Origin: an uncultured Spirochaetales bacterium | Lineage (GTDB): Bacteria > Spirochaetota > Spirochaetia > SZUA-6 | Assembly: GCA_964596425.1 (NCBI GenBank) | Contig: CAZQTC010000007.1 | Coordinates: 10,294-74,293, forward strand | Length of the DNA: 64,000 bases | Reading direction: 5' to 3' | Shown: piece after piece, positions 1 to 64,000 of the stretch | Position numbering within the stretch: the first letter of the stretch is position 1 | How the letters are laid out: each line of letters opens with the position of its first letter | Notes under the pieces: generated by a model | The model's database searches: none | What the model was told of the DNA's origin: nothing | The model's input: the letters and a program-made list of their open reading frames with translations, nothing else | Position numbers and translations under genes: made by a program

Positions 1-6
1 GCAATA

Positions 7-999
7 CTAACGATACTTCTCTTTTACCATCTCTTCTACTAGCTTAACATTACTCTTATCGACAATTGAGGGACCTGTTAAAACATTACCATGAGGGATA
101 AGGCCATACTTGTTGTACAGCACGAGGAAACCTATAGGCAAATATCCCTGGAGATACTGCTGCTGTTCCACCGTGAATACCATTTTTCCATCCTCTATAG
201 CCTTAATTATAGTATTTGTCAGATCAACGGCAGCCAATTTAACCTTTCCTATAAGTCCCTTATCCTCCAAGAGTTTCAGTGCCGGATGCGCACCAAGAGG
301 ACCAACGGTAAACACCACATCGGTATCCGGATGTTTCGTGAGATAGGCATCAAGAACCTGATAGTTCTCCGAAGCATTGGGAGAACCCGCTAACTTATCA
401 ACCGGAATCCCCTCTGCAGAGAAAACTTCTATAAATCCTTTAGCTCTCGCCTCAAGTCCTGCATGTCCTACCTCGTGTATAAGAATCACCGCACGTTTGG
501 GCTTGGTAGAACCAAACTCCTGAAGCATTCGCTTTGCCGCCTCAATTCCAACCTTATAATCATCCGCTCCCACATAACAGAGATATGGAATGCGGTGTTT
601 AAAATCCCTCGTATCAGGAACATTTATTGCAACAACAGGAATCCCTTTTTTAATCGCATCTTTTAAGGGTTTATCAAGAGCTTTCGCATCGGTAATTGTT
701 ACAACAAGGCCATCCGGTTTCGCAGCAATTGCCGTCTCTACCATATCAACAAGCTTCTGAATAGAAAACTTTTCCGGGCCAAGGTAGGTAACATCACAGT
801 TAAACATTTTACCGGCATCCTCTGCTCCCCTCATTACCACTCCCCAGAATGGATCTGCAGGACCCCCGTGTGTTACCACATAGAACTTCATTCTCTTTCC
901 AGAGGGCTTAAGAGCCTCTTTTTTCCCGGAAGCGAACACACCGACACTCAGAGAAAAAATAAGTCCAAGTGCCAGAAGAACGGTTAAAAATTTTTTCAT
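7..999 (-). CDS. Periplasmic sugar-binding protein, PBP type I (RbsB/LacI-fold-like), with signal peptide
   Basis: N-terminal signal peptide MKKFLTVLLALGLIFSLSVGVFASG. Overall resemblance to ribose/monosaccharide periplasmic binding proteins (GIPVVAINVP, YVGADDY). It is the last visible gene of the CBS / ABC-HK fusion / sigma-54 RR operon, and the gene runs to the window edge. Confidence 0.7.
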   Translation of the reverse strand: MKKFLTVLLALGLIFSLSVGVFASGKKEALKPSGKRMKFYVVTHGGPADPFWGVVMRGAEDAGKMFNCDVTYLGPEKFSIQKLVDMVETAIAAKPDGLVVTITDAKALDKPLKDAIKKGIPVVAINVPDTRDFKHRIPYLCYVGADDYKVGIEAAKRMLQEFGSTKPKRAVILIHEVGHAGLEARAKGFIEVFSAEGIPVDKLAGSPNASENYQVLDAYLTKHPDTDVVFTVGPLGAHPALKLLEDKGLIGKVKLAAVDLTNTIIKAIEDGKMVFTVEQQQYLQGYLPIGFLVLYNKYGLIPHGNVLTGPSIVDKSNVKLVEEMVKEKYR

Positions 1000-1234
1000 A
1001 AAAACCTCCTTAATTTTTTTTTGCAGTTGTCTTTTGTACTACATGCATATCTATAAGCAAAACTTATACCAATACCGCATTATATTTCTCTCGGAAAAAC
1101 ACGCAGACATTGTGAGCGTTATCTATTTACACACAAAGCAATTGCATACAGGGTTCAAGGATTGGACCTTAACAAATCCCAACAGAGAGATAAAAAGCAA
1201 AATACAAGAATATTTATTATTGCTTAAATCAGCC

Positions 1235-1264
1235 AAATTGGTGGTGGATTTCAACCACCAATTT
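1235..1264. terminator. Perfect 11-bp inverted repeat (AAATTGGTGGT-N8-ACCACCAATTT) 10 nt downstream of the regulator stop codon. Possible terminator or attenuator, or alternatively an operator.
   Basis: Stem pairing was checked base by base in the sequence. No strong U-tract follows on either strand, so its function (terminator or protein-binding palindrome) is uncertain. Confidence 0.35.
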
Positions 1265-1273
1265 GAGTTTCCA

Positions 1274-2698
1274 CTAATCCCCCTGCCTTATCCCGTACTT
1301 CTCCATACGGTAGCGAAGGGTGTTTCGGGTTATACCCAATTTTCTTGCTGCCCTGGTTACATTCCAACCGCAGGATTTAAGGGCATCTACAAGCAGTTGC
1401 TTTTCTATCTCAAAGAGAGAACCAACCCCATTCCCAAAAACCTTACCCATCCCATTTTCCTCGGTTTTTTTCTTTCCATCGCCCATATCCATAGAATCTT
1501 TAGAGGAATCCCCCTCAAGATCCAAAGTAATGTCAGATATCCCTATGACCTCCCCGGGGGTTAAAACAACTGCTCGCTCTACTATATTCTTAAGCTCCCT
1601 CACATTCCCAGGCCAGTGATAATTAAGAAAAGCCTCTCTAACCTCTCTACTTATTCCCTTTATTCTCTTCCCCGTCTCTAGAGAATACTTCTTAAGAAAA
1701 TACTCAGCTAACGGGATAATATCCTCTTTGCGTTCTCTTAAAGGAGGAATTTCCAGAGTTATTGCATTAATCCTATAGTATAAATCCTCCCTAAAAGCCC
1801 CGCTTTCAACAAGGGATTTGATATCCCGGTTTGTCGCACATATGAAGCGGGTATTTATTGTCACCACAGTGTTACTGCCAAGGGGTTCAAAACTATTCTC
1901 CTCCAATACTCTTAAAAGCTTGGGCTGAATATTCAATGGTAAATCCGCTATCTCGTCAAAGAACACCGTGCCCCCGTCGGCAATTCTAAGTTTGCCCTTA
2001 AAATCCTTTGTAGCTCCGGTAAATGCCCCCTTTTGAAACCCAAACAACTCGCTCTCAAAGAGGGTGGAGGGAATCGAAGGACAATTTATCCTTATAAAAG
2101 GCCTACTCTTAGAATCAATCAATCCCCCGATAGGTCCCCTCCTGTTTCCCAAATTATGAATCATCCTCGCAACAAGCCCCTTACCGGTACCACTCTCTCC
2201 TACAATCAAAACAGGGGTTGATACATTGGCTATCTTTTTAACCATCTCCACAACCCTGCGCATCTTTTCGCTTCTGTATATAAAATCACCCTGTTCAAAT
2301 TTTTCCCTCAATAACTTGTTCTCGTTTTCAAGATTATCAATTTTAAAGGCCTGCCGCACCGTGTGTCTTATAACATCCCTGTTGAAAGGCTTTGTGATAA
2401 AATCGAAAGCCCCTAATTTCATTGCTTTTACAGCACTCTCTATCGAACCAAAGGCAGTTATAAAGATAATCGGCATCTCTTTTCCATTTTTCTTACAGTA
2501 CTCAAGCAGATCCATACCATCGATACCGGGCATCTTTAAATCGGAAATTATCAGATCAAAGACATGATTTTTCTCAAAGAGAGAGATCGCCTCCTCACCA
2601 CTACTGGCAGTAACAACCTCGTAACCATCTTTCTCCAGGGTCATTTTGAGGACCGTACACATATTAACCTCATCGTCCACTACAAGTATGCGTTTCAT
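1274..2698 (-). CDS. Sigma-54-dependent two-component response regulator (NtrC/AtoC family)
   Basis: Receiver domain (MKRILVVDDE...DLIISDLKMPGIDG). AAA+ sigma-54 activator core with Walker A GESGTGKGLVARMIH and the GAFTGA sigma-54 contact loop. C-terminal Fis-type HTH (TRAARKLGITRNTLRYRMEKYGI). About 10 aa are inserted (IGGLIDSKSR) between Walker A and the NCxxIP segment. Confidence 0.9.
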   Translation of the reverse strand: MKRILVVDDEVNMCTVLKMTLEKDGYEVVTASSGEEAISLFEKNHVFDLIISDLKMPGIDGMDLLEYCKKNGKEMPIIFITAFGSIESAVKAMKLGAFDFITKPFNRDVIRHTVRQAFKIDNLENENKLLREKFEQGDFIYRSEKMRRVVEMVKKIANVSTPVLIVGESGTGKGLVARMIHNLGNRRGPIGGLIDSKSRPFIRINCPSIPSTLFESELFGFQKGAFTGATKDFKGKLRIADGGTVFFDEIADLPLNIQPKLLRVLEENSFEPLGSNTVVTINTRFICATNRDIKSLVESGAFREDLYYRINAITLEIPPLRERKEDIIPLAEYFLKKYSLETGKRIKGISREVREAFLNYHWPGNVRELKNIVERAVVLTPGEVIGISDITLDLEGDSSKDSMDMGDGKKKTEENGMGKVFGNGVGSLFEIEKQLLVDALKSCGWNVTRAARKLGITRNTLRYRMEKYGIRQGD

Positions 2699-2718
2699 AG
2701 TAATTTCGTCTTTCCTCC

Positions 2719-4212
2719 TTACCCCTTTACTCTGACAGAGTTAAACTTAAGTCGAAAAATTGAACCTTTATCAGGAGCGGATTGCACCTCGATACTTCCC
2801 CCGTGCTGTTCAACTATGCGTTTTACAATTGGCAGCCCCAATCCCGTACCGTTAGATTTAGTAGTATAAAAAGGCATAAAAATATGCTTTATCTCTCCCT
2901 CACCGAAACCAATTCCCTGATCCTCTACCTCGATAAAGAGATCGTCGTTAATCTCATAGGCCCTCACAGTAACCACACATCCCCTCTTAGAGGCCTCAAG
3001 AGCATTCATAATAAGATTATTCAATACCTGCTCTATTAAACGCTTATCCAGGTAGTACCTTCCCATATTGTCGCTTATCTCCACATTTATAGCAATTCCC
3101 GGGAAATTCCGCGAGGGGATACTCCTGAGAGAGTGATCTACTATCTCAGAAACAGAGCAACTCTCCCTCTCAATCTTAAGAGGCCTTGCAAAATCAAGAA
3201 AATTATTTATAGCAAGATTTAAAGAATCTATCTCATCTATTAATAATCGTGTTAATCTGTTGTAATCCTCCCTTCCGTTGGTAACCTCAAAATCATCTCT
3301 TAGCATCTCTGCCGTAACCTTCATTATACCAAGAGGATTTTTAATCTGATGAGCAACACCCGCCGCCATCTGTCTCACCGCGCCAATTCTTGAAGAGATA
3401 AGGAGCTTTTCTATACCTTCAAGATCGGTGTCTCTCCTGTCCAGGTTGGCTATACTTCTCCCGTTCTGAAGAATAACAAACCTATCGGCAACCTCAAAAA
3501 CCTCATGGGCATTATGTGTAACAAAAATTACGGAAATTCCTCTCCTCTTCGCTTTCAACACGAGGTTTAACACTTCATCCGTTTCGGATTCGGAGAGCGA
3601 AGCTGTCGGTTCATCGAGGATAAGTAGTTTTGTTCCAAAAAAACCTGCTCTTCCCACTGCAACCTTCTGCCTCTCGCCCCCGGATAGGGACTCTATCATC
3701 TTTACCACATTCCCATCGGTAAAACCATTTTCGTCGAGGAACTTCTCCGCCAAATTGTTCATCTTTTTAATATCCAGAAACTTAAACGGACCGATTCGCT
3801 TCTCAATCTCACGGCCCAAAAAAAAGTTTCTTGTAACATCAAGAAGGTCTATCAAGGCAAGGTCCTGATAAACCGTTTCAATTCCCACGCTTCTTGCATC
3901 CGCAGGACATTTAAAATTAACCCTCTTCCCTTCAAAAAATATTTTACCCCTTTCAGGTTTAACAAGACCGATAAGTGTCTTTATCAGAGTGGTTTTTCCC
4001 GCACCGTTGTCCCCCAGCAGCCCCACTATCTCACCCCGCCCAACACCGAAATTCACCCCGTCAAGAGCCACTACCTTTCCAAATCTAACGCTAATTCCTT
4101 CCATATAGACTAGAAAATTCTTGGCAGGAGTCGATCCAGAGGAAGAATGATCCCTACTATTTATCTGTTCGGAGGAAAATTCCATCACCGCGTATTTTAG
4201 CGCGGATTTCAA
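2719..4212 (-). CDS. Soluble chimeric sensor kinase: an N-terminal ABC-transporter ATPase domain fused to HisKA + HATPase_c
   Basis: Residues ~35-270 form a complete ABC nucleotide-binding domain: Walker A GDNGAGKTT, Q-loop VYQD, signature LSGGERQKV, Walker B LLILDEPT, H-loop VTHN. This is followed directly by the H-box AHQIKNPLGI (HisKA) and the catalytic domain N-box (NLIMNALEA), G1 DQGIGF and G2 GTGLGLPIVK. No TM segments are present. The annotated start is TTG; an in-frame ATG lies 9 codons downstream. Confidence 0.8.
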   Translation of the reverse strand: MKSALKYAVMEFSSEQINSRDHSSSGSTPAKNFLVYMEGISVRFGKVVALDGVNFGVGRGEIVGLLGDNGAGKTTLIKTLIGLVKPERGKIFFEGKRVNFKCPADARSVGIETVYQDLALIDLLDVTRNFFLGREIEKRIGPFKFLDIKKMNNLAEKFLDENGFTDGNVVKMIESLSGGERQKVAVGRAGFFGTKLLILDEPTASLSESETDEVLNLVLKAKRRGISVIFVTHNAHEVFEVADRFVILQNGRSIANLDRRDTDLEGIEKLLISSRIGAVRQMAAGVAHQIKNPLGIMKVTAEMLRDDFEVTNGREDYNRLTRLLIDEIDSLNLAINNFLDFARPLKIERESCSVSEIVDHSLRSIPSRNFPGIAINVEISDNMGRYYLDKRLIEQVLNNLIMNALEASKRGCVVTVRAYEINDDLFIEVEDQGIGFGEGEIKHIFMPFYTTKSNGTGLGLPIVKRIVEQHGGSIEVQSAPDKGSIFRLKFNSVRVKG

Positions 4213-4248
4213 ACTTCTTCAAATCTGTTTTTCAGAAGTGCAGCGGAG

Positions 4249-4725
4249 TTACTTCCCTTTGACAATTTTTAGATATGCTTCAATAATTTCATACATGTTT
4301 ATCTGTCCGATAAGTGCACCTCTACCATCTACAACGGGAAGTTCATTAATCTTATTCTCCATCATCACCTTTGCCACATCTTCCAGAGAATCCGTTTCAT
4401 AAACGTAAAGAGGATCCGTTCTCATTATGTCTTCTGCGGTTTTTGCACCGAACATCTTATCATACTCAAGTACATCAGAACTATACCTATCCTCAAACGC
4501 TGCTACCCAGGGAAAGAGAAAATTAACCACATCATTTAACCTGATAGAACCAATTAAACGGTTACTATCATCAACAACGTATACATGCCGCGTTCTGGTA
4601 TCGGCAATAATACTCTCAAGAACCTCTGTAGTAGATGCAGAAGCTTTTACCGTGGTAGGAACCTTTACAAGAAGGTTCCTCACATCCCTAACCTTAGTTG
4701 TTGCAAGTTTTTCTCTTGTATCCAT
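4249..4725 (-). CDS. CBS-pair (tandem CBS domain) protein
   Basis: Two CBS-like repeats (hydrophobic-x-hhD.....lvGiit..Dll pattern: RHVYVVDDSNRLIGSIRLNDVV and ELPVVDGRGALIGQINMYEII). It sits 36 bp upstream of the ABC-HK fusion gene and is probably co-transcribed with it. Confidence 0.7.
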   Translation of the reverse strand: MDTREKLATTKVRDVRNLLVKVPTTVKASASTTEVLESIIADTRTRHVYVVDDSNRLIGSIRLNDVVNFLFPWVAAFEDRYSSDVLEYDKMFGAKTAEDIMRTDPLYVYETDSLEDVAKVMMENKINELPVVDGRGALIGQINMYEIIEAYLKIVKGK

Positions 4726-5044
4726 AATTAAGCCTCACTAAACCACATAATATCCCCTCTCTAAGGAGAGCTTACAAATATCATCGTTAGCAACCTGAAC
4801 GACAAATCACTAACCATGCCCCTTAAAAATAAAACTAGTTATTTTATAGGAATCAATCAATAGGAAATTGCAAGCTTTTCAAAGAGATATTTCCTCACAA
4901 TAATAAAAAGAGGAGGAAAGGAAATTCCAACGATCCAAGCCTTCAGGAGGAATGCCTGTCAAAGATTTTCCTCAAGGCTACGGCATCGGAGAACACGGCA
5001 ATAATTTTCCCAGACTCACATCTTTCCTCCTCTTTGAAAACAAA

Positions 5045-6970
5045 CTACACAATATAATTACCTCTTTTCATATAATAAGTATGCAGGAGCTTATGGCTCA
5101 ATTCGCTACACGGTCCCTCAGTAAGAAAATCACGGTAAATTTGCACTATGTGAGGATTCTCGTGGGATTTTCTATACTCAAGTGTTTCTTCTTCGGCATA
5201 GATAGCCTCTGCACGTTTGCGCCTAATTTCAGGAGAAGTAGGAATCGGCTGTCCCCCACCTCCAAGGCACCCACCAGGACAGGCCATAAATTCGATAAAG
5301 TGACATTCACTAAACTTACCTCCCCGTTTTATATCATCCAGAACTACCCGGGCGTTGGCCGTTCCGTGTACCACGGCTACCTTTAAAGTGATTCCCCTAA
5401 GAAACTCCCAACTTTCAAAGTGACTTTTAAGAAGTGAGGGAACAGAACCCACTTCGGTAATTGGAAACTCCGCATACTTTATTCCCTCAAAACCCCGCAC
5501 CGGTTCTATTTTCATATTAGGGAATATCTCCTCTACCCTTTTACCAGTAATCAGTTCTATCACAGTCCTAAGAGCCGCCTCCATTACACCCCCGGTAGCC
5601 CCAAAGATAAGTCCAGCCCCAGAAGCCTCCCCAAAAGGCTCATCAAAATTCGATTTGGGTAAAGTAGGCAAATTCAAACCCATCTCTTTTATCATTCCGG
5701 CAAGCTCGCGAGTGGTAACAGCATAATCAACATCTTTAAATCCAGAGTCCTGCATCTCAGGTCTGTTACACTCGTACTTCTTAGCCGTACATGGCATAAG
5801 TGCTACAGTTACAATATCCTCAGGATTTATACCATGGAGCTTCGAATAGTAGGTTTTAATTATTGCTCCAAACATCTGTTGCGGACTCTTAGCACTAGAA
5901 AGATTTTCAATAAACTCAGGATAAAAATACTCACAAAACTTAACCCATCCCGGGGAACAAGAGGTGAACTGCGGAAACCGCACAGACACATCTCCATCTA
6001 CCAATAATTTTTTTAACCTGAGCAATAGTTCGGTTCCCTCTTCGATTATCGTTAAATCAGCTGTAAAATTCGTATCAAAAACCCTATCAAAACCACACCT
6101 ACGGAGCGCCGTATTAAGCTGACGGGTCACCGACGTCCCCGGCGGACATCCAAACTCCTCACCTATAGCAGCCCTTGGACTGGGAGCTGTCTGTATTACC
6201 ACATGTTTAGTAGGATCATCTATAGCCCTCCATACATCATCACTCGAATCATTTTCATGGAGTGCCCCCGTAGGACAATGAACTATACACTGACCACAAT
6301 TAATGCATACAACATCCGCAAGAGGTTTTTCCATAAAACTGCTAATCCTTAACTCATTCCCTCTGCCAACGATTCCCAATGCTCCTACACCCTGTAACTC
6401 CACACACGCCCGAACACAACGCCGGCATTGGATACACTTGTTCATATCTCTTACAATTGAATAACTTGATCTATCTAACCTATAACGCGGTATCTCGGAC
6501 TTACCAAATCTGAAAAAATCTACCCCATACTCCTTCGCAAGACTCTGAAGCTCACAGTTATTATTCTTAACACAGGTAGAACAACTACCATAATGCTCAG
6601 ATAGCAGAAGATCTAAAATGTGCCTTCTCGCTTTCCTTATCCGCGCTGAATAGGTCTTAACCTTTATGGGAGAGGTTATAGAGTACGAACAAGAGGCCTG
6701 CAAATTTCGCTCTCCCTCTATTTCTACAATACATATACGACACACCCCCGCTACGCACAGATCTTCATGATGACACAGCGTTGGAATCTGCACACCTACA
6801 CGTCTTGCAGCCTCCAACACGGTCGTACCAAAAGGCACCCTTACCTCTATGCCATCTATAGATACCCGCACGGTCCCACCAATTCCACCCGATTGCTCTT
6901 TACTCAAATTACTTCCCTGGGAAAAAGTAGAGACCATGCCGGAATCATTCGAAGAATTATATTTACCCAT
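5045..6970 (-). CDS. hydA: [FeFe]-hydrogenase catalytic subunit HydA (multidomain, group A3-like)
   Basis: N-terminal 2Fe-2S ferredoxin-like region plus two 4Fe-4S motifs (CIQCRRCVRAC, CINCGQCIVHCP). H-cluster motifs L1 TSCSPGW, L2 MPCTAKKYE and L3 EFMACPGGCLGGGGQP. The ORF track starts at a TTG at 6988. An ATG at 6968-6970, preceded by GAGGAGG-N9, is the more likely start. Confidence 0.9.
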   Translation of the reverse strand: MGKYNSSNDSGMVSTFSQGSNLSKEQSGGIGGTVRVSIDGIEVRVPFGTTVLEAARRVGVQIPTLCHHEDLCVAGVCRICIVEIEGERNLQASCSYSITSPIKVKTYSARIRKARRHILDLLLSEHYGSCSTCVKNNNCELQSLAKEYGVDFFRFGKSEIPRYRLDRSSYSIVRDMNKCIQCRRCVRACVELQGVGALGIVGRGNELRISSFMEKPLADVVCINCGQCIVHCPTGALHENDSSDDVWRAIDDPTKHVVIQTAPSPRAAIGEEFGCPPGTSVTRQLNTALRRCGFDRVFDTNFTADLTIIEEGTELLLRLKKLLVDGDVSVRFPQFTSCSPGWVKFCEYFYPEFIENLSSAKSPQQMFGAIIKTYYSKLHGINPEDIVTVALMPCTAKKYECNRPEMQDSGFKDVDYAVTTRELAGMIKEMGLNLPTLPKSNFDEPFGEASGAGLIFGATGGVMEAALRTVIELITGKRVEEIFPNMKIEPVRGFEGIKYAEFPITEVGSVPSLLKSHFESWEFLRGITLKVAVVHGTANARVVLDDIKRGGKFSECHFIEFMACPGGCLGGGGQPIPTSPEIRRKRAEAIYAEEETLEYRKSHENPHIVQIYRDFLTEGPCSELSHKLLHTYYMKRGNYIV

Positions 6971-6984
6971 CAAACTTATCCTCC

Positions 6985-8175
6985 TCAAATCTGTTTAGCA
7001 ACTACCCTACCGAGTATCTCATCTCTAAAATAGTTAACAATAGAAAGAAATGCATTCGGACTAGACTGACCAAGACCACACTTACAGGTACATTGCATCG
7101 TCCTGCCCAACTCTATAAGCTCCTCTAAATACGCAATGGAACATTTGCCTTCTTTGAGCAATCTAACACCCTCTAGCAATTTAACATTTCCCAACCGACA
7201 AGGGACACACTGCCCGCAAGACTCTTCACAGAAAAACTCAAGAAAATTCTCAGCCACGCTAAGCATATCTCTATCAGCTCCAAAAACAATAATGGAACCG
7301 CCCGTTGGGATGTCTTCATAAGCCAAAGTAGATGAAAATTCCTCTCTAGGCACACACCGACCCGAGGCTCCACCAACCTGAACTGCTTTCGCATCTTCTT
7401 TCCCAACCTCCCTCAATAACTCGCTAATAGTAATACCCATGGGAAACTCATACACCCCGGGTTTCTCTACATCCCCAGAAACACTAAAAAGCTTGGTTCC
7501 AGTTGATCCCTCCGTGCCAAATTTTTTGAACCATTCTACCCCCTTTTCAAGAAGCACAGAAACTGTGGCAAATGTCTCCACATTATTAACTATGGTAGGC
7601 ATTCCTCTAAAACCGACATTCACGGGAAAAGGAGGTTTATTTCTCGGCTCTCCCCGTTTCCCCTCAAGAGATTCTATAAGAGCAGTTTCTTCTCCACATA
7701 CATATGCCCCGGATCCCAATCTTATACCAATGTCAAAATCAAAACCATCTATGCCCATTATACCACTTCCAAGGAATCCCTCTTTGCGCCTTTTCTCCAA
7801 TACACACTCAAGATGCCGCAACAAATAAGTGTACTCGCCTCGAAGATACACAATCCCTTCACTTGCACCTATAGCAAAAGCCCCAATGGTCATACCCTCA
7901 AAAACCATATCCGCATAATCACTAAGAAGCACCCTATCCTTAAAGGTTCCCGGTTCACCTTCGTCCGCATTACATATTACATATTTCTTCTCTCCGCTCG
8001 CCGCAGCAGCTAAATTCCACTTAATCCCGGTAGGAAATCCGGCTCCACCCCTTCCCTTTAACTTACTCTCCCTTACCTCTTCAACAGTTCTATGTCTTCC
8101 CACCTTTAATGCCTTTTTCAAACCACTTTCAGGCTCGTGAACACCAAAGATTACAGGTCCTGTCTTCCCCTTCAT
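6985..8175 (-). CDS. hydB: NuoF-like NADH-binding flavoprotein subunit of the hydrogenase (HydB), minimal 396-aa form
   Basis: GRGGAGFPTGIKW NADH/FMN-binding motif. C-terminal 4Fe-4S cysteine motif (CGQCVPCRLG...). AGGAGG RBS 10 nt upstream of the ATG. It lacks the extra N- and C-terminal ferredoxin domains of the 600-aa HydB of Thermotoga-type enzymes. Confidence 0.85.
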   Translation of the reverse strand: MKGKTGPVIFGVHEPESGLKKALKVGRHRTVEEVRESKLKGRGGAGFPTGIKWNLAAAASGEKKYVICNADEGEPGTFKDRVLLSDYADMVFEGMTIGAFAIGASEGIVYLRGEYTYLLRHLECVLEKRRKEGFLGSGIMGIDGFDFDIGIRLGSGAYVCGEETALIESLEGKRGEPRNKPPFPVNVGFRGMPTIVNNVETFATVSVLLEKGVEWFKKFGTEGSTGTKLFSVSGDVEKPGVYEFPMGITISELLREVGKEDAKAVQVGGASGRCVPREEFSSTLAYEDIPTGGSIIVFGADRDMLSVAENFLEFFCEESCGQCVPCRLGNVKLLEGVRLLKEGKCSIAYLEELIELGRTMQCTCKCGLGQSSPNAFLSIVNYFRDEILGRVVAKQI

Positions 8176-8177
8176 AC

Positions 8178-8693
8178 CTAATCCGCCTCCTTTCCGTCGT
8201 ATGCAGGATCAACAGAGTTTCCTCTGCATTCCTCTATAATTTCCCTTACCCTGCCAGGGGTCAGCCTGGTGTACACCTTATCGTTAATCAACATTGCCGG
8301 TCCTTGATCGCACATTCCAAGACAGTTAACCCACTCCAGCGAAAACTCGCCATCAGGCGTGGTTTCTCCGAAGGATATACCAAGCTCATTCTCAAGCTGC
8401 CTAGCCACCCTACTCTTACCTGCCATATCACAGGCTATGGTTCGACATAACCGAATAACATAGCGGCCTTTAAGTTTTACATCAAGAAAAGAATAGAAGG
8501 AGACCACACCGGACACCTCAACAGGAGAAATGTTAAAATGCCCGGCAAGCTCCTGTATGGCAAAATCCGGGACATGTCGATATTTCCTCTGTATCTCCTG
8601 CAACACGGGTAACAATCCATCCCTTTTGGAACCAAACTTTCTTACCCAGGTTTTAATATCAGCGCTTAACTTTTCCCTTTCACATAACAACAT
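8178..8693 (-). CDS. hydC: NuoE-like thioredoxin-fold 2Fe-2S subunit of the hydrogenase (HydC)
   Basis: Typical NuoE/HoxE segments (LLPVLQEIQRKYRHVPDFAIQELAGHFNISPVEVSGVVSFYSF, and the CRTIACDMAG / CLGMCDQGPAM cysteine pairs). It is the first gene of the hydCBA operon. Confidence 0.85.
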   Translation of the reverse strand: MLLCEREKLSADIKTWVRKFGSKRDGLLPVLQEIQRKYRHVPDFAIQELAGHFNISPVEVSGVVSFYSFLDVKLKGRYVIRLCRTIACDMAGKSRVARQLENELGISFGETTPDGEFSLEWVNCLGMCDQGPAMLINDKVYTRLTPGRVREIIEECRGNSVDPAYDGKEAD

Positions 8694-8828
8694 CTACCTA
8701 CCTCCGCACTAGGAAAACAAAAATTTTCACCCTTTGTGTTACAAAATTAAAAAAAGTAACACCGTTCAATAATTCACAATATTTTATCGTGACAAAAATG
8801 TCAAGTACTTAATAAAACTCAAGAATAA

Positions 8829-10061
8829 CTATTCGTACCTCAGGGCTTCCTGAGGGGGAAGATTTGCAGCCCTCGAGGCGGGATAAAATCCGGAGAGCAG
8901 CCCCGTTACTACGGAGAGTAACAGAGCAATTACTCCTGTAGCCAGATCGATTATAACAGGCCAGCGGGCAAAATGCCCTATTATATATGAGGCAAGAAAA
9001 GAGAGCCCCAAACCAAACAAGCCACCCCCACCACAGAGAAGGAGGGTTTCGATCAAAAACTGAGCCATAATCTGACTCTTCTTGGCACCGAGAGCCTTTC
9101 TTATACCTATCTCTCTGGTCCTCTCTTTTACGGAAACAAGCATTATATTCATAATCCCGATAGCCGCAACGAGAAGGGCAATTCCGGCAAGTATGGCAAC
9201 ACCGGCTGTTACCGAACCTACCACCTTGTTCACCATCTCCAGTTGTGCCTTCATCTCCGTAACAGAAAACTTATCGTATTTTCCATCCCACTTTCCGTGA
9301 TTCCTGGCAAGAACCGCCAACACTTTCTTTCTTACAACTCCGACCTCCGATAAATTTTTAACCTTGGCAAGAACAGTTTTATATCCCCTACGCATAAAAG
9401 AGAACCTCTTAAAGGCCCCTATTGGCACAACCACTACATTGTTGTAAGTCTTATCAGGATCGGAAATGGAAATTGTATCGGTTTTCTCCTTTCTGGCAAG
9501 AACCCCTATAACCTGAAAGGGGGTTCCAAAGGCAATGAAAAACCTTCCAATAGGATTAAACCCCGGAAAAAAGGTGTCAGCCACAAGACTCCCTATTATC
9601 GCAACCTTACTCTGAGCCCTTACCTCCTCATCTGTAAATATCCTTCCAGCCTTTAATTTATACTCCACAAAATTTATATAGTTCCTGTTAGTTCCAACCA
9701 CAGAAATCTTCTTCTCAAGATTTCCTACCCGAACCACCGTACTTGCAGAAACAATAGGAGCAATATCCTCCATTTCCGGAACATGCTCTTCCAGACTGCG
9801 TAAATCACCGTCACTAATGTATTCAATCCTGTAATGGCGTCTCGTTGAATACGCCGTTTCGTAGTTCGGTGATATATATATCGTATTCGCAGACAGACCC
9901 TCAAATTCCTTCATAATGATAGCCTTACCACCGTTACCCGCAGCAATAACCGTAACCACAGAGGCTATTCCAATTACAATACCCAACAGAGTCAAAAATG
10001 TACGAGATTTGTTCGAGGCAATTGCAGAGATGGCTTCGCCGAAGAGAATCTTAAACATCAC
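8829..10061 (-). CDS. ABC transporter permease, MacB/FtsX family (MacB_PCD periplasmic domain + FtsX 4-TM)
   Basis: N-terminal TM, large periplasmic domain, and C-terminal FtsX-type bundle with the ERTREIGIRKALGA motif. It overlaps the upstream permease gene by 4 bp. Confidence 0.8.
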   Translation of the reverse strand: MMFKILFGEAISAIASNKSRTFLTLLGIVIGIASVVTVIAAGNGGKAIIMKEFEGLSANTIYISPNYETAYSTRRHYRIEYISDGDLRSLEEHVPEMEDIAPIVSASTVVRVGNLEKKISVVGTNRNYINFVEYKLKAGRIFTDEEVRAQSKVAIIGSLVADTFFPGFNPIGRFFIAFGTPFQVIGVLARKEKTDTISISDPDKTYNNVVVVPIGAFKRFSFMRRGYKTVLAKVKNLSEVGVVRKKVLAVLARNHGKWDGKYDKFSVTEMKAQLEMVNKVVGSVTAGVAILAGIALLVAAIGIMNIMLVSVKERTREIGIRKALGAKKSQIMAQFLIETLLLCGGGGLFGLGLSFLASYIIGHFARWPVIIDLATGVIALLLSVVTGLLSGFYPASRAANLPPQEALRYE

Positions 10062-11269
10062 TCAATCCTTAAAGCATCTACGGGCATCATTTTCGAGGCC
10101 TTATATGCGGGATATATCCCAAACACAAGTCCTATAAGAGTAGAGATTCCAAGGGCAAACAGTACATAGAGAATGTTCATTAAAAAATTCCACTTTAGTA
10201 TACTGCAGGCCAGTGCTGCTATTCCCACACCAAAAACAACCCCAACTCCACCCCCCAAGAGGCAGAGAGTAATCGCCTCTATCATAAACTGGACAAGGAT
10301 ATCCCGACTGTTAGCCCCCACCGCCATACGTATTCCTATCTCTCGGGTACGCTCTGTAACTGTTACAAGCATTATATTCATAATTCCAAGCCCACCAACT
10401 ACAAGTGAAATAGAGGCTATTACCAGTATCAACATACTTATCACATTAAGTACCCTATCCACAATTTTAATATAAGAATCCATCTTATCTATTCTAAACC
10501 GCTTTTCTCCCCTCAAATATCCGTACCTATTGATAAGATAGTTGTCTATCCTATCTATGGCGTTATCAACATTACTCATAGAATCGAAACGCATAAGATA
10601 GATCCAATATTTTATTTCTCGCCCGCCCCATATAAGTCTTGCCATATAACTTGAGGGAATAAAAATTGTGCTGTTATCGGAACCATCGCTCAAAAAACCC
10701 CTCTCTAACCTTTCGGTTAACCCCACCACGGTATAATCGTGTCCTAGCATACTAATCTGCTTACCGATGGGATCCGTATCCCCGAACAGATCCTCGGCTA
10801 TATCCGGCCTTATAACACAGACTTTCCTGTGTAACCTTATATCCTCGGGAACAAATGCTCTTCCCTTTGCCACTTTTATTGCAAATATCGAAAAATAATC
10901 GGGGCTTACTCCGAAAACAGAAACATCCTCTCCCTTTCCATGGTAACGTACCTTTACCCATCTGTTCAGTATGGTACTCTTGTACACAAGACCGGGCAGA
11001 TACCTATTAAAAAAATCCACATCACTCTCTCTAAGAAGAACCCTGTGCTCTCCCCTTACATAGGCATCCCTATTAGGCCTAACCCAGATAAGATTAGAAC
11101 CAAACTTACCCATTTCTCCCGATATCGAAGTCCTAAAGGACAAACCAACAATAGAAATCGCTATTAAGCTACCAACCCCAAAGTTTATACCAAGCATGGT
11201 GAGAAAAGAACGAATCTTGTTGGAGGCTATAACCTCAAATGTCTGTCGTATACCCTCTGCAATTTTCAT
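10058..11269 (-). CDS. ABC transporter permease, MacB/FtsX family (second, non-identical copy)
   Basis: Same architecture, with the ERTREIGIRMAVGA motif. It is distinct in sequence from the downstream copy, so the permease is likely heterodimeric. Confidence 0.8.
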   Translation of the reverse strand: MKIAEGIRQTFEVIASNKIRSFLTMLGINFGVGSLIAISIVGLSFRTSISGEMGKFGSNLIWVRPNRDAYVRGEHRVLLRESDVDFFNRYLPGLVYKSTILNRWVKVRYHGKGEDVSVFGVSPDYFSIFAIKVAKGRAFVPEDIRLHRKVCVIRPDIAEDLFGDTDPIGKQISMLGHDYTVVGLTERLERGFLSDGSDNSTIFIPSSYMARLIWGGREIKYWIYLMRFDSMSNVDNAIDRIDNYLINRYGYLRGEKRFRIDKMDSYIKIVDRVLNVISMLILVIASISLVVGGLGIMNIMLVTVTERTREIGIRMAVGANSRDILVQFMIEAITLCLLGGGVGVVFGVGIAALACSILKWNFLMNILYVLFALGISTLIGLVFGIYPAYKASKMMPVDALRIE

Positions 11270-11292
11270 CCTTCTCCCTTTACACCAACCAT

Positions 11293-12054
11293 CTACTCAT
11301 GCTTGGAAATAGCCTCTGCCAGAGCATCATTATCCAGATCCGCCACCCTGGACAATTCTTCCTCTGCATCTTTCGGTTTTGATATTCTTTCATCACCTGT
11401 AATAAGTCCATCCTTAAGGTAAACAATTCTACCGGCGTGAAGGGCAATGTCCATCTCATGCGTAACCATAATTATCGTAGCCCCCTCCCTGTGTAATTTC
11501 TGAAATATTGCTATTATGGAGAGCCCCGTCCTGGAATCAAGATTACCGGTGGGCTCATCCGCAAAAATTATACTGGGATTGTTAACAAGAGCCCTGGCAA
11601 TGGCCACACGTTGGCGTTGACCACCGGAAAGTTCATTGGGCTTGTGTTTGGCCCTATGTTCAAGGCCAACGCGTTTAAGCGCATCGAACGCAAGCTGGCG
11701 TCTTTCTCTCTCCCTGAGACCCGCATACACAAGGGGGAGTTCTACATTCCGAAGGGCGGTTATTCTGGGAAGAAGGTTAAAGGTTTGAAAGACAAAACCT
11801 ATCTTTTTATTGCGCAACCTTGCAAGTTCCGTATCGCCCAGGCCAGAAACATCCCTCCCCTCGAGAAAATAACGCCCCTCGGTAGGTCTATCAAGACAGC
11901 CTATTATATTCATCAGTGTCGATTTTCCGGAACCACTCGCTCCCATTATACAGACAAACTCGTGTTCCCTGACCTCCAGGTTAATACCGCGAAGGGCCTC
12001 TACCTCCACCATGCCCATCTTGTAAGTCTTTTTTATATTTTCGAGCCTTATCAT
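11293..12054 (-). CDS. ABC transporter ATP-binding protein, MacB/LolD type
   Basis: Walker [10 protein letters not shown], signature [15 protein letters not shown], Walker [13 protein letters not shown], and H-loop MVTHE. Confidence 0.9.
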
Positions 12055-13334
12055 TTTTTCTTCTTCTCTTTCACTCTCACAAGTTCACCATCATGAAAGA
12101 GCTTAAGATTCCCTCTAAGAATCATATCACCCACCTTAAGACCGGAAATAACCTCTATCTTTTCCACACCCATGATTCCCGTTTTTATCCCGGTTTTTAC
12201 AAGTTTATAGAGCCCTTCGGACATGCTTGAGTCAGAGTTTTTCATTTTAACAAGCCTATACACAAACTTCTTATTTTTTTCCAAAAAGTACTGATCAATA
12301 CCGATAGCCGGAACGTTACTTTTCTTTTCCACCGTAATGTAGATAGAACAACTAGCGCCCACCTTGGCAAGCCCTTTGGGATCATCTATATCAACATGAA
12401 CCTCACACACCCTGGAATCTCCAATATTTCTAATAACGGGAGCAATGTAAGAAACCCTACCCGTAAGTGCCGAGTTTATAAAGGTATCAGATTCTATCCT
12501 CACCCTTTGATTCAATCCAACATACCCGATATCAACCTCATCTATGTTAACCACAACCTCGAGATCCCTTGTATCCTGGACCACCGCTACAGAAGAACCA
12601 ACCCCAACTACAATTCCCTCCTCAACCTTAAGCCTGGTCACAACCCCGGAAATTGGGCTTTTGATGGTACAGTTTTTAAGATCTTCCTCTATGGAGTTAA
12701 GATTATCAATTGCATGTCTTACCTCGGATGAGTTTTCTATTATTTCAGCGTCACTCGGAGGAGGGGTTTTTCTGGAATCATTTATGCTCCTACCCTCACG
12801 AAGATTCAGACGCTGAAGAGCAGAGATATAACTGTCCCGAGCAATTTCATACCTATCCCGTGCATCGGCAAGTTGTTCATCACTGGCAGACTGGATCTTA
12901 TAGAGGGCCTTAACACTCTCGTAATTTCTCTTTGCCTGCTCAAGATTGGCTTTCGCTTGCCTAAAGGCAACTCGCAGGTTTAGCAGCTCTTCCTTAACAG
13001 AGTTTCTAGCACTCCTAAGGGAGGAGAGGGCCTGTCGTTTTCTAATTAATAGCTTCTCTTTATCCAGAAGGACAAGGATATCCCCCTTGCGGACAACCGA
13101 GCCCTCTTTAACAAGCACCCTACTTACCGTTCCGCTAACCTTGGCTACAACCACCGCACGCTTCTTACTTCTTATTTCTCCGTTTGCAGATACCTCCCTG
13201 GAGAGATTAGCAGTAGCAACCCTCGTAAAATCAACAATGGGATAATGTTTTTTTCTCTTTGATATAATCCCTCCGACAACCATTAGTACTATCAAAATCA
13301 AAACTACAAAGAACCCTATTCTTTTTTTTGTCAT
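12051..13334 (-). CDS. HlyD/MacA-family periplasmic adaptor (membrane fusion protein)
   Basis: N-terminal TM anchor, long coiled-coil region, and beta-barrel/lipoyl-like segments. It overlaps the ATPase gene by 4 bp. Confidence 0.8.
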
Positions 13335-13390
13335 CTATACCTTCCCCTTCGATAATTTTCCGAGTAATGTTTTAGCCTCCTTCAACCCAT

Positions 13391-14911
13391 CTAACCTCCG
13401 TATTTACTCTCCAGAACAGAAAGTAAGTCCCTGCCCAACAAAACCAGAATATTCAAATATTCCCTGTTAAGTTCCATCCTATAGTTTAAGAGCTCTAGTT
13501 TTGCATTTTCGAGTTCCATATTGTACCCATTCAAATTACTCTGTGTTATTCTTCCCAGGTTGAAATCTGTCTTTGCCTTTTTGTACTCCATCTCTGCGAT
13601 TTTGAGATTGAGTTTTGCATATTCATAGAGCTTCCTGTTTTCTTCCATCTTACCAAAGAGATCCTCCAGACTGTTCCTAATCTCCCGTTTTTGCGCCTCC
13701 AACCTATACCTGGTAGCCTCTATACCAGCCTTCGTCGCCTTTAACCGTGCATCAAAACTGCCGGCATCGAAGAGTTTCGCAGATAGGGTTATACTTCCAC
13801 TTAACACCGGAGAAGAATTGTCATTAAAAGAATTTTCCAGAGCAACTTTGAGATCGGTGCCGGAAGCGGCAGTGGTGGAAAATCGCACCCCACCCGACAC
13901 TGTTACAACCGGAGCTCTACCTAATTTTGTTTTTATAAGATTATCTTCGGCAATTTTCAGATTGTAGGTTGAAACAGCAAGATTAATATTCTCCGAAAGG
14001 GCTCTCTCTATAACCTCTTTTCGTTTACTAAGAAGGGAATAATCACAGAGATCCTCTATACCTGTGCTTACAACCACATCTCCTGGAAATCCATACTCCT
14101 CACAAAATCTCTCCTTCATAACGGCAAAACTCTTCTTTGCCTCCTCCCAATCAATCCTCGCCTTGTAAAAAGAGGCCTCTGCCTTAAGCAATTCCAATCT
14201 GGAAACCTTTCCCAATCTATACCGTTTCCTCGTAGTCTCGTAACTCGCTCTGGCGTTATTAAACCTAAAGGCAACAAACTGTTCCTTGCTCTTTAAAAAC
14301 TTAAGGTTAAAGTACTCGTTTATAAGATTTAGAACCTCACTATTCAGCCGGGAGAGATAATTCTTCTCCGCTATTTTCAAATTATTAGCGGCAATTCTTT
14401 TACCTGCTCCATAGGCATCCTCAAAAAAAATAGGCTGAGAAAGTGTTAAGCCTATCTCCGGGGTATTATCATACCTTGCCCCTGTCCCCCCAAGAGCATC
14501 GGATAGGATTTCCGGGGTTATAGAACCATTTGAGGTAACACTTAGGGTATCCTTAAGGGTCAAACTAAGTGTTCCACCAGTTGGGAGGTACTGATTAACA
14601 GAGAGGCCAGGTGTAATACTCCAGCTCTTAGCATTTTCAATCGTATAATCAGTACCCAAATAGCTTCCCTCTGTTTTCGTATTATTAACTACAGAAAGAG
14701 ACATATCGGTACTAACACTGGGGTACAAACTTGAAATGTACTCCACATAACTTGCCCTGGCAGATTCGAGAGATAAACATGTGGCTTCAAAATTAGGAGA
14801 GTGCTCTTTAAACCTCTCCAGGAGAGTAGAAAGATTCAGCTCTGCCTCCGAAAAGACACCAATACCAGAAAGGCAAAAACCAAAGAGAAGAACCCCCCAA
14901 AATCTCTTCAT
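13391..14911 (-). CDS. TolC-like outer-membrane efflux protein (OMF)
   Basis: Signal peptide starting at the internal Met (MKRFWGVLLFGFCLSGIGVFS). Two long coiled-coil/beta repeats typical of outer-membrane factors. It is the first gene of the tolC-hlyD-macB-ftsX-ftsX operon. Confidence 0.7.
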   Translation of the reverse strand: MKRFWGVLLFGFCLSGIGVFSEAELNLSTLLERFKEHSPNFEATCLSLESARASYVEYISSLYPSVSTDMSLSVVNNTKTEGSYLGTDYTIENAKSWSITPGLSVNQYLPTGGTLSLTLKDTLSVTSNGSITPEILSDALGGTGARYDNTPEIGLTLSQPIFFEDAYGAGKRIAANNLKIAEKNYLSRLNSEVLNLINEYFNLKFLKSKEQFVAFRFNNARASYETTRKRYRLGKVSRLELLKAEASFYKARIDWEEAKKSFAVMKERFCEEYGFPGDVVVSTGIEDLCDYSLLSKRKEVIERALSENINLAVSTYNLKIAEDNLIKTKLGRAPVVTVSGGVRFSTTAASGTDLKVALENSFNDNSSPVLSGSITLSAKLFDAGSFDARLKATKAGIEATRYRLEAQKREIRNSLEDLFGKMEENRKLYEYAKLNLKIAEMEYKKAKTDFNLGRITQSNLNGYNMELENAKLELLNYRMELNREYLNILVLLGRDLLSVLESKYGG

Positions 14912-14927
14912 ACCCTTCACCCAATTC

Positions 14928-15683
14928 CTACACGAAGAAGAGAGAAACCAACCCCGGAACGGCAGAAACAATCCCAAAAGTTATCACTATGCCTAGAGCC
15001 CGATTTGATCGAATTTTGCCAGCCGCCACAAGGCCATAGTATACTAACACAAAGTAGAGGATATTAAAAATATTGGTAAAGTAATCAATAAGATAAAACG
15101 GAAACTTTCCTAGGGCTGTACGATTAAAAAACGCAGCAATGCTAAGGTTGGTTTTAACGGCGTCACCCAACTCCATTACATTGGTAGCGGATGCTACAGC
15201 CCCCTTCCAATCGGAAAAGTACACGATTAGCCCGCTTACAACTCCCCCCACTACGGTAACAATGGCAGAAAACACAACAATTCGAAATAGGAGTTTGTAC
15301 GAAATCTCTCCTCCCCTAAAAATCTTTACAAGCAGCCATAGAACAAAAGCTCCCACATAAAATGTAACAAGATACACAATGATACTGCCAGCATAGGCCG
15401 AAACAATAGTGATTGTCCTGGTTACACCACTCTCAGCACCCCTTCTGGCCTGCTCCATAGAGATATTCATACCCTTTGCCTTCATCTTTGCCAGCTGCAG
15501 CGAAATGCTTTTATCCAGATAGACCTTGCTCGTTGTAATAGGGACTACAAAACTTACAGCCACCAGGGCCAAAATTAAGATAAAAACAATAGGAACAAAC
15601 ACCTTTGTATTCTCATTCACATCCCGAAATCCCTCCGATGGACTTGCAAGGATTTTCTTCCAGATCAAAAGAGATTTAAACAT
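14928..15683 (-). CDS. Yip1-domain integral membrane protein
   Basis: Five predicted TM helices after a short soluble N-terminus, with a general Yip1/YIF1-like pattern. GGGGAG RBS upstream. The call is by architecture only. Confidence 0.45.
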   Translation of the reverse strand: MFKSLLIWKKILASPSEGFRDVNENTKVFVPIVFILILALVAVSFVVPITTSKVYLDKSISLQLAKMKAKGMNISMEQARRGAESGVTRTITIVSAYAGSIIVYLVTFYVGAFVLWLLVKIFRGGEISYKLLFRIVVFSAIVTVVGGVVSGLIVYFSDWKGAVASATNVMELGDAVKTNLSIAAFFNRTALGKFPFYLIDYFTNIFNILYFVLVYYGLVAAGKIRSNRALGIVITFGIVSAVPGLVSLFFV

Positions 15684-16374
15684 ATCTCCCCCTTCGTTTT
15701 CTATTTTTTCTATTTTTTCGCAATGATTTCGCTTAAATATACAACTTTGAGAATGAAATATTCAAATCGGAAACCTCAAACCACACTTAATCACGCGGTG
15801 AACGAAGTAATAAAAATAAATAGAGACGACCTGCGATTGATTGTGATCCTTAACGACGGAAAAAACGAAAACGTAAAAAAGGGTCATGGGAGTAAAATAA
15901 CGCTTAAAAACTAAAAAAGCATCTCTCCTATTCTAAAATCCCCGTGTACACAGTGGGATACGGTTATATGGGCAAACTACACAGATACAAGGGGCTTCCC
16001 AAAAACGGGAGGTTTCTCTTCTTACTGAGACAAAACAACGAATACAGACACTACTACGGCGGAAACTCCGTTTCGATCACAAATACCAGGAGTATTAATT
16101 AGGAAGCAATTCCATGTTTCCTACCCACCTTCCATAAAATTTCTTATCCTGTTTTAAAAAGAGGTTCCAAGCCCCCAAAGTTAACTATCAAATCCAAAAG
16201 TTAGGGTTTTTCACCTTTAAGTTACTCCTTCAGCCATGTCTTCTATCATTTTTGATATATCACAGATGATACTACCAACAGAAAAATGCAACTCCCAACT
16301 TTCCCCGCGAGCCAAATAACGTTTATTTGCTTATCACACAAATAATTATATATCATCAATTCCAGTCAAACAAA

Positions 16375-16390
16375 TGGCACATAAGTTGCT
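16375..16390 (+). promoter_or_regulatory. Near-consensus sigma-54 (-24/-12) promoter TGGCAC-N5-TTGCT
   Basis: TGGCACATAAGTTGCT. GG and GC are separated by exactly 10 nt. It lies 57 bp upstream of the OMP / small protein / HK / NtrC-like operon. Confidence 0.6.
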
Positions 16391-16446
16391 TATTAACACA
16401 TGAATAAAAACAAGATTTATTCTATACTAATTTTTAGGAGGTCAAC

Positions 16447-17187
16447 ATGAAAAGACTAACAATTCTAACGGTAGTAATGCTATCCTTACTGGCTGGCGTT
16501 ACATTCGCAGAATTCCCTGGTATCAGTAAATGGGGAGCCATAGGCGGGGGATTTGGATACACCGGATTTATGGTAACCTATTCGGATACATCAACCCTAA
16601 ACTCCTTTCTAAAAGCCAACGGATACTCTGCGATTGACAATTTCGACTATTCCTTCGGAGGGGGGGGAGGCTCCGTAATAAACAATTTCTACATAGGGGG
16701 TTCCGGATTTGGAAGCATTCTATCCCAAACCTCAGATAATGCCTCCGGCAATACGTATCTCAAGAGAGAAACCGGAGGAGGAGGACTTGAGTTCGGATAT
16801 GTCTTACTACACCTAAAGAATTACCTCTTTCTCCCAATAGCGGGTTACACATGGGGATCAACAACCTACAAGGTGTACAACACCACGGCAACATCCACAG
16901 ATTTTCAAACTCTACTTACACAACCGGGGAATATGTCAGAGATAAAAAATTCCAAATTTTCCCTAAACGTAGCACTCTTAAACATTATAATGTTCAGGGG
17001 TATGGGCTTATACGTAAAACTCGGTTACTCCTTTACACCGGTAAGCACGTGGAGTTTGGACGGATACAGCGGACACATTACAAATACCCCACAGGAGAGT
17101 CCCCACTCGGTATTTATCTCGGCGGGGTTACTCTTCGGCGGAATGAAATCAACGAAGGAGTACAATGTAAAGGTCGAAAAAAAATAG
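16447..17187 (+). CDS. Secreted Gly/aromatic-rich protein, putative outer-membrane beta-barrel
   Basis: GGAGG RBS. Signal peptide MKRLTILTVVMLSLLAGVTFA. Alternating hydrophobic/Gly-rich strands (FGYTGFMVTY, GGGLEFGYVLL). No recognisable family. Confidence 0.45.
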   Translation: MKRLTILTVVMLSLLAGVTFAEFPGISKWGAIGGGFGYTGFMVTYSDTSTLNSFLKANGYSAIDNFDYSFGGGGGSVINNFYIGGSGFGSILSQTSDNASGNTYLKRETGGGGLEFGYVLLHLKNYLFLPIAGYTWGSTTYKVYNTTATSTDFQTLLTQPGNMSEIKNSKFSLNVALLNIIMFRGMGLYVKLGYSFTPVSTWSLDGYSGHITNTPQESPHSVFISAGLLFGGMKSTKEYNVKVEKK

Positions 17188-17216
17188 GTCGGTCTGTACA
17201 ATATTGAAAGGGGGTA

Positions 17217-17750
17217 TTGACTAGCAAGATGTTTTCTTCAATTACTACAGCAATCAGTAACTATGCCCGGGTAATCTTTGCCGTACTCGGTCTTGTGAGT
17301 CTCTACCCCAATGTAGAAATTAACAACGTACGTGCGATAGAAAAACGAGGAGCAATTTATGCACAATTCACAACCAGATCCCTGATTAACGAGTACTTAC
17401 TACAGATAATAGATTCGGGTATCGATATATACTACAGCGTAGAGGCAACAACGTACCTGACAACCAAAGGAAGGGAACGCGAAATATACAGAAATATCCT
17501 TATAAAAAGAATCTCTCACAGGGGGAATAGCTACATCTTGGACAATGAAGGTTTCAGATCCTGGAAAAAACTTCTAACCGTACTGAACACCAATTCCATT
17601 CTTATCCTCCCCGCCGAAAAGAGAGTGCGGGGGGGAACAATTAAAACAACAATAGTGCTAAAAATATTCTCCGATGCTGTTCCTGATCTTATGAACTTAT
17701 GGGGCAATAAGCCCAATATCGTGTTAAACTATAGGATAAATGAGAGTTAG
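17217..17750 (+). CDS. Small membrane-anchored protein of unknown function (DUF4390-like by size and context)
   Basis: One N-terminal TM (VIFAVLGLVSLY). About 177 aa. It overlaps the downstream kinase gene by 11 bp. The family assignment is tentative and from memory of TCS-adjacent DUF4390 genes. Confidence 0.35.
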   Translation: MTSKMFSSITTAISNYARVIFAVLGLVSLYPNVEINNVRAIEKRGAIYAQFTTRSLINEYLLQIIDSGIDIYYSVEATTYLTTKGREREIYRNILIKRISHRGNSYILDNEGFRSWKKLLTVLNTNSILILPAEKRVRGGTIKTTIVLKIFSDAVPDLMNLWGNKPNIVLNYRINES

Positions 17751-18969
17751 GTTTATCGTCGTACTATTTTTATCAATGCTGCTCATATTAAGTTCTTCCA
17801 TCATAATTACCTACAGGGCAATCGGAAAAACTCAGGAGAGTGTAAAAGGAAACCTCTTAAACAATCTCCTCTCAAGATACAAAGACAACCCGGAGATGAA
17901 AAAATCCATAGAGATATACCTTGCCTTTTCCCAAAAAAGAGCCGTGGAAATAACGAGGGATTCTCTCACCTACTATTCAATTGTACTATTTATAATGGGT
18001 ATTCTATTTGTCTTCTCTATCTTTGCCATAACCCGACCGATAAAACGGCTTTCTAACAAGGTAAATCTAATCCTGCACGACAACAAAACAATGAACGAAA
18101 TTTTACGGGGCAGGTTTAAACCAAAGGGTTCGTACGAGGTGAAACAACTGTACATAGCATTCGACAAACTGGTAAGGGATATAAAAGAGTACGAGGAAAT
18201 AGTGGGTGACAGAGAACGCTACAGAGGATGGAAAGAGATAGCAAGAATCATCGTTCACGAGATTAATAACCTAATCTCACCTATAGAAACCTACTCCGGC
18301 TATCTTCTCGAGACACTCCCCCAATCCGTATCCCACGTAACCCCCAAGGTAAGAGCAATTCTATCAAAGATAGAAGAGATAAGAGAAACCCTGGGGAAAT
18401 TTAGAGACCTTGCCCATCTACCAGAACCCCGGATTAGAGAGGTTAATCTATACAAACTTACCCACGACATAGTGGAAGAGTTTAAGGGGGTAGAGTTTGC
18501 ACCGGCGTTCGCATCATCAAAAGAATCCTTTCCCTATGTAGAGGAAAATGATTTTATAGTCAACACAGACCCGCTCCTATTTGGCGAAATTCTTAGAAAT
18601 ATAGTAAAAAACGCGGTAGAAAGCACCTTCCCTTCCACAACGAGCAATTCATTCGAAGGTTCGTCAGGGGAAAGAGAAAAGGAATCCCCCCGTGTAACAG
18701 TAACAATACAGAAAAAGGAGAACACAGTGAGGCTAGAGGTAACTGACAACGGACCCGGGATTCCGGAAAATATCAGAGACAAGATATTCACTCCCGGATT
18801 TTCCACAAAGGCGGGCAATATAGGAATAGGCCTCTCTCTGGTAAAGAGCCTATCCGAACAGTTAGGAATAGAGATAAAACTAGAGAGCAATCGGGGTGAG
18901 GGGACAAAATTCCTTATAGACTTGCAAACATCGATTTCCCAAAAACAAAAAAAACAGAGGGAAATATGA
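17740..18969 (+). CDS. Membrane sensor histidine kinase (2 TM, small periplasmic loop, HisKA + HATPase_c)
   Basis: Two TM segments flank a ~45-aa loop. H-box IVHEINNLISPI. N-box NIVKNAVEST. G1 DNGPGIP. G2 GIGLSLVKSL. Confidence 0.85.
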   Translation: MRVRFIVVLFLSMLLILSSSIIITYRAIGKTQESVKGNLLNNLLSRYKDNPEMKKSIEIYLAFSQKRAVEITRDSLTYYSIVLFIMGILFVFSIFAITRPIKRLSNKVNLILHDNKTMNEILRGRFKPKGSYEVKQLYIAFDKLVRDIKEYEEIVGDRERYRGWKEIARIIVHEINNLISPIETYSGYLLETLPQSVSHVTPKVRAILSKIEEIRETLGKFRDLAHLPEPRIREVNLYKLTHDIVEEFKGVEFAPAFASSKESFPYVEENDFIVNTDPLLFGEILRNIVKNAVESTFPSTTSNSFEGSSGEREKESPRVTVTIQKKENTVRLEVTDNGPGIPENIRDKIFTPGFSTKAGNIGIGLSLVKSLSEQLGIEIKLESNRGEGTKFLIDLQTSISQKQKKQREI

Positions 18970-20369
18970 GAATATTAATCGTAGACGACAACAGAGATGT
19001 AATAACCAGTATAGACAACGTCTTATCGGAGGACACTATCATAGGGGCAGGTTCCTTCAAAGAAACAGAGAAAATACTCAGAGAATACGGTGAAAAGAAT
19101 ATAGACGTCGCAATAATAGACGTGGTATTAAAAAACGAGGATGGTATCGATATACTAAAACATATAAGGGAAAACTATCCGTCCATACAATGTGTAATGA
19201 TATCCGGTTACTCCACCGTGGAAAAAGCGGTGGAATCCATAAAACTAGGTGCCTTCGATTTCCTCGAAAAACCCATATCCTATCAGAAACTCAAAGTAAC
19301 TCTAAAAAATGCCATAGAGAGAAAAAAATATACACGCCTCCTCGTACGTGAGGTAGATAGATACGCACTGATAGGGGAATCGCCCACAATAAAAAGGATA
19401 AACTCCCTGATAGAAAGAGCTGCCACCACGGACTTACCCGTTTTGATAGTAGGAGAAAGCGGAACGGGAAAGGAGAACGTAGCCCACCTTATACACCTAA
19501 AGAGCTCTCGCTTTGCAAATGAAATGGTAGAGCTAAACTGTGCATCAATTCCGGAGAGCCTATTCGAGAGCGAGTTATTCGGTTACGAAAAGGGCGCCTT
19601 TACAGGTGCAATCGGCAAAAGAACGGGCAAACTGGAACAGGCCAATGGGGGTACGTTATTTCTCGACGAGATAGGAGAGCTTCCCCTTTCGCAACAGGCA
19701 AAGCTTTTAAGAGTACTGGAAACAAAAAGTTTTACCCGCCTGGGAGGAGAAAAGAGTATAACAACCGATTTCAGGCTGATAAGTGCCACGAACAGGGACC
19801 TGGGGGAAATGGTAAAAGAGGGAGATTTTAGAGAAGACCTCTTCTTTAGGATAGGGGTAATTCTAATAGAAATCCCCCCTCTAAGGGAGAGAAAAGAAGA
19901 TATAGCACCACTGGCCCGTCACTTTCTCAACGAAATCGCAGAGAGCGAGAGGGTAAAAATTACCCTCTCGAAAGATGCCATAGAGCTTTTAAAATCCATA
20001 CCACTAAGGGGTAATGCAAGACAACTCAAAAACATCATACAGAGAGCCTTCGTACTATCAAACTCAGATCGCCACAACCGAGAGATAACAAAAGAGTGTC
20101 TTCTGGCAATTCTCTCACCCACAGAGAAACCCTCCCCGACAAGCTTGGGTTTTTCCACCACTGCGGACTCCCAAACTTATCGTGATATATTCGAAACCAC
20201 AATGCCCATATCCGAGGCAAAAAAGTTACTAGAAAAAAAATATATAGAAACCCAACTAGGCCTCCACGGGGGAAACATATCAAAAACAGCAATAGCACTC
20301 GGGATACTCCCCGGAAACCTTATGCGAAAGATGAAAAGTTTAGGGATCAAAATAAAACATAGTCATTAA
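18966..20369 (+). CDS. Sigma-54-dependent response regulator (NtrC/NtrX-like)
   Basis: ATGA overlap with the kinase gene. Receiver domain (MRILIVDDN...IIDVVL). AAA+ core [15 protein letters not shown] with GAFTGA. C-terminal HTH ([24 protein letters not shown]). Confidence 0.9.
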
Positions 20370-20707
20370 CCTATAGCAACAGAGCCTGTCTCTCCGCTCC
20401 TTATCCTTATACACTCTGTCAGGGGGAGAATAAAAATCTTACCATCCCCTATCTTATTTGTTCTCGCTCCCTTTATTATCGCGTTAACCGTAGGTTCAAC
20501 AAAATTCTCATTTACGGCTATCTCAATTCTCACCTTCTTTAAAAGATTAACCTCTACTGCAACCCCTCTGTATGATTCGGTATACCCCATCTGTTGTCCG
20601 CATCCCAATGCGTTAGTAATCGACATCTTCTTAACATCCGCCTTATAGAGCTCTTGCTTTACAGCATTAAGCTTATGAGGCTGAATATAAGCAATTATGA
20701 GTCTCAT
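20366..20707 (-). CDS. glnK: Nitrogen regulatory protein P-II (GlnK-type)
   Basis: Full-length P-II match ([20 protein letters not shown]...T-loop GYTESYRGV...B-loop [10 protein letters not shown]). Its stop codon overlaps the stop codon of the convergent regulator gene within TTAA at 20366-20369. Confidence 0.9.
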
Positions 20708-20727
20708 CTGTAAAAAACCTCCTCAAT

Positions 20728-21978
20728 TCACATGTTCTGGAATATCTGAAATCCACTATATGCCTCGAGTCCATGCTCATCGATGTCCAACCCTCTGAGT
20801 TCTTCATCTTCATGGACTCTAAGCCCCACGGTGAGTTTTATAGAGTAGAAGAGAAGCGTCGTGGTAAGGATTACCCATACAAATACAGAAAATGCACCGA
20901 GAGCCTGAATTCCAAGCTGCCTAAATCCACCACCGAAAAAGAGTCCCTTCATACCAGGTGTATTTGCAAACAACCCAACGGCAAGGGTTCCCCACACACC
21001 ACACACACCGTGAACAGAAACAGCACCAACAGGGTCATCTATATGGAAGATCTTATCTATTATTTCGATAGAGATTACTACAAGAAAACCCGCAACAACC
21101 CCTATAACCACAGCATCAAATGGAGTAACAACTGCACATCCCGCTGTTATACCGACAAGACCTGCAAGCACACCGTTTAGCGACATGCTGGGATCTGGTT
21201 TACCGTAGAGAAACCAGGAGAGAATCATAGCGGACAAAGCACCCGCCGAAGCTGCAATAGTAGTTGTAACTATTATAAGGGGAATTCTAGAATCAAAGGC
21301 GCTTAACGTACTTCCACCGTTAAAACCAAACCATCCAAACCAGAGAATAAAGACCCCCAGAGCCGCCAGGGGCATGTTATGACCTCTAATCGCCTTTACC
21401 TCCACCTTTCCGTTTAACCTTACATACTTACCTATTCTAGGCCCAAGAACCACAGCCCCCATCAGAGCTGCCCATCCACCTGTTGAATGCACAACCGTAC
21501 TCCCTGCAAAATCAAAAAACCCAAGCTTATTCAGCCAGCCATCACCAGACCATATCCAGTGACCCAACACCGGATAGATAAAACCCGAGATAAATACACT
21601 GTAGATTAAATATGAAACAAATCTGGTTCTCTCCGACATAGCGCCGGAAACGATGGTAGCGGCAGCTGCAGCAAAGACAACCTGAAATATCCAATTTTTC
21701 AATGTAGCATGAGTGGCACTGGAAAATAGAAACCCCTTTGTCCCAATAAAACCACTGACAGAACTGTTAGGAGAATGCCCATACATTATCCCCCACCCAA
21801 CAAACCAGAAAACTATCGCCCCTATGGAAAAATCCAGAAGATTTTTCATGATTATATTATTTGCATTCTTTGCCCTGGTCAGACCCGTTTCCACCATCGC
21901 AAAACCAGCCTGCATAAAGAAGACCAGGGCTGCAGCTATTATTACCCAGAATGTATTAACCGCCTCTGTTACACTCAT
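20728..21978 (-). CDS. amtB: Ammonium transporter Amt
   Basis: Canonical Amt N-terminus and TM pattern (MSVTEAVNTFWVIIAAALVFFMQAGFAMVETG). The true start is probably the second ATG (21978). The first ATG (21993) is followed by GGGAGGAG, which serves as the RBS for the second. Confidence 0.9.
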   Translation of the reverse strand: MSVTEAVNTFWVIIAAALVFFMQAGFAMVETGLTRAKNANNIIMKNLLDFSIGAIVFWFVGWGIMYGHSPNSSVSGFIGTKGFLFSSATHATLKNWIFQVVFAAAAATIVSGAMSERTRFVSYLIYSVFISGFIYPVLGHWIWSGDGWLNKLGFFDFAGSTVVHSTGGWAALMGAVVLGPRIGKYVRLNGKVEVKAIRGHNMPLAALGVFILWFGWFGFNGGSTLSAFDSRIPLIIVTTTIAASAGALSAMILSWFLYGKPDPSMSLNGVLAGLVGITAGCAVVTPFDAVVIGVVAGFLVVISIEIIDKIFHIDDPVGAVSVHGVCGVWGTLAVGLFANTPGMKGLFFGGGFRQLGIQALGAFSVFVWVILTTTLLFYSIKLTVGLRVHEDEELRGLDIDEHGLEAYSGFQIFQNM

Positions 21979-22038
21979 GTTGACTCCTCCCATAGATTTT
22001 ATAAATTTTTAGCCTTAACCTTAATTTTCCCATTTAAC

Positions 22039-22056
22039 GTGCACAAAATATGCCAA
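22039..22056 (-). promoter_or_regulatory. Sigma-54-like promoter TGGCAT-N5-GTGCA upstream of amtB-glnK
   Basis: Minus-strand reading TTGGCATATTTTGTGCAC. The GG-N10-GC spacing is correct. There is one mismatch in each element relative to TGGCAC-N5-TTGCA. Confidence 0.45.
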
Positions 22057-22233
22057 TCGCAGGCCATAGAGGAGGAAATATTCTTTCCAGCAATAGACAG
22101 ATTAGAGGAGAAGTTATAATTATTTACCTAAAGAATAATTATGTGCGAGTTTAATACTGTAAATCTTTTCATATACTTTTGCGGTTATACTTTTACTGTT
22201 GCGCACGAAAGGCAGCTTCACTATTATGGAAGA

Positions 22234-24474
22234 ATGGAAAGGATTGCTAGATTCATCGTTAGACACTCAAAAAAAATAATAGCTCTAACCATTATCATCA
22301 ACCTTCTAGCCGCAGCCTCACTGATAAGAGCACGAATAGACGTATCGGTAGAATCCTTCTTTAAACTAGGCGACAAATACACCAGAGCTCTAAGCAGGAT
22401 AACCAAGAAGTACGGGGGAATCGATACCATTCAAATCGTTCTTTCGTCAAATACATCGCTATTAACAGAAAAGAATCTCTTATCGTTATGGAGATACCAG
22501 AAAAAGATAACAGCAGTAAAGGGAATTGTTTCCGCTATATCATTCATTCCTCAGACAATCCCCGCTACCTATCCGCCCTTAAAAACCAACGAAAGCCTCT
22601 TAAAAAAATACTATAGAAGGATTGCCAGAATCGTATCTAAAGGGGGAGGCCTCTTTCCTCTATTTATATCAACAGACAAAAAAACAGCAATAGTACAGGT
22701 TAGATTGAAAGAGAACCAGGACAAGTACAAACTCTTAAAAGAAATCAAATCCATACAAACACCTGTAGGCATGAAAGCCCGTTACACAGGTACAGTCGTC
22801 ATATACGACACACTCTGGCATTTACTTCTTAGGATACTTCTGGTTCTTCCCCCTGCCGTAATCATAATCCTCCTGACAATCTTCTATTTAAACATTAGAG
22901 ACAGAAAACATACCCTCTTTGCACTACTCCCCGCGGGGTTTGGTGCATTGTGGGTCTTTGGTACGATTTTCTGGCTGGGCATTCCTCTAAACCTTATACT
23001 AATCGTAACCCCTATATTTGTAATTATAATGGGCTCGGCGGACGGACTTCACTTTGTAATACACTATCTGGAAAACATAAACGCCCTAAGAGAGAAACAA
23101 TCCAAAGAAACCTCCGCTACATACCCAAAGGTTACATACTCAAAAACTATCAAAGAACGGGCGATAGCAAAGACTTTAAGAGAGGTAGGTATCCCGATGA
23201 TCCTTACCTCATTAACAACTATGCTGGGATTTCTCTCTCTTGCCGTGTCTAAAATAGTATCACTTAAATACCTGGGATTATTCACCGCCATTGGAATTGC
23301 CTACGCAGGGATTGTATCGTGGCTATTCCTTCCTGCAGTTCTCTCGCTTGCAATACCCAGGGTTAATCTTGAAAGAAAAAAATTGGGGGAACATATTCTT
23401 GTGTGGTTAAACTGGCTAATAAAACACCCGGTACTCCCCGTTTCCATCTTCTTGTTAATTGTAGCTCTTTCCGCAATAGCCATTCCACATCTAACGGTAT
23501 ACTCAGATCAACTCTTGTTCTTTAAGAAACACTCCCGAATAAGGAAAACCTTTGCCTATGTGGAAGAGAAATTTGGTTCAAGTCAACCGGTAATAGGCGA
23601 AATAAAACTTAACACCGACCTGTGGAAGCGGGGGGAGATGCAAAGGATATATAAGATAGAGAGAGAACTGGAAAAAATTAAAGGTATCTATAGAGTCTAC
23701 TCTATAATTGACGCCTTAAAATGGAACTATGAGGTACAGGTGAAAAAAGAGGGATTTCCACCCCCGCTTCTTGTAAAATTAATGCTAAAAATGTTTCCCC
23801 AAGGCAAAAACATGGTAAAGGACAACGGGGTTCTCCTATTTATCGTACCCAGAAACTGGAACAATGAGAGTGCGGACAGGCTTATGCAATATGCCTCCAA
23901 ACACAAAAATCTTACCGTTACAGGGATCCCCATTCTTTTTGCACGACTCAACGAACTCGTTGTGGAAACCCAGAAAAAATCCTTTGTAATTACCTTTGTC
24001 GGAATATTTCTAATACTTCTTTTGCTCTACAGAAACCTAAAGTACGCTCTTGTCTCAATGATACCCATAAGTATTACGGTAACGGGTATCTATGGATTAC
24101 TCTATATAACAGGTTTCAACCTAAACCTTCTAACTGTAACCATGTCATCAATCGCCATAGGTGTAGGCATCGACTATGCAATCCACTTTGTCTACCTGAT
24201 TGATTACTACAAGGGAGAGGACTTACGTTACTACGTGGATGCGGCAATGAAATCCTCCGGGATACCCATTCTGGCAAATGCCCTCGGAATATCTGCGGGC
24301 ATGATTGCCATGTTTCTATCCCCCCTGCGTATTCACTTTCAGGTGGGGGTGGTTATGATATTTGCAATGCTTGTAAGTTCACTATCTACCCTCACGATAA
24401 TACCGCTGTTCTTTAAAAAATCCTTTAGCGGCTCATTTGAAAATTCCCCTATCAAAAACCATCTAAAACAATGA
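22234..24474 (+). CDS. MMPL/RND-superfamily transporter (two 6-TM modules with large extracytoplasmic loops)
   Basis: Duplicated TM bundle with sterol-sensing/MMPL-like conserved stretches (GSADGLHFVIHY; GVGIDYAIHFVY). The likely start is the internal Met MERIARF at 22234, rather than 22141. Confidence 0.7.
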   Translation: MERIARFIVRHSKKIIALTIIINLLAAASLIRARIDVSVESFFKLGDKYTRALSRITKKYGGIDTIQIVLSSNTSLLTEKNLLSLWRYQKKITAVKGIVSAISFIPQTIPATYPPLKTNESLLKKYYRRIARIVSKGGGLFPLFISTDKKTAIVQVRLKENQDKYKLLKEIKSIQTPVGMKARYTGTVVIYDTLWHLLLRILLVLPPAVIIILLTIFYLNIRDRKHTLFALLPAGFGALWVFGTIFWLGIPLNLILIVTPIFVIIMGSADGLHFVIHYLENINALREKQSKETSATYPKVTYSKTIKERAIAKTLREVGIPMILTSLTTMLGFLSLAVSKIVSLKYLGLFTAIGIAYAGIVSWLFLPAVLSLAIPRVNLERKKLGEHILVWLNWLIKHPVLPVSIFLLIVALSAIAIPHLTVYSDQLLFFKKHSRIRKTFAYVEEKFGSSQPVIGEIKLNTDLWKRGEMQRIYKIERELEKIKGIYRVYSIIDALKWNYEVQVKKEGFPPPLLVKLMLKMFPQGKNMVKDNGVLLFIVPRNWNNESADRLMQYASKHKNLTVTGIPILFARLNELVVETQKKSFVITFVGIFLILLLLYRNLKYALVSMIPISITVTGIYGLLYITGFNLNLLTVTMSSIAIGVGIDYAIHFVYLIDYYKGEDLRYYVDAAMKSSGIPILANALGISAGMIAMFLSPLRIHFQVGVVMIFAMLVSSLSTLTIIPLFFKKSFSGSFENSPIKNHLKQ

Positions 24475-24502
24475 GCATTAAGAGAGGAGATATAGCTCCC
24501 AA

Positions 24503-25042
24503 TCAAAACACCTCACGTGTAGCCTCGAGATTTAAAAGGTATCTTTTCTTATCAATTCCGCCCCCGTAATTACCCATAGAGCCATCCCCTTTAATAACCC
24601 TGTGACACGGCACCACTATATCTATTCGATTTTTTCCCACGGCACTTCCCACGGCCCTATAGGCATTCGGATATCCTATACGCCGCGCCACATCCCCGTA
24701 ACTTGCAGTTTCTCCGTAGGGAATATCAAGAAGGGCACTCCACACGGCAATCTGAAAGGGGGTACCAAAAAAGCCAACTGCTAAATTGAATTCCTTACGC
24801 ATTCCCTCGAAGTATTCCACCAACTGACGAGTTATCTCCTCTCCCGCACCATTAGCCTCCTCAACCGGTAACATCTTGTTACACCCGCTCACCCTCGCCA
24901 ACTCTAAGAAGATATCATCGGAAAAAGAAAGCCCCAAAAGGGTTGAATCGCTAGAAACCACAAAAAACATACCACCCAGAGGGGTGGAGATTGAGTCCTT
25001 AAAACAAAGTCCTGTCTTGAGATTACTGTTAATTCTAACCAT
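24503..25042 (-). CDS. ogt: Methylated-DNA-protein-cysteine methyltransferase
   Basis: Active-site PCHRVI motif, and the IPYGETASYGDVARRIG helix-turn-helix DNA-binding segment. Confidence 0.85.
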   Translation of the reverse strand: MVRINSNLKTGLCFKDSISTPLGGMFFVVSSDSTLLGLSFSDDIFLELARVSGCNKMLPVEEANGAGEEITRQLVEYFEGMRKEFNLAVGFFGTPFQIAVWSALLDIPYGETASYGDVARRIGYPNAYRAVGSAVGKNRIDIVVPCHRVIKGDGSMGNYGGGIDKKRYLLNLEATREVF

Positions 25043-25305
25043 AAGACCTTAGTACTCCTCTGTTCTTATAATCATACACAACTATCCTAGAGTGTAGTAC
25101 AACCGCTACATATATAGTATATAGGGTTTGTCAATCCAATCGCCACGTTAAACAGAGAAAGGGGAATTTCTCACCGGCCCATTAATTTAAATGATCAAAA
25201 ACCACTTTTTATAAAAAAAAAATTTGGTAATGATAGAAGAAAGTGTTATTAATTAATACTACTACATTAAAGTCAAATTAGAAACGGAAATAAAACAGAA
25301 AAATT

Positions 25306-25734
25306 ATGACTGTAAAAACTAAACCCTTTAGAGATCAACACGACAAAATTCTCGAAATCACCAGGAAAATCGCCAGGTTTCTCATAGACAACGAAGAACT
25401 AAGCGCAAATTCAAATCATGTAAACAAACTACTTGCTGATCTTTCGCGTAACCTCCAGATCCACTTAACTCTGGAAGACACGGCACTCTATCCTATCATC
25501 TGTATAACCGACGATGCAGAGATGAGAGAATTAGCTGAAAAATATAAAACAGAGATGGGCGACATAAAAAAACTCTGCGTAGAGTATTTCGAAAAATGGC
25601 AAAGCAGCTTTAAGATAAAAAGCAATCCCATGGGATTCATAAAAGAAACCAATACTCTATTCAATTTACTAAACAAAAGAATAGATCTGGAGAACAACGA
25701 ACTCTACAAACGAATAGACGAGTTATTTAAATAA
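25306..25734 (+). CDS. Small hemerythrin-like (HHE cation-binding-like) protein
   Basis: DQHDKILEI resembles the iD.qHk.L hemerythrin N-terminal motif. IHLTLEDTALYP resembles the H..EE....yP second motif. Later His ligands are not evident, so the assignment is tentative. Confidence 0.35.
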   Translation: MTVKTKPFRDQHDKILEITRKIARFLIDNEELSANSNHVNKLLADLSRNLQIHLTLEDTALYPIICITDDAEMRELAEKYKTEMGDIKKLCVEYFEKWQSSFKIKSNPMGFIKETNTLFNLLNKRIDLENNELYKRIDELFK

Positions 25735-25757
25735 GCTCAAACGGGGGTTTACCATCC

Positions 25758-27506
25758 ATGAAACGAAAGTATATCTGGCCACTATACGGCTTTATAGCAG
25801 GAACTCTTTTTTCCTCCCTACAGCTAACCATGATCCTCAAACAATTAAAAATCACGCAAGGGGTTAATATTTTCGCATTTTGGGAGAGACCGGTAGGACC
25901 TATAGTATTAGCAGTTACCTTTTTCATAATAGGGTGGTATCAGGACAAATTAATAAATCAGAGAAAACAGGTTGAACAAAAGAATAAAGAACTTCAAAAA
26001 GCAATGATAGACCAGGCTATGCAGCTCGGGGAAGAACTAAACCGAACAATGGATCAATTAACCAGATATACCGACCAGCTCGATAAGATCGTAAACAATA
26101 TAAACATTGGAATATGCGTAATCAACAACGAGTACAATATTGAAGAGGGATTTAACAATTCACTAATTGATATCTTCGGAGACAAGGATTACCTCCATAA
26201 CTCTATATTTGATACAATATTTAACACAATCAATGAAAACCAAAAGAAGGAAATGAAAGATTTCCTGGAACAGTGCTTCTCCAATGCATTGGCATCGGAT
26301 GACATGCTTAGCGAGGCCAATCCCCTCGAAGAGTTTACATATCTATACCTAGAAAAAGGCAAGGCCATACCTAAAACAATCGTAACAAAGATTGTGCGTT
26401 TCAAGTCGACAGAGGACGAAATAGAAAAAGTGATGTTTCTCTTTGAAGACGTTACCACAGAAAGAGAATTAAAAAAACTGATAAAACAAAAAGAAGAAGA
26501 ATACAACAGGAGCTACGACACAATAGTCTCCCTGCTTAGACATGACACTCAGTTAACAAAACAATTTATCAACGAATTACGAGAAAATATGCAAAGGCTA
26601 AAGACAAGTCTGGATGACCTTAAACAAAACGAAAAAAATATCGAATTAATAAACGACATTATAGCAATAGTACACTCTATCAAAGGAGAGGCTTTTTCAC
26701 TTGACTTCGAAAAACTGGCCGAGGAGGCCTCTCAATTTGAGAGGTTCCTCAAGGAAAATCGAAACAGAACTCTGGATTTAGAGATGAATCTGGGGATACT
26801 CAACCACTACGAAAAACTTAGAAACCAGAGTGCCTCCTACGACAGGATAATAGAAAATATGGCAAACTTTATTTACGGGGAAAAAACAGTAGAGAAACTA
26901 CTCGGAGTGGAAACCCGAGATCGGACAAAACACCAAAACACAAGAGATGATACACTCTCCCTATTGGAGAAGGAACTCCGGATTATAACAGAAAAAACCG
27001 CTAAAGAGAAAGAAAAATCAGTCACTCTTAATTTTGAACACGAGGTTGAAAAAATTGACCCTAAAATCTACAAACCTTTAAAGGAAATTCTGTTACATTT
27101 AATCAGAAACTCAATAGACCACGGAATTGAACATCCCGAGATCAGAAAACAAAAGGGTAAAGATGAATCGGGCAATATCAAAATCACGGTAAAAAGGATA
27201 GACGACAATCTTGTGATAGAGTATAGTGATGACGGAGCTGGACTGGATATAAATCGCATAAAAGAAAAGGCTATAAAAGAAAAAATTGTAAGCGAAGAAG
27301 AAGCCGAAAAAATGAGCAAAGCGGAAATTATTAAACTAATATTCAAAGAGGGATTCACCACAAGTAATAATGCGGATATGATCTCGGGGACAGGCGCAGG
27401 TATGTCAATAGTAAAGAAAAATGTAATAACCCAACTGAAGGGAAAACTAAGTATTTTCAACAGAGGAGGAGAGGGATTCAAACTAAAAATTAATATTCCA
27501 AGTTAA
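25758..27506 (+). CDS. Membrane-anchored CheA-like histidine kinase (TM + sensor region + Hpt/P1 + dimerization linker + CheA-type P4 ATPase), no CheW-like P5 domain
   Basis: Two N-terminal TM helices. The Hpt motif IVHSIKGEAFSL has the phospho-acceptor His. The P4 N-box HLIRNSIDHGIE is CheA-specific. G1 DDGAGLD. G2 GTGAGMSIVK. The protein ends 20 aa after G2, so no P5 is present. Confidence 0.7.
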   Translation: MKRKYIWPLYGFIAGTLFSSLQLTMILKQLKITQGVNIFAFWERPVGPIVLAVTFFIIGWYQDKLINQRKQVEQKNKELQKAMIDQAMQLGEELNRTMDQLTRYTDQLDKIVNNINIGICVINNEYNIEEGFNNSLIDIFGDKDYLHNSIFDTIFNTINENQKKEMKDFLEQCFSNALASDDMLSEANPLEEFTYLYLEKGKAIPKTIVTKIVRFKSTEDEIEKVMFLFEDVTTERELKKLIKQKEEEYNRSYDTIVSLLRHDTQLTKQFINELRENMQRLKTSLDDLKQNEKNIELINDIIAIVHSIKGEAFSLDFEKLAEEASQFERFLKENRNRTLDLEMNLGILNHYEKLRNQSASYDRIIENMANFIYGEKTVEKLLGVETRDRTKHQNTRDDTLSLLEKELRIITEKTAKEKEKSVTLNFEHEVEKIDPKIYKPLKEILLHLIRNSIDHGIEHPEIRKQKGKDESGNIKITVKRIDDNLVIEYSDDGAGLDINRIKEKAIKEKIVSEEEAEKMSKAEIIKLIFKEGFTTSNNADMISGTGAGMSIVKKNVITQLKGKLSIFNRGGEGFKLKINIPS

Positions 27507-27517
27507 AGGGGTCCAAA

Positions 27518-27883
27518 TTGAAGGTACTGGTTGTTGATGACTCATCGATAACACGCAGGGTACTAAAAAACATCCTCAAAGAAAAAAACATTCCGGAGAG
27601 TAGTATTATCGACGCAGCCGACGGGGAAACAGCTCTAAAAATCCTAAATACCCAAAACATAGACCTGTTACTCGTAGACTGGAACATGCCAAAACTGAAT
27701 GGACTCGAACTGGTTAAAATTGTGAGACAAATAGATAAGTACAAAAAATTACCAATTATCATGATCACCTCAGAAGCAGCAAAATACAATGTACTCGAGG
27801 CCGTCAAAGCGGGAGTTTCCGATTATATCGTAAAACCTATAACCGGAATCACGGTGATGAAGAAATTAGATCAATACTTATAG
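27518..27883 (+). CDS. cheY: CheY-like single-domain response regulator
   Basis: MKVLVVDDSSITRRVLKN... LLLVDWNMPKLNGLEL ... K in the AVKAGVSDYIVKP segment. This is the classic CheY signature. Confidence 0.85.
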   Translation: MKVLVVDDSSITRRVLKNILKEKNIPESSIIDAADGETALKILNTQNIDLLLVDWNMPKLNGLELVKIVRQIDKYKKLPIIMITSEAAKYNVLEAVKAGVSDYIVKPITGITVMKKLDQYL

Positions 27884-27984
27884 AATCATTCCCCACTGAA
27901 AAATGAAACAAACTGCGACAAACCATACCGGATTTTCCGGCACCTAAACTCTAACACCCAAAACACAAGTCTCACCTCCGTTCA

Positions 27985-28018
27985 AATAAAAAAGCCCCTC
28001 CACATACAGGAAGGGCTT
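27985..28018 (-). terminator. Rho-independent terminator following tRNA-Phe (minus strand)
   Basis: Minus-strand read AAAGCCCTTCC-TGTATGT-GGAGGGGCTTTTTTATTT: a GC-rich stem with a U-tract. It may also terminate cheY transcription from the other side. Confidence 0.6.
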
Positions 28019-28022
28019 TGTG

Positions 28023-28095
<73 letters not shown>

Positions 28096-28169
28096 TTACA
28101 AAAATGAAAATTAACAACTTCTCGCATAGTTGTCAATACTCCCCGGCCACACCCCATACAACATCAAGT

Positions 28170-29405
28170 TCACACCGACCTAAGCGCTTCAACAGGTTCT
28201 ATCTTAGCCGCCCTTCTCGATGGGATAAAAGACGCAAGAGAGGCAACCACAACGCCATAGACAAACACAAAGAGGGTGGTCTTTAGGTTTACAACCGGAC
28301 GAATAACCCCCGAGACCTCGAAGTTTAGATTTTTAAAGTAATTGGAAAGATCAAAACCATCTTTTACAAAGGGTAAAACAATTCCCATACCAACAAGGGC
28401 ACCTACAAAAGCCGAGATTACCGCTATAAAGAACGCTTCCAGAAAGAACAACATCACTATCTGGGAGGACGTCATACCCATAGCAGCTATCGTCCCTATC
28501 TCGCGGGTTCTCTCGTATATAACCATCATCGTCGTATTAATGATAACCGTAGAACCCAGTATAAAAAATATCAGAGCCATAAATTGGTATGAAAGATTAG
28601 ACATCTTTATAAGGGCATACCACGAACCTATACTCCGCCATGTTCTAACCTCAAGCCTGGTAGCAGGAGATTTCTTACCGAGTAAAGATGCTATCCTCGA
28701 GGCTGTTTCCTGCAATTTTGACCTATCTCTAACAAGGATAAGAATCTCTGTAACAGAGTTTTCCATCTTCAAAAACCTCTGCACCGTTTCCAGGGGGATA
28801 AACAAGAAGCGTTTATTAAAAGAATTAACCTCGAACCTCACAATACCTGTTATTTTAAAACTCATTCTCGAAAGCCTCATGTGCACATCCTTTGAGAGCA
28901 AGGTAATCCTGTCCCCTACAGAAACCCCCATCTCCTTGGCAAGCCCGAAGGAGAGAAGCACCTCTTTTCTACCGGCAACAGGCAAAATACCGCTCTTAAG
29001 ATTTTTACCAAAATTTTGGAAGGCCTCGGCCCGGTTAAAATTCAACCCAACACCTACCACTTTAAAGGTTTTACCATTCCTATATACCGAGGCATAAAAC
29101 TCAATTCTGGGCAAGACCGCCCTTACATTCTCATCCGAATCACATACATCAACCACTCTCTCGTAATCCCCGATCCCCAAGTGCAGGGGATTCAAAACCT
29201 CATACCTGTCATACTTTTCATTACGTATCCTTATATCTCCGGTTATAAAATGCCTTATATTCTTCCCGTAATCCGACATAATTCCATCTTCCACTGAAAA
29301 GAGAATCACAATAGACATAACAGAGATTGCAATAGCCACCCCCGAAAGAATACTTCTTCTCTTATTTCTCCTTATATTCCTGAATGCAATTACGGATATT
29401 CTCAT
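28170..29405 (-). CDS. ABC transporter permease, FtsX/LolE-like
   Basis: MacB_PCD-like periplasmic domain and C-terminal FtsX bundle (ERTREIGTIAAMGMT). Confidence 0.8.
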   Translation of the reverse strand: MRISVIAFRNIRRNKRRSILSGVAIAISVMSIVILFSVEDGIMSDYGKNIRHFITGDIRIRNEKYDRYEVLNPLHLGIGDYERVVDVCDSDENVRAVLPRIEFYASVYRNGKTFKVVGVGLNFNRAEAFQNFGKNLKSGILPVAGRKEVLLSFGLAKEMGVSVGDRITLLSKDVHMRLSRMSFKITGIVRFEVNSFNKRFLFIPLETVQRFLKMENSVTEILILVRDRSKLQETASRIASLLGKKSPATRLEVRTWRSIGSWYALIKMSNLSYQFMALIFFILGSTVIINTTMMVIYERTREIGTIAAMGMTSSQIVMLFFLEAFFIAVISAFVGALVGMGIVLPFVKDGFDLSNYFKNLNFEVSGVIRPVVNLKTTLFVFVYGVVVASLASFIPSRRAAKIEPVEALRSV

Positions 29406-29429
29406 AGTTCTATCTCCTCAATTTTATCT

Positions 29430-30686
29430 CTACTGATGTCTCAAACACTCCGTTATCTCCATTTTAAGAGCACGAGAGGCAGGAATAAAAGCGACCCCCA
29501 TAGACACCGCTACCCCAAAGACAAAGGAAATCGGAAAAACCTCCGGATTCCACGCTCCTCTAAAAACCCCCGTCAATCTATAGCCTATATCCACATCCTT
29601 CATATACGCAGAAAAATCAATACCGTATCTCACCGAATAAAAACTTAAAAGGGCTCCGAGCGCAATTCCTACCAGAGCACCTATAAAACCTATTCCTCCG
29701 GCCTCAAGCAAAAAGGCAAACTTTAAGGCGCTATCTCCCATACCCATCGCCCGCATCATACCTATCTCTCTTATCCTCTCATACACAGCCATCAACATCG
29801 TATTGGATATCCCTACAGCGGCAATAATAAAGATTAAAAACAGAATCACAGCAGTTCCGCTCCTCTTACCCTGAGAAACAGCCAAAAAGTCAGGAGCAAG
29901 ATCTCTCCAGCTTTTTACAACAAGACTCCTCTCATCCTCAAGTTTTGCCCTTAAACGACCAAGTATCTTCTCCGGAGTCTGCCAACCGGGGAAATATAGG
30001 GATAATTCGGTGACAGCTCCATGCAGTTCCAGTTCTCTATTGACCAGAGAGAGAGGAATAAAAAGCGTTCCTCCATTTACCTTCGGGTTGGGAGAACCAA
30101 TTACTCCTGTAATCCTAAGACGAAGAGTCTTAAAGACACCGGATTTGGTTCGTATTTTGAGGGTTAGTAGATTCCCAACATCAACTCCAAGGCTTCTCAT
30201 AAGTTTTCTTCCTACCAGAACACCTTTTTCCCCATTATTCAAAAATCTTCCCCTATATATAACATTCTCTAATCTGTACACCCTCTTATCCTCCTTCGGG
30301 TCAATACCTATAACCTTGACCGGTAGAGAACCCTCATCGGTATACACCTCGCCAAAGAAACAAACCCTAGGTGTCCAAACAACACCCGAGCTGCTTAGTG
30401 CATCCTTTAAAGATTTTGAGGGAACAAAGGAGTATTCCAGGGGAAGATAATCGATATTCTTCCAAAAATTAGCCTCCATAACCTTTGCGGCACCGGTTTC
30501 ATACCACACAAGGTTTCTCTCCGACTCTCTCTCGGCCCCCAGCAGGAGGGAATCTACCCATATATACATAGCAATACCGAAGGCAATAGCAACAACAGTT
30601 ATAATTGTCCGACGCCTGTATCTGGAGAGATTCTTCCACGCAAGGGAAACAAGGAAACCCAGCATATGTACTTTAGTCCTCTTCAT
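29430..30686 (-). CDS. ABC transporter permease, FtsX/LolC-like
   Basis: Same architecture (ERIREIGMMRAMGMG). It overlaps the ATPase gene by 4 bp. Confidence 0.8.
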   Translation of the reverse strand: MKRTKVHMLGFLVSLAWKNLSRYRRRTIITVVAIAFGIAMYIWVDSLLLGAERESERNLVWYETGAAKVMEANFWKNIDYLPLEYSFVPSKSLKDALSSSGVVWTPRVCFFGEVYTDEGSLPVKVIGIDPKEDKRVYRLENVIYRGRFLNNGEKGVLVGRKLMRSLGVDVGNLLTLKIRTKSGVFKTLRLRITGVIGSPNPKVNGGTLFIPLSLVNRELELHGAVTELSLYFPGWQTPEKILGRLRAKLEDERSLVVKSWRDLAPDFLAVSQGKRSGTAVILFLIFIIAAVGISNTMLMAVYERIREIGMMRAMGMGDSALKFAFLLEAGGIGFIGALVGIALGALLSFYSVRYGIDFSAYMKDVDIGYRLTGVFRGAWNPEVFPISFVFGVAVSMGVAFIPASRALKMEITECLRHQ

Positions 30687-31360
30687 ACCTTCCCTCCGTC
30701 CGCTACCCTTCCGTCATGCAAAAGGACAAGTCGCTTAGCAAACTCCATAACCATCGGATCGTGAGTGGAAAATACAAAGGTTGTATTATAGCGGTTGTTT
30801 AATTCGGCCATAAGTTCAAGAATCTCCTTCCCGGTAGCAGAGTCAAGGTTAGCCGTTGGTTCATCGGCCAAAACCAGTGTTGGTTTCTTAACCAAGGCTC
30901 TGGCAATTGCAACCCTCTGTTGCTGTCCCCCCGAAAGTTCGGAGGGGAAACGTCTCTCCAACCCCTCAAGCCCAACCTCGGCGAGTATCTCCATCGTTCG
31001 ATTCTTTACATCCTCCCTGTCCAACCCTAAAAGGGAAAGGCTAAAAGATACATTCTCGTAGGCCGTTAAAACCGGAATAAGATTGAAGGATTGAAAAACA
31101 AAACCTATCTTATCCCGCCTTAGAAGGGCAAGTTCCCTCCTGTTTAATCCGGAAACAGGAGAGCCCTCCAGATATACCTCTCCCGATGTCGGTTTATCCA
31201 AACAACCGATTAGATTCAACAGGGTGGTTTTTCCGGAACCAGAGGGACCTGCTATCGAGACAAACTCTCCCGCATCTATCTCCAGAGATACTCCCCGGAG
31301 AGCCTTCACCGTTGTCTTACCCACCCTGTAATCCTTTGTGACATTAACAACTCTAACCAT
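30683..31360 (-). CDS. ABC transporter ATP-binding protein, LolD/MacB type
   Basis: Walker [10 protein letters not shown], signature [15 protein letters not shown], Walker [13 protein letters not shown], and H-loop FSTHD. Confidence 0.9.
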
Positions 31361-31436
31361 CTATCCCACTCCTTGTACTTTATTGGATTTTCTATTGGAT
31401 AGTGCCCTGCAACCAACCTCCACGCGGATAATTTGA

Positions 31437-32564
31437 TCAATCCTCCGCTTCGGACATGGTCCCATCACTATCACCACCCTCACCCCCTTTAAAACCGACC
31501 TTTCCCCGCTCGAGTTTTCCAAGCGCAGCAGAACCAAGAAAACTTCCCAGTGACATCGACTCAACAGCCGAAGAGGGGAGGAGTATAATGGAACCCTGCT
31601 TTTTTAATCCCTCAAAAATCATATTCATCGCTCGAAGGTGCAGAGCGGTAGGATTATCCTTATACCTTTCGGAGGCCTCTGCAAACTTCTCTGCAATCTC
31701 AACCTCCGCAGTTCCAAGAATTACCCTGGACTTTCTCTCCCTCTCCGCTTGAGCCTGCTTGGACATAGCATCTTCCAACTCCTTTGGAATGATAATATCA
31801 CTTATCTCTATTGATATAATTGTTATCCCCCAGGGATTTGTCTTAGCATCGAGAATCTGTTGAATTTCTCTTCCGAGACGCTCCCGCTCGGAGAGAAGGA
31901 CAGCAAGATCGTTACACCCTATCGAATCTCTAAGAGCAGCCTGAGATGCAAGAATAACAGCTTCCGTAAAATTTTCTACCTCAAGAACAGCCTTCTTGGG
32001 ATCCCAAACCATCCAGAAGGCAATTGCGTCTACATTGGTAGGAACGGTATCCCTTGTTAGGGTAGTCTCGGCTCGAAAATCGGTAGCCCTTATCCTCGTG
32101 TCAACGTACTGTACAACGGAATCCACAAGCGGTAAGATTATAAATGGTCCCGGTCCCCTTAGAGCTTTAAATTTTCCAAGCCTAAACACAACAGCCTTCT
32201 CCCATTCCCTTGCTATCTGAAAGGACGGAGAAATCAAAAAACCCAATGAAACAAAGCTAAAGAGAATCCAATAGGCAGGCTCTAAAAAGAAAAACATAGC
32301 AGCCCATGCTATGATAATCAATTTTAAAACAGCGTTCCACGCGGGTAGGAGCAATAAAAGCACAACCCCGCCAACCACTCCAAGTGCAACATACACCAGA
32401 TACGATATATCCGTAGCAGGGTAATATCTGTACTGAACAAACGAGGCGGCAGCAAGAAAGACAATGAGGATAAAAAAACTAATGGAGTTAAAGATAAACT
32501 CTTTCCTTACCCCCTCCCTGTAGAGATTCTTTATCAAAGCTGGTTTCTTAATCTCAAACTTCAT
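31437..32564 (-). CDS. SPFH/band-7 (stomatin/slipin-like) membrane protein
   Basis: N-terminal TM helices, then an SPFH core (FIILPLVDSVVQYVDTRIRATDF ... VDAIAFWMVWDP ... ILASQAALRDSIG) and a C-terminal coiled coil. Confidence 0.75.
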   Translation of the reverse strand: MKFEIKKPALIKNLYREGVRKEFIFNSISFFILIVFLAAASFVQYRYYPATDISYLVYVALGVVGGVVLLLLLPAWNAVLKLIIIAWAAMFFFLEPAYWILFSFVSLGFLISPSFQIAREWEKAVVFRLGKFKALRGPGPFIILPLVDSVVQYVDTRIRATDFRAETTLTRDTVPTNVDAIAFWMVWDPKKAVLEVENFTEAVILASQAALRDSIGCNDLAVLLSERERLGREIQQILDAKTNPWGITIISIEISDIIIPKELEDAMSKQAQAERERKSRVILGTAEVEIAEKFAEASERYKDNPTALHLRAMNMIFEGLKKQGSIILLPSSAVESMSLGSFLGSAALGKLERGKVGFKGGEGGDSDGTMSEAED

Positions 32565-33037
32565 CTTTGATCATCCCCCTTCTGGTTGATACTTGCTCTA
32601 CCCTCACCAATCCCTTCTCCCGTATGTTCCCTCGAATCATAGTCCTTTGAGCCATACTCTCTCAGATATTCAATAATCTCATCCAGAGAAAAACCATAGG
32701 AAGAGGCCTTAACAACAAAGTCCCTGGTAATTCTCGAGAGAATTTTCTCTCTCTCGATAGAATCCAGTTCCACCTTCTTTTCGCTTATGAATGTACCTGT
32801 GCCCTGTTGACTGATAACTAATCCCCTTATCTCGAGCTCGTTGTACGCCCGGGCCACAGTGTTGGGATTAACCTGTAACTCAACGGCGAGCCCCCTCACC
32901 GTGGGAAGTTGATCCCCGGTAGTGAGTCTTCCGTCCGCCATAGCCATCTCTATCTGCAGAATTATCTGTTTGTAGAAGGGAACACCGCTTCTCGGATCAA
33001 GAACAAACTTTAAACTCTTCTCCGACACCCTAACCAC
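32561..33037 (-). CDS. GntR-family transcriptional regulator, YtrA subfamily (short effector domain)
   Basis: Winged-HTH segment LPTVRGLAVELQVNPNTVARAYNELEIRGLV, with a short ~80-aa C-terminal domain. It is the first gene of an operon continuing into SPFH and the LolD/FtsX ABC genes, which is the typical YtrA arrangement. Confidence 0.8.
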   Translation of the reverse strand: MVRVSEKSLKFVLDPRSGVPFYKQIILQIEMAMADGRLTTGDQLPTVRGLAVELQVNPNTVARAYNELEIRGLVISQQGTGTFISEKKVELDSIEREKILSRITRDFVVKASSYGFSLDEIIEYLREYGSKDYDSREHTGEGIGEGRASINQKGDDQR

Positions 33038-33141
33038 TCCTCAGCACAATATCAATAACCAACACTTCCGGACCCAACAAAATTAGCGAGTATTTACCGA
33101 GTTTCACATACTTCATCACAATCCATCAACCCTCGAAAATT

Positions 33142-33194
33142 GTATTAGTCAATTAGTACAATAGTAATTTAGCACATTAGCACTATTAGTCAAG
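33142..33194. promoter_or_regulatory. Cluster of short direct repeats (ATTAGT x3, ATTAGTCAA x2, tandem TTAGCAC-A-TTAGCAC) in the ytrA / thioesterase divergent promoter region. A candidate operator.
   Basis: Read directly: gtATTAGTCAATTAGTACAATAGTAATTTAGCACATTAGCACTATTAGTCAAgg. It lies about 105-155 bp upstream of the GntR start. Confidence 0.35.
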
Positions 33195-33316
33195 GGGAAA
33201 GCAAGAGAAAAACAAAAAATTCCCAAAGTTAAAACCCAAGTTAAAAAAGGAATAGTCTTTTCTCCCTTTTTCATTTAAAATAGCCCCATAACTTTCACAC
33301 ACTCGGGAGACTCTCT

Positions 33317-33769
33317 ATGACTCAGATTAGGATTCAGAAACCACTCTATATCTTCGAGCTTGAGTTTGAGGTTCGAGACTACGAATGCGATCTACAGGGA
33401 GTTGTCAATAACGCCGTATACCTGCACTACCTTGAGCACACAAGGCACAAGTTTTTCAAAGCGGTGGGTCTGGACTTCGCCGCTCTACACGAGGAGGGAA
33501 TAGATGCCTTTGTAGCCCGGGCCAATCTCGAGTACAAACACCCACTAAGGAGCGGCGACAGGTTTGTCTGTAGGTTATGGATTGAGAAAAAGGGGAGGTT
33601 GAGATACATATTCCATCAGGATATTTACAGATTACCGGACGAACTCCTGATAGCTAAAGCCGAAATAACGGGAACCACAACTGTAAACGGGAAACTCGGA
33701 GTCTGCGAGAAGGTAGATAGAGCCTTTCAAAGGGCGATGGCAAACGAAAAAATTCCATCAAATCCATAA
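33317..33769 (+). CDS. Acyl-CoA thioesterase, hotdog fold (YbgC/4HBT family)
   Basis: LEFEVRDYECDLQGVVNNAVYLHYLEHTRHKFF matches the 4HBT catalytic N-terminus, with the active-site Asp in the DLQGVVNNAVY context. Confidence 0.8.
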   Translation: MTQIRIQKPLYIFELEFEVRDYECDLQGVVNNAVYLHYLEHTRHKFFKAVGLDFAALHEEGIDAFVARANLEYKHPLRSGDRFVCRLWIEKKGRLRYIFHQDIYRLPDELLIAKAEITGTTTVNGKLGVCEKVDRAFQRAMANEKIPSNP

Positions 33770-33789
33770 AATCAGGTCATCCGTACCTT

Positions 33790-34200
33790 ATGAGTAATTG
33801 TAAAACACAAAACAAAGAACAACCCACTCTAAAACTTTTTCACAACTCCACGGTAATTTTTACAAGTACAAAAAAGTGGCTTTACCCACTTTTCGATCTG
33901 GAGAGTTTTCTAAAAGACTATTTAACCCACCACCCAGAGGCCACGAGCGATCTATACCTGGAAGACAAAATCGTAGGTAAAGCCTCGGCTTTTCTGATAG
34001 TATATATGGGAATACCCAAGGTTCACGCCCACATTCTAAGTAGTTACGGAAAAAAGGTTTTCGAAACCTATTCCATACAATACACCTATGACACATTGAT
34101 AGAGAGAGTATCCTGCAAAACAGAGGAACTATTAAAAAATGTAAGAGCACCGAAAGAGGCGTATAGAATAATACAAAATCTAAGGAATAATAACACTTGA
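33790..34200 (+). CDS. Hypothetical protein (136 aa)
   Basis: Open reading frame with good coding potential and no recognisable motif. It sits between the thioesterase and csoR. Confidence 0.3.
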   Translation: MSNCKTQNKEQPTLKLFHNSTVIFTSTKKWLYPLFDLESFLKDYLTHHPEATSDLYLEDKIVGKASAFLIVYMGIPKVHAHILSSYGKKVFETYSIQYTYDTLIERVSCKTEELLKNVRAPKEAYRIIQNLRNNNT

Positions 34201-34240
34201 CTATAGCCTACATAAGCACTAAGCTTTACAGAGAGTTGCT

Positions 34241-34258
34241 ATACCCCCCAGGGGTGTA
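34241..34258. promoter_or_regulatory. CsoR-box-like GC-rich pseudo-palindrome ATACCCCCCAGGGGTGTA upstream of csoR
   Basis: It lies 28 bp upstream of the csoR start. It shares an identical 15-mer (ATACCCCCCAGGGGT) with the site at 37120. It resembles the C-tract/G-tract inverted repeats bound by CsoR-family repressors. Confidence 0.5.
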
Positions 34259-34285
34259 AAAAATGCAATAATAACAGCACAAAAG

Positions 34286-34591
34286 GTGTATAAAATGGAA
34301 TCAAAAGCGGAAAAAAAAGGTCCCCACCCGATAAATAAACAAGCACTGAGGCGATTAAAAAATATCGAGGGTCAGGTGAGAGGACTTCAAAGAATGGTAG
34401 AAGAAGAACAGTACTGCGTAGATATTATAACTCAGATATCCGCCGTACGGGCAGCTCTCAACAGTGTCGGAATGCTTATCCTAAAGCGTCACATCGAGAC
34501 ATGTGTATCGGACGCAATTAAAGCGGGCGGAGAGGAAAAAACCCATATAATTGACGAGCTCATGAGTGTACTATCCAGAGCAAAACTATAA
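34286..34591 (+). CDS. csoR: CsoR/RcnR-family metal-sensing transcriptional repressor
   Basis: All-helical, ~100 aa, with ligand residues in the YCVDI ... HIETC context (C-H-C fingerprint). Confidence 0.8.
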   Translation: MYKMESKAEKKGPHPINKQALRRLKNIEGQVRGLQRMVEEEQYCVDIITQISAVRAALNSVGMLILKRHIETCVSDAIKAGGEEKTHIIDELMSVLSRAKL

Positions 34592-34619
34592 GTATCTCAT
34601 CCCCAATCGTCCTGTAACT

Positions 34620-36767
34620 CTACATACGTACCCTCAAAAGTCTTGCATTTATTGCAACAATAACCGTGCTAAGAGACATAAGTACTGCCCCGGCGGCAGG
34701 ACTCAAAAGTACCCCAAAACTATACAGAACACCCGCAGCCAGTGGAATGGCAAGCGCATTGTATCCTGTTGCCCATGCAAGATTCTGAACCATCTTTCTA
34801 TAGGTTGCCCTGGCAAGTTTTAGTATCTTAACAACATCGAGAGGGTTACTCCTAACAAGTACTATATCGGCGGTTTCTATAGCAACATCACTACCGGCAC
34901 CAATCGCAATTCCAACATCGGCACTTGCAAGAGCCGGAGCGTCATTAACCCCATCCCCCGTCATTGCAACAACAAAGCCACGCGATTTCACCTCTTTAAC
35001 CCTACTAGCCTTTTCATGCGGCAGAACCTCCGCAAAAACTTCACCTATACCAATTTCTTTTGCAACCCAATTTGCAACCTCTCTGTTGTCCCCGGTTAGC
35101 ATAATGGTACGAACTCCCATACCCTTTAACTTTTCAACAGCCAATTTTGATTCCTCCCTCACAACATCAGCAAGGGCAATTACCCCCTTGGGTTTCCCAT
35201 CGAGAAGGAGATAAACAACCGTCTTGCCCTGTTTAAAGAGATTCGTGATTCGACTATCATCCATATCCACACCCTTATCCTTAAGGTAACCGGGACTAAC
35301 CACCATCACCTCCCTTCCGTCAACACGTCCGATAGCACCCCTACCAGGTATTGCCTTAAAATCCGTTACAGGCAAAACTCTGTTTTCAGGAACATCAATA
35401 GAAATATCAGTCAGATTATCATCCCTCTTTTCGGACGCCTTTTTGGACTCTTCACCGGAAACCATATCACTAGCGCTTGCCTCAACAGAGCGAGAAGTTA
35501 GCGAAAGTACAATACCTTTAGCAATCGGATGCTCCGAGTTCGCCTCCACCGAGGCCGCATAACGTAAAATCTCTTCCTCTCTCATAGAGTGATCCAACAC
35601 AACAATATCGGTTACCCCAAATCTTCCCTCTGTCAGGGTCCCCGTTTTATCAAATATCACAGCTTGAATATTTCTCGCATGCTCAAAGGCCGCCCGGTTT
35701 CGAATTAGAAGTCCGTTCTTAGCAGAAATCGCAGTGGATACCGCAACAACCAGAGGAACAGCCAGACCAAGTGCATGGGGGCAGGTTATAACCATAACCG
35801 TCACAGTGCGCTCCAGAGCAAAGGCAAAATCCTTATGCACAAGGGCAAGCCAGACAAAAAGGGTAATCCCCCCTGCCCCTAAAGCTATAAGGGTAAGCCA
35901 TAAAGCCGCTCTACTGGCCAGGTCTTGACTTCTGGATTTGCTCTCCTGCGCCTGTCTAACGAGTTTTACCACCTGAGAGAGATAGGAATCCTCACCTGTC
36001 TTTTTTATCTCTACCACCAAAGAACCCTCTCCGTTTACGGCGCCACCTATAACTTCATCGCCCTCCCGTTTAACAACGGGCTTGGACTCTCCGGTAAGCA
36101 TTGCTTCGTTTACAGAACTCTCGCCCTCAATAACCATCCCATCTACCGGAAGCTTTTCTCCCGGTTTTACAAGTACTCTATCTCCGACCTTTAAATTCTC
36201 TACAGAAACATCAATTACCCCTCCATCCGGCAACAACTTATGGGCCTCTGAGGGCATCAGCTTTGCCAACTCTTCCAAAGCCTTAGAGGCTCCCATAACC
36301 GACTTCATCTCGATCCAGTGACCCAAAAGCATAATATCCACAAGGGTTACAAGCTCCCAAAAAAACACCTTCCCGGGAAGTCCAAAAACAACCACACTGC
36401 TATAGACATAGGCTGTGGAAATTGCAAGTCCTATGAGACTCATCATCCCGGGTAGTTTCTTTCTAAGCTCCCTAACAAGCCCACTCAAGAATGGCCAACC
36501 ACCGTAGAAAAATACAAATGTAGAAAGGCCAAAAAGAATATAACCGTCTCCCTTAAAGGCAATTAATTCTCTAATCCCGAAAAGTTTCTGAATCATAGGA
36601 GACAGTGCCAGTATAGGAAGGGTGAATACAACAGAAATCCAAAATCGCTTGCGGAAATCAGCTACCATGTGAGCATGGTGCGAGCTATGAGCGTGTTTGT
36701 GATCGTGATCCTCGGGACTATGCTGCATGTGTTCATGATGTTCGTGATGAGTATGTTTATTATCCAT
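34620..36767 (-). CDS. copB: Copper-translocating P1B-type ATPase with His-rich N-terminus and CPH motif (CopB / P1B-3-like)
   Basis: N-terminus [39 protein letters not shown] motif (ITCPHALG). DKTGT phosphorylation site. GDGVNDAP hinge. No CxxC HMA domain. About 35 aa are inserted in the nucleotide-binding domain. Confidence 0.9.
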
Positions 36768-36785
36768 ATATCAAACCTCCTTATC

Positions 36786-37028
36786 CTAATCCATGAGATC
36801 TTTTTTCATCCGAAGGTACTCTTCCCTATCAATTTCTCCTCTGATATAGCTAGCTTTAAGCTCTTCAAGGGGGTCCATATACAATTTCCCCCTGCCAATC
36901 CCCCGCCTTATGAGAAAAACGATAAGAAAAATCACCCCAACTACAAGAAGAACCATTATCCCAAACATAATCCATCCATAAAGCCCCCAGTAGCCGGAGA
37001 CCCAACTGCCAATTCTATTCCCCATCAT
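36786..37028 (-). CDS. SHOCT-domain small membrane protein
   Basis: N-terminal TM (WIMFGIMVLLVVGVIFLIVFLI) followed by the C-terminal SHOCT motif YIRGEIDREEYLRMKKDL. It is 18 bp upstream of copB and probably co-transcribed with it. Confidence 0.6.
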   Translation of the reverse strand: MMGNRIGSWVSGYWGLYGWIMFGIMVLLVVGVIFLIVFLIRRGIGRGKLYMDPLEELKASYIRGEIDREEYLRMKKDLMD

Positions 37029-37119
37029 TGTTTCGTCCCCCCTCTAATTCCATACTCTTCCTCCTAATGTAACGTCGAAACTCAAAACAACCGCATCTCG
37101 TGGAGACCTCAGCCATACC

Positions 37120-37136
37120 ATACCCCCCAGGGGTCT
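37120..37136. promoter_or_regulatory. Second CsoR-box-like site ATACCCCCCAGGGGTCT in the SHOCT-copB / eamA divergent promoter region
   Basis: Identical 15-mer to the csoR-proximal site. It lies about 92 bp upstream of the SHOCT-copB start on the minus strand. Confidence 0.5.
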
Positions 37137-37255
37137 CGCACGCACATACATAATACAAAAGTTTACCAAAGGAGTCAACTTAAAAACCAAAAAACTACCC
37201 CCAAAAACAAAAGCAACACTAGATTCAACCCTTAAATGATACTACTATCAGAATA

Positions 37256-38185
37256 ATGAAAAGGCCCAAAGACCGCTCACTAATATTACTCTCGTACATA
37301 ACAATATATGTCGTGTGGGGCTCAACCTACTTTTTCATTAAAATGGCCGTAAAAAGCATTCCCCCTCTGGGGGTAGTGGGCATACGCTTTCTTATAGGAG
37401 GCTTTTTCTTCCTTCTCATTGCCATACTAACAAGACGCCTAAGTCCCCCACCAACCATAAAACAAGTTGGAGCCTCTATACTACTGGGAAGCTTACTCCT
37501 CCTGGGAGGAAACGGACTAATCTCGTACGCGGAGAGACAGGTAGATAGCTACCTGGTGGCCCTAATAATAGCCTCTACACCCCTTGTTGTTGCTATCTTT
37601 GACAGAGTACTTCTGCAAAAAAGAATAACATCGGTAAGAATTATCGGGATAATACTCGGAGAAATCGGAGTAGCACTACTGGTATACAACGGAAAATCAT
37701 TCATCACCAGTCTAAATCCCGAGATAGCGATGGTTATCCTTGCAATCCTATTATGGGCTCTGGCAACGACACTCGGACATAAATTCAACGTATACTCGGA
37801 CAATCTGGTAAACAGCGGGATACAAATGCTCTTTGCCGGAATCGTTGCCCTATCAGCAAGTCTTGTACTCGGAGAACTAAGCGTGAACTCTCCAAGGGAA
37901 ATTACAATCTCCTCCCTGCTTGGCCTTGTATACCTAACCGTAATAGGCTCCCTTGCTTTTAGCGCTTACACATACCTTCTTATCCATGAACCTGCCTCCA
38001 GAATTGTAAGCTACTCACTGGTAAATCCCGTGATCGCTGTAATTTTAGGCTTTTTTCTCGGAAACGAAACACCTGTTCCCTACTTTGCGATAGGTCTTCC
38101 ACTCATACTCGCAGGATTACTAGCCCTACTCTACGGAGAAACACTTTTAAAAAAATTAAAAATTGTCCTATCAAAAAAATCATAA
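37256..38185 (+). CDS. EamA/DMT-superfamily transporter (two EamA repeats, 10 TM)
   Basis: Duplicated 5-TM halves. Conserved G-rich motifs appear at the ends of both repeats (GNGLISYAER; EPASRIVSYSLVNPV). Confidence 0.8.
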   Translation: MKRPKDRSLILLSYITIYVVWGSTYFFIKMAVKSIPPLGVVGIRFLIGGFFFLLIAILTRRLSPPPTIKQVGASILLGSLLLLGGNGLISYAERQVDSYLVALIIASTPLVVAIFDRVLLQKRITSVRIIGIILGEIGVALLVYNGKSFITSLNPEIAMVILAILLWALATTLGHKFNVYSDNLVNSGIQMLFAGIVALSASLVLGELSVNSPREITISSLLGLVYLTVIGSLAFSAYTYLLIHEPASRIVSYSLVNPVIAVILGFFLGNETPVPYFAIGLPLILAGLLALLYGETLLKKLKIVLSKKS

Positions 38186-38218
38186 GTTTATCATCTCATA
38201 TCGTCAATCAATATCAAC

Positions 38219-38890
38219 CTACCCTCCTACTACCCTCTTCTCAATCCTCTCCCGCAAACTCTCAAAATCAACCCTACCAATCTCCTCAAATACCATATCG
38301 GCATCCGTTAGTACCTCCGGGCTACCAATTCCAACGGCAAGCATATTGGCACTCCTTGCCGCAGTTATTCCGGCCTTTGAATCTTCAAAAACAGCACAAC
38401 GCTCGGGAGGAATTTCAAACATCCTTGCAGCGAGGAGAAATTGGTCCGGGGCAGGTTTTGTGCGCTCAACCGAATACCCATCAAGTATCACATCTACAAT
38501 CTCTTCTATCCCCAACCTTTTTACAATTTCCCTCGTATTCTTAGAAACGGAAGCTACCGCAATTTTCCCATCGCTCCTCCATATTTTTCTGAATAGAGGA
38601 AGCACACCGGGAAAGAGCGATCCGGGTCCCACACGTTTTAAATATTCCCTGTAATACGAGTTTTTTCTCTCGAGGAGTTCCTCTATCTTATCCTCCGGGA
38701 GTTCTCTTCCATCCAGAAGAAGCAACAGACAATCCCTTCTAGAAACCCCCTTAAAGGCCTCATTTTTCTCCCGATCAAAGGGAATCCCCAACTCATTGGC
38801 TATCCGTTTCCAGGCAAGATAGTGATACTCTGAGGTCGCGGTAAGCACTCCATCAAGATCAAAAATAAACCCATAAGCCATTTTTTTCAT
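38219..38890 (-). CDS. pgmB: Beta-phosphoglucomutase (HAD superfamily)
   Basis: HAD motif I FDLDGVLT immediately after the internal Met (MKKMAYGFIFDLDGV). The caps and motifs are typical of beta-PGM. The start is moved to 38890 from the longer ORF, which has no signal or TM. Confidence 0.75.
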   Translation of the reverse strand: MKKMAYGFIFDLDGVLTATSEYHYLAWKRIANELGIPFDREKNEAFKGVSRRDCLLLLLDGRELPEDKIEELLERKNSYYREYLKRVGPGSLFPGVLPLFRKIWRSDGKIAVASVSKNTREIVKRLGIEEIVDVILDGYSVERTKPAPDQFLLAARMFEIPPERCAVFEDSKAGITAARSANMLAVGIGSPEVLTDADMVFEEIGRVDFESLRERIEKRVVGG

Positions 38891-38923
38891 AACGCTCCCC
38901 AAACAATCCTCAAAACACTTGAA

Positions 38924-38939
38924 TCCAAAGCGCTTTGGA
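38924..38939. promoter_or_regulatory. Perfect 16-bp palindrome TCCAAAGCGCTTTGGA. A candidate LacI-family operator in the pgmB / GH65 divergent region.
   Basis: Same core as the 24-bp palindrome at 41594. It has the CG centre typical of LacI/CcpA-type operators. It overlaps the ORF-track start of the GH65 gene. Confidence 0.5.
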
Positions 38940-38945
38940 AATATT

Positions 38946-41579
38946 ATGTTGATTATGAGCGAAGTAAAAAAATTTGTCAACGGAGGAACCACATTGGGAA
39001 TACAGAAGGAAAACACATTCACCCCATATCCAGAAACAGTCAAACTCATACCACCCAAAAGCCCAGACGAATGGCTTATAGAACGAAAGGGATACAGAAA
39101 AGCGGAAAATGGTTACTTTGAAAGTCTCTTTGTCCTCTCTAACGGATACATAGGCATAAGAAACACCCTTGACTTCTCCGACCCAAATATAAAACCAGGG
39201 ATATTCGTAGCTGGGCTTTACGACAATGCACCCGTGGTATTTAGCGAACTGGCCAATCTCCCCTCGTGGTTACGCTGGGAAATCTTTCCGGTTTCTCACT
39301 CTTTCAACTACCAGGACTTCGACTCAGGTGGCTTTACACTACACGAGGGAGAAAAAAACTTCTATCAAGCCCTTGATATGCAAAAAGGTGCATTATATAC
39401 ATCCTTTATCCTCACATCCGAGGAAAAATCAGAGAAACAAAAAAAGATATTGGTAGAAACCTTTCAGTTTCCACACACCCTGAAGAAGGAACTATACCTA
39501 TCCATTATCAATATCACCCCGCTCAATTTTACGGGGAAAATTTCAATAAGATTCTTTCTGGAAAACAATTCCCACAATGAGGGACTCTATCCATGGCTAC
39601 ACATACACCACCTCAAAACGGAGGAGATAGGATTTCTAAACCTACCACCAGAGAGCTCGGGAGAAGACTCTCAATACAAAGGGGTATACCTATTGTCAAA
39701 GACTCGGGTCACAGAGAAACAACTCCTTCAATGCTCCATTACCATGCCCTACCCAACCCCGGCTACCCGGAATGTTAACTATAGGAGAGGGTACTCAAAA
39801 GCGGGGGTATGGGAAGAGATGTTACTCAATATGAAAGAGGGAAAAACCTACCCCTTTTGCAGATTAGTCTTTAACAAAATCTTACCGGAATCTTCCGGCG
39901 AAAAGATTCTTACAGAACTTCCGGGGGAGAGAACAAAGAAAACTCCCCGGGAAGACCCTCGGAGAAACCTAAAAAACGACGTGGAAGAATTTTCAAAATT
40001 GCTCAGTATCGATATTCAAAAACTCATTACATCCCATACAGAGAAATGGAAAGAAAAATGGGAGAAGGCATGGATATACCTGGAAGGGGATAGTAAATCA
40101 CTCGAGGCAGTCAGATTTAGCACCTTCCAACTTTTACAGGCATACGATGAAAAAAGCCCCCTTACAAGTATCCCGGCAAAGGGGCTCACCGGAGAGGGTT
40201 ACAAGGGACATATATTCTGGGATACCGAAATTTTCATGCTTCCGTTTTACCTATACACAAATCCCGAAGCCGCCAAAAGGCTCTTACTCTACAGAGTAAA
40301 AAGACTTAACACTGCAAAGGAAAATGCCCAAAAAACGGGCACCCAAGGGGCTCGCTTCCCCTGGGAATCCGCCGAGAGTGGCAAAGAGGTAACTCCCTAT
40401 GAAATTTATGATTTTGTGGATGAAAAAACCTACTTCATATACACGGGGAAAGAGGAACTTCATGTGACAGCCGACATAGCCTATGCGGTTATCCAGTACT
40501 ACAATGCAACAGGCGACAGAGAATTTTTACTTCACAACGGTCTTCCCTTACTAATTGAAACCGCAAGGTTCTGGGCCAGTAAAACAGAATGGGACGATAC
40601 AAAAAAAGCATTTGTCATAAAAAAAGTCATAGGCCCGGATGAATTTCATGAACATGTCGACAACAGTTTCTTTACCAATTTTATGGCGGCATGGAACCTC
40701 GAAGTGGCTGCCCAAACTGTGGAAGAGATGAAAAATTTTACTGACATAGAAGTGAAAGCAAAAGAATTACAACATTGGAAACATATAGCTGAGAATATCT
40801 ATCTTCCCACTTCAAACGACGGGATACTCGAGGAATTTGAAGGATACTTCGAACTTGAAAACGTAACAATAAAAGATTGGGATTCTAATTCTATGCCCAT
40901 AATTCCGGAAGAAGTCAAAGAGAGAGTAGAAAAAACTCAGCTTATAAAGCAGGGGGATGTGGTGCTTTTGTTTCACCTACACCCAAACAAATTCAAACCA
41001 GAGACTATAAAGAAAAATTTCCTATACTACGAGGCCAGAACAACCCATAATTCCTCCCTGAGTCCGATGGTATACGCTATAGTCGGACTAAAAATAGGAA
41101 TAGAAGATCTGGCTCTCAAAAATTTCCTGAGAACCTCCAGGGTAGATCTTGACAACAATCAGGGCAACATTCAATTAGGGCTCCATCTCGCCGCATGCGG
41201 TGGCACATGGCAGGCGGTAGTAAACGGATTTGCAGGGGTATCCGCTACCCAGGAGAAAATAGAGATCAACCCAAGACTTCCAGAATCATGGCACCTATTA
41301 GAATTCAGACTCAATTGGAGAGCAAATACATTAAAAATAGAAATAACACAGGAGGCAACAAGAGTGGAGTTAGAAAACTCTTCCGGGCAAACTCCTAAAA
41401 TAAAGCAGAGAGTCCCACAGGATTGGATACTACAGAATCCAGAGAGAATTCCCGTAGTTGTTAGCGGGGTTCAATACCTCTTAGACGAAAAGAACAGGGC
41501 AATTCTGGCTAAAAACCCCGTAAAAACCGGAATGCTGAAAAATAAAAACCAAAAACTTGACACCAAATATGAAAAATGA
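38946..41579 (+). CDS. Glycoside hydrolase family 65 disaccharide phosphorylase (maltose/kojibiose/trehalose phosphorylase type)
   Basis: GH65 catalytic signature GEGYKGHIFWDTEIFMLPFY, with the general-acid Glu in WDTE. It has (alpha/alpha)6 barrel-sized C-terminal two-thirds and a long N-terminal beta-sandwich region with insertions. The start is shifted to the ATG at 38946, because the operator palindrome overlaps 38919. Confidence 0.8.
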   Translation: MLIMSEVKKFVNGGTTLGIQKENTFTPYPETVKLIPPKSPDEWLIERKGYRKAENGYFESLFVLSNGYIGIRNTLDFSDPNIKPGIFVAGLYDNAPVVFSELANLPSWLRWEIFPVSHSFNYQDFDSGGFTLHEGEKNFYQALDMQKGALYTSFILTSEEKSEKQKKILVETFQFPHTLKKELYLSIINITPLNFTGKISIRFFLENNSHNEGLYPWLHIHHLKTEEIGFLNLPPESSGEDSQYKGVYLLSKTRVTEKQLLQCSITMPYPTPATRNVNYRRGYSKAGVWEEMLLNMKEGKTYPFCRLVFNKILPESSGEKILTELPGERTKKTPREDPRRNLKNDVEEFSKLLSIDIQKLITSHTEKWKEKWEKAWIYLEGDSKSLEAVRFSTFQLLQAYDEKSPLTSIPAKGLTGEGYKGHIFWDTEIFMLPFYLYTNPEAAKRLLLYRVKRLNTAKENAQKTGTQGARFPWESAESGKEVTPYEIYDFVDEKTYFIYTGKEELHVTADIAYAVIQYYNATGDREFLLHNGLPLLIETARFWASKTEWDDTKKAFVIKKVIGPDEFHEHVDNSFFTNFMAAWNLEVAAQTVEEMKNFTDIEVKAKELQHWKHIAENIYLPTSNDGILEEFEGYFELENVTIKDWDSNSMPIIPEEVKERVEKTQLIKQGDVVLLFHLHPNKFKPETIKKNFLYYEARTTHNSSLSPMVYAIVGLKIGIEDLALKNFLRTSRVDLDNNQGNIQLGLHLAACGGTWQAVVNGFAGVSATQEKIEINPRLPESWHLLEFRLNWRANTLKIEITQEATRVELENSSGQTPKIKQRVPQDWILQNPERIPVVVSGVQYLLDEKNRAILAKNPVKTGMLKNKNQKLDTKYEK

Positions 41580-41593
41580 TTTAATTAATTATA

Positions 41594-41617
41594 GTTTTCC
41601 AAAGCGCTTTGGAAAAC
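41594..41617. promoter_or_regulatory. Perfect 24-bp palindrome GTTTTCCAAAGCGCTTTGGAAAAC between GH65 and lacI. A candidate LacI-family operator, and possibly also a terminator hairpin.
   Basis: Verified as a perfect inverted repeat. It sits 15 bp after the GH65 stop and 29 bp before the LacI gene. Confidence 0.5.
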
Positions 41618-41645
41618 GTACAAAGATCAAGATCGGCTAAGGCCC

Positions 41646-42650
41646 ATGATAAAACTATCTGATATCGCAAAAGAACTTAATCTTTCACTCACAACAGTCT
41701 CTAGAGCTCTAAATAATTACAGTGATGTGAGTCCAAAAACCCGAAAACTTGTTTTAGAAACAGCAAAAAGGTTGGGTTATATACCAAACCTATCTGCAAG
41801 GGGGCTTGCTCTTAGAAAGAATCACCTGGTGAGTCTTTTCTATTACGATTATGTTAACGCGGGCCCCTATCAACCATTCACCTTTGAGGTTATAGCGGGC
41901 ATTAGAAAATTTTTCAGTAATACCTCCTATGATCTCATAATGATTCCGGAAACGAGAAGAGGGAGAAAGCCGGAATCTCTAAAAAACATCTGTTACTCCA
42001 GGGGAATAGACGGGCTAATCATCCTTGGCATTCTCACAGACGATCCCTACCTGGACGAGCTAAGGAGTGATTTCATCCCGGCAGTATTTCTAGACTATCC
42101 AATGGTCGGAAAGAAAACCTCCTATGTAGAATCGGATAACATACGGGGATGCAAATTGGCAATTGACTACCTAGTCTCTCAGGGTCACACACGAATTGCC
42201 TTCATAAACGGCCACGATCTGGCTGCTGTCACCCCCGTTAGGCTAAAGGGTTATAAAGAGGGACTTGAAAAGCACAACATAGAGTACGACCCCGAAATTG
42301 TTGAAACGGGTGACTATACTGAGAGAAGCGGATACATAGCAGCCAGAAACCTGTTGCTCAAGAAGAAAGGGATTACCGCCATCTTTGCCGCATCCGATCT
42401 CATGGCAATAGGAGCCATACGAGGCCTAAACGATATCGGACTTAAGGTCCCTGATGACGTAGCTGTGGTTGGGTTCGACGATATACTTCTAGCCGAATAT
42501 TTTCAACCAAGGCTTACAACAATCAGACAGCACAAATTTGAACTGGGTTTCCAGGCTGCAGCGGAACTTCACTGCATAATGGAAAAGCCGGAATACATCC
42601 CCAAGGTAAGAAGGATAAAGGTAGAGCTTATAATAAGAGATTCCGCATGA
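41646..42650 (+). CDS. LacI-family transcriptional regulator
   Basis: N-terminal HTH MIKLSDIAKELNLSLTTVSRALNN, with a periplasmic-binding-fold effector domain. Confidence 0.9.
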   Translation: MIKLSDIAKELNLSLTTVSRALNNYSDVSPKTRKLVLETAKRLGYIPNLSARGLALRKNHLVSLFYYDYVNAGPYQPFTFEVIAGIRKFFSNTSYDLIMIPETRRGRKPESLKNICYSRGIDGLIILGILTDDPYLDELRSDFIPAVFLDYPMVGKKTSYVESDNIRGCKLAIDYLVSQGHTRIAFINGHDLAAVTPVRLKGYKEGLEKHNIEYDPEIVETGDYTERSGYIAARNLLLKKKGITAIFAASDLMAIGAIRGLNDIGLKVPDDVAVVGFDDILLAEYFQPRLTTIRQHKFELGFQAAAELHCIMEKPEYIPKVRRIKVELIIRDSA

Positions 42651-42743
42651 AGAAAAAAAATCAGGAGAGAAAGGAGGTGATGAAGGGAAGTTAGGCCAAA
42701 GAGTAAATGCAAGTTACACAATCTTAAACAAAGGGAGGTAGAA

Positions 42744-44054
42744 ATGAGAAAGATTCTCATCCTTTTAATTTCGTTTTTTCTTGTTGTAAGCGTTTCCTCC
42801 GTATTTGCAGGGGGGAAACAGGAAGAAAAACCCTCAGCAAAAACAGCTACTGTATCGGCAGGGGCACAACCAACCAGTTTTAAAAAAATTCCCGTAACAA
42901 AAAAGGTAACCATTGTGTTCTCCGGCTGGGGGGATCAGACAGAACAAAAGATTTACAGGGATTCAATTGTTAGATTCAACAAGATTTATCCCAACATCAA
43001 GGTAGATTACCAACCGATACCGGCTGATTTTCAAACAAAAATAAAGGCAATGATGGCCGGAGGAACCGCACCGGATGTCTTTTATGTGGACGATCAGCTT
43101 ATGACCGCTCTTGGAAGAACGGGCCAACTACTCCCGCTGGACAACTACATGAAACAGGCAGGCGTTTCACGAAAGGATTTTATTACTGAGCTTCTAAAGA
43201 TTTTTACCTACAAGAATAAAACCTACGGGTTACCAAAAGACTGGGGAACACTGGGATTGGTTTATCTGCCGGAGGCATTCACCGCTGCCGGGATACCCGA
43301 ACCCAACGATAACTGGAACTGGGATAATCTATTCGAGGCTGCGAAAAAAATTGCCAAAAACACCAAATTCGCGGGTTTCATCCAGAACCCGGATTGGGCA
43401 AGATTCGCTCCGTGGGCATTCGAGGCCGGAGGCTCGTATACCAATGCGGATTATACAAAGGCAACCCTTGACACACCGGAGATCAAAAAGGCCGCATCTT
43501 ACATACTCAACATGAAAAAAGCTGGTGCGCTTGTAACGAGTTCCGATGTAGGCGCCTCATGGGCGGGTGAAGCTATTGGAAAGAAGGTAGTTGCTATGAC
43601 CTACGAAGGCGGTTGGATGGTTAACTTTATGCGCCAGAATTACCCCAACGTAAAATGGAAAGCAGCCAAAGTTGTCAAGGGCTTAAACGGAGTCCGTTCC
43701 GATGTTATATTTACCAACGCGATAGGTGTTAATGCCAATACAAAGTATCCTACGGCCTCCGCTGTTTTTACAATATTCGTAACAAGCCGGGAGAATCAGG
43801 CTGAGATCGTAAAGACCGGTTTCGCATATTCAACTCATCCTGATCAGATCAACCTTATTCAGAATCCCAACGACAAAGAAATTGCCGCAGGAGGGCTTGT
43901 GGGAAAGGTCGCCTACTGGGGCCCAAACACGGGAAAGATTAACGACCAGGTTAGCAAGGCTCTGGAAAGAATCTACCTAGGGGTACAGACGGTGGATCAA
44001 TCCTTTGCAGAGGCCAACAAAAAGGTTAACGAAATTCTCTCGGGTAACGAATAG
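42744..44054 (+). CDS. Sugar ABC transporter substrate-binding protein (SBP family 1), lipoprotein or secreted
   Basis: Signal peptide with VSSVFAGGKQE (compare the paralogue at 53209). Family-1 SBP length and motifs. Confidence 0.85.
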   Translation: MRKILILLISFFLVVSVSSVFAGGKQEEKPSAKTATVSAGAQPTSFKKIPVTKKVTIVFSGWGDQTEQKIYRDSIVRFNKIYPNIKVDYQPIPADFQTKIKAMMAGGTAPDVFYVDDQLMTALGRTGQLLPLDNYMKQAGVSRKDFITELLKIFTYKNKTYGLPKDWGTLGLVYLPEAFTAAGIPEPNDNWNWDNLFEAAKKIAKNTKFAGFIQNPDWARFAPWAFEAGGSYTNADYTKATLDTPEIKKAASYILNMKKAGALVTSSDVGASWAGEAIGKKVVAMTYEGGWMVNFMRQNYPNVKWKAAKVVKGLNGVRSDVIFTNAIGVNANTKYPTASAVFTIFVTSRENQAEIVKTGFAYSTHPDQINLIQNPNDKEIAAGGLVGKVAYWGPNTGKINDQVSKALERIYLGVQTVDQSFAEANKKVNEILSGNE

Positions 44055-44117
44055 GCGCAGAGAAGAGACAGGAAGGGGCCATCCTCCCTGTCTCTCTCAC
44101 CTTAAAGTAGAACAAAG

Positions 44118-45143
44118 ATGCAAAGAAAATTGACATTTAGGATAATAACAAAACATCAATCACTCAGTCAAATGAAGCGAAGGGAAGAGGTAGCTGCTTA
44201 CATTTTTATTTCACCCTACCTTATTTCCGCACTGATATTCACCGTAGGACTGTTAGCATTTGCCCTCTACATCAGCCTCTGTAAGTGGAACATATTCACT
44301 TCACCCCACTATGTTGGATTAAAAAACTATCTTAAAATATTCAAATCAAAAGAGTTTATTAGAGCCCTCTTTAACATTTTCTGGTACTCACTTATCGTTG
44401 TCACATTTCAGACCATAATAGCCATGCTTATGGCAACCCTTTTAAACAAACCTATCCCGGGTTCCAGTTTTTTCAGAACCTTCTTCTACGCCCCAAGTGT
44501 AACCTCCAGCGTTGTCATTTCAATGATTTTCTGGTGGTTGTACCTAAAAACAGGATTTCTAAACCTTGCAATAGGTAAAATTTTTCTCCTATTCCATGCA
44601 CATTGGAAGAATATCGACTGGCTAAACGACCCAAGGGGACTATTTCAGCTAATAGCAGGGGCATTTGATAAAAAGATAAATTATTCGGAGTGGTATTTCA
44701 CGGGTCCAAGTATAACCTGGATGGCTATTATGTTTCAGGCTATATATACAACCTCTCCGACATTCATGATCATGTTTCTGGCAGCACTACAGAACATCCC
44801 CTCTTCCCTCTACGAATCTGCATCGATTGACGGTGCATCCCAGTGGACTCAATTTATCCGTATAACCGTTCCTCTGCTCAGGCCGGTCATCATGATGGTT
44901 GTGGTACTCGGGACAATCGGGACCCTTCAATTGTTCGACTATGTAAAAATAATGACGGCAGGGGGGCCGCTCGGAACCACCATGGTTCCCGTATATCTGA
45001 TATACAGGGAAACACTGGGTACGGAGGGACCAATTAGAGCCGGTTATGGGGCGGCGATGGCATTTATACTGGCGGCAATTATCTTTATATTCACCTACCT
45101 TCAGCGAAGGTTCATCGAAAAAGGCACGGAACGCTACTATTGA
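44118..45143 (+). CDS. Sugar ABC transporter permease (MalF/UgpA-like)
   Basis: Six TM helices. EAA-loop region IDGASQWTQFIRITVPLLRPV. The start may be the internal Met at 44178. Confidence 0.85.
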   Translation: MQRKLTFRIITKHQSLSQMKRREEVAAYIFISPYLISALIFTVGLLAFALYISLCKWNIFTSPHYVGLKNYLKIFKSKEFIRALFNIFWYSLIVVTFQTIIAMLMATLLNKPIPGSSFFRTFFYAPSVTSSVVISMIFWWLYLKTGFLNLAIGKIFLLFHAHWKNIDWLNDPRGLFQLIAGAFDKKINYSEWYFTGPSITWMAIMFQAIYTTSPTFMIMFLAALQNIPSSLYESASIDGASQWTQFIRITVPLLRPVIMMVVVLGTIGTLQLFDYVKIMTAGGPLGTTMVPVYLIYRETLGTEGPIRAGYGAAMAFILAAIIFIFTYLQRRFIEKGTERYY

Positions 45144-45185
45144 GACTAACGGGATGGGAAGATAAAAAGAGAGGTCCAAAAAACA

Positions 45186-46079
45186 ATGAAAGAAAATGTA
45201 CTTACCATCAATAGGAACATAAATGAACCTAAAGGGAAACCCCCGGTATACTATATAAAGCTGGGGTTTAAATATCTTTTACTGGTTCTTATATCCCTTT
45301 TGCTCTTCTTCCCATTTATCCTTGCCTTCTTCGGAACCCTTAAGTCCAATGCCGAGATAACAGCGTGGCCCCCAAAGGTACTCCCCTCCCACTGGTTATG
45401 GATAAACTGGGTAAAAACATGGAAAACCGACCTCGGCAGAGGGGGAACCTTCCCTCGCTGGATATTTAATACCGCTTTTCTCTCAGTCGTAATCGCGTCC
45501 CTTCAGGTGGTTTTCTGTTCGATGGCCGCGTATGCATTTGCTCGCCTGCGTTTTAGGGGAAAGGAATTGATATTTACCTTCATGATCTCCTCTATGATGC
45601 TCCCTGGTGTCGTAACCCTGGTTCCAAAGTATGTAATGATGGCAAAGCTAAAGCTAATAAACACATACTGGAGCCTCATCCTACCGGGAGCGGTTGAGGC
45701 ATTCGGGATATTTCTCCTTACCCAGTACTTTAAATCCATCCCCCACGAACTCGAAGAGGCTTGTATGATTGATGGGGCAAGCTACTTTAAAATTTACAGG
45801 ACAGTGGTGCTTCCCCTATCACGCCCCGCACTCTTAACACTCTACATCCTGAAATTCCAGGCCACATGGAACAACTTTCTCGATCCTCTCCTCTATCTGA
45901 ATAGGGTTAACATGTGGACTCTAAATGTCGCCCTTATGACATTCCAGCAGCAGTACAAAGCCCAGTGGAATCTCACCTTAGTAGGGGCAATGTTTAATGC
46001 AATACCAGTCCTCGTTATCTTTTTCTTCTTTAGTAAGTACTATATAGAAGGAGTCTCCTTTAGCGGGCTCAAGGAGTAA
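45186..46079 (+). CDS. Sugar ABC transporter permease (MalG/UgpE-like)
   Basis: Six TM helices. EAA loop IDGASYFKIYRTVVLPLSRPA. Confidence 0.85.
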   Translation: MKENVLTINRNINEPKGKPPVYYIKLGFKYLLLVLISLLLFFPFILAFFGTLKSNAEITAWPPKVLPSHWLWINWVKTWKTDLGRGGTFPRWIFNTAFLSVVIASLQVVFCSMAAYAFARLRFRGKELIFTFMISSMMLPGVVTLVPKYVMMAKLKLINTYWSLILPGAVEAFGIFLLTQYFKSIPHELEEACMIDGASYFKIYRTVVLPLSRPALLTLYILKFQATWNNFLDPLLYLNRVNMWTLNVALMTFQQQYKAQWNLTLVGAMFNAIPVLVIFFFFSKYYIEGVSFSGLKE

Positions 46080-46101
46080 ACCTTTTAAGAGATTTTAACA
46101 C

Positions 46102-46449
46102 CTAAAGGGTAATTACTCTCTTATTACTCTTAAGATACTCAGTAAAGGTTGTGCCCATATATTTAACTTCTATTCCCAACCTCTCGAGCTCATCGGAAAC
46201 ACCATACATATCGCTACATGCCTTACACGCCTCAAGCTTTACACCGACCTCTCCCATCTTCACTATATACTCTTTTAACTCCTCGTCCTCGCTGAGCAGT
46301 TTAGCCGAGGGTCCCCACACAATTAACGTAATCTCCCTCCACCATCCCCTCTCTTTAGCATTAAATGTGTACATAAAAACCATCTTCAATGCTACTTCTC
46401 TCTCCCCGCTTGCCCAGAGAACTATTAACTCGTTCGAATTATCAGCCAT
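46102..46449 (-). CDS. DsrE/DsrF-like (YchN-fold) small protein
   Basis: Conserved Cys-containing segment LEACKACSDMYGV, and a DsrE-like beta-alpha-beta core. The start is placed at the internal Met MADNS, which is preceded by GGGGGAGG-N5. Confidence 0.45.
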   Translation of the reverse strand: MADNSNELIVLWASGEREVALKMVFMYTFNAKERGWWREITLIVWGPSAKLLSEDEELKEYIVKMGEVGVKLEACKACSDMYGVSDELERLGIEVKYMGTTFTEYLKSNKRVITL

Positions 46450-46594
46450 AGGCTGCCTCCCCCTAAAATTAATCGGAAGATACATCTCGCATCAATCTAA
46501 GCAATAAGTATAACTTTAGTATGAACCACTCTCCATATTCTAGCCTTCAATTTTTTACCTTGCAAATAATAATTTTATAATTATCATACAACCA

Positions 46595-47950
46595 ATGCTA
46601 AAAGACAATCTCAAGAGAATAATTGTACTGGGGACCCCCCTACTCGCAAGCCAATTCGCCGATTACCTACTACAACTGGCAGACACAATAATGGTAGGGA
46701 AACTGGGTACAAAACCCCTGGCAGCAATTGCCATTGCCGTACTACTTACCGGAATTTTCTTTGTCCTCGTATGGCCGGTAACGGTAGGAACCCAGACTCT
46801 AGCATCCAGAAGGTACGGTAAACAAACCGAGGATATAGCACTTGCCCCTCAGACAGGAATGGTGCTAACACAATCATTTGCCGTTTCAGTGGTATTCGGT
46901 ACGGGGAGTTTTATCCTCGCTTTTTTCTCAAAACCCCTGCTAGGACTACTACTAAAGGACGAATCGCTTATAAACCTTGCTCTGGCCTATATAAACATTC
47001 TAAAGTGGGTATTACCGGTAGTAGGACTATATGCCTCGGTTACGGGATTCCTTGCAGCAATTAATAAAACCACAATAATAATGATAGCCACTATTGGGGC
47101 AAATCTCCTTAACGTCTTTTTCAACTACGTTCTAATATTCGGGAAATTCGGTTTTCCCGCTATGGGGATTGGGGGCGCTGCCCTTGGTACGGTGCTTGCT
47201 CAGAGCCTCGGATTCATCTACCTGATATCATACATCGCACTCTCACCAACAATGAAACAGTACCACTGTTTCAAAAAGCCAAAACTCAACAAAAACACAA
47301 TAGTAGGAATAGTAAAAGCCTCTACCCCTATTATGGCACAAAACTTTGTCGCACTCCTCATATATCTCATTTATGAATCGATAATAGGCAACATAGGAGC
47401 CCTATACCTCGCAGCGACTCACATTGTTTTCTCACTATTTAACATAAACAAAACCATCGTCGGAGGTTTCGCACGAGGAACATCAATCCTTGTAGGAAAT
47501 GCTTTAGGTAGAGACGAGAAGGACAGAGCCGTTACACTTACCCTTACATGCGAGTTAATCGCTTTTGTTATCGGGCTTGCCGTTGTTGTTTCTACTCTCT
47601 CCATGCCGGTTACAATAGTGAAAATATTCAATAAAGATCCCAAGACTATAACAATGGGAATAAAAGCCCTCTATTTCTTTGCTGCTTTTTTCTTCGTAGA
47701 GATAATGGGTTTTTCATTCGAGATAATATTTGCAAATAATGGATGGGGAAGATACGTACTATTCTCTGAGTTCACAACAAACATGGTATTTATACTGGGC
47801 GCAACACTGTTATTCACGCGGGTTTTTAATATGGGTATAACGGGAGCATGGCTTGGATTCGCCCTCTATCAGGTCTTTCACGCCCTCATACTCAGCATTG
47901 GGTTTATATCCAAAAGATGGCTCCATATAGAGGTAGAAGCAAGAGAGTAA
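46595..47950 (+). CDS. MATE-family multidrug/sodium efflux transporter
   Basis: Twelve TM helices with a MATE N-terminal signature (IIVLGTPLLASQFADYLLQLADTIMVGKLG). Confidence 0.85.
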   Translation: MLKDNLKRIIVLGTPLLASQFADYLLQLADTIMVGKLGTKPLAAIAIAVLLTGIFFVLVWPVTVGTQTLASRRYGKQTEDIALAPQTGMVLTQSFAVSVVFGTGSFILAFFSKPLLGLLLKDESLINLALAYINILKWVLPVVGLYASVTGFLAAINKTTIIMIATIGANLLNVFFNYVLIFGKFGFPAMGIGGAALGTVLAQSLGFIYLISYIALSPTMKQYHCFKKPKLNKNTIVGIVKASTPIMAQNFVALLIYLIYESIIGNIGALYLAATHIVFSLFNINKTIVGGFARGTSILVGNALGRDEKDRAVTLTLTCELIAFVIGLAVVVSTLSMPVTIVKIFNKDPKTITMGIKALYFFAAFFFVEIMGFSFEIIFANNGWGRYVLFSEFTTNMVFILGATLLFTRVFNMGITGAWLGFALYQVFHALILSIGFISKRWLHIEVEARE

Positions 47951-47993
47951 CAGATACCAAAAAGTATAAGGTTTACTTATCACTTACTATATA

Positions 47994-49226
47994 TTAAACA
48001 AATTTCACTACATCTGACTCTGAATCCTTTAGAAACTCCTGTATATGAAGAGAGGCAGCTCCAAGAGCTATGGCTATCCTACCAAGATCGGAAATTTCTA
48101 TAGGAACGGATTCCTTGGTATAGTAGAGGGCTCGCTTGTCTACCTCGGTTCTTATTGGATTTAACAGTAATCTCCCCGCTTGAGAAAGATTACCACTAAG
48201 CACTATTTTTTCCGGATCGAAGAGTTTTATCAAATTTGCAATTTGAACACCAAGTATCTTTGCCATCTCCGTGATCAATTCTATAGAGAAAATATCACCG
48301 CCAAGTGCCGCATTTACTATAATTTCCTCATTTATCATCTCAATATCCCCCTTGACCAACTCTACAAGTTTGGTTTTTTCCCCCGCTCTAATCCTATCTT
48401 TGGCTTTTCTGGAAAGGGCGTGTCCAGACGCAAGCGTTTCGAGACACCCTCGTTTACCGCAGTAACAGAGATCCCCGTCTTCCTTCACCGTTATATGTCC
48501 AAGCTCGAAATTCCCATGGGCACCTGTTTGAATCACTCCCCCCATTATTACCCCCATCCCAATACCCCAGGCAAGATTTATACACAGCCCATCCCTTATT
48601 CCCCTGAGCTTACCAAACCATTTTTCCGCACTTGTCATTAATCTCGCGTCTTTTTCTATCAACACAGGCAGTCCCATATAACTTGCAAGCCTCTCCTCCA
48701 TTTCCCGAAGGACACGAGAATCGTTTTCATTGGTAGCAGAAAACTGCCTCGCAAGATCCCCCGTAAATCCAAAGCCTACTCCACGAAGGTTCTCTTTTGG
48801 AATACCCTTAGCAGCTAGATAACCTTCAAGGTAGGTAAGCGTACTTTCTGCCAAACCCTTAAGAGGTTCTTCACTTGTCAGAATCTCCCTACTCCTAACA
48901 GTACCCTCATGCACAATCTCGTTTTCTATATTAACAATCACCAAAGTATTATGGGCATGGCCCACCTCAACCCCAGCAAAGAGGAGTTTCTCCTTATTTA
49001 ATCTGTATAACGTGGGTCTTCTTCCCCCTGTTGATGTCCCAGGGCCCAGTTCTGTTATAATATCCTCTTTTTGAAGCTGCGAAAGAAGAGAACTCACAGT
49101 GGGATAGTTAGACGAAAGCCGTTTAGATATCTCGGCTATAGAAATGGGTTCGCCAGCCTCAACCAACGTTTTTAGAATCAATTTCTTTCTCAGACGTTGC
49201 TTTACAGCTACTCTATCCTCATTCAT
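47994..49226 (-). CDS. ROK-family transcriptional regulator (N-terminal wHTH + ROK sugar-kinase-like domain)
   Basis: HTH (ISIAEISKRLSSNYPTVSSLLSQL). ROK zinc motif CYCGKRGCLETLAS. It overlaps the upstream DUF5107-like gene by 8 bp. Confidence 0.85.
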   Translation of the reverse strand: MNEDRVAVKQRLRKKLILKTLVEAGEPISIAEISKRLSSNYPTVSSLLSQLQKEDIITELGPGTSTGGRRPTLYRLNKEKLLFAGVEVGHAHNTLVIVNIENEIVHEGTVRSREILTSEEPLKGLAESTLTYLEGYLAAKGIPKENLRGVGFGFTGDLARQFSATNENDSRVLREMEERLASYMGLPVLIEKDARLMTSAEKWFGKLRGIRDGLCINLAWGIGMGVIMGGVIQTGAHGNFELGHITVKEDGDLCYCGKRGCLETLASGHALSRKAKDRIRAGEKTKLVELVKGDIEMINEEIIVNAALGGDIFSIELITEMAKILGVQIANLIKLFDPEKIVLSGNLSQAGRLLLNPIRTEVDKRALYYTKESVPIEISDLGRIAIALGAASLHIQEFLKDSESDVVKFV

Positions 49227-51327
49227 AGTCTTCTCTCACCATACTCCTATCTATGTCGGATACTTTCCTAAAATCAATATTCTTAGGCGGGGGATACTTT
49301 CTTCTTACCTCTTCCCTTATTGCCTCAGTTACGATTCCCCCTAACCGGGCGGAGAGTTTCTTCTCCCACATTCCAAACCATAGGTCAGTAAGTTCCGTTT
49401 CACCCTCCCTAATACAGGCAAACTCACCCTTTAATATTTCCTCCAATGTATTAAAATCATCCTTTTCATAAGCTATTCTAGCCCTAACAATTCGCACTCT
49501 ATCCAGCCTTTTTATTTCTTCAGGCAAATTTTCATATACAGTAAGAGATTCATCATACATCCCACACCTATTCAAAATTTCCAAATATTCCTCTGCTATT
49601 CCTGGTTCCAATATACCATCCTCCACGGCCTTTTCCCAGGCCTTCCCAAGGTAGGTGCGTGCCAATAAGGTATTATTATCTCTCAGGGCTAACTGCCCAA
49701 GATTTCGAAAAACCCAACATGAGGCTTCCAAACGAATAGACTCCTCCCATACCTTTCTAGCCCCTACTTTATCACCATTCTCCATAAGCATAACACCATA
49801 GTGAAGAAGTGAATACCAGTTCCTCTCCCTCTCAAGGGATTTCTCCAGCAGGGGAAGCCATTCACTTTGAACCATCCACGAATCCGGGACCTCGTTCGTA
49901 TTTTTCCTTGGCAAAATCCCACTCTTTAGCAATTCCAGCCAGGGTTTCTCCTCTTTACCCATCGAATCTTCGGGGAAATTAAGGGAAACAGGAACCCTAC
50001 CAACAACCCCTTCTCTTTTACATCTCTCTATCTCCAGGGCTCCCCACCCACTTCCAACATGCAAAATTTCCACAGGTTTAAAAAGTGCATATCTGCTAAG
50101 TTGCTCATTAAAAGAGCGCAAAACTGTAGGTTTAATAGTAGATTCCAGGGAATTAGTGACACCATGAACAACCTCTCCCCAATCATTCGAATGAGCAATT
50201 TTAGGATCAGTTTTTATCGAGCCAAAAAGTTCGGTCCATTCCCAGACATCTCCCCTCTTCATAGGAACACTATGCTGTTGAGTTTTTCCAAAACCCGCCT
50301 GTAACTCTATATAAGCCTCTCCCTCTCGAGAAAGAAACTCTTTCCAATGCCTTCCTCCCTGATGCATTCCGAAACAGAACATTTTCCTAACCGGAAAATT
50401 TTTAGTAGAAATTTCAATAAACCCCCTCCCATCTCCCTCTATCGCAGCCCCCCACGGCATCTCTACACCCTGACACTGGTAATAGATTTCACTGGAGAAG
50501 TCGTAGTTGCTCGGGTAGGTGGCATCCTTTCCATCGAGGGAGGGAATATAAGGAAGCCGCGATTTCCCATAACCATAGCTATCGTAATAATTTTTCTCCC
50601 TACGCTTACCGGATGTAGAAGATCTCATATAAATCACTTCCTCCGCCGGAGCAATCACGCGAGTACTCTTACGTTCAGGAAGGGCAATGTTAGTCCACCA
50701 ATACATAGGCAACTCTCTACCAGTAGTATTCTCTATCCTTATATGACAGAAAAGATACCGGGACTCCATGGGAAGATGAAGATCAACCTGCCAAAAAAGT
50801 CCCTTCCTCCTCTCATATTCATAAATTCTTATACCTACAGAGTCCTCCCATGAGTGTATCCGCGCTACGTACACAGATGAACAGGTAAAATAAGAGTGCC
50901 CCAACTGCCCTATATTCCATTCAATACCACCGGCAAACCACGCATTTCGCAGGGCAAGATTTCCAAACCGAATATACGGATTTCTAAACAGTAGCTCTCT
51001 CTCCTCTTTCTTATCGTACAACGAATGAACTCTAGCCCCAAGCTGGGGTAATACCTCAACCCTAAGATGATCATTCTCTAAAATAACGGTTTTTAATTTT
51101 CTCCTACTCATCTTCCGGGTATATCTATCCTGCATTCTATAGGGGAGAACCTTCCTCCCGTTATCCCAACCAAGATAACGGATATCTTCCTCATTCATGC
51201 TCTCATCAACGGGAACCTTTAAATCCTGAACCTCATCGCTAAAAAAAGGAAGAGGATTTTCACCCCCAAGATACGCAATATCGTACAGCTTATCCTTCAC
51301 GTATAACTCCGTTTCCATTACAGCCAC
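49219..51327 (-). CDS. Large uncharacterised protein (DUF5107-like N-terminal region + C-terminal TPR-like helical repeats), embedded in a sugar ABC operon
   Basis: 702 aa with no signal peptide. N-terminal ~450 aa has a beta-rich composition with conserved-looking blocks (FRNPYIRFGNLALRNAWFAGGIEWN). The C-terminal ~250 aa are helical and TPR-like. The family assignment is from memory only. Confidence 0.45.
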   Translation of the reverse strand: MAVMETELYVKDKLYDIAYLGGENPLPFFSDEVQDLKVPVDESMNEEDIRYLGWDNGRKVLPYRMQDRYTRKMSRRKLKTVILENDHLRVEVLPQLGARVHSLYDKKEERELLFRNPYIRFGNLALRNAWFAGGIEWNIGQLGHSYFTCSSVYVARIHSWEDSVGIRIYEYERRKGLFWQVDLHLPMESRYLFCHIRIENTTGRELPMYWWTNIALPERKSTRVIAPAEEVIYMRSSTSGKRREKNYYDSYGYGKSRLPYIPSLDGKDATYPSNYDFSSEIYYQCQGVEMPWGAAIEGDGRGFIEISTKNFPVRKMFCFGMHQGGRHWKEFLSREGEAYIELQAGFGKTQQHSVPMKRGDVWEWTELFGSIKTDPKIAHSNDWGEVVHGVTNSLESTIKPTVLRSFNEQLSRYALFKPVEILHVGSGWGALEIERCKREGVVGRVPVSLNFPEDSMGKEEKPWLELLKSGILPRKNTNEVPDSWMVQSEWLPLLEKSLERERNWYSLLHYGVMLMENGDKVGARKVWEESIRLEASCWVFRNLGQLALRDNNTLLARTYLGKAWEKAVEDGILEPGIAEEYLEILNRCGMYDESLTVYENLPEEIKRLDRVRIVRARIAYEKDDFNTLEEILKGEFACIREGETELTDLWFGMWEKKLSARLGGIVTEAIREEVRRKYPPPKNIDFRKVSDIDRSMVREDYE

Positions 51328-51352
51328 GACTCCTCTCTAACTCATCTAGTCT

Positions 51353-52198
51353 CTAACCCTTTATGGCGCCGGCAGTAACACCCTGAATTATCTTTTCCGA
51401 AAGCAACACATATAGAACCACCGTTGGCATAAAAACAGTAACAACAGCAGCGAACATTCCTGCCCAATCCCCAACGTAACGCATCGATTGAATCATTGAA
51501 AACAAACCAACAGCTACAGGTCGAAGTGCCGATTTGGTAGCAAATATTAACGCCATAAAGTACTCATTCCACAGGGTAATAAAATCAAATATTACCACTG
51601 TAATTATTCCAGATTGTGCAAGCGGAAACATAATGATCCAGAAGGTCTTTATAGGGCCACATCCGTCGATAGCAGCAGCCTCTTCCAGGGTACTGGGGAG
51701 TGTGGAGAAAAAACTAATGAGGAAGAAAACAGTGAAGGGAACAGAAATACATATATAGAGAATTATTAAAACCCATCTGGTATTGGTTATTCTTAACACG
51801 GAGGCAAGTGAAAAGAGGGGTAAGATTATCATAATCTGTGGTATACCCATCGCCAAAACAAACATATTCCTTATAAACATGTTTCCAAAGAACCTAAACC
51901 TTGCAAGTACATAGGCTGCCGGAGCAGCAATCATAACTATCCCTATAAGCGAGGTAGAGGTGTATATTATACTGTTGGTAAAGTAAACAAGTAAATTATT
52001 ACCTATCAGAGCTCTTACGTAATTATCAAAATGAATTCCCGTTTTAAAAAGGGTATTGGTAAATATTTCCCGCGTCGTGGAAAGAGACGCCCCGATAACC
52101 CATCCGAATAACACAGCGGTAAAAGCTACCCACAAAATCAGCAGTAAATATCCGGGGGTCATCCTAAATATTTTTAAAACTTTCGCTTTATTTCTCAT
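51353..52198 (-). CDS. Sugar ABC transporter permease (MalG-like)
   Basis: Six TM helices. EAA loop IDGCGPIKTFWIIMFPLAQSG. Confidence 0.85.
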   Translation of the reverse strand: MRNKAKVLKIFRMTPGYLLLILWVAFTAVLFGWVIGASLSTTREIFTNTLFKTGIHFDNYVRALIGNNLLVYFTNSIIYTSTSLIGIVMIAAPAAYVLARFRFFGNMFIRNMFVLAMGIPQIMIILPLFSLASVLRITNTRWVLIILYICISVPFTVFFLISFFSTLPSTLEEAAAIDGCGPIKTFWIIMFPLAQSGIITVVIFDFITLWNEYFMALIFATKSALRPVAVGLFSMIQSMRYVGDWAGMFAAVVTVFMPTVVLYVLLSEKIIQGVTAGAIKG

Positions 52199-52210
52199 CT
52201 TGCACCACTC

Positions 52211-53152
52211 TCAATATTCAAGACGTTCTCCCTCCGGAAGGAGATAATTCACCATACCGAAAACAATCAAAACGAGTATTGTCATAAAAACACCAACTGC
52301 CGCTCCTGCCCCGGCATTTATCAATTCGGGATTAGTAACCACCATAGAACGGCCAAAAGTAATATTATACATATACACCATAGGCGTAATCGTTCCCACC
52401 TCAGGATCAAAGGGGGAGAACATCATGGACCATACAAAAAAGGCAATAGCAGCTATCGACCATATAACTATACCGGTCTTTATAACCCCCAACATCAGCG
52501 GCATGGTAATGCGTGTAAACTTCTTATACACCCCCGCTCCCTCTATGGTCGCTGCCTCATAAAAATCAGTTGGAATCTTTTCTATACCCGCCATAAAAAT
52601 GAGAACAAAGTACCCAACCGAACCAAAACTGTACGCTATTGTCATAGCCAAAAGTTCATGCTCCGGGGCTGTCCACTGAAAACCAGCCAGTTTATTCAAC
52701 CCCAGTGCTCCAAATATCGTATGGAAAAGCCCATATTTATTGTTGAAGGCAAAATGAATCCACATTGTAGCCATTGCAATCGCTGTTATTACATTTGGAA
52801 GATACAGGACAGCCCTAAAAAAAGATTTACCCTTAACCCCAGAGGTAAGAACTACAGAGAAAACCATAGCAGCAAAGAAGACTCCCACCCCTCCGAAAAA
52901 CCATATATAAAAAATATTATAGAGGGATCTCAAAAACATTTTACTATTTAATATCACTTTATAATTCTTTAATCCCACAAACTGCCACTGGCTCATGGCC
53001 GTCGTAACGTGTTTCACGTAGAAAAAACTCATCAGAACCGTACGAACCGATGGATAGAGAAATACAAGTAAATAGCTCAGGATGGCTGGTGTTAAAAAAG
53101 TAATTATCATTACCCTTTTTGCCCTCATTTTTCCTCCCAAAAAAATACCCAA
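52211..53152 (-). CDS. Sugar ABC transporter permease (MalF-like)
   Basis: Six TM helices. EAA loop IEGAGVYKKFTRITMPLMLGV. The start is possibly at the internal Met at 53128. Confidence 0.85.
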   Translation of the reverse strand: MGIFLGGKMRAKRVMIITFLTPAILSYLLVFLYPSVRTVLMSFFYVKHVTTAMSQWQFVGLKNYKVILNSKMFLRSLYNIFYIWFFGGVGVFFAAMVFSVVLTSGVKGKSFFRAVLYLPNVITAIAMATMWIHFAFNNKYGLFHTIFGALGLNKLAGFQWTAPEHELLAMTIAYSFGSVGYFVLIFMAGIEKIPTDFYEAATIEGAGVYKKFTRITMPLMLGVIKTGIVIWSIAAIAFFVWSMMFSPFDPEVGTITPMVYMYNITFGRSMVVTNPELINAGAGAAVGVFMTILVLIVFGMVNYLLPEGERLEY

Positions 53153-53208
53153 TATACAAAAACAAGGTGATGGATATCCACCACGGCATCCATCACCCTA
53201 CTATTAAC

Positions 53209-54516
53209 CTACTTCTGAATATTTGCCTTTATTGCGGAAACAAACTCTGTTGCATTTATCTTACCCGCAACTAAATCGATAAATTCTTTTTTGATAACCG
53301 GAAAGAGATCCGGATTAGCCGCAAGTCCCCCACTCCAAGGATAGATTTTTTTGAGCGACATAAATATCGCCTTATCATCAGCGAGCTGCTTGGGCCATCC
53401 AGCACTAAGATCCATCGGGATACTCATCGTGTCCTTGGCAAGCTTGTTAGCCCATTTGCCTGTGGTAAGAAAAGCTATAAGATCAAAGGCAACATCCGGG
53501 TTCTTGCATTTTTTATTGATTTGAAAGGATTGAGAGCCAAATGTACCTCCACTCCCATTATCCTTTCCATTATTTACAAGTGGATAGGCAAACTCACCCC
53601 AGGGAAAGTTGGTACCAGCAGTCGCCCTAACCTCATTAGGAAGCCAACTACCGTTCTGCAGATATATAGCAACCTGTCCCGTTGCAAGTTCCTGTTGGCC
53701 AGCAGGATACTTATTGGTAGGAACCTGAGAAGAAAAGTATCCTTTGGAGGCCAGCATCTCATAATCTTTAGCAGTCTGAAGCACCCGCGGATCATCCCAT
53801 AGCTTTCCCGTCTTATCCTTTACAAGCTTCTCAACAGGTTTGTAATCCCCATACAGTCTATCGAGATGTATAGCAAGAGGCAAATCAGCATACGCATCAT
53901 CAAAAGTAATGGGGGTAATACCCGCCGCTTTTAGTTTGGCACAGGCTGTAACAAACTCACTCCACTTTACACCTACGGGGGGAAGACTTACCCCTGCCTT
54001 TTTAAAGAGATCTTTGTTATAAAATACAGAAACAACATACGGTTGTTCGGGGGCTGCATAGAGTGCTCCATCTGTCGAGTAAGTCTTGATAAGATTGTAG
54101 AGTACAGGGATAACAGCATCTTTGTATGCCTTACCACCAGTTGTTGGATAACTCTTATCAAAATAGGAATCAAGCTTAAGGGCATAATTCTGCCAATTTT
54201 TAACCGCATACTCAGGATCTTGCTCCCAGATATCAATTTTAGTACCAGCATCCAATGCCGGTTGCAAGGTTTTCCTGATTTCTCTTCCATTCCACTGGAT
54301 AGAGACTTTTACCCGCGGATGCTTGGCCATATAATCTTTAACAGCCTCCTTATACACCTTTGCTTGAGGCTCCGTCTCATTCCACATAGACCACCAAACC
54401 AACTTAATCGTTGGGACCTTCGTCCCGGCTGTTTCCTGTTTGCCACCCGCAAACACGGATCCACAGGACAAAGCAAATAAAATTAATACAGACCATACAA
54501 CAATCCTACTTCTCAT
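53209..54516 (-). CDS. Sugar ABC transporter substrate-binding protein (SBP family 1)
   Basis: Signal peptide ending CGSVFAGGKQETAG (lipobox-like LSCG). It is the first gene of the SBP / permease / permease / DUF5107-like / ROK operon. Confidence 0.85.
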   Translation of the reverse strand: MRSRIVVWSVLILFALSCGSVFAGGKQETAGTKVPTIKLVWWSMWNETEPQAKVYKEAVKDYMAKHPRVKVSIQWNGREIRKTLQPALDAGTKIDIWEQDPEYAVKNWQNYALKLDSYFDKSYPTTGGKAYKDAVIPVLYNLIKTYSTDGALYAAPEQPYVVSVFYNKDLFKKAGVSLPPVGVKWSEFVTACAKLKAAGITPITFDDAYADLPLAIHLDRLYGDYKPVEKLVKDKTGKLWDDPRVLQTAKDYEMLASKGYFSSQVPTNKYPAGQQELATGQVAIYLQNGSWLPNEVRATAGTNFPWGEFAYPLVNNGKDNGSGGTFGSQSFQINKKCKNPDVAFDLIAFLTTGKWANKLAKDTMSIPMDLSAGWPKQLADDKAIFMSLKKIYPWSGGLAANPDLFPVIKKEFIDLVAGKINATEFVSAIKANIQK

Positions 54517-54652
54517 TTTACTCTCCTTTCCAAGGTTTTAATAACTCCACCATAAACTAAAAAATATATAATGTCAAGCAAACTTTATAAAAATTTTTAA
54601 TAATAGAGCACAAAATAATAAAATAAAAATAAAAGTTCCGCGGATACATATC

Positions 54653-55630
54653 TTACAGAGAGAGTCTTTCTCTCCTTTTCGCCGATTCAATCTCTCTAAG
54701 ACACAACTTAACAGACTCAGCCGCCTCCTTGGGTGTCACAATCTCAGAGTTATCGCGTTTTTCCACAGCCTCCACAAAAGCCTTAAGCTCATAGTAATAG
54801 CCGTCTCCGTCCTCCAACTCTACGGGATAAGCCTCTTTCCCCTCGGGGAATACTTTAACCACATCTTGTTTAGAAAAATCCAACTCCACAGTAGCTTCTT
54901 CCATTACAAAAAAAGCTCGCATATTAAAACCAAAACTCTTAGCACATATCCACCCTCCGGTTGCCTGTACCACCATATCTTCATAATCATAGACAGTTGA
55001 TATGTGAGAAATACTTCCGTCCCGCTCAAAAACTCCTCTCGAGAACACCCCCTCAGGTTTACCAAAGAGATGCAAAACCATATCCACATCATGAATATGA
55101 AGATCTAAAGCAGCATTACCCGATTTCTTTCCATCAAACACCCACCCCTCAGATGTCCATACCGGAGGTTGTGAGAAACGAGCAAACTCAGCATACCTCA
55201 CCCTACCAAGAGAATCACTATCTATAAGTTTCTTCACCGCTACATAGGCCGGCCAATAACGTAAGCACTGTCCCACACCAAATAGTCTACCGGTCCTCTC
55301 CGCCGCTTTGATTATCAAATCCGCATCATCAAGAGTCCCGGCAAGAGGTTTTTCACAAAAAACATCGTAACCTCCTTCCATTGCCATAACAGAGGTCTGA
55401 GCATGAAGATGCGTTGGCAAACATATATCCACAAAATCGAATCCCCCACTCTTAAGCATCTCATTATAGTCAGTAAATTTCTCTATATCCTTCGTACCCT
55501 CAATATGGAGAGCCTCCCCATTAGTATCACACAGAGCAGAAACCCTCACCTTATTCCCTAATTTCTCTGTATACACATTAAAATGCATTTTCCCCATAAA
55601 CCCCATCCCAACAATTGCAACTCTTACCAT
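54653..55630 (-). CDS. Gfo/Idh/MocA-family NAD(P)-dependent oxidoreductase
   Basis: N-terminal Rossmann motif VAIVGMGFMGKMH, and a C-terminal alpha/beta dimerisation domain. Confidence 0.85.
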   Translation of the reverse strand: MVRVAIVGMGFMGKMHFNVYTEKLGNKVRVSALCDTNGEALHIEGTKDIEKFTDYNEMLKSGGFDFVDICLPTHLHAQTSVMAMEGGYDVFCEKPLAGTLDDADLIIKAAERTGRLFGVGQCLRYWPAYVAVKKLIDSDSLGRVRYAEFARFSQPPVWTSEGWVFDGKKSGNAALDLHIHDVDMVLHLFGKPEGVFSRGVFERDGSISHISTVYDYEDMVVQATGGWICAKSFGFNMRAFFVMEEATVELDFSKQDVVKVFPEGKEAYPVELEDGDGYYYELKAFVEAVEKRDNSEIVTPKEAAESVKLCLREIESAKRRERLSL

Positions 55631-55802
55631 TTTTTAACCTCTCCTCCACAGCTTAAAATTTAAAAATTAAGGTTGAACCTTACTCCCTGCCCATTATACT
55701 GAAAGGAGTAGTATATTGAAAAGTATCTAGTAGAAGAGCTATCAAATGCGTAATTTGAGAGCAAATCATCACTGGAGAACTAACACCAAGGGAGAACAAA
55801 CA

Positions 55803-56993
55803 ATGAACATACTGGGAGATTTCGAAACCTTACTCAACAAGCAATTTGGTCATCGTCCAAGTCTCTCTTTTCTCTTATCCAACTTTGATAGTATCGAAAA
55901 GTGGAAAGAGAAGGCAAGGCTCAAGGTAAAGGAACTTCTGGCAAGCCCCAGCAATGTACATCCCTCAAATCCCAGGGTTGTTAATAAGATTACATATGAG
56001 GGCCTAGAAATAGAAACTATCAGATGGAAACTCCCATACGGACCAGAAGCAGAGGCTTTTTTCCTTAAGCCGGAGGGAGAAAAAGGCCCTCTGCCAGGGA
56101 TTATTGCAATGCACGACCACGGATCATTCAAATACTATGGGAAGGAAAAAATAACCCGCACAGGGAAAAACATGCACCATCTACTGATAAAGCATCAAGA
56201 AAAATACTACCAGGGGAAAGCCTGGGCGAATGAGATTGCAAAGCTTGGATTTGGAGTCCTAGTGCCGGATGTGTTTACATTTGGGAGCAGAAGAATTGAT
56301 TTCAGTAAAACACCAAAAAACATGTTAGAATCCCTTCCCCTTCCAAAAAACACCCTTTCAAACAACCTGAAAACAAACAATAAGCGCAACGACAAAACTA
56401 GCAGAACAATTCCACCCCCTCGTGCAGTTGAGAATTACAATGCCATAGCCAGAGAGCACGAACATGTAATAGCGAAATCTCTATTCTCTGCAGGAACAAC
56501 TTGGCCGGGTGTCTTTGTAGCGGAGGATATGGCGGCTCTGGACTATCTAACCACTCGACAGGATATAGACAACAATAGGATAGGCTGTTGTGGTCTCTCA
56601 GGTGGAGGACTAAGAACAGATTTTCTCGCAGGGCTTGATGAGAGAATAAAATGCTCTGTAACGGTGGGCTTCATGTCCACGTGGAGAGATTTTGCATTTA
56701 ATATAGCTCACAAACATACATGGATGACCTACCTCCCCCACCTCCCCCGGTATCTGGATTTCCCGGAAATACTGGGGCTACGGGCACCCCTTCCCACTAT
56801 GGTACTCGCCACAACGGAAGACCCCCTCTACAGTCTATCCGAGGTAAGAGAGGCGGAGAAAGAACTATTTTCAATATACGAGAGAGCCGGAGCACCGGAA
56901 TGCTTTCGTTTTAGCTATTACGATGGTCCTCATTACTTTAATCTAGCAATGCAGGAAGAAGCTTTTAAATGGTTTAAGAGGTGGTTACTGTAA
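55803..56993 (+). CDS. Alpha/beta-hydrolase-fold esterase (dienelactone-hydrolase / acetyl-esterase-like)
   Basis: Nucleophile elbow GLSGGG in the IGCCGLSGGGL context, and an upstream HDHG oxyanion-like region. The start is moved to the internal Met MNILGDF, so the N-terminal 19 codons are probably not translated. Confidence 0.55.
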   Translation: MNILGDFETLLNKQFGHRPSLSFLLSNFDSIEKWKEKARLKVKELLASPSNVHPSNPRVVNKITYEGLEIETIRWKLPYGPEAEAFFLKPEGEKGPLPGIIAMHDHGSFKYYGKEKITRTGKNMHHLLIKHQEKYYQGKAWANEIAKLGFGVLVPDVFTFGSRRIDFSKTPKNMLESLPLPKNTLSNNLKTNNKRNDKTSRTIPPPRAVENYNAIAREHEHVIAKSLFSAGTTWPGVFVAEDMAALDYLTTRQDIDNNRIGCCGLSGGGLRTDFLAGLDERIKCSVTVGFMSTWRDFAFNIAHKHTWMTYLPHLPRYLDFPEILGLRAPLPTMVLATTEDPLYSLSEVREAEKELFSIYERAGAPECFRFSYYDGPHYFNLAMQEEAFKWFKRWLL

Positions 56994-57089
56994 TACCGGA
57001 TTCTTCTAAAAAGCGCAAATTTAAAGGAGTATACCAGTCAAAAAGAGAAACATTTGCAAACATAAAACAGAACCATTATAGTAATAAAT

Positions 57090-57992
57090 ATGCGGAGAAG
57101 AGATTTTATAAAAATCCTAAGCTCCGGGATACTCTACTTTGCCGCAAGAGAGATTTTCCCCATAGGTTTATCCACACGTTACGAGGTCTCTCGAATAAAG
57201 AGCAAAAATACCGAAAGAGCAGTTAAAAAAGCTATAGAGCTTGTAGGTGGGATAAATCGATTCGTTAAGCCAGGTGATATAGTTGTTGTAAAACCCAACA
57301 TAGGGTGGAACACTCCACCGCAACTAAAGGCCGATACGGATCCCATAGTGGTAAGAACCATAGTTCATCTATCCTTTCAAGCCCTGGCCTCCAAGGTGTA
57401 TGTATTCGACAGGACCTGTAGTAATCCGAGGCTAGCCTACAGGAACTCGGGAATAGCAAGGGCTGCAGAAGAGGCAGGAGCAAAGGTCCTATACGTTAAT
57501 CGGGTAAGCTCACGGTTATACAAAAAGATAAGAATACCGGAGGGGCGGTTTTTAAGGGAGAGTTTAATCAACAAATACATTCTCGAAAGCGACGTTTTTA
57601 TTGACGTTCCCGTAGCCAAAAATCATGCCTCGGCAATCCTAACATTGGGAATGAAAAATTTGATGGGTATCACAGGCGACAACAGACAGAAGTGGCACTG
57701 GAAGCTTCATGAGGCAATCTCGGACATAAATACGGCAATAAAACCGAATCTAACTGTGATTGACGCCACAAAAATAATGCTTAAAAACGGACCTACCGGG
57801 GGGAGTATGGCATACCTTAAAGAGACTGACATCATAATTGCATCATCCAATGTACTAAGTGCGGATAGTGAAGCAACAAAGCTCTTTGGGCTCAGAGCGG
57901 AGAATATTCCCTATATGAAACTAGGAGCCGAAAAAGGGGTGGGAAAAATATCCGGATATACGATCGGAGCACGTTCACTTGAGGGTTTTTAA
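57090..57992 (+). CDS. DUF362-domain protein with twin-arginine (Tat) signal peptide
   Basis: The N-terminus MRRRDFIKILSSGILYFAA matches the RRxFLK Tat motif. The DUF362 hallmark IVVVKPNIGW is present. No cysteine cluster is obvious. Confidence 0.65.
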   Translation: MRRRDFIKILSSGILYFAAREIFPIGLSTRYEVSRIKSKNTERAVKKAIELVGGINRFVKPGDIVVVKPNIGWNTPPQLKADTDPIVVRTIVHLSFQALASKVYVFDRTCSNPRLAYRNSGIARAAEEAGAKVLYVNRVSSRLYKKIRIPEGRFLRESLINKYILESDVFIDVPVAKNHASAILTLGMKNLMGITGDNRQKWHWKLHEAISDINTAIKPNLTVIDATKIMLKNGPTGGSMAYLKETDIIIASSNVLSADSEATKLFGLRAENIPYMKLGAEKGVGKISGYTIGARSLEGF

Positions 57993-59379
57993 ATTACTAA
58001 AATATCTGCTATTTATCTTCTCCGGTTCTTTCCTCGCCCTATTTACCTACATATTCATTCGTTCTCTCGATCCGTTTTCACTTGTAACAAACTATTTTCT
58101 TCGCTTTGATCCCCTTATCTTCCTAACAAATATAAAAAACGACCCACTTACCATAGGAATCATTTCACTCATCTTCGTCTTAACGCTTCTATTAGGAAGA
58201 TTCTTTTGCGGATGGATCTGTCCCATGGGCACACTGATTGAGATAATAGACTTCATCACCCGGATTATTCCCTTTGGCAGCGCACTTTTTAGAACGAAAA
58301 AAAACCAGCCCCTTAATTTCACGTTTATTAGACATTCCCCTTCCCTCTTTATACTTGCCGTAATAGCACCAACTATTTTCTTTATGCCACCGGTACTTCA
58401 ATTTTTCCATCCCAACATATGGATAGTAAGAATATTTTCTCTCTCCCTCTCAGGAATAATTTTCTTAGCACCACTTATAGTAACATCTCTGATATCGAGA
58501 AGATTCTGGTGTCGTTACATATGTCCCCTCGGTGCTCTCTACGGGCTAATTGCTAAATTTTCCATATTTTCACTAAAAATCAAATCATGCTCCCACTGCA
58601 CACGTTGCAATGCATGCCCAATGGGAGCGGCGAATTATAAAACCGGGGAAATTATCAAAAGCCAATGCATCCTTTGCTTCGAGTACGAATACTCATGTCC
58701 CACCAGAGGATTTGAATACAGCCTCCACACCCTACCACCAAACCTACCAAAGCCAGCATTCCAAACTTATAGCCCTTCAAGGAGAAACTTCTTAAGACAA
58801 TTCTCAACCCTCGTAGGTGGATTAGCAATAGGTAGCATCCTATCCACCATTGAAACCAGAACACGGACAAAACTACTCAGGCCTCCTGGAGTAGTCGACG
58901 AGACAGAATTTATAGAGAGGTGTCTTAGATGTTTTCAATGTGTCCGCTCATGCCCAAACAAAATAATAAAGATAACAGGAGTCGAGGCAGGATTTTCAAA
59001 CTTTCTAACACCCCATCTCTCCTTCGAGGAATACGGTTGCGATTACTACTGTCAGGTCTGCCAAACCGTATGTCCCAATGGAGCAATTCCGCTTCAAAGT
59101 CTCAAATTAAAACAGATCACCCCAATTGGCAAGGCTAAAATAGATACCTCTCTCTGCGTAGTATACAAAAAGGCTACAAATTGCCTCGTATGCGAAGAGT
59201 TTTGTCCGATACCCGAGAAAGCTATAGTACCAATAGAAAAGAGAGTAACAAAGGACAAAAAATCAATCACACTTCGATACCCTCTTGTTATCACCTCCAG
59301 GTGTAACGGTTGTGGAATTTGCGAAGCAAACTGTCCGGTAACCCCCAAAGCCATACAGGTTTTCAAAAAACCTATCTAA
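57979..59379 (+). CDS. NapH/MauN-like integral-membrane polyferredoxin (4 TM with two CxxCP motifs + four to five 4Fe-4S cluster motifs)
   Basis: Membrane CGWICPMGTL and CRYICPLGALYG motifs. Cytoplasmic or periplasmic CxxCxxCxxxCP motifs: CSHCTRCNACP, CLRCFQCVRSCP, CQVCQTVCP, CLVCEEFCP, CNGCGICEANCP. It overlaps the DUF362 gene by 14 bp. Confidence 0.75.
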   Translation: MRVFKLLKYLLFIFSGSFLALFTYIFIRSLDPFSLVTNYFLRFDPLIFLTNIKNDPLTIGIISLIFVLTLLLGRFFCGWICPMGTLIEIIDFITRIIPFGSALFRTKKNQPLNFTFIRHSPSLFILAVIAPTIFFMPPVLQFFHPNIWIVRIFSLSLSGIIFLAPLIVTSLISRRFWCRYICPLGALYGLIAKFSIFSLKIKSCSHCTRCNACPMGAANYKTGEIIKSQCILCFEYEYSCPTRGFEYSLHTLPPNLPKPAFQTYSPSRRNFLRQFSTLVGGLAIGSILSTIETRTRTKLLRPPGVVDETEFIERCLRCFQCVRSCPNKIIKITGVEAGFSNFLTPHLSFEEYGCDYYCQVCQTVCPNGAIPLQSLKLKQITPIGKAKIDTSLCVVYKKATNCLVCEEFCPIPEKAIVPIEKRVTKDKKSITLRYPLVITSRCNGCGICEANCPVTPKAIQVFKKPI

Positions 59380-59383
59380 AACT

Positions 59384-60118
59384 CTATCTATCCTTCAACC
59401 TTCCAAGTCTAAAAACAAAAACGGAAACCTCAAAGAGAAGCCACAGAGGAAGAGCAACTATTATCATAGAAAGGGGATCCGGTGGTGTTACCAATGCTGC
59501 TATAAACATTGTAACAGGAATCACAAAACGACGCACCTTCCCAATGTTCTCAACTTTCAAAATCTCCATCTTTAAGAGAAGGTAGGTAATAGCCGGAATA
59601 AGCACAAGAACCAGATCCACCAGAGCCAGCATCACATAAAAATTCAGGAAGGTGGAAACCGAAAAATGATAATAAATAGCAGAAATGGCAAAGGTTTTCA
59701 CAAACAAGCGGAGAAGATACGGAGAAAACCAAAAAAGCACAAAACCCGTTGCACCGGAAAAAACAAACACTACAACTGTGAGGAGGACTAAAACTTTTCT
59801 CTCATGCGGCAGCAAACCGGGAAGGACAAACCTGAGTACCTGAAGGATAAAAAAGGGGATACTCACAACAAGTGCTGAGAACGCGGAAACCTTAACTCGA
59901 GACAAGAATGGTTCAAAAACGGATATATAGTAAAGTTTAAGCCCGGAAAAATGAACGAGAAAAGTAATAAGTCTAAGGGATAGGTAAAAATAGGCAACCA
60001 GAAAGAATACAAAAAACACCCCAATTGCCCAGAGTATCTTTACCCTTAAATCCTCCAGATGTTCCCAGAAGGAAAAATCGTCAATCTTTTTCTTTATCTT
60101 CCTTGATCTCTTCCTCAA
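59384..60118 (-). CDS. tatC: Twin-arginine translocase subunit TatC
   Basis: Six TM helices, with the TatC N-terminal signature (FWEHLEDLRVKILWAIGVFFV). Confidence 0.85.
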   Translation of the reverse strand: MRKRSRKIKKKIDDFSFWEHLEDLRVKILWAIGVFFVFFLVAYFYLSLRLITFLVHFSGLKLYYISVFEPFLSRVKVSAFSALVVSIPFFILQVLRFVLPGLLPHERKVLVLLTVVVFVFSGATGFVLFWFSPYLLRLFVKTFAISAIYYHFSVSTFLNFYVMLALVDLVLVLIPAITYLLLKMEILKVENIGKVRRFVIPVTMFIAALVTPPDPLSMIIVALPLWLLFEVSVFVFRLGRLKDR

Positions 60119-60263
60119 CCGAAAGATCTTCTCTCTCCTCCAACCCCTTTCTAAACTCTCTTATTCCCCTTCCTATCGAGCGCGCTATATCCGGGATTCT
60201 CTTAGCCCCAAAAATGAGTATAAGAACTGCAACTATAAGGATTAGTTCCCATGTTCCCAACAT
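60081..60263 (-). CDS. tatA: Twin-arginine translocase subunit TatA/E
   Basis: MLGTWELILIVAVLILIFGAKRIPDIARSIGRGIREFRKG: a TM helix, the hinge FG, and an amphipathic helix. It overlaps tatC by 38 bp in a different frame. Confidence 0.8.
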   Translation of the reverse strand: MLGTWELILIVAVLILIFGAKRIPDIARSIGRGIREFRKGLEEREDLSVEEEIKEDKEKD

Positions 60264-60729
60264 ACCTATACTATACTACACGACAAACAAATTTGCCATA
60301 CCGATTATTTCACAATTAAAAATAGACGTACGAAAACCACAGACCAAAGGGGCTCATTGCCCAATTCAATACTCGAGATAAATCCGGGAGCCCTCAAAAT
60401 TGCAGAAATTCTCGACGGTGAACTTAAAGGAAAGGGTCAACGAACTTACCTCATGAGATTCCACTAATCCTCAAACAGAGTACAACCGAATCTTTGGCTT
60501 TGCTTTGGAAACGATGAAATTACAAATCACATTCACCCAGCATTCCTCTGTCCCCCTTTGGTACCTGGAGAGATTAACAGCGGCTCAAGAGTTCAATTTT
60601 TCACTTGATTTTTTGCCTGCACCGGTATATAATTAATTCGGATTATGAAAAAATTAAACAATATATTAGCAATATTAACAAATAATTTACTTTATAATAA
60701 AGAATTATATTAATTTTGGACAAAATAGA

Positions 60730-61935
60730 ATGAAGCACAATAGCCCGCTTACCAGCTCTTTCTCCTCAACCAGAAAAACCACCGATTTAAGGGAAAGAAA
60801 CATATCATCTGTACTCTATACCCTTCTTACCCATGATAATATATCACGCAAACAAATAATCGAAATAACGGGACTCGCTCCCTCTACAGTATCAAGCATA
60901 ACAGACTATCTCCTGGAAACAGGAATAATAAAACGAATAGGTAATTTAAGTTCTTCGGTTGTTGGTCGAAAATCTGACCTGCTTGCCCGTAACCCTAAGG
61001 CAAGTTTTGTTGGTTCCGTTTATCTAACCCCGGAACGCTGTCAGGTGGCAATAGTAGATTTTAATTATGAAATTGTAGAAAAACGCTATATAGATTTTGA
61101 GGAAGGATTTAAAGAATCCAAGACTTTTAGGATTATTACTCTCCTAAAAGAACTACTCCACAATCAAGACAATCAAAACAATCTGCATGCAATTAGCCTG
61201 GCACTGCCACATCATCCATTCGACAACCGAATAATCATAGACGCCTTTAAAAATGAATTCGATCAGACAATCTTCCCAATAAACAACGTCGAGGCAATGG
61301 CAAGTTATGAGTACTATGCTCACCTAAGCAAGCGACTACACACTCTCATTTTCGTGTATATAGGTACGGGAATAGGTTCGGGACTAATAATAGACGGAAA
61401 ACTTTACAAGGGAATCTCTGGAAACGCAAGTGATCTCGGACATGTGTATATAACCGATAAACCTCTTGTTTGCAGATGTGGAAGGAAAGGGTGTCTGGAA
61501 ACCGTTTCTTCCGAACTAGCATTATCCAAGGCATTTACAGAACATTTTGAACTAAATCGTTACTTAAAAAGAGAAGAACTAATTCAATTTATCCGTGAAG
61601 GAATAAAACGTAAAGACGATTACATCATCTCCAAACTCGAAGAGGCTGTTTTCTACCTTAGCAGGGCATTGTTCAACTTAGCTTCCATCATCGATCCCCA
61701 GGAGATTGTAATAACAGGAAGAATAAACCAGCTCAATCCGTACTTTTCCAACATGTTAGAAACGGCCTATGTCGAACATTCCAAAATTGACAGATTCCCA
61801 CTCATTCCTCTAAGTTTTATCCCTCTACACGAAGAGGCAGGATTAAAGGGGTCCGCTATGTATTCATTTATCAGCTTATACTGCAATTCAAGCCAGAGAA
61901 AATCCATATTAAACACCGGCAATAATAAACCTTAA
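60730..61935 (+). CDS. ROK-family transcriptional regulator (second copy)
   Basis: N-terminal wHTH (QIIEITGLAPSTVSSITDYL). ROK zinc motif CRCGRKGCLETVSS. Confidence 0.8.
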   Translation: MKHNSPLTSSFSSTRKTTDLRERNISSVLYTLLTHDNISRKQIIEITGLAPSTVSSITDYLLETGIIKRIGNLSSSVVGRKSDLLARNPKASFVGSVYLTPERCQVAIVDFNYEIVEKRYIDFEEGFKESKTFRIITLLKELLHNQDNQNNLHAISLALPHHPFDNRIIIDAFKNEFDQTIFPINNVEAMASYEYYAHLSKRLHTLIFVYIGTGIGSGLIIDGKLYKGISGNASDLGHVYITDKPLVCRCGRKGCLETVSSELALSKAFTEHFELNRYLKREELIQFIREGIKRKDDYIISKLEEAVFYLSRALFNLASIIDPQEIVITGRINQLNPYFSNMLETAYVEHSKIDRFPLIPLSFIPLHEEAGLKGSAMYSFISLYCNSSQRKSILNTGNNKP

Positions 61936-61946
61936 GGAGGTAATAT

Positions 61947-63095
61947 ATGAACCTAGACACAACGGTAAAAGAGAAACTTGAAAAACTCGGTCATGCTCTT
62001 ATAGATCAAAAGGAGGCAAGAATAGTTATCCCCCCCATGGACAATAGGGAAGGGTTTTGGTTTGGTGGTGGTAACATGGTAGAGGACAAGAACGGTAATT
62101 TCTATCTTTGCGGTAGATACAGAAATGCCGGTGACTCACGCTACGGATTAGGAAAGGGAGAAAGAGGGTTGGAACTTGCCATATTTAAATCCGAAGATAG
62201 GGGGAAAACCTTCAAAAAAGTCCTAAGTTTTTCTAAAAAAGATCTAAGCTACGACGGATACGAGGTTATTTCCATAGAGGGCTCCTGGTTACGACTAAAA
62301 GACAATCCCAAGGAATCGGGTATCAGTTCTTCGGGCGATTCCTCTCGAGTGGAGCTTTACGTATCCACAGAAAAGAGCAACATACCCTACCCTAAAGGGC
62401 TGGAATCCTTTAAAAAACCTGGAACTGGGGTATGGACAATAGACATAATTGAATCGAATGCCGTCGAATCACTAAATCCCTTCACTATCAAGCCACTTCT
62501 AAAATCTGAAAACTCGCAGTATCTCCACGTAAAAGATCCCTTCGGATTCACAGACAAGGAGGGGAATATAATAGTGGGATTCTGTACCCACCCATTCTGT
62601 TGGTCTAGTTCCAACAGTGCCTATGCACTCAAAAACAGGGAAACGGGTAAGATAGAAGAAATTAACTATACATTTTTTCCCAGAGGCTTTACGTGGGATG
62701 TGGCAATGACACGAATGACAGATGTAATGAAGGTGCCCAAACTGGGAGTTCTAAAAAACCTTCCAACAGTTTATCTTATATTTTACGACGGGGGAGAATC
62801 GGTCAGGAAATACGAGGAACATCCAAATGCCGTAAAAAGACCAAGAGGATACTCCTGTGAGGAGATAGGAGGATTGGCATTTTCTACAGAACGCGACTTT
62901 CCAGAGATAGAACGCCTTTCAATTAATCTACCTGCCTTTACCTCCCCATACGGTACAGGGGCAAGCAGATATGTATCTACCCTCGTTACAGAGGAAGGCA
63001 TATATGCTACGTGGGAACAGTCTCAGGAAGATCACTCTCAACCCCTGGTGATGCACTTCCTTTCGATGAAAGAAGTGGAGAAGATACTGAGTTAA
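61947..63095 (+). CDS. BNR/Asp-box-containing beta-propeller protein (sialidase-like / glycosidase-like), cytoplasmic
   Basis: Asp-box SEDRGKTF (S-x-D-x-G-x-T-W/F). Beta-strand-rich, with conserved DP/DG turns (VKDPFGFTDKEGN). No signal peptide. It lies 11 bp after the ROK regulator. Confidence 0.4.
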   Translation: MNLDTTVKEKLEKLGHALIDQKEARIVIPPMDNREGFWFGGGNMVEDKNGNFYLCGRYRNAGDSRYGLGKGERGLELAIFKSEDRGKTFKKVLSFSKKDLSYDGYEVISIEGSWLRLKDNPKESGISSSGDSSRVELYVSTEKSNIPYPKGLESFKKPGTGVWTIDIIESNAVESLNPFTIKPLLKSENSQYLHVKDPFGFTDKEGNIIVGFCTHPFCWSSSNSAYALKNRETGKIEEINYTFFPRGFTWDVAMTRMTDVMKVPKLGVLKNLPTVYLIFYDGGESVRKYEEHPNAVKRPRGYSCEEIGGLAFSTERDFPEIERLSINLPAFTSPYGTGASRYVSTLVTEEGIYATWEQSQEDHSQPLVMHFLSMKEVEKILS

Positions 63096-64000
63096 GAGAA
63101 CTCCCAAATCCTTCGGATTTGGGGGTTTTAGTTCCATCAACGATAAACTTAGAGACTTCACTATTCATGGTACTTATAGCCTTCTCAAGATTATAGCTTT
63201 CATCTGCAACCCTCACAATTACCTCTGTCACATTAGTAATTTTTTTATCCATACTCTTCAGCGCCCGGAGTATAGCCTTGGAGAATTCTCTTATCTCCTC
63301 CATAGAATGCGCTATCCTATTCACACTATCTTGAATAGTGGAATAATCATCCTTAATACGAAGCTGAGCTTCATCCAGGGAGTTCATGGCTAACAAAATC
63401 TCTTTCCCTCCCTCAGAAAGCTCGAAGGTATTATCGGATATCTCTCCCAGTCCATTAACTACCCCGTTAATAGCCTCATTTATCTCTAAAAATGCAAGGT
63501 TCGTTGATTCACTCGAATCTGCCGTTTCTTCAATTCGAGTAATAAGTTTTCTTAAAACCCCAGATATACTCTTGGCATTCTGGGCGGTTGACTCGGAGAG
63601 TTTTCTAACCTCATTAGCTATAACCGCAAACCCTTTCCCGGCCTCTCCAGCATGAGAGGCCTCTATCGCTGCATTCATAGCCAAAATATTAGTCTGAGCT
63701 GATATCTCTTCAATAATTGAGGACATTTTAAAAAGAGAATCTATATCAGCCACCATGCTATTCACCAATCCATTCGTTCTCTTTAATTCCTCCTCTCCCC
63801 TTGATGCACTCTTCAACAACGCTTCGGATTTTTCCTTCTCTCCTATTGCACGTTTAGAAATATCGTTAAGAGAAGAAATAGTTTGCTTAACTGCCGTGGT
63901 AGATTCGATTATAGCAGCAGTCTGATTTTCTATCTCACCGTGTAAACTCTCAATACTTTCAACAATTCTCTGTATACCCTTATCACTCTCCTCTATATAG
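63007..64000 (-). CDS. Methyl-accepting chemotaxis protein, C-terminal signalling part (partial, continues beyond the window end)
   Basis: Highly conserved MCP hairpin tip NILAMNAAIEASHAGEAGKGFAVIANEVRKLSESTAQNA. The frame is open from position 64000 on the minus strand, so the ORF-track start at 63819 is a TTG inside the gene. Its 3-prime end overlaps the convergent BNR gene by 89 bp. Confidence 0.8.
   Translation of the reverse strand, partial: YIEESDKGIQRIVESIESLHGEIENQTAAIIESTTAVKQTISSLNDISKRAIGEKEKSEALLKSASRGEEELKRTNGLVNSMVADIDSLFKMSSIIEEISAQTNILAMNAAIEASHAGEAGKGFAVIANEVRKLSESTAQNAKSISGVLRKLITRIEETADSSESTNLAFLEINEAINGVVNGLGEISDNTFELSEGGKEILLAMNSLDEAQLRIKDDYSTIQDSVNRIAHSMEEIREFSKAILRALKSMDKKITNVTEVIVRVADESYNLEKAISTMNSEVSKFIVDGTKTPKSEGFGSSLNSVSSPLLSSKGSASPGVESDLPETVPT

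Follow-up and report, generated by a model that had tools for sequence, protein, structure and literature searches.

Can the nucleotide-binding domain (NBD) of an ABC transporter act as the sensor of a histidine kinase and, if so, what would it sense? This question is raised by one gene in the window, the 64,000-nucleotide stretch of DNA from an uncultured Spirochaetales bacterium that was analysed here. The initial annotation described it as a single polypeptide in which an NBD precedes HisKA and HATPase_c domains, with no transmembrane segment. The Pfam domain order and a Kyte-Doolittle profile bear this out, and every NBD and H-box motif that had been quoted is present in the translation. 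The gene and its parts are as follows.

2719..4212, minus strand: NBD-histidine kinase fusion gene, a single ORF of 497 aa from TTG 4212
about 3394-4110, minus strand: NBD of the fusion kinase
about 3292-3423, minus strand: continuous NBD-to-DHp junction helix
3184-3378, minus strand: HisKA of the fusion kinase, with phospho-acceptor His288 (497-aa numbering)
2743-3048, minus strand: HATPase_c of the fusion kinase

An alternative start at ATG 4185 gives the 488-aa protein (P0001) of the public gene calls for the fusion kinase, and this is likely the true start. Pfam places ABC_tran at residues 50-204 (E 1.8e-28, covering the full profile, 1-137), HisKA at 279-343 (E 1.8e-12) and HATPase_c at 389-490 (E 6.5e-26). 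No transmembrane helix was found in the protein, whose 19-residue Kyte-Doolittle mean peaks at 1.09. The NBD carries the motifs of a CUT2/FrcA-type ABC_tran domain (PF00005), i.e. Walker A (GDNGAGKTT, 67-75), Q-loop (Q116), signature (LSGGERQ), Walker B with its Glu (LLILDEPT), D-loop and H-loop (THN), and the kinase half carries the H-box His (within AHQIKNPL) together with the N, G1, F and G2 boxes of a class I HisKA/HATPase_c kinase. An alignment of 82 family members shows no NBD motif below 90% conservation. With residues numbered as in P0001, there is no variation at Walker A K64, at Q107 and D191 or at the catalytic E192, and very little in the LSGG signature, at L197/S198 of the D-loop and at H224 of the H-loop. 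The CUT2 hallmark NFFLGRE follows the Q-loop, with N120, F122 and E126 invariant and F121 and G124 at least 90% conserved in the same alignment. Residues H279, N390/N394, D422-G424-G426 and the G2-box GxGxG glycines G446, G448 and G450 are likewise at least 90% conserved. With the catalytic Glu, D-loop and H-loop conserved across the family, the earlier concern that the NBD might be degenerate falls away, and by its motifs the domain reads as an active-type motor, not a pseudo-domain. Taken together, these data strongly support a soluble homodimeric class I histidine kinase with a catalytically intact CUT2/FrcA-type NBD as its sensor module.

Such a gene could also be an artefact, if an assembly error or frameshift had run together two genes, one for an ABC ATPase and one for a kinase. 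The sole prior concern was a hidden indel in the junction at 3300-3500, and no support for this was found. About 100 independent clusters (90% identity level; 35-93% identity range), mostly Spirochaetota MAGs and drawn from four data sources (NCBI, JGI, ENA and Logan), are built in the same way, and junction alignment columns 233-300 are gap-free across the family. Moreover, the identical protein was recovered on two contigs of independent assembly, and an AF2 model of P0001 (pLDDT 85.4) has one helix, residues 255-298, running confidently and continuously from the NBD through His279. Conservation of the fusion across the family rules out the artefact, which we regard as vanishingly improbable: the fusion is real and under selection. 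The distance between ADRF and the His is 46 residues in all 76 family members that were parsed. It is strongly supported that the last NBD helix runs unbroken into DHp helix 1, which bears the phospho-acceptor His, and on the basis of the modelled helix, the fixed spacing and the gap-free junction the coupling between NBD and kinase looks rigid.

The family is rare yet conserved: 1.84 billion representatives yield only about 13 full-length clusters at 50% identity. As far as could be found it is undescribed; neither a functional characterisation nor a solved structure of an ABC-NBD-kinase fusion was found in the literature or the PDB, in agreement with what the initial annotation had supposed. 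Such genes are currently labelled 'ATP-binding cassette domain-containing protein' or 'simple sugar transport system ATP-binding protein', and both labels conceal their signalling role. One sub-lineage contains paired NBD-kinase paralogues that are degenerate in complementary ways: in one, the signature has decayed to LTKGERQ and the catalytic domain is dead; in the other, the H-box His is lost or weakened. This pairing suggests that heterodimeric NBD arrangements evolve within the family.

Thirteen loci were compared (L001, L002 and L082-L092), of which L001 is the window's own contig, reaching beyond position 1. The kinase gene is flanked in the window by the following features.

4249..4725, minus strand: stand-alone CBS-pair protein of 158 aa (Pfam CBS 3.8e-23, two stretches)
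1274..2698, minus strand: NtrC-type sigma-54 enhancer-binding response regulator (REC, Sigma54_activat and HTH_8)
1235..1264, minus strand: stable hairpin/inverted repeat, AAATTGGTGG..CCACCAATTT, directly after the regulator stop codon

The regulator has the expected build of an NtrC-type protein, with REC Asp53 and an AAA+ domain with its GAFTGA loop read in the translation and a C-terminal Fis-type HTH (Pfam Response_reg 3e-32, Sigma54_activat 9.7e-62, HTH_8 8e-18). Its best NCBIfam match is AtoC, and it also matches NtrC, both below the equivalog cut-offs. A regulator gene of this sigma-54 activator type lies directly downstream of the kinase gene in all 12 loci that reach past the kinase (L001, L002, L082-L090 and L092). 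L091 differs, being a 9-kb contig with an SBP gene after the kinase gene and no regulator gene along its length. The sigma-54 activator had already been proposed as the partner, and this gene order strongly supports the regulator as the cognate partner of the NBD-kinase, as far as can be judged from sequence.

The CBS gene lies 37 nt upstream of the kinase ORF and is probably co-transcribed with it in the window. The initial annotation had counted its product as part of the system, but the gene is split into ORFs of 80 and 83 aa in a 91%-identical relative (L090) and is absent upstream of the kinase in L082-L089, loci below 70% identity. In L002, where ORFs were listed rather than Pfam-scanned, no ORF of the size of the CBS protein lies directly upstream. 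Confined to the nearest relatives, the CBS protein is an accessory of this lineage and does not belong to the core of the system.

Downstream of the regulator lies a transporter, encoded partly in the window and partly beyond its position 1 on L001.

1056..1071, minus strand: sigma-54 promoter-like -24/-12 element, TGGTATaagttTTGCT, about 57 nt upstream of the SBP start
7..999, minus strand: periplasmic SBP (Peripla_BP_4, Pfam 5.6e-49) with a signal peptide
L001 5008-5988, beyond window position 1: BPD_transp_2 permease, 326 aa
L001 5985-6767, beyond window position 1: single-NBD ATPase, 260 aa

The importer genes that had been presumed to lie beyond position 1 are thus found. The initial annotation had placed kinase, regulator and SBP genes in one operon. 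The first part stands, the regulator start being 20 nt downstream of the kinase stop, but the SBP gene is set apart from the regulator gene by a 274-nt spacer containing the hairpin and the sigma-54-like element. The hairpin folds as RNA at -20.7 kcal/mol (z -3.7; none of 200 shuffles as stable), was also picked up by a terminator scan and is kept in L090 and, in part, in L082. It probably terminates the kinase-regulator operon, although a binding site for an activator is an alternative reading. The element, located by pattern search, reads TGGTAT-N5-TTGCT, with GG at -24, GC at -12 and the exact spacing of a sigma-54 promoter, and is conserved in orthologous loci. Its equivalent precedes the SBP start by 36-58 nt in L001, L082, L083, L085 and L002 and by a greater distance in L086 and L089, which are GC-rich; in total, eight further loci (L082, L083, L085, L086, L089, L002, L084 and L088) have the element upstream of the regulated SBP gene. 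When the spacers are aligned, this element and the ribosome-binding site form the only invariant block. The SBP gene therefore appears to open a separate sigma-54-dependent CUT2 operon (SBP, permease, ATPase) and, since it lies behind the hairpin and the conserved -24/-12 element, this operon is the likely regulatory target of the kinase-regulator pair. The SBP scores 246 bits against the NCBIfam model rhzpin_SBP, under its 420-bit cut-off, and is related to rhizopine/cyclitol SBPs; tentatively, the substrate is probably an inositol-like cyclitol or a sugar.

What, then, does the fused NBD sense? The transporter's ATPase is 60% identical to it over 235 aa (BLASTP), and in the window clade alignment gives 57-60%, which marks the fused NBD, by sequence, as a close paralogue of the transporter's own ATPase. 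An SBP gene and a BPD_transp_2 permease gene adjoin the kinase in 11 of the 13 loci, in either orientation. In L091 the SBP gene is followed by a gene truncated at the contig end, and no transporter was found within 8 kb of the NBD-kinases in L087, a locus with two such paralogues. L084 and L088, an arrangement that can be viewed as a natural experiment, have the SBP and permease genes packed inside the kinase-regulator operon. These are orthologous to the window's (SBP 61-67%, permease 70-72% identical), the permease keeps an intact EAA-like coupling loop, and about 17 kb of sequence contain no stand-alone ATPase; an ATPase for this permease could sit elsewhere in those genomes. In these two loci the sigma-54 element lies 44-46 nt ahead of a second CUT2 transporter, which is complete and unrelated to the first.

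On balance, we favour a mechanism in which a dimer of the NBD-kinase docks on the CUT2 permease and in which NBD closure, driven by SBP and ATP, passes through the rigid helix to the kinase. Each kinase dimer would bring two NBDs to the coupling loops of the homodimeric BPD_transp_2 permease, where they would take over the usual site of the stand-alone ATPase dimer. Docking of a ligand-loaded SBP would drive ATP-dependent closure of the NBD sandwich, which would move or rotate the N-terminal ends of the DHp bundle and so switch the kinase/phosphatase balance that sets regulator phosphorylation. A kinase working in this way would therefore report substrate availability or transport-cycle activity and not a cytoplasmic ligand. 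In loci of the window type, the induced operon would supply the dedicated paralogous ATPase for bulk import. In those of the L084/L088 type, SBP and permease appear to have turned into a dedicated receptor, with no NBD but that of the kinase, and the second transporter would be the output. The initial annotation had suggested a trigger-transporter-like sensor, and the comparative evidence favours such coupling: the NBD-kinase probably reads the working state of the transporter directly.

That the NBD docks onto a permease is what we infer from this comparison, and some observations point the other way. In L085 and L086 the identity between the fused NBD and the adjoining ATPase drops to 36-39%, and the permeases of L086 and L089 share only about 32% identity with that of the window, while the NBDs still share about 54%. 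Nor is the helical subdomain more conserved than the ATP-binding core when fused NBD and ATPase are compared, and L087 is without a transporter. Because of the low identities in L085, L086 and L089, the interface would have to be generic to CUT2; the permease coupling loop is generic among CUT2, which leaves no specific co-evolution signal.

Some of these observations bear on a soluble, permease-independent sensor, in which the NBD would be an ATP-dependent dimerisation switch, the output would track ATP/ADP or a cytoplasmic ligand, and transporter linkage would reflect the regulatory target only. A kinase lacking a membrane segment fits this, as do the kinases of L087 with no adjoining transporter, a fused NBD that does not obviously co-vary with the partner permease or ATPase, and ATP-binding and dimerisation motifs that suffice for closure without a transmembrane domain. 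The CBS protein (adenosyl-ligand-binding) upstream in the window would fit too, but its gene is not conserved. Moreover, such a sensor leaves unexplained why the ATPase-less kinase operons of L084 and L088 keep SBP and permease (the latter at 70% identity) and why the CUT2-specific NFFLGRE is as conserved as the catalytic motifs, and sensing energy for one substrate-specific importer has no obvious logic. We consider this reading unlikely.

Alternatively, the fused NBD could pair head-to-tail with the free paralogous ATPase, whether on the permease or away from it, or compete with it for docking sites, so that kinase output would follow motor occupancy or abundance and not the SBP-driven cycle itself. 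The 57-60% identity between the two in the window clade, with D-loop and signature conserved, would permit this, and the sub-lineage of complementary paralogues shows that the family does evolve heterodimeric arrangements of NBDs. However, no free single-NBD ATPase lies near the L084 and L088 kinases, the ATPase has diverged to 36-39% identity in L085 and L086, and obligatory DHp homodimerisation already unites two fused NBDs. This makes pairing or competition a distinctly improbable account.

The docking mechanism can be taken further. The NBD-kinase might be a true CUT2 motor subunit whose ATP-hydrolysis cycle directly gates His autophosphorylation, in effect a covalent 'flux sensor', with a working importer converted to a non-transporting receptor in L084/L088 and with the split sub-lineage as an obligate heterodimer; we regard this extended version as possible, at a little under even chances. 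The family would then present an evolutionary series, from an importer with a sensing paralogue, through a dedicated transporter-derived receptor, to a split heterodimeric pair.

Both halves of the protein have recognisable relatives. The best NCBIfam matches of residues 35-273 are FrcA-type ATPases and the N-terminal NBD of RbsA, XylG, YtfR and MglA, and the alignment ends exactly at the end of NBD1 of these tandem CUT2 ATPases. FrcA-type and tandem ATPases share NFFLGRE with the fused NBD, but the position of NBD2 (tandem CUT2) or of the C-terminus (FrcA-like) is occupied here by the DHp and catalytic kinase domains. The kinase core (273-491) matches AtoS (E 1e-52) and ZraS (1.5e-49) in NCBIfam, and the kinase half resembles the ZraS cytoplasmic domain structure 9jfj. 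ZraS and AtoS pair with the sigma-54 regulators ZraR and AtoC, as the NBD-kinase does with its sigma-54 activator; CbrA pairs with the sigma-54 activator CbrB. However, ZraS and AtoS sit in the membrane and sense through periplasmic or PAS domains, with no NBD in either, whereas the NBD-kinase is soluble.

The state of an importer NBD (PstB, MalK) is relayed to transcriptional regulation in the PstSCAB-PhoU-PhoR and MalK-MalT systems. These relays are non-covalent, via PhoU or by sequestration of MalT, with no kinase on the NBD. MalK has a C-terminal regulatory domain beneath its NBD dimer, topologically the position expected for the DHp bundle in the NBD-kinase. In Bce, Pst-PhoU-PhoR and MalK-MalT alike, how an ABC transporter signals is still unclear because the contacts are transient and non-covalent. 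An NBD fused to a kinase by a helix of fixed length offers a minimal, genetically tractable system, in which NBD opening and closing should convert directly to DHp movement, and with it an ABC motor domain joins the known input modules of histidine kinases.

Covalent union of a transporter module with a kinase core has precedents. In CbrA/CrbS (SLC5-STAC-kinase) a transporter module is fused to a kinase, with substrate binding or transport state controlling phosphorylation (PMC7096432, PMC5715377), and KsAmt5 is an Amt-kinase fusion of the same kind (PMC8534201). Those proteins fuse a membrane permease, whereas here a soluble ATP-hydrolysing ABC motor is fused and the membrane and periplasmic parts are separate. 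Having neither an SLC5 nor an Amt domain, the NBD-kinase does not belong to the permease-fused kinases. In the flux-sensing Bce modules (BceS-BceAB) of Firmicutes, a kinase unable to sense alone reads ABC transporter activity and the regulator induces that operon (PMC8534201), much as proposed here. However, BceS is a polypeptide of its own that spans the membrane with two helices and contacts the BceB permease, whereas this kinase is soluble and fused to the NBD; the Bce transporter is an exporter-like pump and its regulator OmpR-type, against an SBP-dependent CUT2 importer and a sigma-54 activator here. The Bce type combines an intramembrane-sensing kinase with a BceB permease that has a large extracellular domain. 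With no transmembrane segment in the kinase and a CUT2 transporter with a BPD_transp_2 permease, the system falls outside the Bce type. By analogy, it may nevertheless work like a Bce module without being one.

A single unbroken ORF on the minus strand of the window (2719-4212) encodes 497 aa from a TTG start, or 488 aa (P0001) from the ATG at 4185 used as the start in public gene calls. Pfam places three domains on this one polypeptide, in the order that the initial annotation had proposed:

Residues 50-204: ABC_tran, full profile, E 1.8e-28
Residues 279-343: HisKA
Residues 389-490: HATPase_c

Against NCBIfam, residues 35-273 align to the N-terminal nucleotide-binding domain (NBD) of the tandem CUT2 sugar ATPases YtfR, XylG, AlsA, RbsA and MglA, and residues 273-491 match AtoS and ZraS over their kinase cores. 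In effect, a kinase core takes the place of a CUT2 ATPase's second NBD. No transmembrane segment was found in a hydropathy scan (19-residue maximum of 1.09), as had been anticipated, and the flanking genes are also as first described: a CBS pair protein (4249-4725, minus strand), a REC-Sigma54_activat-HTH_8 regulator (1274-2698, minus strand) and a Peripla_BP_4 binding protein (SBP; 7-999, minus strand). On domain content the fusion is predicted to be a bona fide member of both the ABC NBDs and the class-I histidine kinases, and the regulator a bona fide NtrC-type enhancer-binding protein.

Among 5.8 billion clustered proteins searched, approximately 100 clusters share the ABC_tran-HisKA-HATPase_c architecture at 35-93% identity; they are drawn from NCBI, JGI, ENA and Logan assemblies. 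All clusters bearing taxon labels were Spirochaetota, and the only names that databases give the proteins are 'ATP-binding cassette domain-containing protein' and 'simple sugar transport system ATP-binding protein'. When 1.84 billion 50%-identity representatives were searched exhaustively with a profile, about 13 full-length clusters and about 7 fragment clusters spanning both halves were recovered, below which every match was an ordinary tandem-NBD ATPase. Genome contigs searched with the family alignment were swamped by FrcA-like ATPases and gave one true fusion locus (L002). Motif conservation was scored on two alignments, one of 32 and one of 82 members (P0001 numbering). The fused NBD shows no variation at Walker A K64, Q-loop Q107, Walker B D191 or the catalytic E192, and next to none in the signature LSGG, D-loop L197/S198 or H-loop H224; H-box H279 and the N/G1/G2 boxes of the kinase are likewise almost invariant. 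Within the CUT2 hallmark NFFLGRE, N120, F122 and E126 never vary in the 82-sequence alignment, where conservation of F121 and G124 is at least 90%. The initial annotation had raised the loss of key NBD motifs, the state of the dimerisation D-loop and a frameshift at the junction as concerns. The motifs, E192 and H224 included, are invariant or nearly so in the 82-member alignment, as is the D-loop, so that the fused NBD is best read as an active-type motor and not a degenerate dimerisation relic. A frameshift or assembly artefact is ruled out by the same architecture recurring in approximately 100 clusters with a gap-free junction. The NBD-kinase architecture is real, rare and conserved.

The stand-alone paralogue ends with its C-terminal helix (...TDPEELIEVIAGRLKK); the counterpart of this helix in the fusion runs on (...TDLEGIEKLLISSRIGAVRQMAAGVAHQ). 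An AlphaFold2 model built from the 82-sequence alignment (mean pLDDT 85.4, pTM 0.65) has one unbroken helix, residues 255-298, which leads out of the NBD and includes the phospho-acceptor His. The interval from the NBD motif ADRF to this His is exactly 46 residues in 76/76 parsable members, and columns 233-300 contain zero gaps in 82/82 sequences, despite divergence to 35% identity. A helical connector of such strictly fixed length favours the view that movement of the NBD is coupled mechanically, and rigidly, to the DHp bundle. Neither sequence nor fold searches of the PDB found a chain that spans the NBD and kinase halves; separately, the halves resemble ordinary ABC NBDs and the ZraS cytoplasmic domain (9jfj).

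The exact NBD-kinase is also found on Logan contig L001, which extends beyond window position 1. There, the SBP gene is followed by a BPD_transp_2 permease (326 aa) and a single-NBD ATPase (260 aa), bearing out the earlier suggestion that an ABC importer lay past the window edge. Together the three genes are predicted to form a complete FrcBCA-like CUT2 importer, whose ATPase shares 60% identity with the fused NBD over 235 residues. The spacer of 274 nt between regulator and SBP contains two features:

1235-1264, minus strand: stable hairpin (-20.7 kcal/mol, z -3.7)
1056-1071: sigma-54 promoter-like element TGGTATaagttTTGCT, approximately 57 nt ahead of the SBP start codon

A single four-gene operon including the SBP was consequently abandoned for two transcription units, split by the hairpin and the sigma-54 element; the SBP is not co-operonic as had been claimed. 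The inverted repeat at 1235-1264 lies directly after the regulator stop codon, and its sequence (GGTGG..CCACC), as well as its structure, is kept in locus L090 and partly in L082. It could be a UAS enhancer for the sigma-54 activator, instead of or besides a terminator. Nor does the CBS protein hold up as a core partner, since its gene is retained only in a 91%-identical relative, where it is broken into two ORFs, and is missing elsewhere.

Thirteen contig loci carrying NBD-kinase family genes were compared (L001, L002 and L082-L092). Seven of them (L001, L090, L082, L083, L085, L086 and L089) share the standard order of NBD-kinase, sigma-54 regulator, spacer, SBP, permease and single-NBD ATPase. 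The transporter operon of L002 instead runs convergently from the opposite strand and carries a separate sigma-54 element, 41 nt before the SBP. All standard-layout loci and L002 have a GG-N10-GC element (TGGYAY-N5-TTGC) upstream of the regulated SBP gene, and in an alignment of four spacers the sole invariant blocks are this element and the ribosome-binding site. From the conserved element ahead of the SBP gene we infer that the importer operon is the regulatory target, and the kinase-regulator pair very probably controls this adjacent sigma-54-dependent CUT2 operon. The neighbouring ATPases of L085 and L086 share just 36-39% identity with the fused NBD, and the L086 and L089 permeases are approximately 32% identical to the window-type permease, with the NBDs still at approximately 54%. 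Comparing the fused NBD with the ATPase by region, and NBD with permease divergence, gave no specific NBD-partner co-evolution signal, a comparison that cannot discriminate because the CUT2 coupling loop is generic; for the same reason, partner exchange between CUT2 systems is plausible.

Two loci, L084 and L088, show a variant arrangement in which NBD-kinase, regulator, SBP1 and permease1 genes are tightly packed (gaps of 9-49 nt). SBP1 and permease1 are orthologues of the window-type proteins, with 61-67% and 70-72% identity respectively, and permease1 has an intact CUT2 coupling loop (AVGGNQ.AAEAIGINV). No single-NBD ATPase follows permease1 in either locus, and tblastn of both 17-kb loci found no ATPase beyond the fused NBD and a tandem ATPase. 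The latter belongs to a second, unrelated, complete CUT2 transporter (SBP2, tandem ATPase, permease2) with only 25-40% identity to the first set, and the sigma-54 element lies 44-46 nt before it. The simplest explanation for a permease that is kept without its own motor and co-transcribed with the NBD-kinase is that the fused NBD docks onto it. No other observation supports a transporter-coupled model more strongly, but the support is indirect, since those genomes could have an ATPase gene outside the two loci. A sensor working through the free ATPase is a rival reading that, with L084 and L088 in view, we regard as quite unlikely.

Inositol catabolic genes (IolG, IolB/KduI, IolD and IolE families) flank L084 and L088. 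The SBP scores 246 bits against a rhizopine SBP model, below that model's cut-off of 420 bits; with the linked iol-type genes, this makes an inositol-type cyclitol a possible ligand. Downstream of the importer on L001 and past the window edge (6769-11373, minus strand) are a 2-hydroxyacid dehydrogenase, a ROK-family regulator or kinase, an IolG-like GFO/IDH/MocA dehydrogenase and a DegT-family aminotransferase. Oxidoreductase and aminotransferase genes beside a rhizopine-like SBP hint at an inosamine or cyclitol substrate.

In the transporter-coupled model, the kinase dimer would seat both NBDs on the homodimeric permease, as an ATPase dimer would. Liganded SBP would favour ATP-dependent NBD closure, which would displace the DHp helices and alter phosphorylation of the regulator; the induced operon would then provide a dedicated ATPase for bulk uptake. 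In MalK, the C-terminal domains remain paired while the NBDs open and close, and the proposed shift of the DHp helices is comparable. Several parts are established by sequence and model: the NBD and the kinase are both intact and joined by a rigid helix, a cognate sigma-54 regulator is present, the importer operon is preceded by a conserved sigma-54 element, and linkage to a CUT2 SBP and permease persists across loci. Counted against the model are the distant ATPases of L085 and L086, the permease divergence of L086 and L089, and L087, in which no transporter was found within 8 kb of the NBD-kinase genes. A permease-independent ATP or energy sensor would sit easily with L087 but would leave the retained permease of L084 and L088 unexplained, and is unlikely in our judgement. 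The full transporter-coupled mechanism we hold to be somewhat probable.

A divergent sub-lineage contains the following genes:

L087: paralogues at 8001-9467, plus strand, and 10884-12311, minus strand
L092: paralogues at 3019-4527, plus strand, and 8988-10424, minus strand
L091: one member at 5430-6827, on a short contig of 9 kb

Three of the proteins (P0098, P0103 and P0104) combine a complete NBD and intact catalytic domain with an H-box His that is lost or weakened. Two others (P0105 and P0106) keep the His, but have a degenerate ABC signature (LTKGERQ), a degenerate D-loop and a dead catalytic domain. That these complementary types adjoin in L087 and L092 suggests that the NBD-kinase there is an obligate heterodimer in which one ATP site is degenerate, similar to asymmetric ABC transporters. 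Other fusions of the same FrcA-like NBD were also recovered (P0110, P0111, P0114 and P0118). In one type a low-complexity linker connects it to a single transmembrane helix and a domain outside the cytoplasm of approximately 150 aa without a Pfam match, and in another it is joined to HEAT repeats; this NBD seems to have been recruited repeatedly as a module.

Elsewhere in the window, a perfect sigma-54 consensus (TGGCACataagTTGCT; 16375-16390, plus strand) is located 57 nt ahead of an ORF of 246 aa (16447-17187, plus strand) for which Pfam gave no match. A second kinase (HATPase_c only) and then a second sigma-54 response regulator follow at 17740-20369 (plus strand). This second element, kinase and regulator point to wide use of sigma-54 regulons by the organism. 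Directly upstream of the CBS gene, three ORFs of 171, 396 and 647 aa (5045-8693, minus strand) have Cys-rich translations and look like subunits of a [FeFe]-hydrogenase/NADH-dehydrogenase-type complex, consistent with an anaerobic fermentative organism. A MacB-type efflux set unrelated to the NBD-kinase occupies 8829-15683 (minus strand), comprising an FtsX/MacB_PCD permease, ABC ATPase, HlyD adaptor, OEP outer-membrane factor and Yip1-domain protein, and also spanning a second ORF of 410 aa (8829-10061).

Lastly, a full-text literature search found no description of an NBD-kinase fusion, in line with the initial annotation's remark that such proteins are not functionally characterised, and the architecture is apparently uncharacterised. 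A review that lists Bce-type flux sensors and permease-kinase fusions (PMC8534201) contains none. These two groups, the latter including CbrA/CrbS and KsAmt5, are functionally the closest known systems, together with the Pst-PhoU-PhoR and MalK-MalT relays. With a kinase that has no transmembrane segment, the NBD-kinase system lacks the defining features of both Bce modules and permease-fused kinases and belongs to neither, although it may work alike. It is best classed as a form of transporter-coupled two-component sensing that is new as to the NBD-kinase fusion.

Follow-up and report, generated by a model that had tools for sequence, protein, structure and literature searches.

The window analysed here is a 64-kb stretch of DNA from an uncultured Spirochaetales bacterium. 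The region of interest within it comprises a four-gene cassette on the forward strand and a convergent amtB-glnK operon on the reverse strand. Coordinates are those of the window, which is locus L001 in comparisons with related loci (L002 and onwards). The following features were identified:

16244-16271, + strand: candidate upstream activator sequence made up of 14-bp palindromes in direct contact, TATCATTTTTGATA and TATCACAGATGATA (TATCA-N4-TGATA)
16375-16390, + strand: sigma-54 -24/-12 element TGGCACATAAGTTGCT (TGGCAC-ATAAG-TTGCT) with GG-N10-GC spacing, before P1
16447-17187, + strand: P1, 246 aa, secreted, Gly-rich, predicted 8-stranded outer-membrane beta-barrel of an uncharacterised family, with a signal peptide
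17229-17750, + strand: P2, 173 aa, possible remote DUF4390 (PlrP-like) periplasmic protein; alternative TTG start at 17217
17740-18969, + strand: sensor histidine kinase (HATPase_c), H-box IVHEINN
18966-20369, + strand: NtrC-family sigma-54 enhancer-binding response regulator (Response_reg, Sigma54_activat, and HTH_8)
20366-20707, - strand: glnK, P-II protein (Pfam P-II, PF00543), second gene of the amtB-glnK operon, a neighbour outside the cassette
20728-21978, - strand: amtB, ammonium transporter (PF00909, 440 bits; TIGR00836), a neighbour of the cassette
22055-22040, - strand: amtB sigma-54 element TGGCATATTTTGTGCA (TGGCAT-ATTTT-GTGCA), its 3' end (22040) 61 nt from the ATG at 21978
22116-22142, - strand: candidate amtB upstream activator site, ATAATTAT-N11-ATAATTAT, with centres ~66 and ~85 nt 5' of the -24 GG

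The cassette genes form a tight cluster, with gaps or overlaps of +41, -11, and -4 nt. All sequence features given in the initial annotation were confirmed. As described there, the regulator gene and glnK are convergent, and their TAA stop codons (20367-20369 and the complement of 20366-20368) overlap within a TTAA at 20366-20369. GlnK matched the P-II profile (PF00543) with 85.6 bits (cut-off 25) and is 97% identical to its orthologue at L002, while AmtB reached 461 bits against TIGR00836 (cut-off 343), so that amtB lies beside a P-II gene, as in amtB-glnK operons. The start of amtB is most likely at 21978 (MSVTEA, as in the orthologue) rather than at 21993, where it had been placed originally.

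The 3' end of the -24/-12 element of the cassette lies 57 nt before the ATG of P1 (16447), which has an AGGAGG RBS, and transcription is predicted to start around 16400. This near-consensus element had been recognized in the initial annotation, and it withstood comparison. There is a single exact match to TGGCAC-N5-TTGC in the 64-kb window (mean of 0.05 in shuffles), and NGGYAY-N5-NTGCN was found within 300 nt 5' of the cassette at all 12 related loci (shuffles: mean 0.06, maximum 2 loci), with the proper orientation and start-codon distance at each of them. In alignment A1, the GG-N10-GC of the cassette promoter is invariant, while the flanking sequence diverges. Spacing, conservation among orthologues, a GAFTGA activator, and an upstream site, all typical of sigma-54 promoters, are thus found together, and comparison of the related loci shows the promoter to be functional as judged by its conservation. 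The pattern TGGCAY-N6-TGCW has two matches in the window (0.20 expected), TGGCACATAAGTTGCT and TGGCATATTTTGTGCA, each intergenic and in the right orientation for its downstream gene. A second GAFTGA activator gene and a third well-placed -24/-12 site bring the totals to two activators and three sites in 64 kb, which indirectly suggests an active sigma-54 system in this organism; the 64-kb window and 261 kb from related loci yielded no rpoN gene or RpoN box.

Inverted repeats 80-150 bp upstream of the -24 element had also been anticipated, and a tandem palindrome is indeed located 104-131 nt upstream. Its two halves, TATCATTTTTGATA and TATCACAGATGATA, are the sole exact TATCA-N4-TGATA matches in the window, and the block at 16244-16271 is unchanged across four close orthologues. 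Exact copies, often in tandem, precede the cassette at 9 of the 12 loci (L002, L004, L005, L008, L010, L012, L014, L017, and L018), compared with 0.01 in shuffles; L020, additional to these 12, has both the promoter and an exact palindrome, and L011 has a copy with one mismatch. At L016, a copy lies 484 nt upstream of the -24 element. Across 261 kb of related sequence, all exact palindromes but one are intergenic and 5' of the cassette, the lone exception being within the kinase gene of L015 (position 6231). Promoter and palindrome are conserved even as P1 identity falls from 76% to 29%. The HTH of the regulator is conserved alongside the palindrome, and its recognition helix is kept among cassette orthologues, unlike that of the second activator in the window. 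We therefore regard 16244-16271 as a candidate binding site of the cassette regulator.

The cluster ends in a sigma-54 activator, as first annotated. This NtrC-family regulator has an intact receiver Asp52, Walker A motif, and GAFTGA loop, as well as a Fis-type HTH; GAFTDA replaces GAFTGA in two orthologous regulators. Its best NCBIfam matches were NtrC (374 bits) and NtrX (362 bits), yet it falls below the equivalog cut-offs for both NtrC (TIGR01818, 374 versus 558.6 bits; PRK10923, 303 versus 620 bits) and NtrX (NF051870, 362 versus 600 bits). The kinase consists of a transmembrane segment (~4-24), a periplasmic loop of ~50 aa that is conserved among orthologues, a second transmembrane segment (~77-99), a HAMP-like linker, the H-box, and HATPase_c. 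Its H-box has the HExxN motif found in bifunctional kinase/phosphatases. The L008 orthologue matched HAMP; neither PAS nor PDC was found in the kinase. The top NCBIfam match of the kinase, the LIC_11548 family, reached 87 bits (cut-off 750), and the NtrB model 51.7 bits (cut-off 240); its catalytic domain matches the ZraS and AtoS models, ZraS with 69 bits against a cut-off of 479. It does not have the NtrY architecture of multiple transmembrane segments, a periplasmic PDC (in beta-proteobacteria), HAMP, PAS, HisKA, and HATPase domains. The proposed resemblance to NtrB/NtrC was not upheld, with a regulator below the NtrC cut-offs and a membrane-bound kinase devoid of PAS.

The confident model of P1 has an antiparallel 8-stranded transmembrane barrel of the outer membrane after an N-terminal signal peptide. 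This agrees with its initial description as a secreted Gly-rich putative barrel, although not with the accompanying suggestion of a porin, which is not supported: an 8-stranded barrel is no general porin. P1 had no match in Pfam, where OMP_b-brl (PF13505) was absent even at E<=10, and weak matches to this profile were found in just 3 of 50 members of the P1 family (best E, 1.5e-4). The model resembles other small 8-stranded outer-membrane barrels, namely the N-terminal domain of OmpA/OprF, NspA, OmpW, OmpX, and Thermus TtoA, at only 7-12% identity. Unlike these, P1 has the family-specific Gly-rich motifs GGGG, IGGxGxG, and FxxLLxNP, and its last strand is followed by a charged C-terminal tail, whereas such barrels are expected to end in an aromatic residue. 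Most relatives have a strong GC-rich hairpin downstream of P1, which suggests that read-through into the P2, kinase, and regulator genes, and hence autoregulation, may be just partial; the window has no such hairpin. Distant P1 homologues are solitary, with neither kinase nor regulator (L019), and at L011 a P1-P2 pair without adjoining kinase or regulator genes follows arginase and polyamine genes.

Gene 2 had been annotated as encoding a small membrane protein. Small it is; its N-terminus, however, is hydrophobic only over a short, signal-peptide-like stretch, and the protein has no transmembrane segment of 19 residues, so that P2 is better described as a putative exported protein. Against Pfam, P2 gave nothing at E<0.01. 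Below this threshold, residues 28-146 aligned with positions 3-132 of the 161 in DUF4390 (PF14334; E 0.1, 12.5 bits), and the L012 orthologue matched with E 4.1e-5 and 23.5 bits, under the Pfam gathering score of 27. Such matches recur in register at the N-terminus of mature P2, all under the gathering score, while 16 of the 19 P2 relatives found have no match. PlrP of Bordetella is a periplasmic protein that joins an NtrYX-family two-component system as its third component; its gene lies directly 5' of the kinase gene plrS and overlaps it, and PlrP acts on the phosphatase activity of the kinase (PMC13001219). DUF4390 genes are located directly 5' of ntrY-type kinase genes, and DUF4390-ntrYX clusters occur in beta- and gamma-proteobacteria (PMC13001219). 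P2 shares this arrangement, its scores remaining sub-threshold: its gene lies immediately 5' of the kinase gene, which it overlaps by 11 nt in the window, and the two overlap or nearly abut in 8 of 11 lineages. P2 may thus belong, as a remote member, to the DUF4390 (PlrP-like) periplasmic proteins. The likeness to NtrY/NtrX, also part of the initial annotation, is preserved to this extent, in the weak DUF4390 matches and the position of P2, but not in the regulator, which is below the NtrX cut-off, nor in the kinase, which has no PAS.

The cassette recurs in many Spirochaetota MAGs (uncultured spirochaetes). Its gene order is kept in unrelated neighbourhoods (L002, L004, L005, L008, L010, L012, L014, L017, and L018), and it appears to be specific to Spirochaetota, to which both source-named P2 relatives and all five loci from the genome scan belong. 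P1 is missing at L015 and L016, where a sigma-54 element directly precedes the P2, kinase, and regulator genes, which supports sigma-54 control of the regulatory genes themselves. The amtB-glnK operon adjoins the cassette only in the window and at L002, and is convergent with it in both. It is absent beside the cassette at L005-L007, L008, L010, L012, L014-L017, and L018; the same cassette, promoter, and palindrome occur without it in at least eight other Spirochaetota lineages. In the syntenic close relative represented by L005-L007, an MMPL gene directly follows the regulator gene, and glnK is missing from that position. This comparison of gene order shows no conserved linkage between the cassette and amtB-glnK, and their adjacency would be a positional accident.

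The amtB-glnK operon has a sigma-54-like promoter of its own, the second and weaker site of the initial annotation. TGGCATATTTTGTGCA is kept at L002, the one other available locus, as TGGCACGTTTTGTGCA, within a common TTGGCAyrTTTTGTGCAmGTTAA block. Upstream of it no TATCA-N4-TGATA was found, even with one mismatch allowed. Instead, there is a different repeat, unique within the window at up to two mismatches, which reads ATAACTAT-N11-ATAATTAT at L002. With two sequences compared, this conserved repeat is a weak candidate for an activator site. Both features, with the repeat at a typical activator distance, recall enterobacterial NtrB-NtrC control of glnK-amtB and the EbpA system of Leptospira, in which amtB is sigma-54-dependent through the GAF-domain activator EbpA, with no NtrC-type regulator (PMC12655853). 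In contrast to the enterobacterial system, the neighbouring regulator is not an equivalog of NtrC, the kinase does not resemble NtrB, and the order is amtB followed by glnK.

We consider it fairly probable that the region comprises two independent sigma-54 units, and that the cassette is a sigma-54-dependent, probably autoregulated envelope signalling module. The conservation of promoter and palindrome, the gene content, the fold of P1, and the lack of conserved amtB-glnK linkage are seen directly. The theme of the cassette is likely cell-envelope sensing or remodelling rather than nitrogen, with a signal presumably of that nature. The first unit (16244-20369, + strand) would be self-contained. 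Its phosphorylated regulator would bind the tandem TATCA-N4-TGATA ~105-130 nt upstream of the -24 element, oligomerise, and contact promoter-bound sigma-54 holoenzyme through DNA looping, after which ATP hydrolysis, acting through the GAFTGA loop, would open the promoter. A transcript spanning all four genes would encode P1, P2, the kinase, and the regulator, so that the regulator would positively control its own synthesis. Translation of P2 would be coupled to that of the kinase; P2 could act in the periplasm on the short conserved loop of the kinase and so set its kinase/phosphatase balance, and P1 would either be the principal output or work with P2 as its partner in the outer membrane. The second unit, amtB-glnK (21978-20366, - strand), would be an ordinary operon with its own promoter and upstream repeat, presumably served by a different activator that is probably encoded elsewhere.

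The strongest alternative, which we nevertheless think unlikely, is an ordinary two-component system in which the kinase senses its signal directly, P1 and P2 are effectors only (for example, a small-molecule channel or a structural or remodelling pair of the outer membrane), and the DUF4390 resemblance is spurious. The sub-threshold scores and the conserved periplasmic loop of the kinase agree with this, as do the P1 family members without kinase or regulator and the hairpin after P1, which suggests an abundant product. It accounts less well for P2 keeping its place directly 5' of the kinase gene and remaining with kinase and regulator after the loss of P1 (L015 and L016), or for DUF4390 matches that are weak but recurrent and in register; moreover, a loop of ~50 aa would probably not accommodate any known ligand-binding fold.

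Some small barrels, OmpW and AlkL among them, conduct small molecules, which would suit the nitrogen module proposed in the initial annotation, in which an NtrB/NtrC- or NtrY/NtrX-type pair activates its own operon and amtB-glnK, with P1 and P2 serving the uptake of ammonium or another N source. The convergent amtB-glnK of the window and L002, the sigma-54 promoters of both units, the best matches of the regulator, and the arginase and polyamine genes at L011 can be cited in its favour. We nonetheless consider it improbable: the cassette occurs in most lineages without amtB-glnK, amtB has a different repeat in place of the cassette palindrome, the regulator is far under the NtrC and NtrX cut-offs (558.6 and 600), the kinase is membrane-bound and without PAS, and no other nitrogen genes were found among the window ORFs scanned. 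That the -24/-12 elements are chance matches in AT-rich intergenic DNA, with transcription from sigma-70 promoters, is barely conceivable: weak sigma-70-like hexamers are somewhat frequent in the region (19 versus 13 expected), but the correctly placed motif is kept at 12 of 12 loci while its flanks diverge, and it is accompanied by a palindrome that is likewise conserved and by a GAFTGA activator.

As a probable sigma-54-dependent envelope module, the cassette can be compared with two known systems. The E. coli ZraP-ZraS-ZraR system is a sigma-54-dependent two-component envelope system whose promoter drives a small envelope protein with feedback. The cassette likewise combines an NtrC-family regulator, a sigma-54 promoter beside its own genes, and a small envelope protein that may feed back; however, neither P1 nor P2 is homologous to ZraP, the genes are arranged co-linearly instead of divergently, and the sensor region of the kinase differs, as reflected in its ZraS score. 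With PlrP-PlrS-PlrR, the cassette shares a gene for a small exported protein that lies 5' of and overlaps that of a HExxN membrane kinase, with the regulator gene next, as well as the weak DUF4390 matches of P2 and the proposed periplasmic tuning of the kinase/phosphatase balance. It differs in being spirochaetal, in a kinase without PDC or PAS and with just the ~50-aa loop, and in a P2 below the Pfam threshold for DUF4390. The AAA+ domain, which NtrX of beta-proteobacteria lacks, is complete in the regulator and includes GAFTGA, and the cassette is driven by sigma-54 with a defined palindrome, is led by an outer-membrane barrel gene, and has no rsmB.

More speculatively, and with rather low probability, the cassette might form a four-component trans-envelope pathway, in which P1 reports outer-membrane status to the DUF4390-like P2, P2 adjusts the balance of the minimal-loop kinase, and the sigma-54 activator amplifies the whole set. 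If so, the proteobacterial PlrP-NtrYX three-component systems would have a spirochaetal relative that is sigma-54-proficient, and the very recently described PlrP principle would reach beyond the Proteobacteria, with an added outer-membrane sensor.

The cassette at 16447-20369 on the forward strand is best read as a two-component operon under sigma-54 control that also encodes accessory proteins of the envelope. Its products are an outer-membrane barrel (P1), a small, probably exported protein (P2), a histidine kinase and a sigma-54 activator, hereafter the regulator. Gene content was derived from ORF calling and from Pfam and NCBIfam scans; together with the sequence match, these agree with the initial annotation in placing a sigma-54 element (a -24/-12 promoter) 57 bp before a four-gene cluster that ends in a sigma-54 activator.

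Features of the cassette
16244-16271, +: tandem abutting 14-bp palindromes TATCATTTTTGATA and TATCACAGATGATA, invariant in four orthologues
16375-16390, +: sigma-54 element TGGCACATAAGTTGCT, 3' end 57 nt from the ATG at 16447
16447-17187, +: P1, 246 aa, secreted, Gly-rich
17229-17750, +: P2, 173 aa
17740-18969, +: histidine kinase
18966-20369, +: regulator, with Response_reg, Sigma54_activat and HTH_8 domains, GAFTGA present

The start codon of P1 at 16447 is accompanied by an AGGAGG ribosome-binding site. TGGCAC-N5-TTGC has a single match in the 64 kb window (0.05 expected from shuffles), and the looser TGGCAY-N6-TGCW has two (0.20 expected). The second of these matches lies before amtB on the minus strand, where a sigma-54-like site had likewise been proposed. 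The tight spacing of the genes in the window supports co-transcription of the cassette, as do the sigma-54 elements found directly before P2-kinase-regulator in two loci without P1 (L015 and L016). A SuhB-like gene lies upstream of this shorter cassette in both (upstream of 4962 and 4965, respectively). In the window, the intergenic region before the cassette exceeds that of every relative by about 440 bp; the additional stretch (15684-16119) contains a 63-aa ORF (15723-15914, +), for which no Pfam hit is recorded, and a hairpin that resembles a terminator (15990-16017, +). An Rfam scan of 15000-23000 gave no match.

Only four close homologues each of P1 and P2 were found among 5.8 billion proteins. 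In an alignment of four orthologous upstream regions, ATGGCAY-N5-TTGC was invariant between divergent flanks, and a second invariant block was found 104-131 nt upstream of the -24/-12 element. This block holds the tandem palindromes (TATCA-N4-TGATA), whose two copies at 16244-16271 are the only exact ones in the window; they are candidate activator sites of the kind that the initial annotation suggested looking for upstream of each -24 element. Searching 1.84 billion representative proteins with a profile yielded 236 remote P1 homologues, and a -24/-12 element plus palindrome, often in tandem, precedes P1 in each of the remote loci L008, L010, L012, L011 and L020 (45%, 35%, 32%, 31% and 29% identity). 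Five further loci came from a scan of a genome collection with the P2 alignment; all five, like the two P2 relatives that carry organism names, belong to Spirochaetota MAGs. Counting one locus per lineage (n=12) and comparing with shuffles, the sigma-54 pattern was present within 300 nt upstream in 12/12 loci (shuffles: mean 0.06, maximum 2 loci), and the exact palindrome within the same distance in 9/12 (shuffles: mean 0.01). Across the 261 kb compared, all exact palindromes except one are located in intergenic DNA 5' of the cassette, the exception being a copy within the kinase gene of L015 (6231); that of L016 lies 484 nt upstream of its -24 element. Judged by sequence, the predicted cassette promoter is real. 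The helix-turn-helix of the regulator is conserved across cassette orthologues and differs from that of a second activator encoded in the window, which fits a conserved DNA target. The regulators of L008 and L017 carry GAFTDA (residue ~208) in place of the near-invariant GAFTGA; the sigma-54 promoters and palindromes of these loci are perfect.

The initial annotation read the four genes as a nitrogen module, together with amtB-glnK, an ammonium-transport operon convergent with the regulator gene. The comparison of loci speaks against this reading, as the cassette occurs without amtB-glnK in all lineages compared except that of the window (with the identical L001) and its close relative L002. 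The order P1-P2-kinase-regulator is kept in L002, L004, L005-L007, L008/L009, L010, L012, L014, L017 and L018, in mutually unrelated neighbourhoods that include a sugar ABC transporter with NAGidase, dnaN, purD and an integrase. The flanks of L005-L007 match those of the window, with a Yip1 gene and MacAB/OEP efflux cluster on one side and an MMPL gene on the other; in these loci the MMPL gene directly follows the regulator gene, without amtB-glnK between them. A recent horizontal insertion of amtB-glnK was rejected, since the cassette genes, amtB-glnK and the flanks of the window all have much the same DNA identity to L002 (70-82%). At the protein level, AmtB (91%) and GlnK (97%) are more alike than the cassette proteins (56-76%), a gap attributable to protein-level constraint, as DNA identity is alike. 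The presence or absence of amtB-glnK beside the cassette appears to be a simple gain or loss, with nothing pointing to recent transfer. Partial forms of the cassette also occur. P1 of L014 (4004-4645) appears truncated, and L011 (Spirochaetia bacterium 38H-sp) carries P1-P2 with promoter and palindrome and no adjacent kinase or regulator gene. Before its P1-P2 lie, at 2394-5829, saccharopine-dehydrogenase-like, Orn/DAP/Arg decarboxylase and arginase-family genes, which look like polyamine-synthesis genes. L019 is a distant GC-rich P1 homologue that stands alone, without a sigma-54 motif.

The ammonium-transport genes are best read as a predicted sigma-54 unit separate from the cassette.

Features of the amtB-glnK unit
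20366-20707, -: glnK
20728-21978, -: amtB
22055-22040, -: sigma-54 element TGGCATATTTTGTGCA, upstream of amtB
22116-22142, -: repeat ATAATTAT-N11-ATAATTAT, copies centred ~66 and ~85 nt upstream of the -24 GG

Conservation of this promoter and repeat could be followed in two sequences, the window and L002; a look-up for a third amtB locus (P0179) gave no match. The -24/-12 element is kept in L002 within a common TTGGCAyrTTTTGTGCAmGTTAA block, and the L002 version of the repeat is ATAACTAT-N11-ATAATTAT. No TATCA-N4-TGATA was found upstream of amtB, even with one mismatch allowed. In Leptospira interrogans, amtB is sigma-54-dependent and cannot do without EbpA, an activator with a GAF domain; to EbpB, which is NtrC-like, no targets have been assigned (review PMC12655853). 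The stop codons of the regulator gene and glnK do overlap inside TTAA (20366-20369), as initially described. There is no convincing terminator between the convergent genes (20135-20369), where L002 has a gap of 35 nt, and a transcript begun at either sigma-54 promoter could extend, in antisense, across genes of the other unit. A motif of the AATTAT/ATAATTAT type also recurs between palindrome and -24 element in cassette promoters (seven loci: window 16340-16361, with matching sites in L002, L005, L010, L012, L016 and L017). In four of them, the window, L002, L005 and L012, its distance from the -24 element is ~20-30 nt. Two further copies precede the amtB promoter (22116-22142). The motif could be bound by a DNA-bending protein, or it could be mere AT-rich background. 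An IHF site between palindrome and promoter was considered and rejected, as reading the sequence gave no WATCAANNNNTTR match, only the AATTAT-type motif.

The kinase has transmembrane segments at ~4-24 and ~77-99 enclosing a periplasmic loop of ~50 aa, the second half of which is conserved (E..K.I..Y.AF...RA.E.TR), followed by a linker that resembles HAMP (a domain detected as such in the orthologue from L008), the H-box and HATPase_c. The sequence of the H-box, IVHEINN, contains HExxN, a motif of bifunctional kinase/phosphatases. Neither a PAS nor a PDC domain was found in the window kinase, so that its architecture is neither NtrB-like nor NtrY-like. Its top NCBIfam match is the LIC_11548 family, a neighbour of EbpB, at 87 bits where the cut-off is 750, which indicates a distant resemblance only. 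The regulator scored 374 bits for NtrC, 362 for NtrX and 356 for AtoC, all well below the equivalog cut-offs, and is classified here as a generic NtrC-family enhancer-binding response regulator. The proposed likeness to an NtrB/NtrC pair is therefore not borne out by either protein. Of the likeness to NtrY/NtrX, contradicted by kinase architecture and NtrX score, only a functional analogy through P2 stands.

At the sequence level, the P1 family is uncharacterized: P1 of the window had no Pfam match, and OMP_b-brl was matched weakly by 3/50 family members. A structure model from four orthologues was useless (pLDDT 29.8). With a family alignment of 50 sequences, supplied by the remote-homologue search, the model reached a pLDDT of 89.5 and a pTM of 0.81 and had eight long strands, upholding the earlier suggestion of a beta-barrel. 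Directly after the P1 stop codon, a strong GC-rich stem-loop is found in eight related loci, that of L008 carrying a T-run and being intrinsic-terminator-like; the 41-nt spacer of the window has a weak fold (-7.4 kcal/mol) and no such strong hairpin.

Spacers between P1 and P2
L002: 10742-10950
L004: 5813-5950
L005: 8472-8604
L008: 8736-8891
L010: 8769-8840
L011: 6754-6825
L012: 6745-6824
L017: 4938-5000
window: 17188-17228

The hairpins in the eight relatives suggest that P1 may be the dominant product, with partial read-through. Such a hairpin may be an attenuator, or it may stabilize the 3' end of the mRNA, and in this way set the P1:regulator ratio.

P2, initially taken for a small membrane protein, has no full transmembrane segment; its N-terminal hydrophobic stretch (VIFAVLGLVSL) is short and signal-peptide-like. 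A profile search of the 5.8-billion-protein set gave 19 relatives, none with a precomputed Pfam domain, and the profile found nothing meaningful among PDB sequences (best E 0.36). The only Pfam family matched by more than one P2 member is DUF4390 (PF14334), with 3/9 and 3/19 members in alignments of 9 (A6) and 19 (A8) sequences. P2 of L012 matched at E 4.1e-5 (23.5 bits, below the gathering score of 27; residues 23-81 to profile 4-62), and P2 of the window weakly at E 0.1 (residues 28-146 to profile 3-132 of 161). P2 may thus be a remote member of this family, to which PlrP of Bordetella belongs. PlrP is periplasmic; its gene is immediately 5' of the kinase gene plrS with a 4-bp overlap, and according to genetic evidence it restrains the phosphatase activity of the NtrY-family kinase PlrS (PMC13001219). 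The gene order is the same here, with P2 5' of the kinase gene and overlapping it by 11 nt in the window; the two genes overlap or abut in most lineages. DUF4390 genes have been described as always accompanying ntrYX homologues and as confined to beta/gamma-proteobacteria plus a few relatives (PMC13001219, 2026).

No RpoN box was found in the 64 kb window or the related loci (261 kb). A second GAFTGA activator and a third well-placed -24/-12 site provide indirect support for a sigma-54 system in this organism.

Other features of the window
999-7, -: Peripla_BP_4 sugar-binding protein gene, downstream of TGGTATAAGTTTTGCT
1071-1056, -: third sigma-54 element TGGTATAAGTTTTGCT, 57 nt before the sugar-binding-protein gene
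1274-2698, -: second GAFTGA response-regulator activator
2719-4212, -: histidine kinase, N-terminal ABC-transporter ATPase domain fused to HisKA and HATPase_c
4249-4725, -: CBS protein
5045-8693, -: HydABC-type trimeric [FeFe] hydrogenase cluster
8829-15683, -: Yip1, OEP, HlyD-like, ABC and two FtsX genes (MacAB-TolC-like efflux cluster)
25306-27506, +: hemerythrin gene beside a CheA-like kinase

The CBS, kinase and activator genes form a second sigma-54 system (window 1-4725), and the trio is also present in L002 (1-2549). A hairpin lies between the activator gene and the TGGTATAAGTTTTGCT site, and the ABC-ATPase/kinase fusion is unusual. The efflux cluster is divergent from the cassette.

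In the mechanism that we propose, the phosphorylated regulator would bind the tandem palindromes, its candidate sites, and then oligomerize; looping of the DNA would bring the oligomer into contact with the sigma-54 holoenzyme at 16375-16390, where it would open the promoter, with transcription probably starting near 16400. The transcript would span P1, P2, kinase and regulator, creating a positive autoregulatory loop. If P2 works as PlrP does, its target would be the short periplasmic loop of the kinase; P1 would be either the output or a partner in the outer membrane. The theme of the cassette is most likely the cell envelope, which agrees with the finding that sigma-54 regulons are generally associated with the exterior of the bacterium (PMC3162934).

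Should P2 be a true relative of DUF4390 proteins, periplasmic third components of NtrYX-like systems would be older and more widespread than their beta/gamma-proteobacterial range reported in 2026 suggests, and able to work with kinases lacking a PDC domain. The cassette also advises caution, as adjacency to amtB-glnK and sigma-54 motifs are insufficient for calling a nitrogen regulon. Sigma-54 regulons of spirochaetes are small and poorly mapped, with Rrp2-RpoN-RpoS in Borrelia and EbpA-amtB in Leptospira as known examples. With the cassette, a complete regulatory unit, validated by comparison between loci, is defined for uncultured Spirochaetota, comprising candidate activator site, promoter, targets, kinase and activator.

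Follow-up and report, generated by a model that had tools for sequence, protein, structure and literature searches.

CheA is usually pictured as a kinase that has no sensor of its own and works only inside receptor/CheW arrays. The locus described here raises the question of whether CheA's two catalytic parts can also serve a membrane-anchored kinase with its own sensor, and what such a kinase would sense and act upon. Our analysis of the window (the whole stretch of DNA studied, 64 kb) makes it reasonably probable that the locus encodes a self-contained two-component module, in which the two catalytic parts of CheA are joined to a sensor of their own without need of chemoreceptors. The kinase probably phosphorylates the adjacent CheY without a chemoreceptor array.

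Three ORFs, all on the + strand and in the same direction, encode proteins of 142, 582 and 121 aa in this order. The spacers are 23 nt between the hemerythrin-like (Hr-like) protein gene and the kinase gene, and 11 nt between the kinase gene and cheY. The start codon of cheY is TTG, with the ribosome-binding site AAAGGGG ahead of it. The features identified are as follows.

25306..25734, + strand: HrL, the Hr-like protein, 142 aa (Pfam PF01814, ortholog alignments, profile match to YtfE)
25758..27506, + strand: sensor kinase, 582 aa, built as TM hairpin, signalling helix, PAS, Hpt, linker and CheA-type P4
25764..25952, + strand: membrane hairpin of the kinase, aa 3–65 (hydropathy; AlphaFold helices 3–29 and 47 onward)
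25953..26099, + strand: long helix that extends TM2 as far as aa 114, presumably a coiled-coil signalling helix (AlphaFold)
26109..26450, + strand: cytoplasmic PAS domain, aa 118–231 (AlphaFold, Foldseek)
26547..26858, + strand: Hpt (P1-like) four-helix bundle, aa 264–367 (Pfam, CheA P1 alignment, AlphaFold)
26859..26954, + strand: linker, aa 368–399, in place of CheA P2 and P3 (unconserved, indel-rich)
26955..27503, + strand: CheA-type P4 ATPase, aa 400–582 (Pfam, NCBIfam, PDB, hhalign)
27518..27883, + strand: CheY-type single-domain response regulator, 121 aa (Pfam, NCBIfam, PDB)
28022..28095, − strand: tRNA-Phe(GAA) (ARAGORN), the downstream limit of the operon

The tRNA gene, with a terminator-like hairpin (27991–28019) ahead of it, occupies the site where relatives of this operon have cheX. 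A scan for promoters and terminators gave counts not above those of shuffled sequence, and no sigma-70-like site was found in the 263-nt spacer upstream of the operon. No CheX was found in any reading frame of the window, nor was any other che, fla or pil gene found in it; within these 64 kb the module stands alone, a possibility that the earlier note had raised. The window also encodes a HydABC-type FeFe hydrogenase, and the organism is an anaerobe.

The kinase and its class

Pfam searches placed an Hpt domain (PF01627) at aa 266–355 of the kinase (2.5e-8), and in PDB this domain matches CheA P1. The phospho-acceptor is H306 (codon 26673–26675); H306, K309 and E328 align with H48, K51 and E70 of CheA. 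HATPase_c matched aa 441–581 (4.6e-15), the NCBIfam CheA models covered aa 412–581 only (2.3e-47), and the best PDB matches of the ATPase were CheA P4 structures (1.2e-28). All boxes of P4 are intact: N (H447, N451, H455), G1 (D491, G493, G495), F (F529, F533) and G2 (G544, G546, G548). The motifs HSIKGEA, HLIRNSIDHGIE, DDGAG and SGTGAGMSIV were identified, and H306, K309, E328 and every ATP-binding box are invariant in 22 homologs. The Hpt domain with its conserved HSIKG phospho-histidine and the CheA-type ATPase with its N-box and GTGAGMSIV, both proposed in the earlier note, are thus confirmed.

The protein ends in '...KINIPS', the last β-strand of P4. No Pfam match to CheW, H-kinase_dim, P2 or HisKA was found in the kinase, and six-frame HMM scans of the window revealed neither P5 (best E = 1.8) nor P3. 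When the kinase was aligned with 20 CheAs by hhalign, the aligned part comprised aa 415–582 only (probability 100%). The core of the linker is predicted to be disordered (pLDDT <50 over aa 378–395 in the AlphaFold model) and has no helical hairpin, so that nothing like P3 was seen between Hpt and P4. Local P3 HMM matches were weak (E = 0.003–2 in a 22-sequence database) and the hhalign alignment ends with P4; a P3 remnant was accordingly rejected. The absence of P5 and P2 was correctly anticipated, as was the consequence that, with the P5/CheW domain missing, there is no CheW-like coupling to receptor arrays. Lacking both P3 and P5, the kinase has no means of joining a CheW/MCP array.

The kinase might be an ordinary CheA made to look truncated by faulty assembly, a frameshift or wrong gene calling. 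The prior expectation that CheA-type P4 domains mostly belong to full CheAs is all that favours this: 21,627 cluster representatives match the kinase at E ≤ 1e-30, and most of them appear to be CheAs. However, cheY begins just 11 nt past the kinase stop codon, the same sequence was recovered in independent assemblies, all 22 homologs terminate at the same point (0–5 aa beyond P4), and P5 and P3 occur in no frame of the window. A HisKA kinase with an extra Hpt domain fares no better, as there is no HisKA match in Pfam and the acceptor is an Hpt bundle, not the DHp/HisKA domain of class I kinases. The cheY spacing, the homolog ends, the six-frame scans and the missing HisKA together refute both explanations, and we regard their probability as negligible.

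The N-terminal half contains the sensor. Hydropathy gave two hydrophobic cores, aa 9–27 and aa 40–58, as the sole TM candidates in the kinase, in agreement with the two TM helices expected. They form a hairpin with an outer loop of about 12 aa, and the positive-inside rule gives an N-in/C-in topology. The AlphaFold model, a monomer with pLDDT 78 and a low pTM of 0.52, orders the parts as TM hairpin, long helix, PAS, Hpt, disordered linker and P4, with one unbroken helix across aa 47–114; the long helix after TM2 is the likely dimer interface. The sensor region of about 200 aa that had been claimed is present, but it is cytoplasmic and lies after TM2, not between the TM helices. Likewise, the claim of sensing through the kinase's own membrane/sensor region needs correction: the two TM helices make a hairpin with so short a loop that the sensor is the cytoplasmic PAS domain.

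The residues C120, N133, F140, G141, Y145, K163, N188, P189 and D231 of the PAS domain are invariant in the family. Foldseek against PDB matched it to the PAS domains of WalK, DosP, LOV, NifL and Aer2 (probability 1.0, 10–19% identity). As fold matches at this level of identity cover heme, FMN, FAD and ligand-free PAS domains, no cofactor could be assigned to it.

CheA is the class II histidine kinase, whose core unit is P3-P4-P5 plus P1, and a P5/CheW-like domain was present in 100% of the CheAs surveyed (Berry, Andrianova & Zhulin 2023, PMC10542144); the same paper defines CheA as lacking any sensor or input domain. The kinase described here shares with CheA a homologous P1 with the H-K-E catalytic set, a homologous P4 that is 35–45% identical and has all nucleotide-binding boxes, and CheY as the presumed substrate. 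It differs in that P2, P3, P5 and the RMVP...FxRFPR motif at the P3-P4 junction are lacking, and in that it carries a TM anchor and a PAS sensor, so it is not sensor-free. Class III histidine kinases (HKIII), in contrast, reportedly described by Adebali et al. 2017, are said to consist of N-terminal sensory domain(s), Hpt and a CheA-like ATPase, with no dimerisation or CheW domain. They reportedly occur apart from che genes, together with a cognate single-domain response regulator and a CheX phosphatase, and are said to be linked to pilT, with a proposed control of type IV pili and not of flagella. A paper citing that study echoes these features in part and repeats the pilT link (PMC6501615).

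The architecture of the kinase fits HKIII as reportedly described, not CheA, an assignment made by architecture and partners. The idea of an unrecognised atypical CheA is given up, since both the architecture and the CheY/CheX partners match this description of HKIII, which PMC6501615 corroborates in part. On a crude NJ tree built from P4 domains, the Spirochaetota family came out monophyletic. The sampled P5-less kinases did not form one clade in this tree and its deep branches are unresolved, so we draw no conclusion on a single origin of P5-less kinases. The label 'class III HK' is also used in the literature for unrelated fungal kinases. AtcS of T. denticola, which belongs to an unrelated LytTR-linked system, was considered as a known relative and dropped; the abstract on it is silent on kinase architecture.

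Related loci and the hemerythrin-like protein

We compared the window with 16 related loci (17 loci in total), nearly all of them from Spirochaetota MAGs. All 16 have CheY downstream of the kinase, directly in 13 and behind an ODP gene and a gene for a 91-aa protein in the other three. CheX follows CheY directly in 14 of the 16; L040 has a 77-aa CheX fragment and L035 has no CheX. A canonical hemerythrin with the complete ligand set is encoded in seven loci. In three (L009, L037 and L040), ODP takes its place, and the best PDB match of this homolog is 'Oxygen-binding diiron protein' (8e-28). In four further loci, a gene for a 185-aa protein adjoins the kinase gene; neither the 185-aa nor the 91-aa accessory protein had a match in Pfam, NCBIfam or PDB. 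The Hr-like gene is directly upstream of the kinase gene in 8 of the 17 loci, beside a canonical hemerythrin in five of these and without one in the window, L035 and L005. These gene orders point to a fuller operon of hemerythrin, Hr-like protein, kinase, CheY and CheX. A reduced form, comprising the Hr-like protein, kinase and CheY, was found in the window and, at about 72% identity and with all catalytic residues kept, in its nearest relative, L035.

The reduced form could be what is left of a five-gene operon in decay, no longer working after the loss of hemerythrin and cheX, given that two of the five ancestral genes are missing and a tRNA gene lies at the expected cheX site. But all three ORFs are intact, the catalytic residues are all invariant, and the three-gene order is retained in L035 at protein identities from 71.5% (kinase) to 89% (CheY). 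We consider decay very improbable.

The 142-aa protein proved to be hemerythrin-like, as had been proposed: its match to Hemerythrin (PF01814) reached 1.4e-10 and 42.2 bits against a cutoff of 25.3. A single-sequence search found only the protein itself and one relative, and the orthologs were hence drawn from the loci. In seven orthologs, H12, H53, E57, E83, R125, E129 and D138 are invariant. The canonical di-iron set, H...HxxxE...HxxxH...HxxxxD, is complete in the hemerythrins of the related loci but not in the Hr-like protein, where only H12 and H53xxxE57 are kept. Its helices 3 and 4 contain no histidine at all, and three of the five histidine ligands are gone. This indicates that the canonical di-iron O2 site cannot form in it. 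Judged by its residues, the Hr-like protein is a degenerate hemerythrin/HHE-family protein.

Its closest solved relative is the di-iron domain of YtfE/RIC, to which the profile match is marginal (E = 0.04). The two have in common the H...HxxxE first half and the equivalent of E208. However, the Hr-like protein has no equivalent of H160, has the invariant R125 in place of H204, and lacks the N-terminal ScdA domain. Thus the metal ligands on which the earlier note's reading depended are in part absent. Its proposal of hemerythrin as an O2 or iron input fails for the window, where H12, H53 and E57 are the only ligands kept, and stands at the level of the family, through the canonical hemerythrin or ODP of the relatives.

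The input model would hold for the window as well if the Hr-like protein were a metal, O2 or redox sensor with a non-canonical, carboxylate-rich site made of H12, H53, E57, E83, E129 and D138. These six potential ligands are invariant in the seven orthologs, the Pfam match exceeds the curated cutoff, 8 of 17 loci have the gene immediately ahead of that of the kinase, and it has been kept alone in the window, L035 and L005. Yet just two conserved histidines are left, and the YtfE H160 and H204 equivalents are gone, the latter replaced by an invariant Arg. Moreover, as the Hr-like gene sits beside a canonical hemerythrin in five loci, an adaptor is a better fit than a redundant sensor. A sensor of this kind seems unlikely to us. 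For the reduced three-gene operon, we think it more probable that the Hr-like protein serves as an adaptor or regulator than that it binds O2 as a di-iron sensor.

CheY and the proposed signalling route

The 121-aa protein encoded after the kinase was called a CheY in the earlier note, and our analysis agrees that it is a genuine CheY-type receiver. It matched Response_reg in Pfam (8.9e-27), and NCBIfam CheY was its best match there (1.3e-30), yet under the equivalog cutoff of that model. Its best 49 PDB matches were, every one, chains of CheY or CheY homologs, including those of V. cholerae, H. pylori and E. coli (1e-29 to 1e-26), and it is about 45% identical to a motor-type CheY (4hns). The acceptor is D54 (codon 27677–27679), and the other signature residues are D7, D8, T84, K106 and Y103 (the Y106 equivalent), with the motif 'DWNMP'. 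Owing to this close resemblance to motor-binding CheYs, phosphorylated CheY most likely acts on the flagellar switch.

Other outputs are suggested by the neighbours of the operon in relatives. CheY could instead control type IV pili, c-di-GMP turnover or a polarity GTPase, or be a phosphate sink of the main chemotaxis pathway. The HKIII-pilT link, reportedly made by Adebali et al. 2017 and repeated in PMC6501615, is in line with this, as are the genes found after CheX: PAS-GAF-GGDEF-EAL genes in L010, L011 and L038, a Ras-like GTPase together with an HD_5 (HD-GYP-like) protein in L037, and a Ras-like GTPase in L009. However, the protein is nearest to motor-binding CheYs and keeps Y103, T84, K106 and DWNMP, a FliG paralog adjoins the operon in L040, and no pil gene was found in the window or in any flank examined among the related loci. 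Spirochaetes, besides, swim by periplasmic flagella. We therefore consider a non-flagellar output rather unlikely and keep the flagellar switch as the probable target.

The route that we propose starts at the membrane, where the N-in/C-in helical hairpin would hold the kinase. Dimerisation, here assumed to occur without P3, would take place through the long helix after TM2 and the PAS domain; the AlphaFold model itself is monomeric. A signal would reach the cytoplasmic PAS domain without an intermediary or by way of the co-encoded Hr-like protein, a link that we infer. The signal would alter the readiness of P4, tethered to Hpt by a flexible linker of about 30 aa, to phosphorylate H306. The phosphoryl group would then pass from H306 to D54 of the adjoining CheY, and phosphorylated CheY would act on the flagellar switch as its putative target. 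In the Spirochaetota family at large, the operon further contains genes for a CheX phosphatase and an exchangeable accessory protein: canonical hemerythrin, ODP or the 185-aa protein.

As the operons of relatives encode canonical hemerythrin or ODP, the family probably reports O2/iron or redox status. An O2/iron input is plausible for the family; for the window, which has no canonical hemerythrin, ODP or CheX, the argument for O2 is one of homology to the fuller operons only. More tentatively, and with more doubt than confidence, we suggest that anaerobic spirochaetes possess an array-independent O2/iron escape circuit. In it, hemerythrin, ODP or the 185-aa protein would dock on the kinase PAS domain, sometimes via a ligand-deficient hemerythrin 'adaptor', as interchangeable separate proteins that directly gate phosphorylation of a motor-type CheY, which CheX would reset. 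If this is true, the Hr-like protein of the window would be a pseudo-hemerythrin coupling protein, in the role that CheW and MCPs have for CheA.

Kinases made of P1 and P4 with their own sensor indicate that the catalytic pair of CheA is open to quite different regulation, and we know of none with P1 and P4 only that has been studied biochemically. The Spirochaetota family offers a well-defined testable case, with a small operon whose substrate, CheY, and reset enzyme, CheX, are both clear. The accessory proteins of known chemistry in the relatives, hemerythrin and ODP, suggest O2/iron as the signal. Should this be confirmed, strict anaerobes would be seen to have a minimal pathway, open to reconstitution, that leads from O2 sensing to CheY phosphorylation, and P4-to-P1 phosphorylation could be tested directly without P3-mediated dimerisation.

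Comparison with known systems

With HKIII as reportedly described, the kinase shares an N-terminal PAS sensor, an Hpt acceptor, a CheA-like ATPase and the lack of dimerisation and CheW domains. The likeness extends to the single-domain response regulator, to the CheX of 14 of the 16 relatives and to a site away from che genes. It differs from HKIII in being anchored to the membrane by a TM hairpin, in its Spirochaetota host, and in the accessory gene (hemerythrin, Hr-like, ODP or 185-aa) added to the operon. There is no soluble chemoreceptor near the kinase, and the window copy has no adjoining cheX.

Fused hemerythrins with the full ligand set are found in the chemoreceptor DcrH of Desulfovibrio vulgaris and in Bhr-DGC of Vibrio cholerae. 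These systems of anaerobes or microaerophiles have in common with ours a hemerythrin module that feeds O2 or redox status into a pathway for motility or a second messenger. In our case, by contrast, the partners are separate proteins and the window copy is ligand-deficient.

In T. denticola, the role of ODP as an O2 sensor for chemotaxis is established (PMC7666581; PMC7319448). There, in the ODP-TDE2496 system, it acts via a soluble MCP and a canonical array CheA (Muok et al. 2019, cited through PMC7666581 and PMC7319448). Both cases involve a gene for a di-iron O2-binding protein beside chemotaxis-type genes in an anaerobic spirochaete, and an ODP homolog lies inside the operon in L009, L037 and L040. 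Unlike that of T. denticola, the ODP of these relatives has a P5-less kinase as its partner and no MCP, and the window has no ODP. This type of kinase architecture has been described already; what looks new is that, in the relatives, it is paired again and again with oxygen-binding di-iron proteins.

The gene block and its surroundings

The three ORFs proposed in the earlier note were confirmed, all on the plus strand (Pfam matches in brackets):

25306–25734, +, Hr-like gene, 142 aa (Hemerythrin PF01814, aa 8–136, 1.4e-10, beating the curated cutoff)
25758–27506, +, sensor kinase gene, 582 aa (Hpt, aa 266–355, 2.5e-8; HATPase_c, aa 441–581, 4.6e-15)
27518–27883, +, cheY gene, 121 aa (Response_reg, aa 3–116, 8.9e-27)

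The cheY gene has a TTG start codon with a good AAAGGGG ribosome-binding site 5′ of it. The spacers are short (23 nt, then 11 nt), and the trio is bordered upstream by a divergent ogt-like gene and downstream by tRNA-Phe (28022–28095, −) and a convergent MacB/FtsX ABC transporter; 25306–27883 therefore looks like a three-gene operon. The tRNA-Phe(GAA) starts 138 nt past the cheY stop, in the place of cheX in relatives, and a strong GC hairpin (27991–28019) lies between that stop and the tRNA gene. Neither a tRNA nor cheX follows cheY in L035, the nearest related locus.

The scan covered about 50 of the window's 56 predicted genes (the other six ORFs include ABC-transporter-like genes), and no che, MCP, flagellar or pilus gene was found among those scanned besides the trio, in line with the stand-alone module that the earlier note asked about, as far as these 64 kb go. 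A six-frame search of the window found neither CheX nor a canonical hemerythrin, that is, one with the full ligand set. The window also encodes a HydABC-type FeFe hydrogenase and has several genes of ferredoxin type, a content that fits an anaerobe.

Elsewhere in the window, a 497-aa protein (2719–4212, −) fuses an ABC-transporter ATPase (aa 50–204, 1.8e-28) with HisKA and HATPase_c, an unusual architecture. Its gene lies immediately upstream of a sigma-54 response regulator (1274–2698); a CBS protein and the HydABC-type FeFe hydrogenase (5045–8693) precede it. At 17740–20369 (+) and 20366–21993 (−), a HATPase_c kinase with no detectable HisKA is paired with a sigma-54 response regulator, and the two are convergent with glnB (P-II) and amtB; this probably represents a module for nitrogen regulation whose kinase is atypical.

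Anatomy of the kinase and its two partners

The kinase is related to CheA in P1 and P4 only. Its closest solved structures are CheA P4 domains (1.2e-28), its Hpt aligns with CheA P1, and the CheA models of NCBIfam cover just aa 412–581. Across 22 full-length homologs H306, K309 and E328, which align with the H48/K51/E70 set of CheA, are invariant, as are the N box (H447, N451, H455), the G1 box (D491, G493, G495), the F box (F529, F533) and the G2 box (G544, G546, G548); the C-terminus falls 0–5 residues past P4 in all 22. No Pfam match to CheW, H-kinase_dim, P2 or HisKA was found in the trio proteins. The Hpt domain with its histidine, the CheA-type rather than HisKA-type catalytic part, and the lack of P2 and of the CheW-like P5, all read earlier from the sequence, are thus borne out. 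The AlphaFold model of the whole kinase (pLDDT 77.9) gave the following parts:

aa 3–29, TM1 helix
aa 47–114, TM2 helix, running on as a long cytoplasmic helix
aa 118–231, alpha/beta domain
aa 233–260, linker helix
aa 264–367, four-helix Hpt bundle bearing H306
aa 378–395, linker core with pLDDT below 50, where the alignment has many indels
aa 400–581, P4

The model has no P3-like hairpin between Hpt and P4, and helix 400–417 corresponds to the helix that opens CheA P4 rather than to P3. When the kinase was compared profile to profile with 20 canonical CheAs, only aa 415–582 aligned (probability 100%); P3 and the invariant CheA junction motif RMVP...FxRFPR fell outside the aligned stretch. P3 and P5 HMMs built from 93 CheAs found no match in the six frames of the window (best E 1.8). 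On this evidence P2, P3 and P5 are genuinely missing, and their absence is no artefact of truncation. Since the identical protein also occurs on independently assembled contigs, the idea that the architecture is an artefact can practically be dismissed.

Two hydrophobic segments only (aa 9–27 and 40–58) were found, about 12 residues apart, and basic residues at both cytoplasmic ends indicate an N-in/C-in hairpin that leaves hardly any loop outside. When modelled alone (pLDDT 81.5), the part that follows TM2 adopts a predicted PAS fold, for which Foldseek returned the PAS domains of WalK, DosP, LOV, NifL and Aer2 (probability 1.0, identity 10–19%). PAS residues invariant in the family include C120, N133, Y145, K163, N188, P189 and D231. 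The kinase was earlier thought to sense through its own membrane/sensor region; the two TM helices stand, but the sensor is, on the model, a cytoplasmic PAS domain.

The Hr-like protein had been read as an O2 or iron input. The PF01814 match places it in the hemerythrin family, but it is ligand-deficient, and by the refuting condition set in the earlier note a di-iron site of the canonical O2-binding type finds no support in this protein. The candidate ligands H12, H53, E57, E83, E129 and D138 are invariant in seven orthologs, none of which has a histidine in helices 3 and 4. The closest solved relative in the profile search is the YtfE hemerythrin domain, at a marginal E = 0.04. In YtfE ligand numbering, H53, E57 and E129 lie opposite H129, E133 and E208; conservation is lacking at the H160 position, and that of H204 is an invariant Arg (R125). 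A genuine non-canonical metal sensor, which the invariant candidates would allow, is unlikely.

By its sequence the 121-aa response regulator is a true CheY type, in accord with the earlier note. It has D7, D8, D54, T84, Y103, K106 and the DWNMP motif, and every one of its best 49 PDB matches is a CheY or CheY-homolog chain, among them those of V. cholerae (4hns, ~45% identity) and E. coli. It seems strongly constrained, as it is 89% identical to that of L035, against 71.5% for the kinase.

Partner genes in related loci

Full-length members of the family are few: there are ~22 clusters at 90% identity, and an exhaustive search gave ~19 representatives with E below 1e-110. Nearly all come from Spirochaetota MAGs. 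The window was compared with 16 related loci (L004–L013, L035–L040). In each of the 17, CheY is encoded downstream of the kinase, directly in most; in three, ODP (oxygen-binding diiron protein) and a 91-aa gene come between the two. In 14 related loci CheY is followed by CheX (PF13690, 6e-21 to 5e-24); just a 77-aa fragment is present in L040, and the window and L035 have none. The other partners are as follows:

Canonical hemerythrin and Hr-like beside the kinase: L004, L006, L007, L036, L039
Hr-like, no canonical hemerythrin: window, L035, L005
Canonical hemerythrin, no Hr-like: L008, L013
ODP and conserved 91-aa protein between kinase and CheY: L009 (91-aa gene at ~8300–8590), L037 (7624–7899), L040 (5946–6221)
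Conserved 185-aa protein directly upstream of the kinase: L010 (5635–5991), L012 (5425–5988), L038 (4422–4979); in L011 ~4 kb off on the opposite strand (1178–1828, −)

The relatives' canonical hemerythrins have the complete H...HxxxE...HxxxH...HxxxxD set. The top PDB match of ODP is "Oxygen-binding diiron protein" (8e-28), an established chemotaxis O2 sensor of Treponema denticola, which several signalling pathways are known to have taken up (PMC7666581, PMC7319448). The 91-aa protein, conserved but assigned to no family, always lies between ODP and CheY in these three operons. The ~185-aa protein (motif MEVKGxALASIPxFV..FGKxGF..W) matched no family or structure in Pfam, NCBIfam or PDB; it is present where hemerythrin or ODP is absent and may be a further accessory sensor class.

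This distribution points to a fuller ancestral unit of accessory sensor(s), kinase, CheY and CheX, of which the window holds a reduced copy. The three-gene form is nonetheless conserved, being common to the window and L035 with every catalytic residue intact; that the reduced trio is a decaying remnant is quite improbable.

L007 (JANTGS010000166.1, 3.8 kb) carries a full hemerythrin, Hr-like, kinase, CheY and CheX operon under the label of a "Flavobacteriaceae bacterium" MAG. The contig is short and the other close family members are all Spirochaetota, so it is probably mis-binned.

Variable genes adjoin the operons, mostly after CheX:

L040, 7034–8407: FliG paralog
L009, 9496–10077, and L037, 8871–10587: Ras/Roc-like small GTPase, followed in L037 by an HD_5 protein
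L010, 8776–12654; L011, 8766–12602; L038, 7829–11647: PAS-GAF-GGDEF-EAL proteins, ~1280 aa
L036 and L039: HisKA kinase and OmpR-type regulator

The post-CheX genes hint at motor, polarity and c-di-GMP links. One subclade also has partner-switching-type genes beside the operon, namely an RsbW-like GHKL kinase, a SiaC/STAS-like protein and a SpoIIE-type PP2C phosphatase (L010, 4394–5278, −; L011, 2095–5822; L038, 2–3716, −). A further Spirochaetota protein (L014, 5992–7452) has the family's TM-PAS-(weak Hpt) module at its N-terminus (33% identity over aa 1–330) and an HD_5 domain instead of the P4 ATPase, again with the 185-aa gene upstream (5416–5979); that sensor module appears to be wired here to another output.

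Proposed signalling route and comparison with known kinases

Kinase anatomy and gene linkage are observed; the biochemical steps are all inferred. The membrane-tethered kinase would dimerise via the helix after TM2 and the PAS domain; PAS, alone or with Hr-like bound, would set the readiness of P4 to phosphorylate H306 across the flexible linker; the phosphoryl group would pass to D54 of CheY; and CheY-P would act on the flagellar switch. This route as a whole is the most likely one, and we hold it with moderate confidence. An output other than the flagellar switch is the less probable reading, though one of appreciable weight. The observation of the earlier note stands, and its interpretation is partly supported.

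As defined in the literature, CheA has a P3-P4-P5 core plus P1 with no input domain, and CheW is present in 100% of 13,673 CheAs surveyed (PMC10542144). The 582-aa kinase shares P1 and P4 with CheA, but lacks P3 and P5 and has its own PAS input. It fails three of these defining features and so does not count as a CheA.

Proteins of PAS-Hpt-P4 build that stop at P4 were numerous in the exhaustive search, with varied N-terminal sensors: HAMP (proteins P0033 and P0057, and a Clostridiaceae protein), 7TMR-DISM (Oligoflexus tunisiensis) and Reg_prop/Y_Y_Y (Calditrichia). A further such protein, from Breznakiella homolactica, is annotated only as "ATP-binding protein". A crude tree of sampled proteins did not show whether their origin is single, and our literature search turned up no report that ties such a kinase to hemerythrin and CheX.

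The class III histidine kinases (HKIII) of Adebali et al. 2017 reportedly combine sensory domains, Hpt and a CheA-like ATPase with no dimerisation domain, and have a single-domain response regulator and CheX as partners. They are said to occur often in genomes without che genes, and control of type IV pili has reportedly been proposed for them. In its domains and its single-domain partner the kinase fits HKIII so described; what looks new is an HKIII-type kinase of Spirochaetota that is anchored in the membrane and, in relatives, paired time and again with di-iron O2-sensor proteins.
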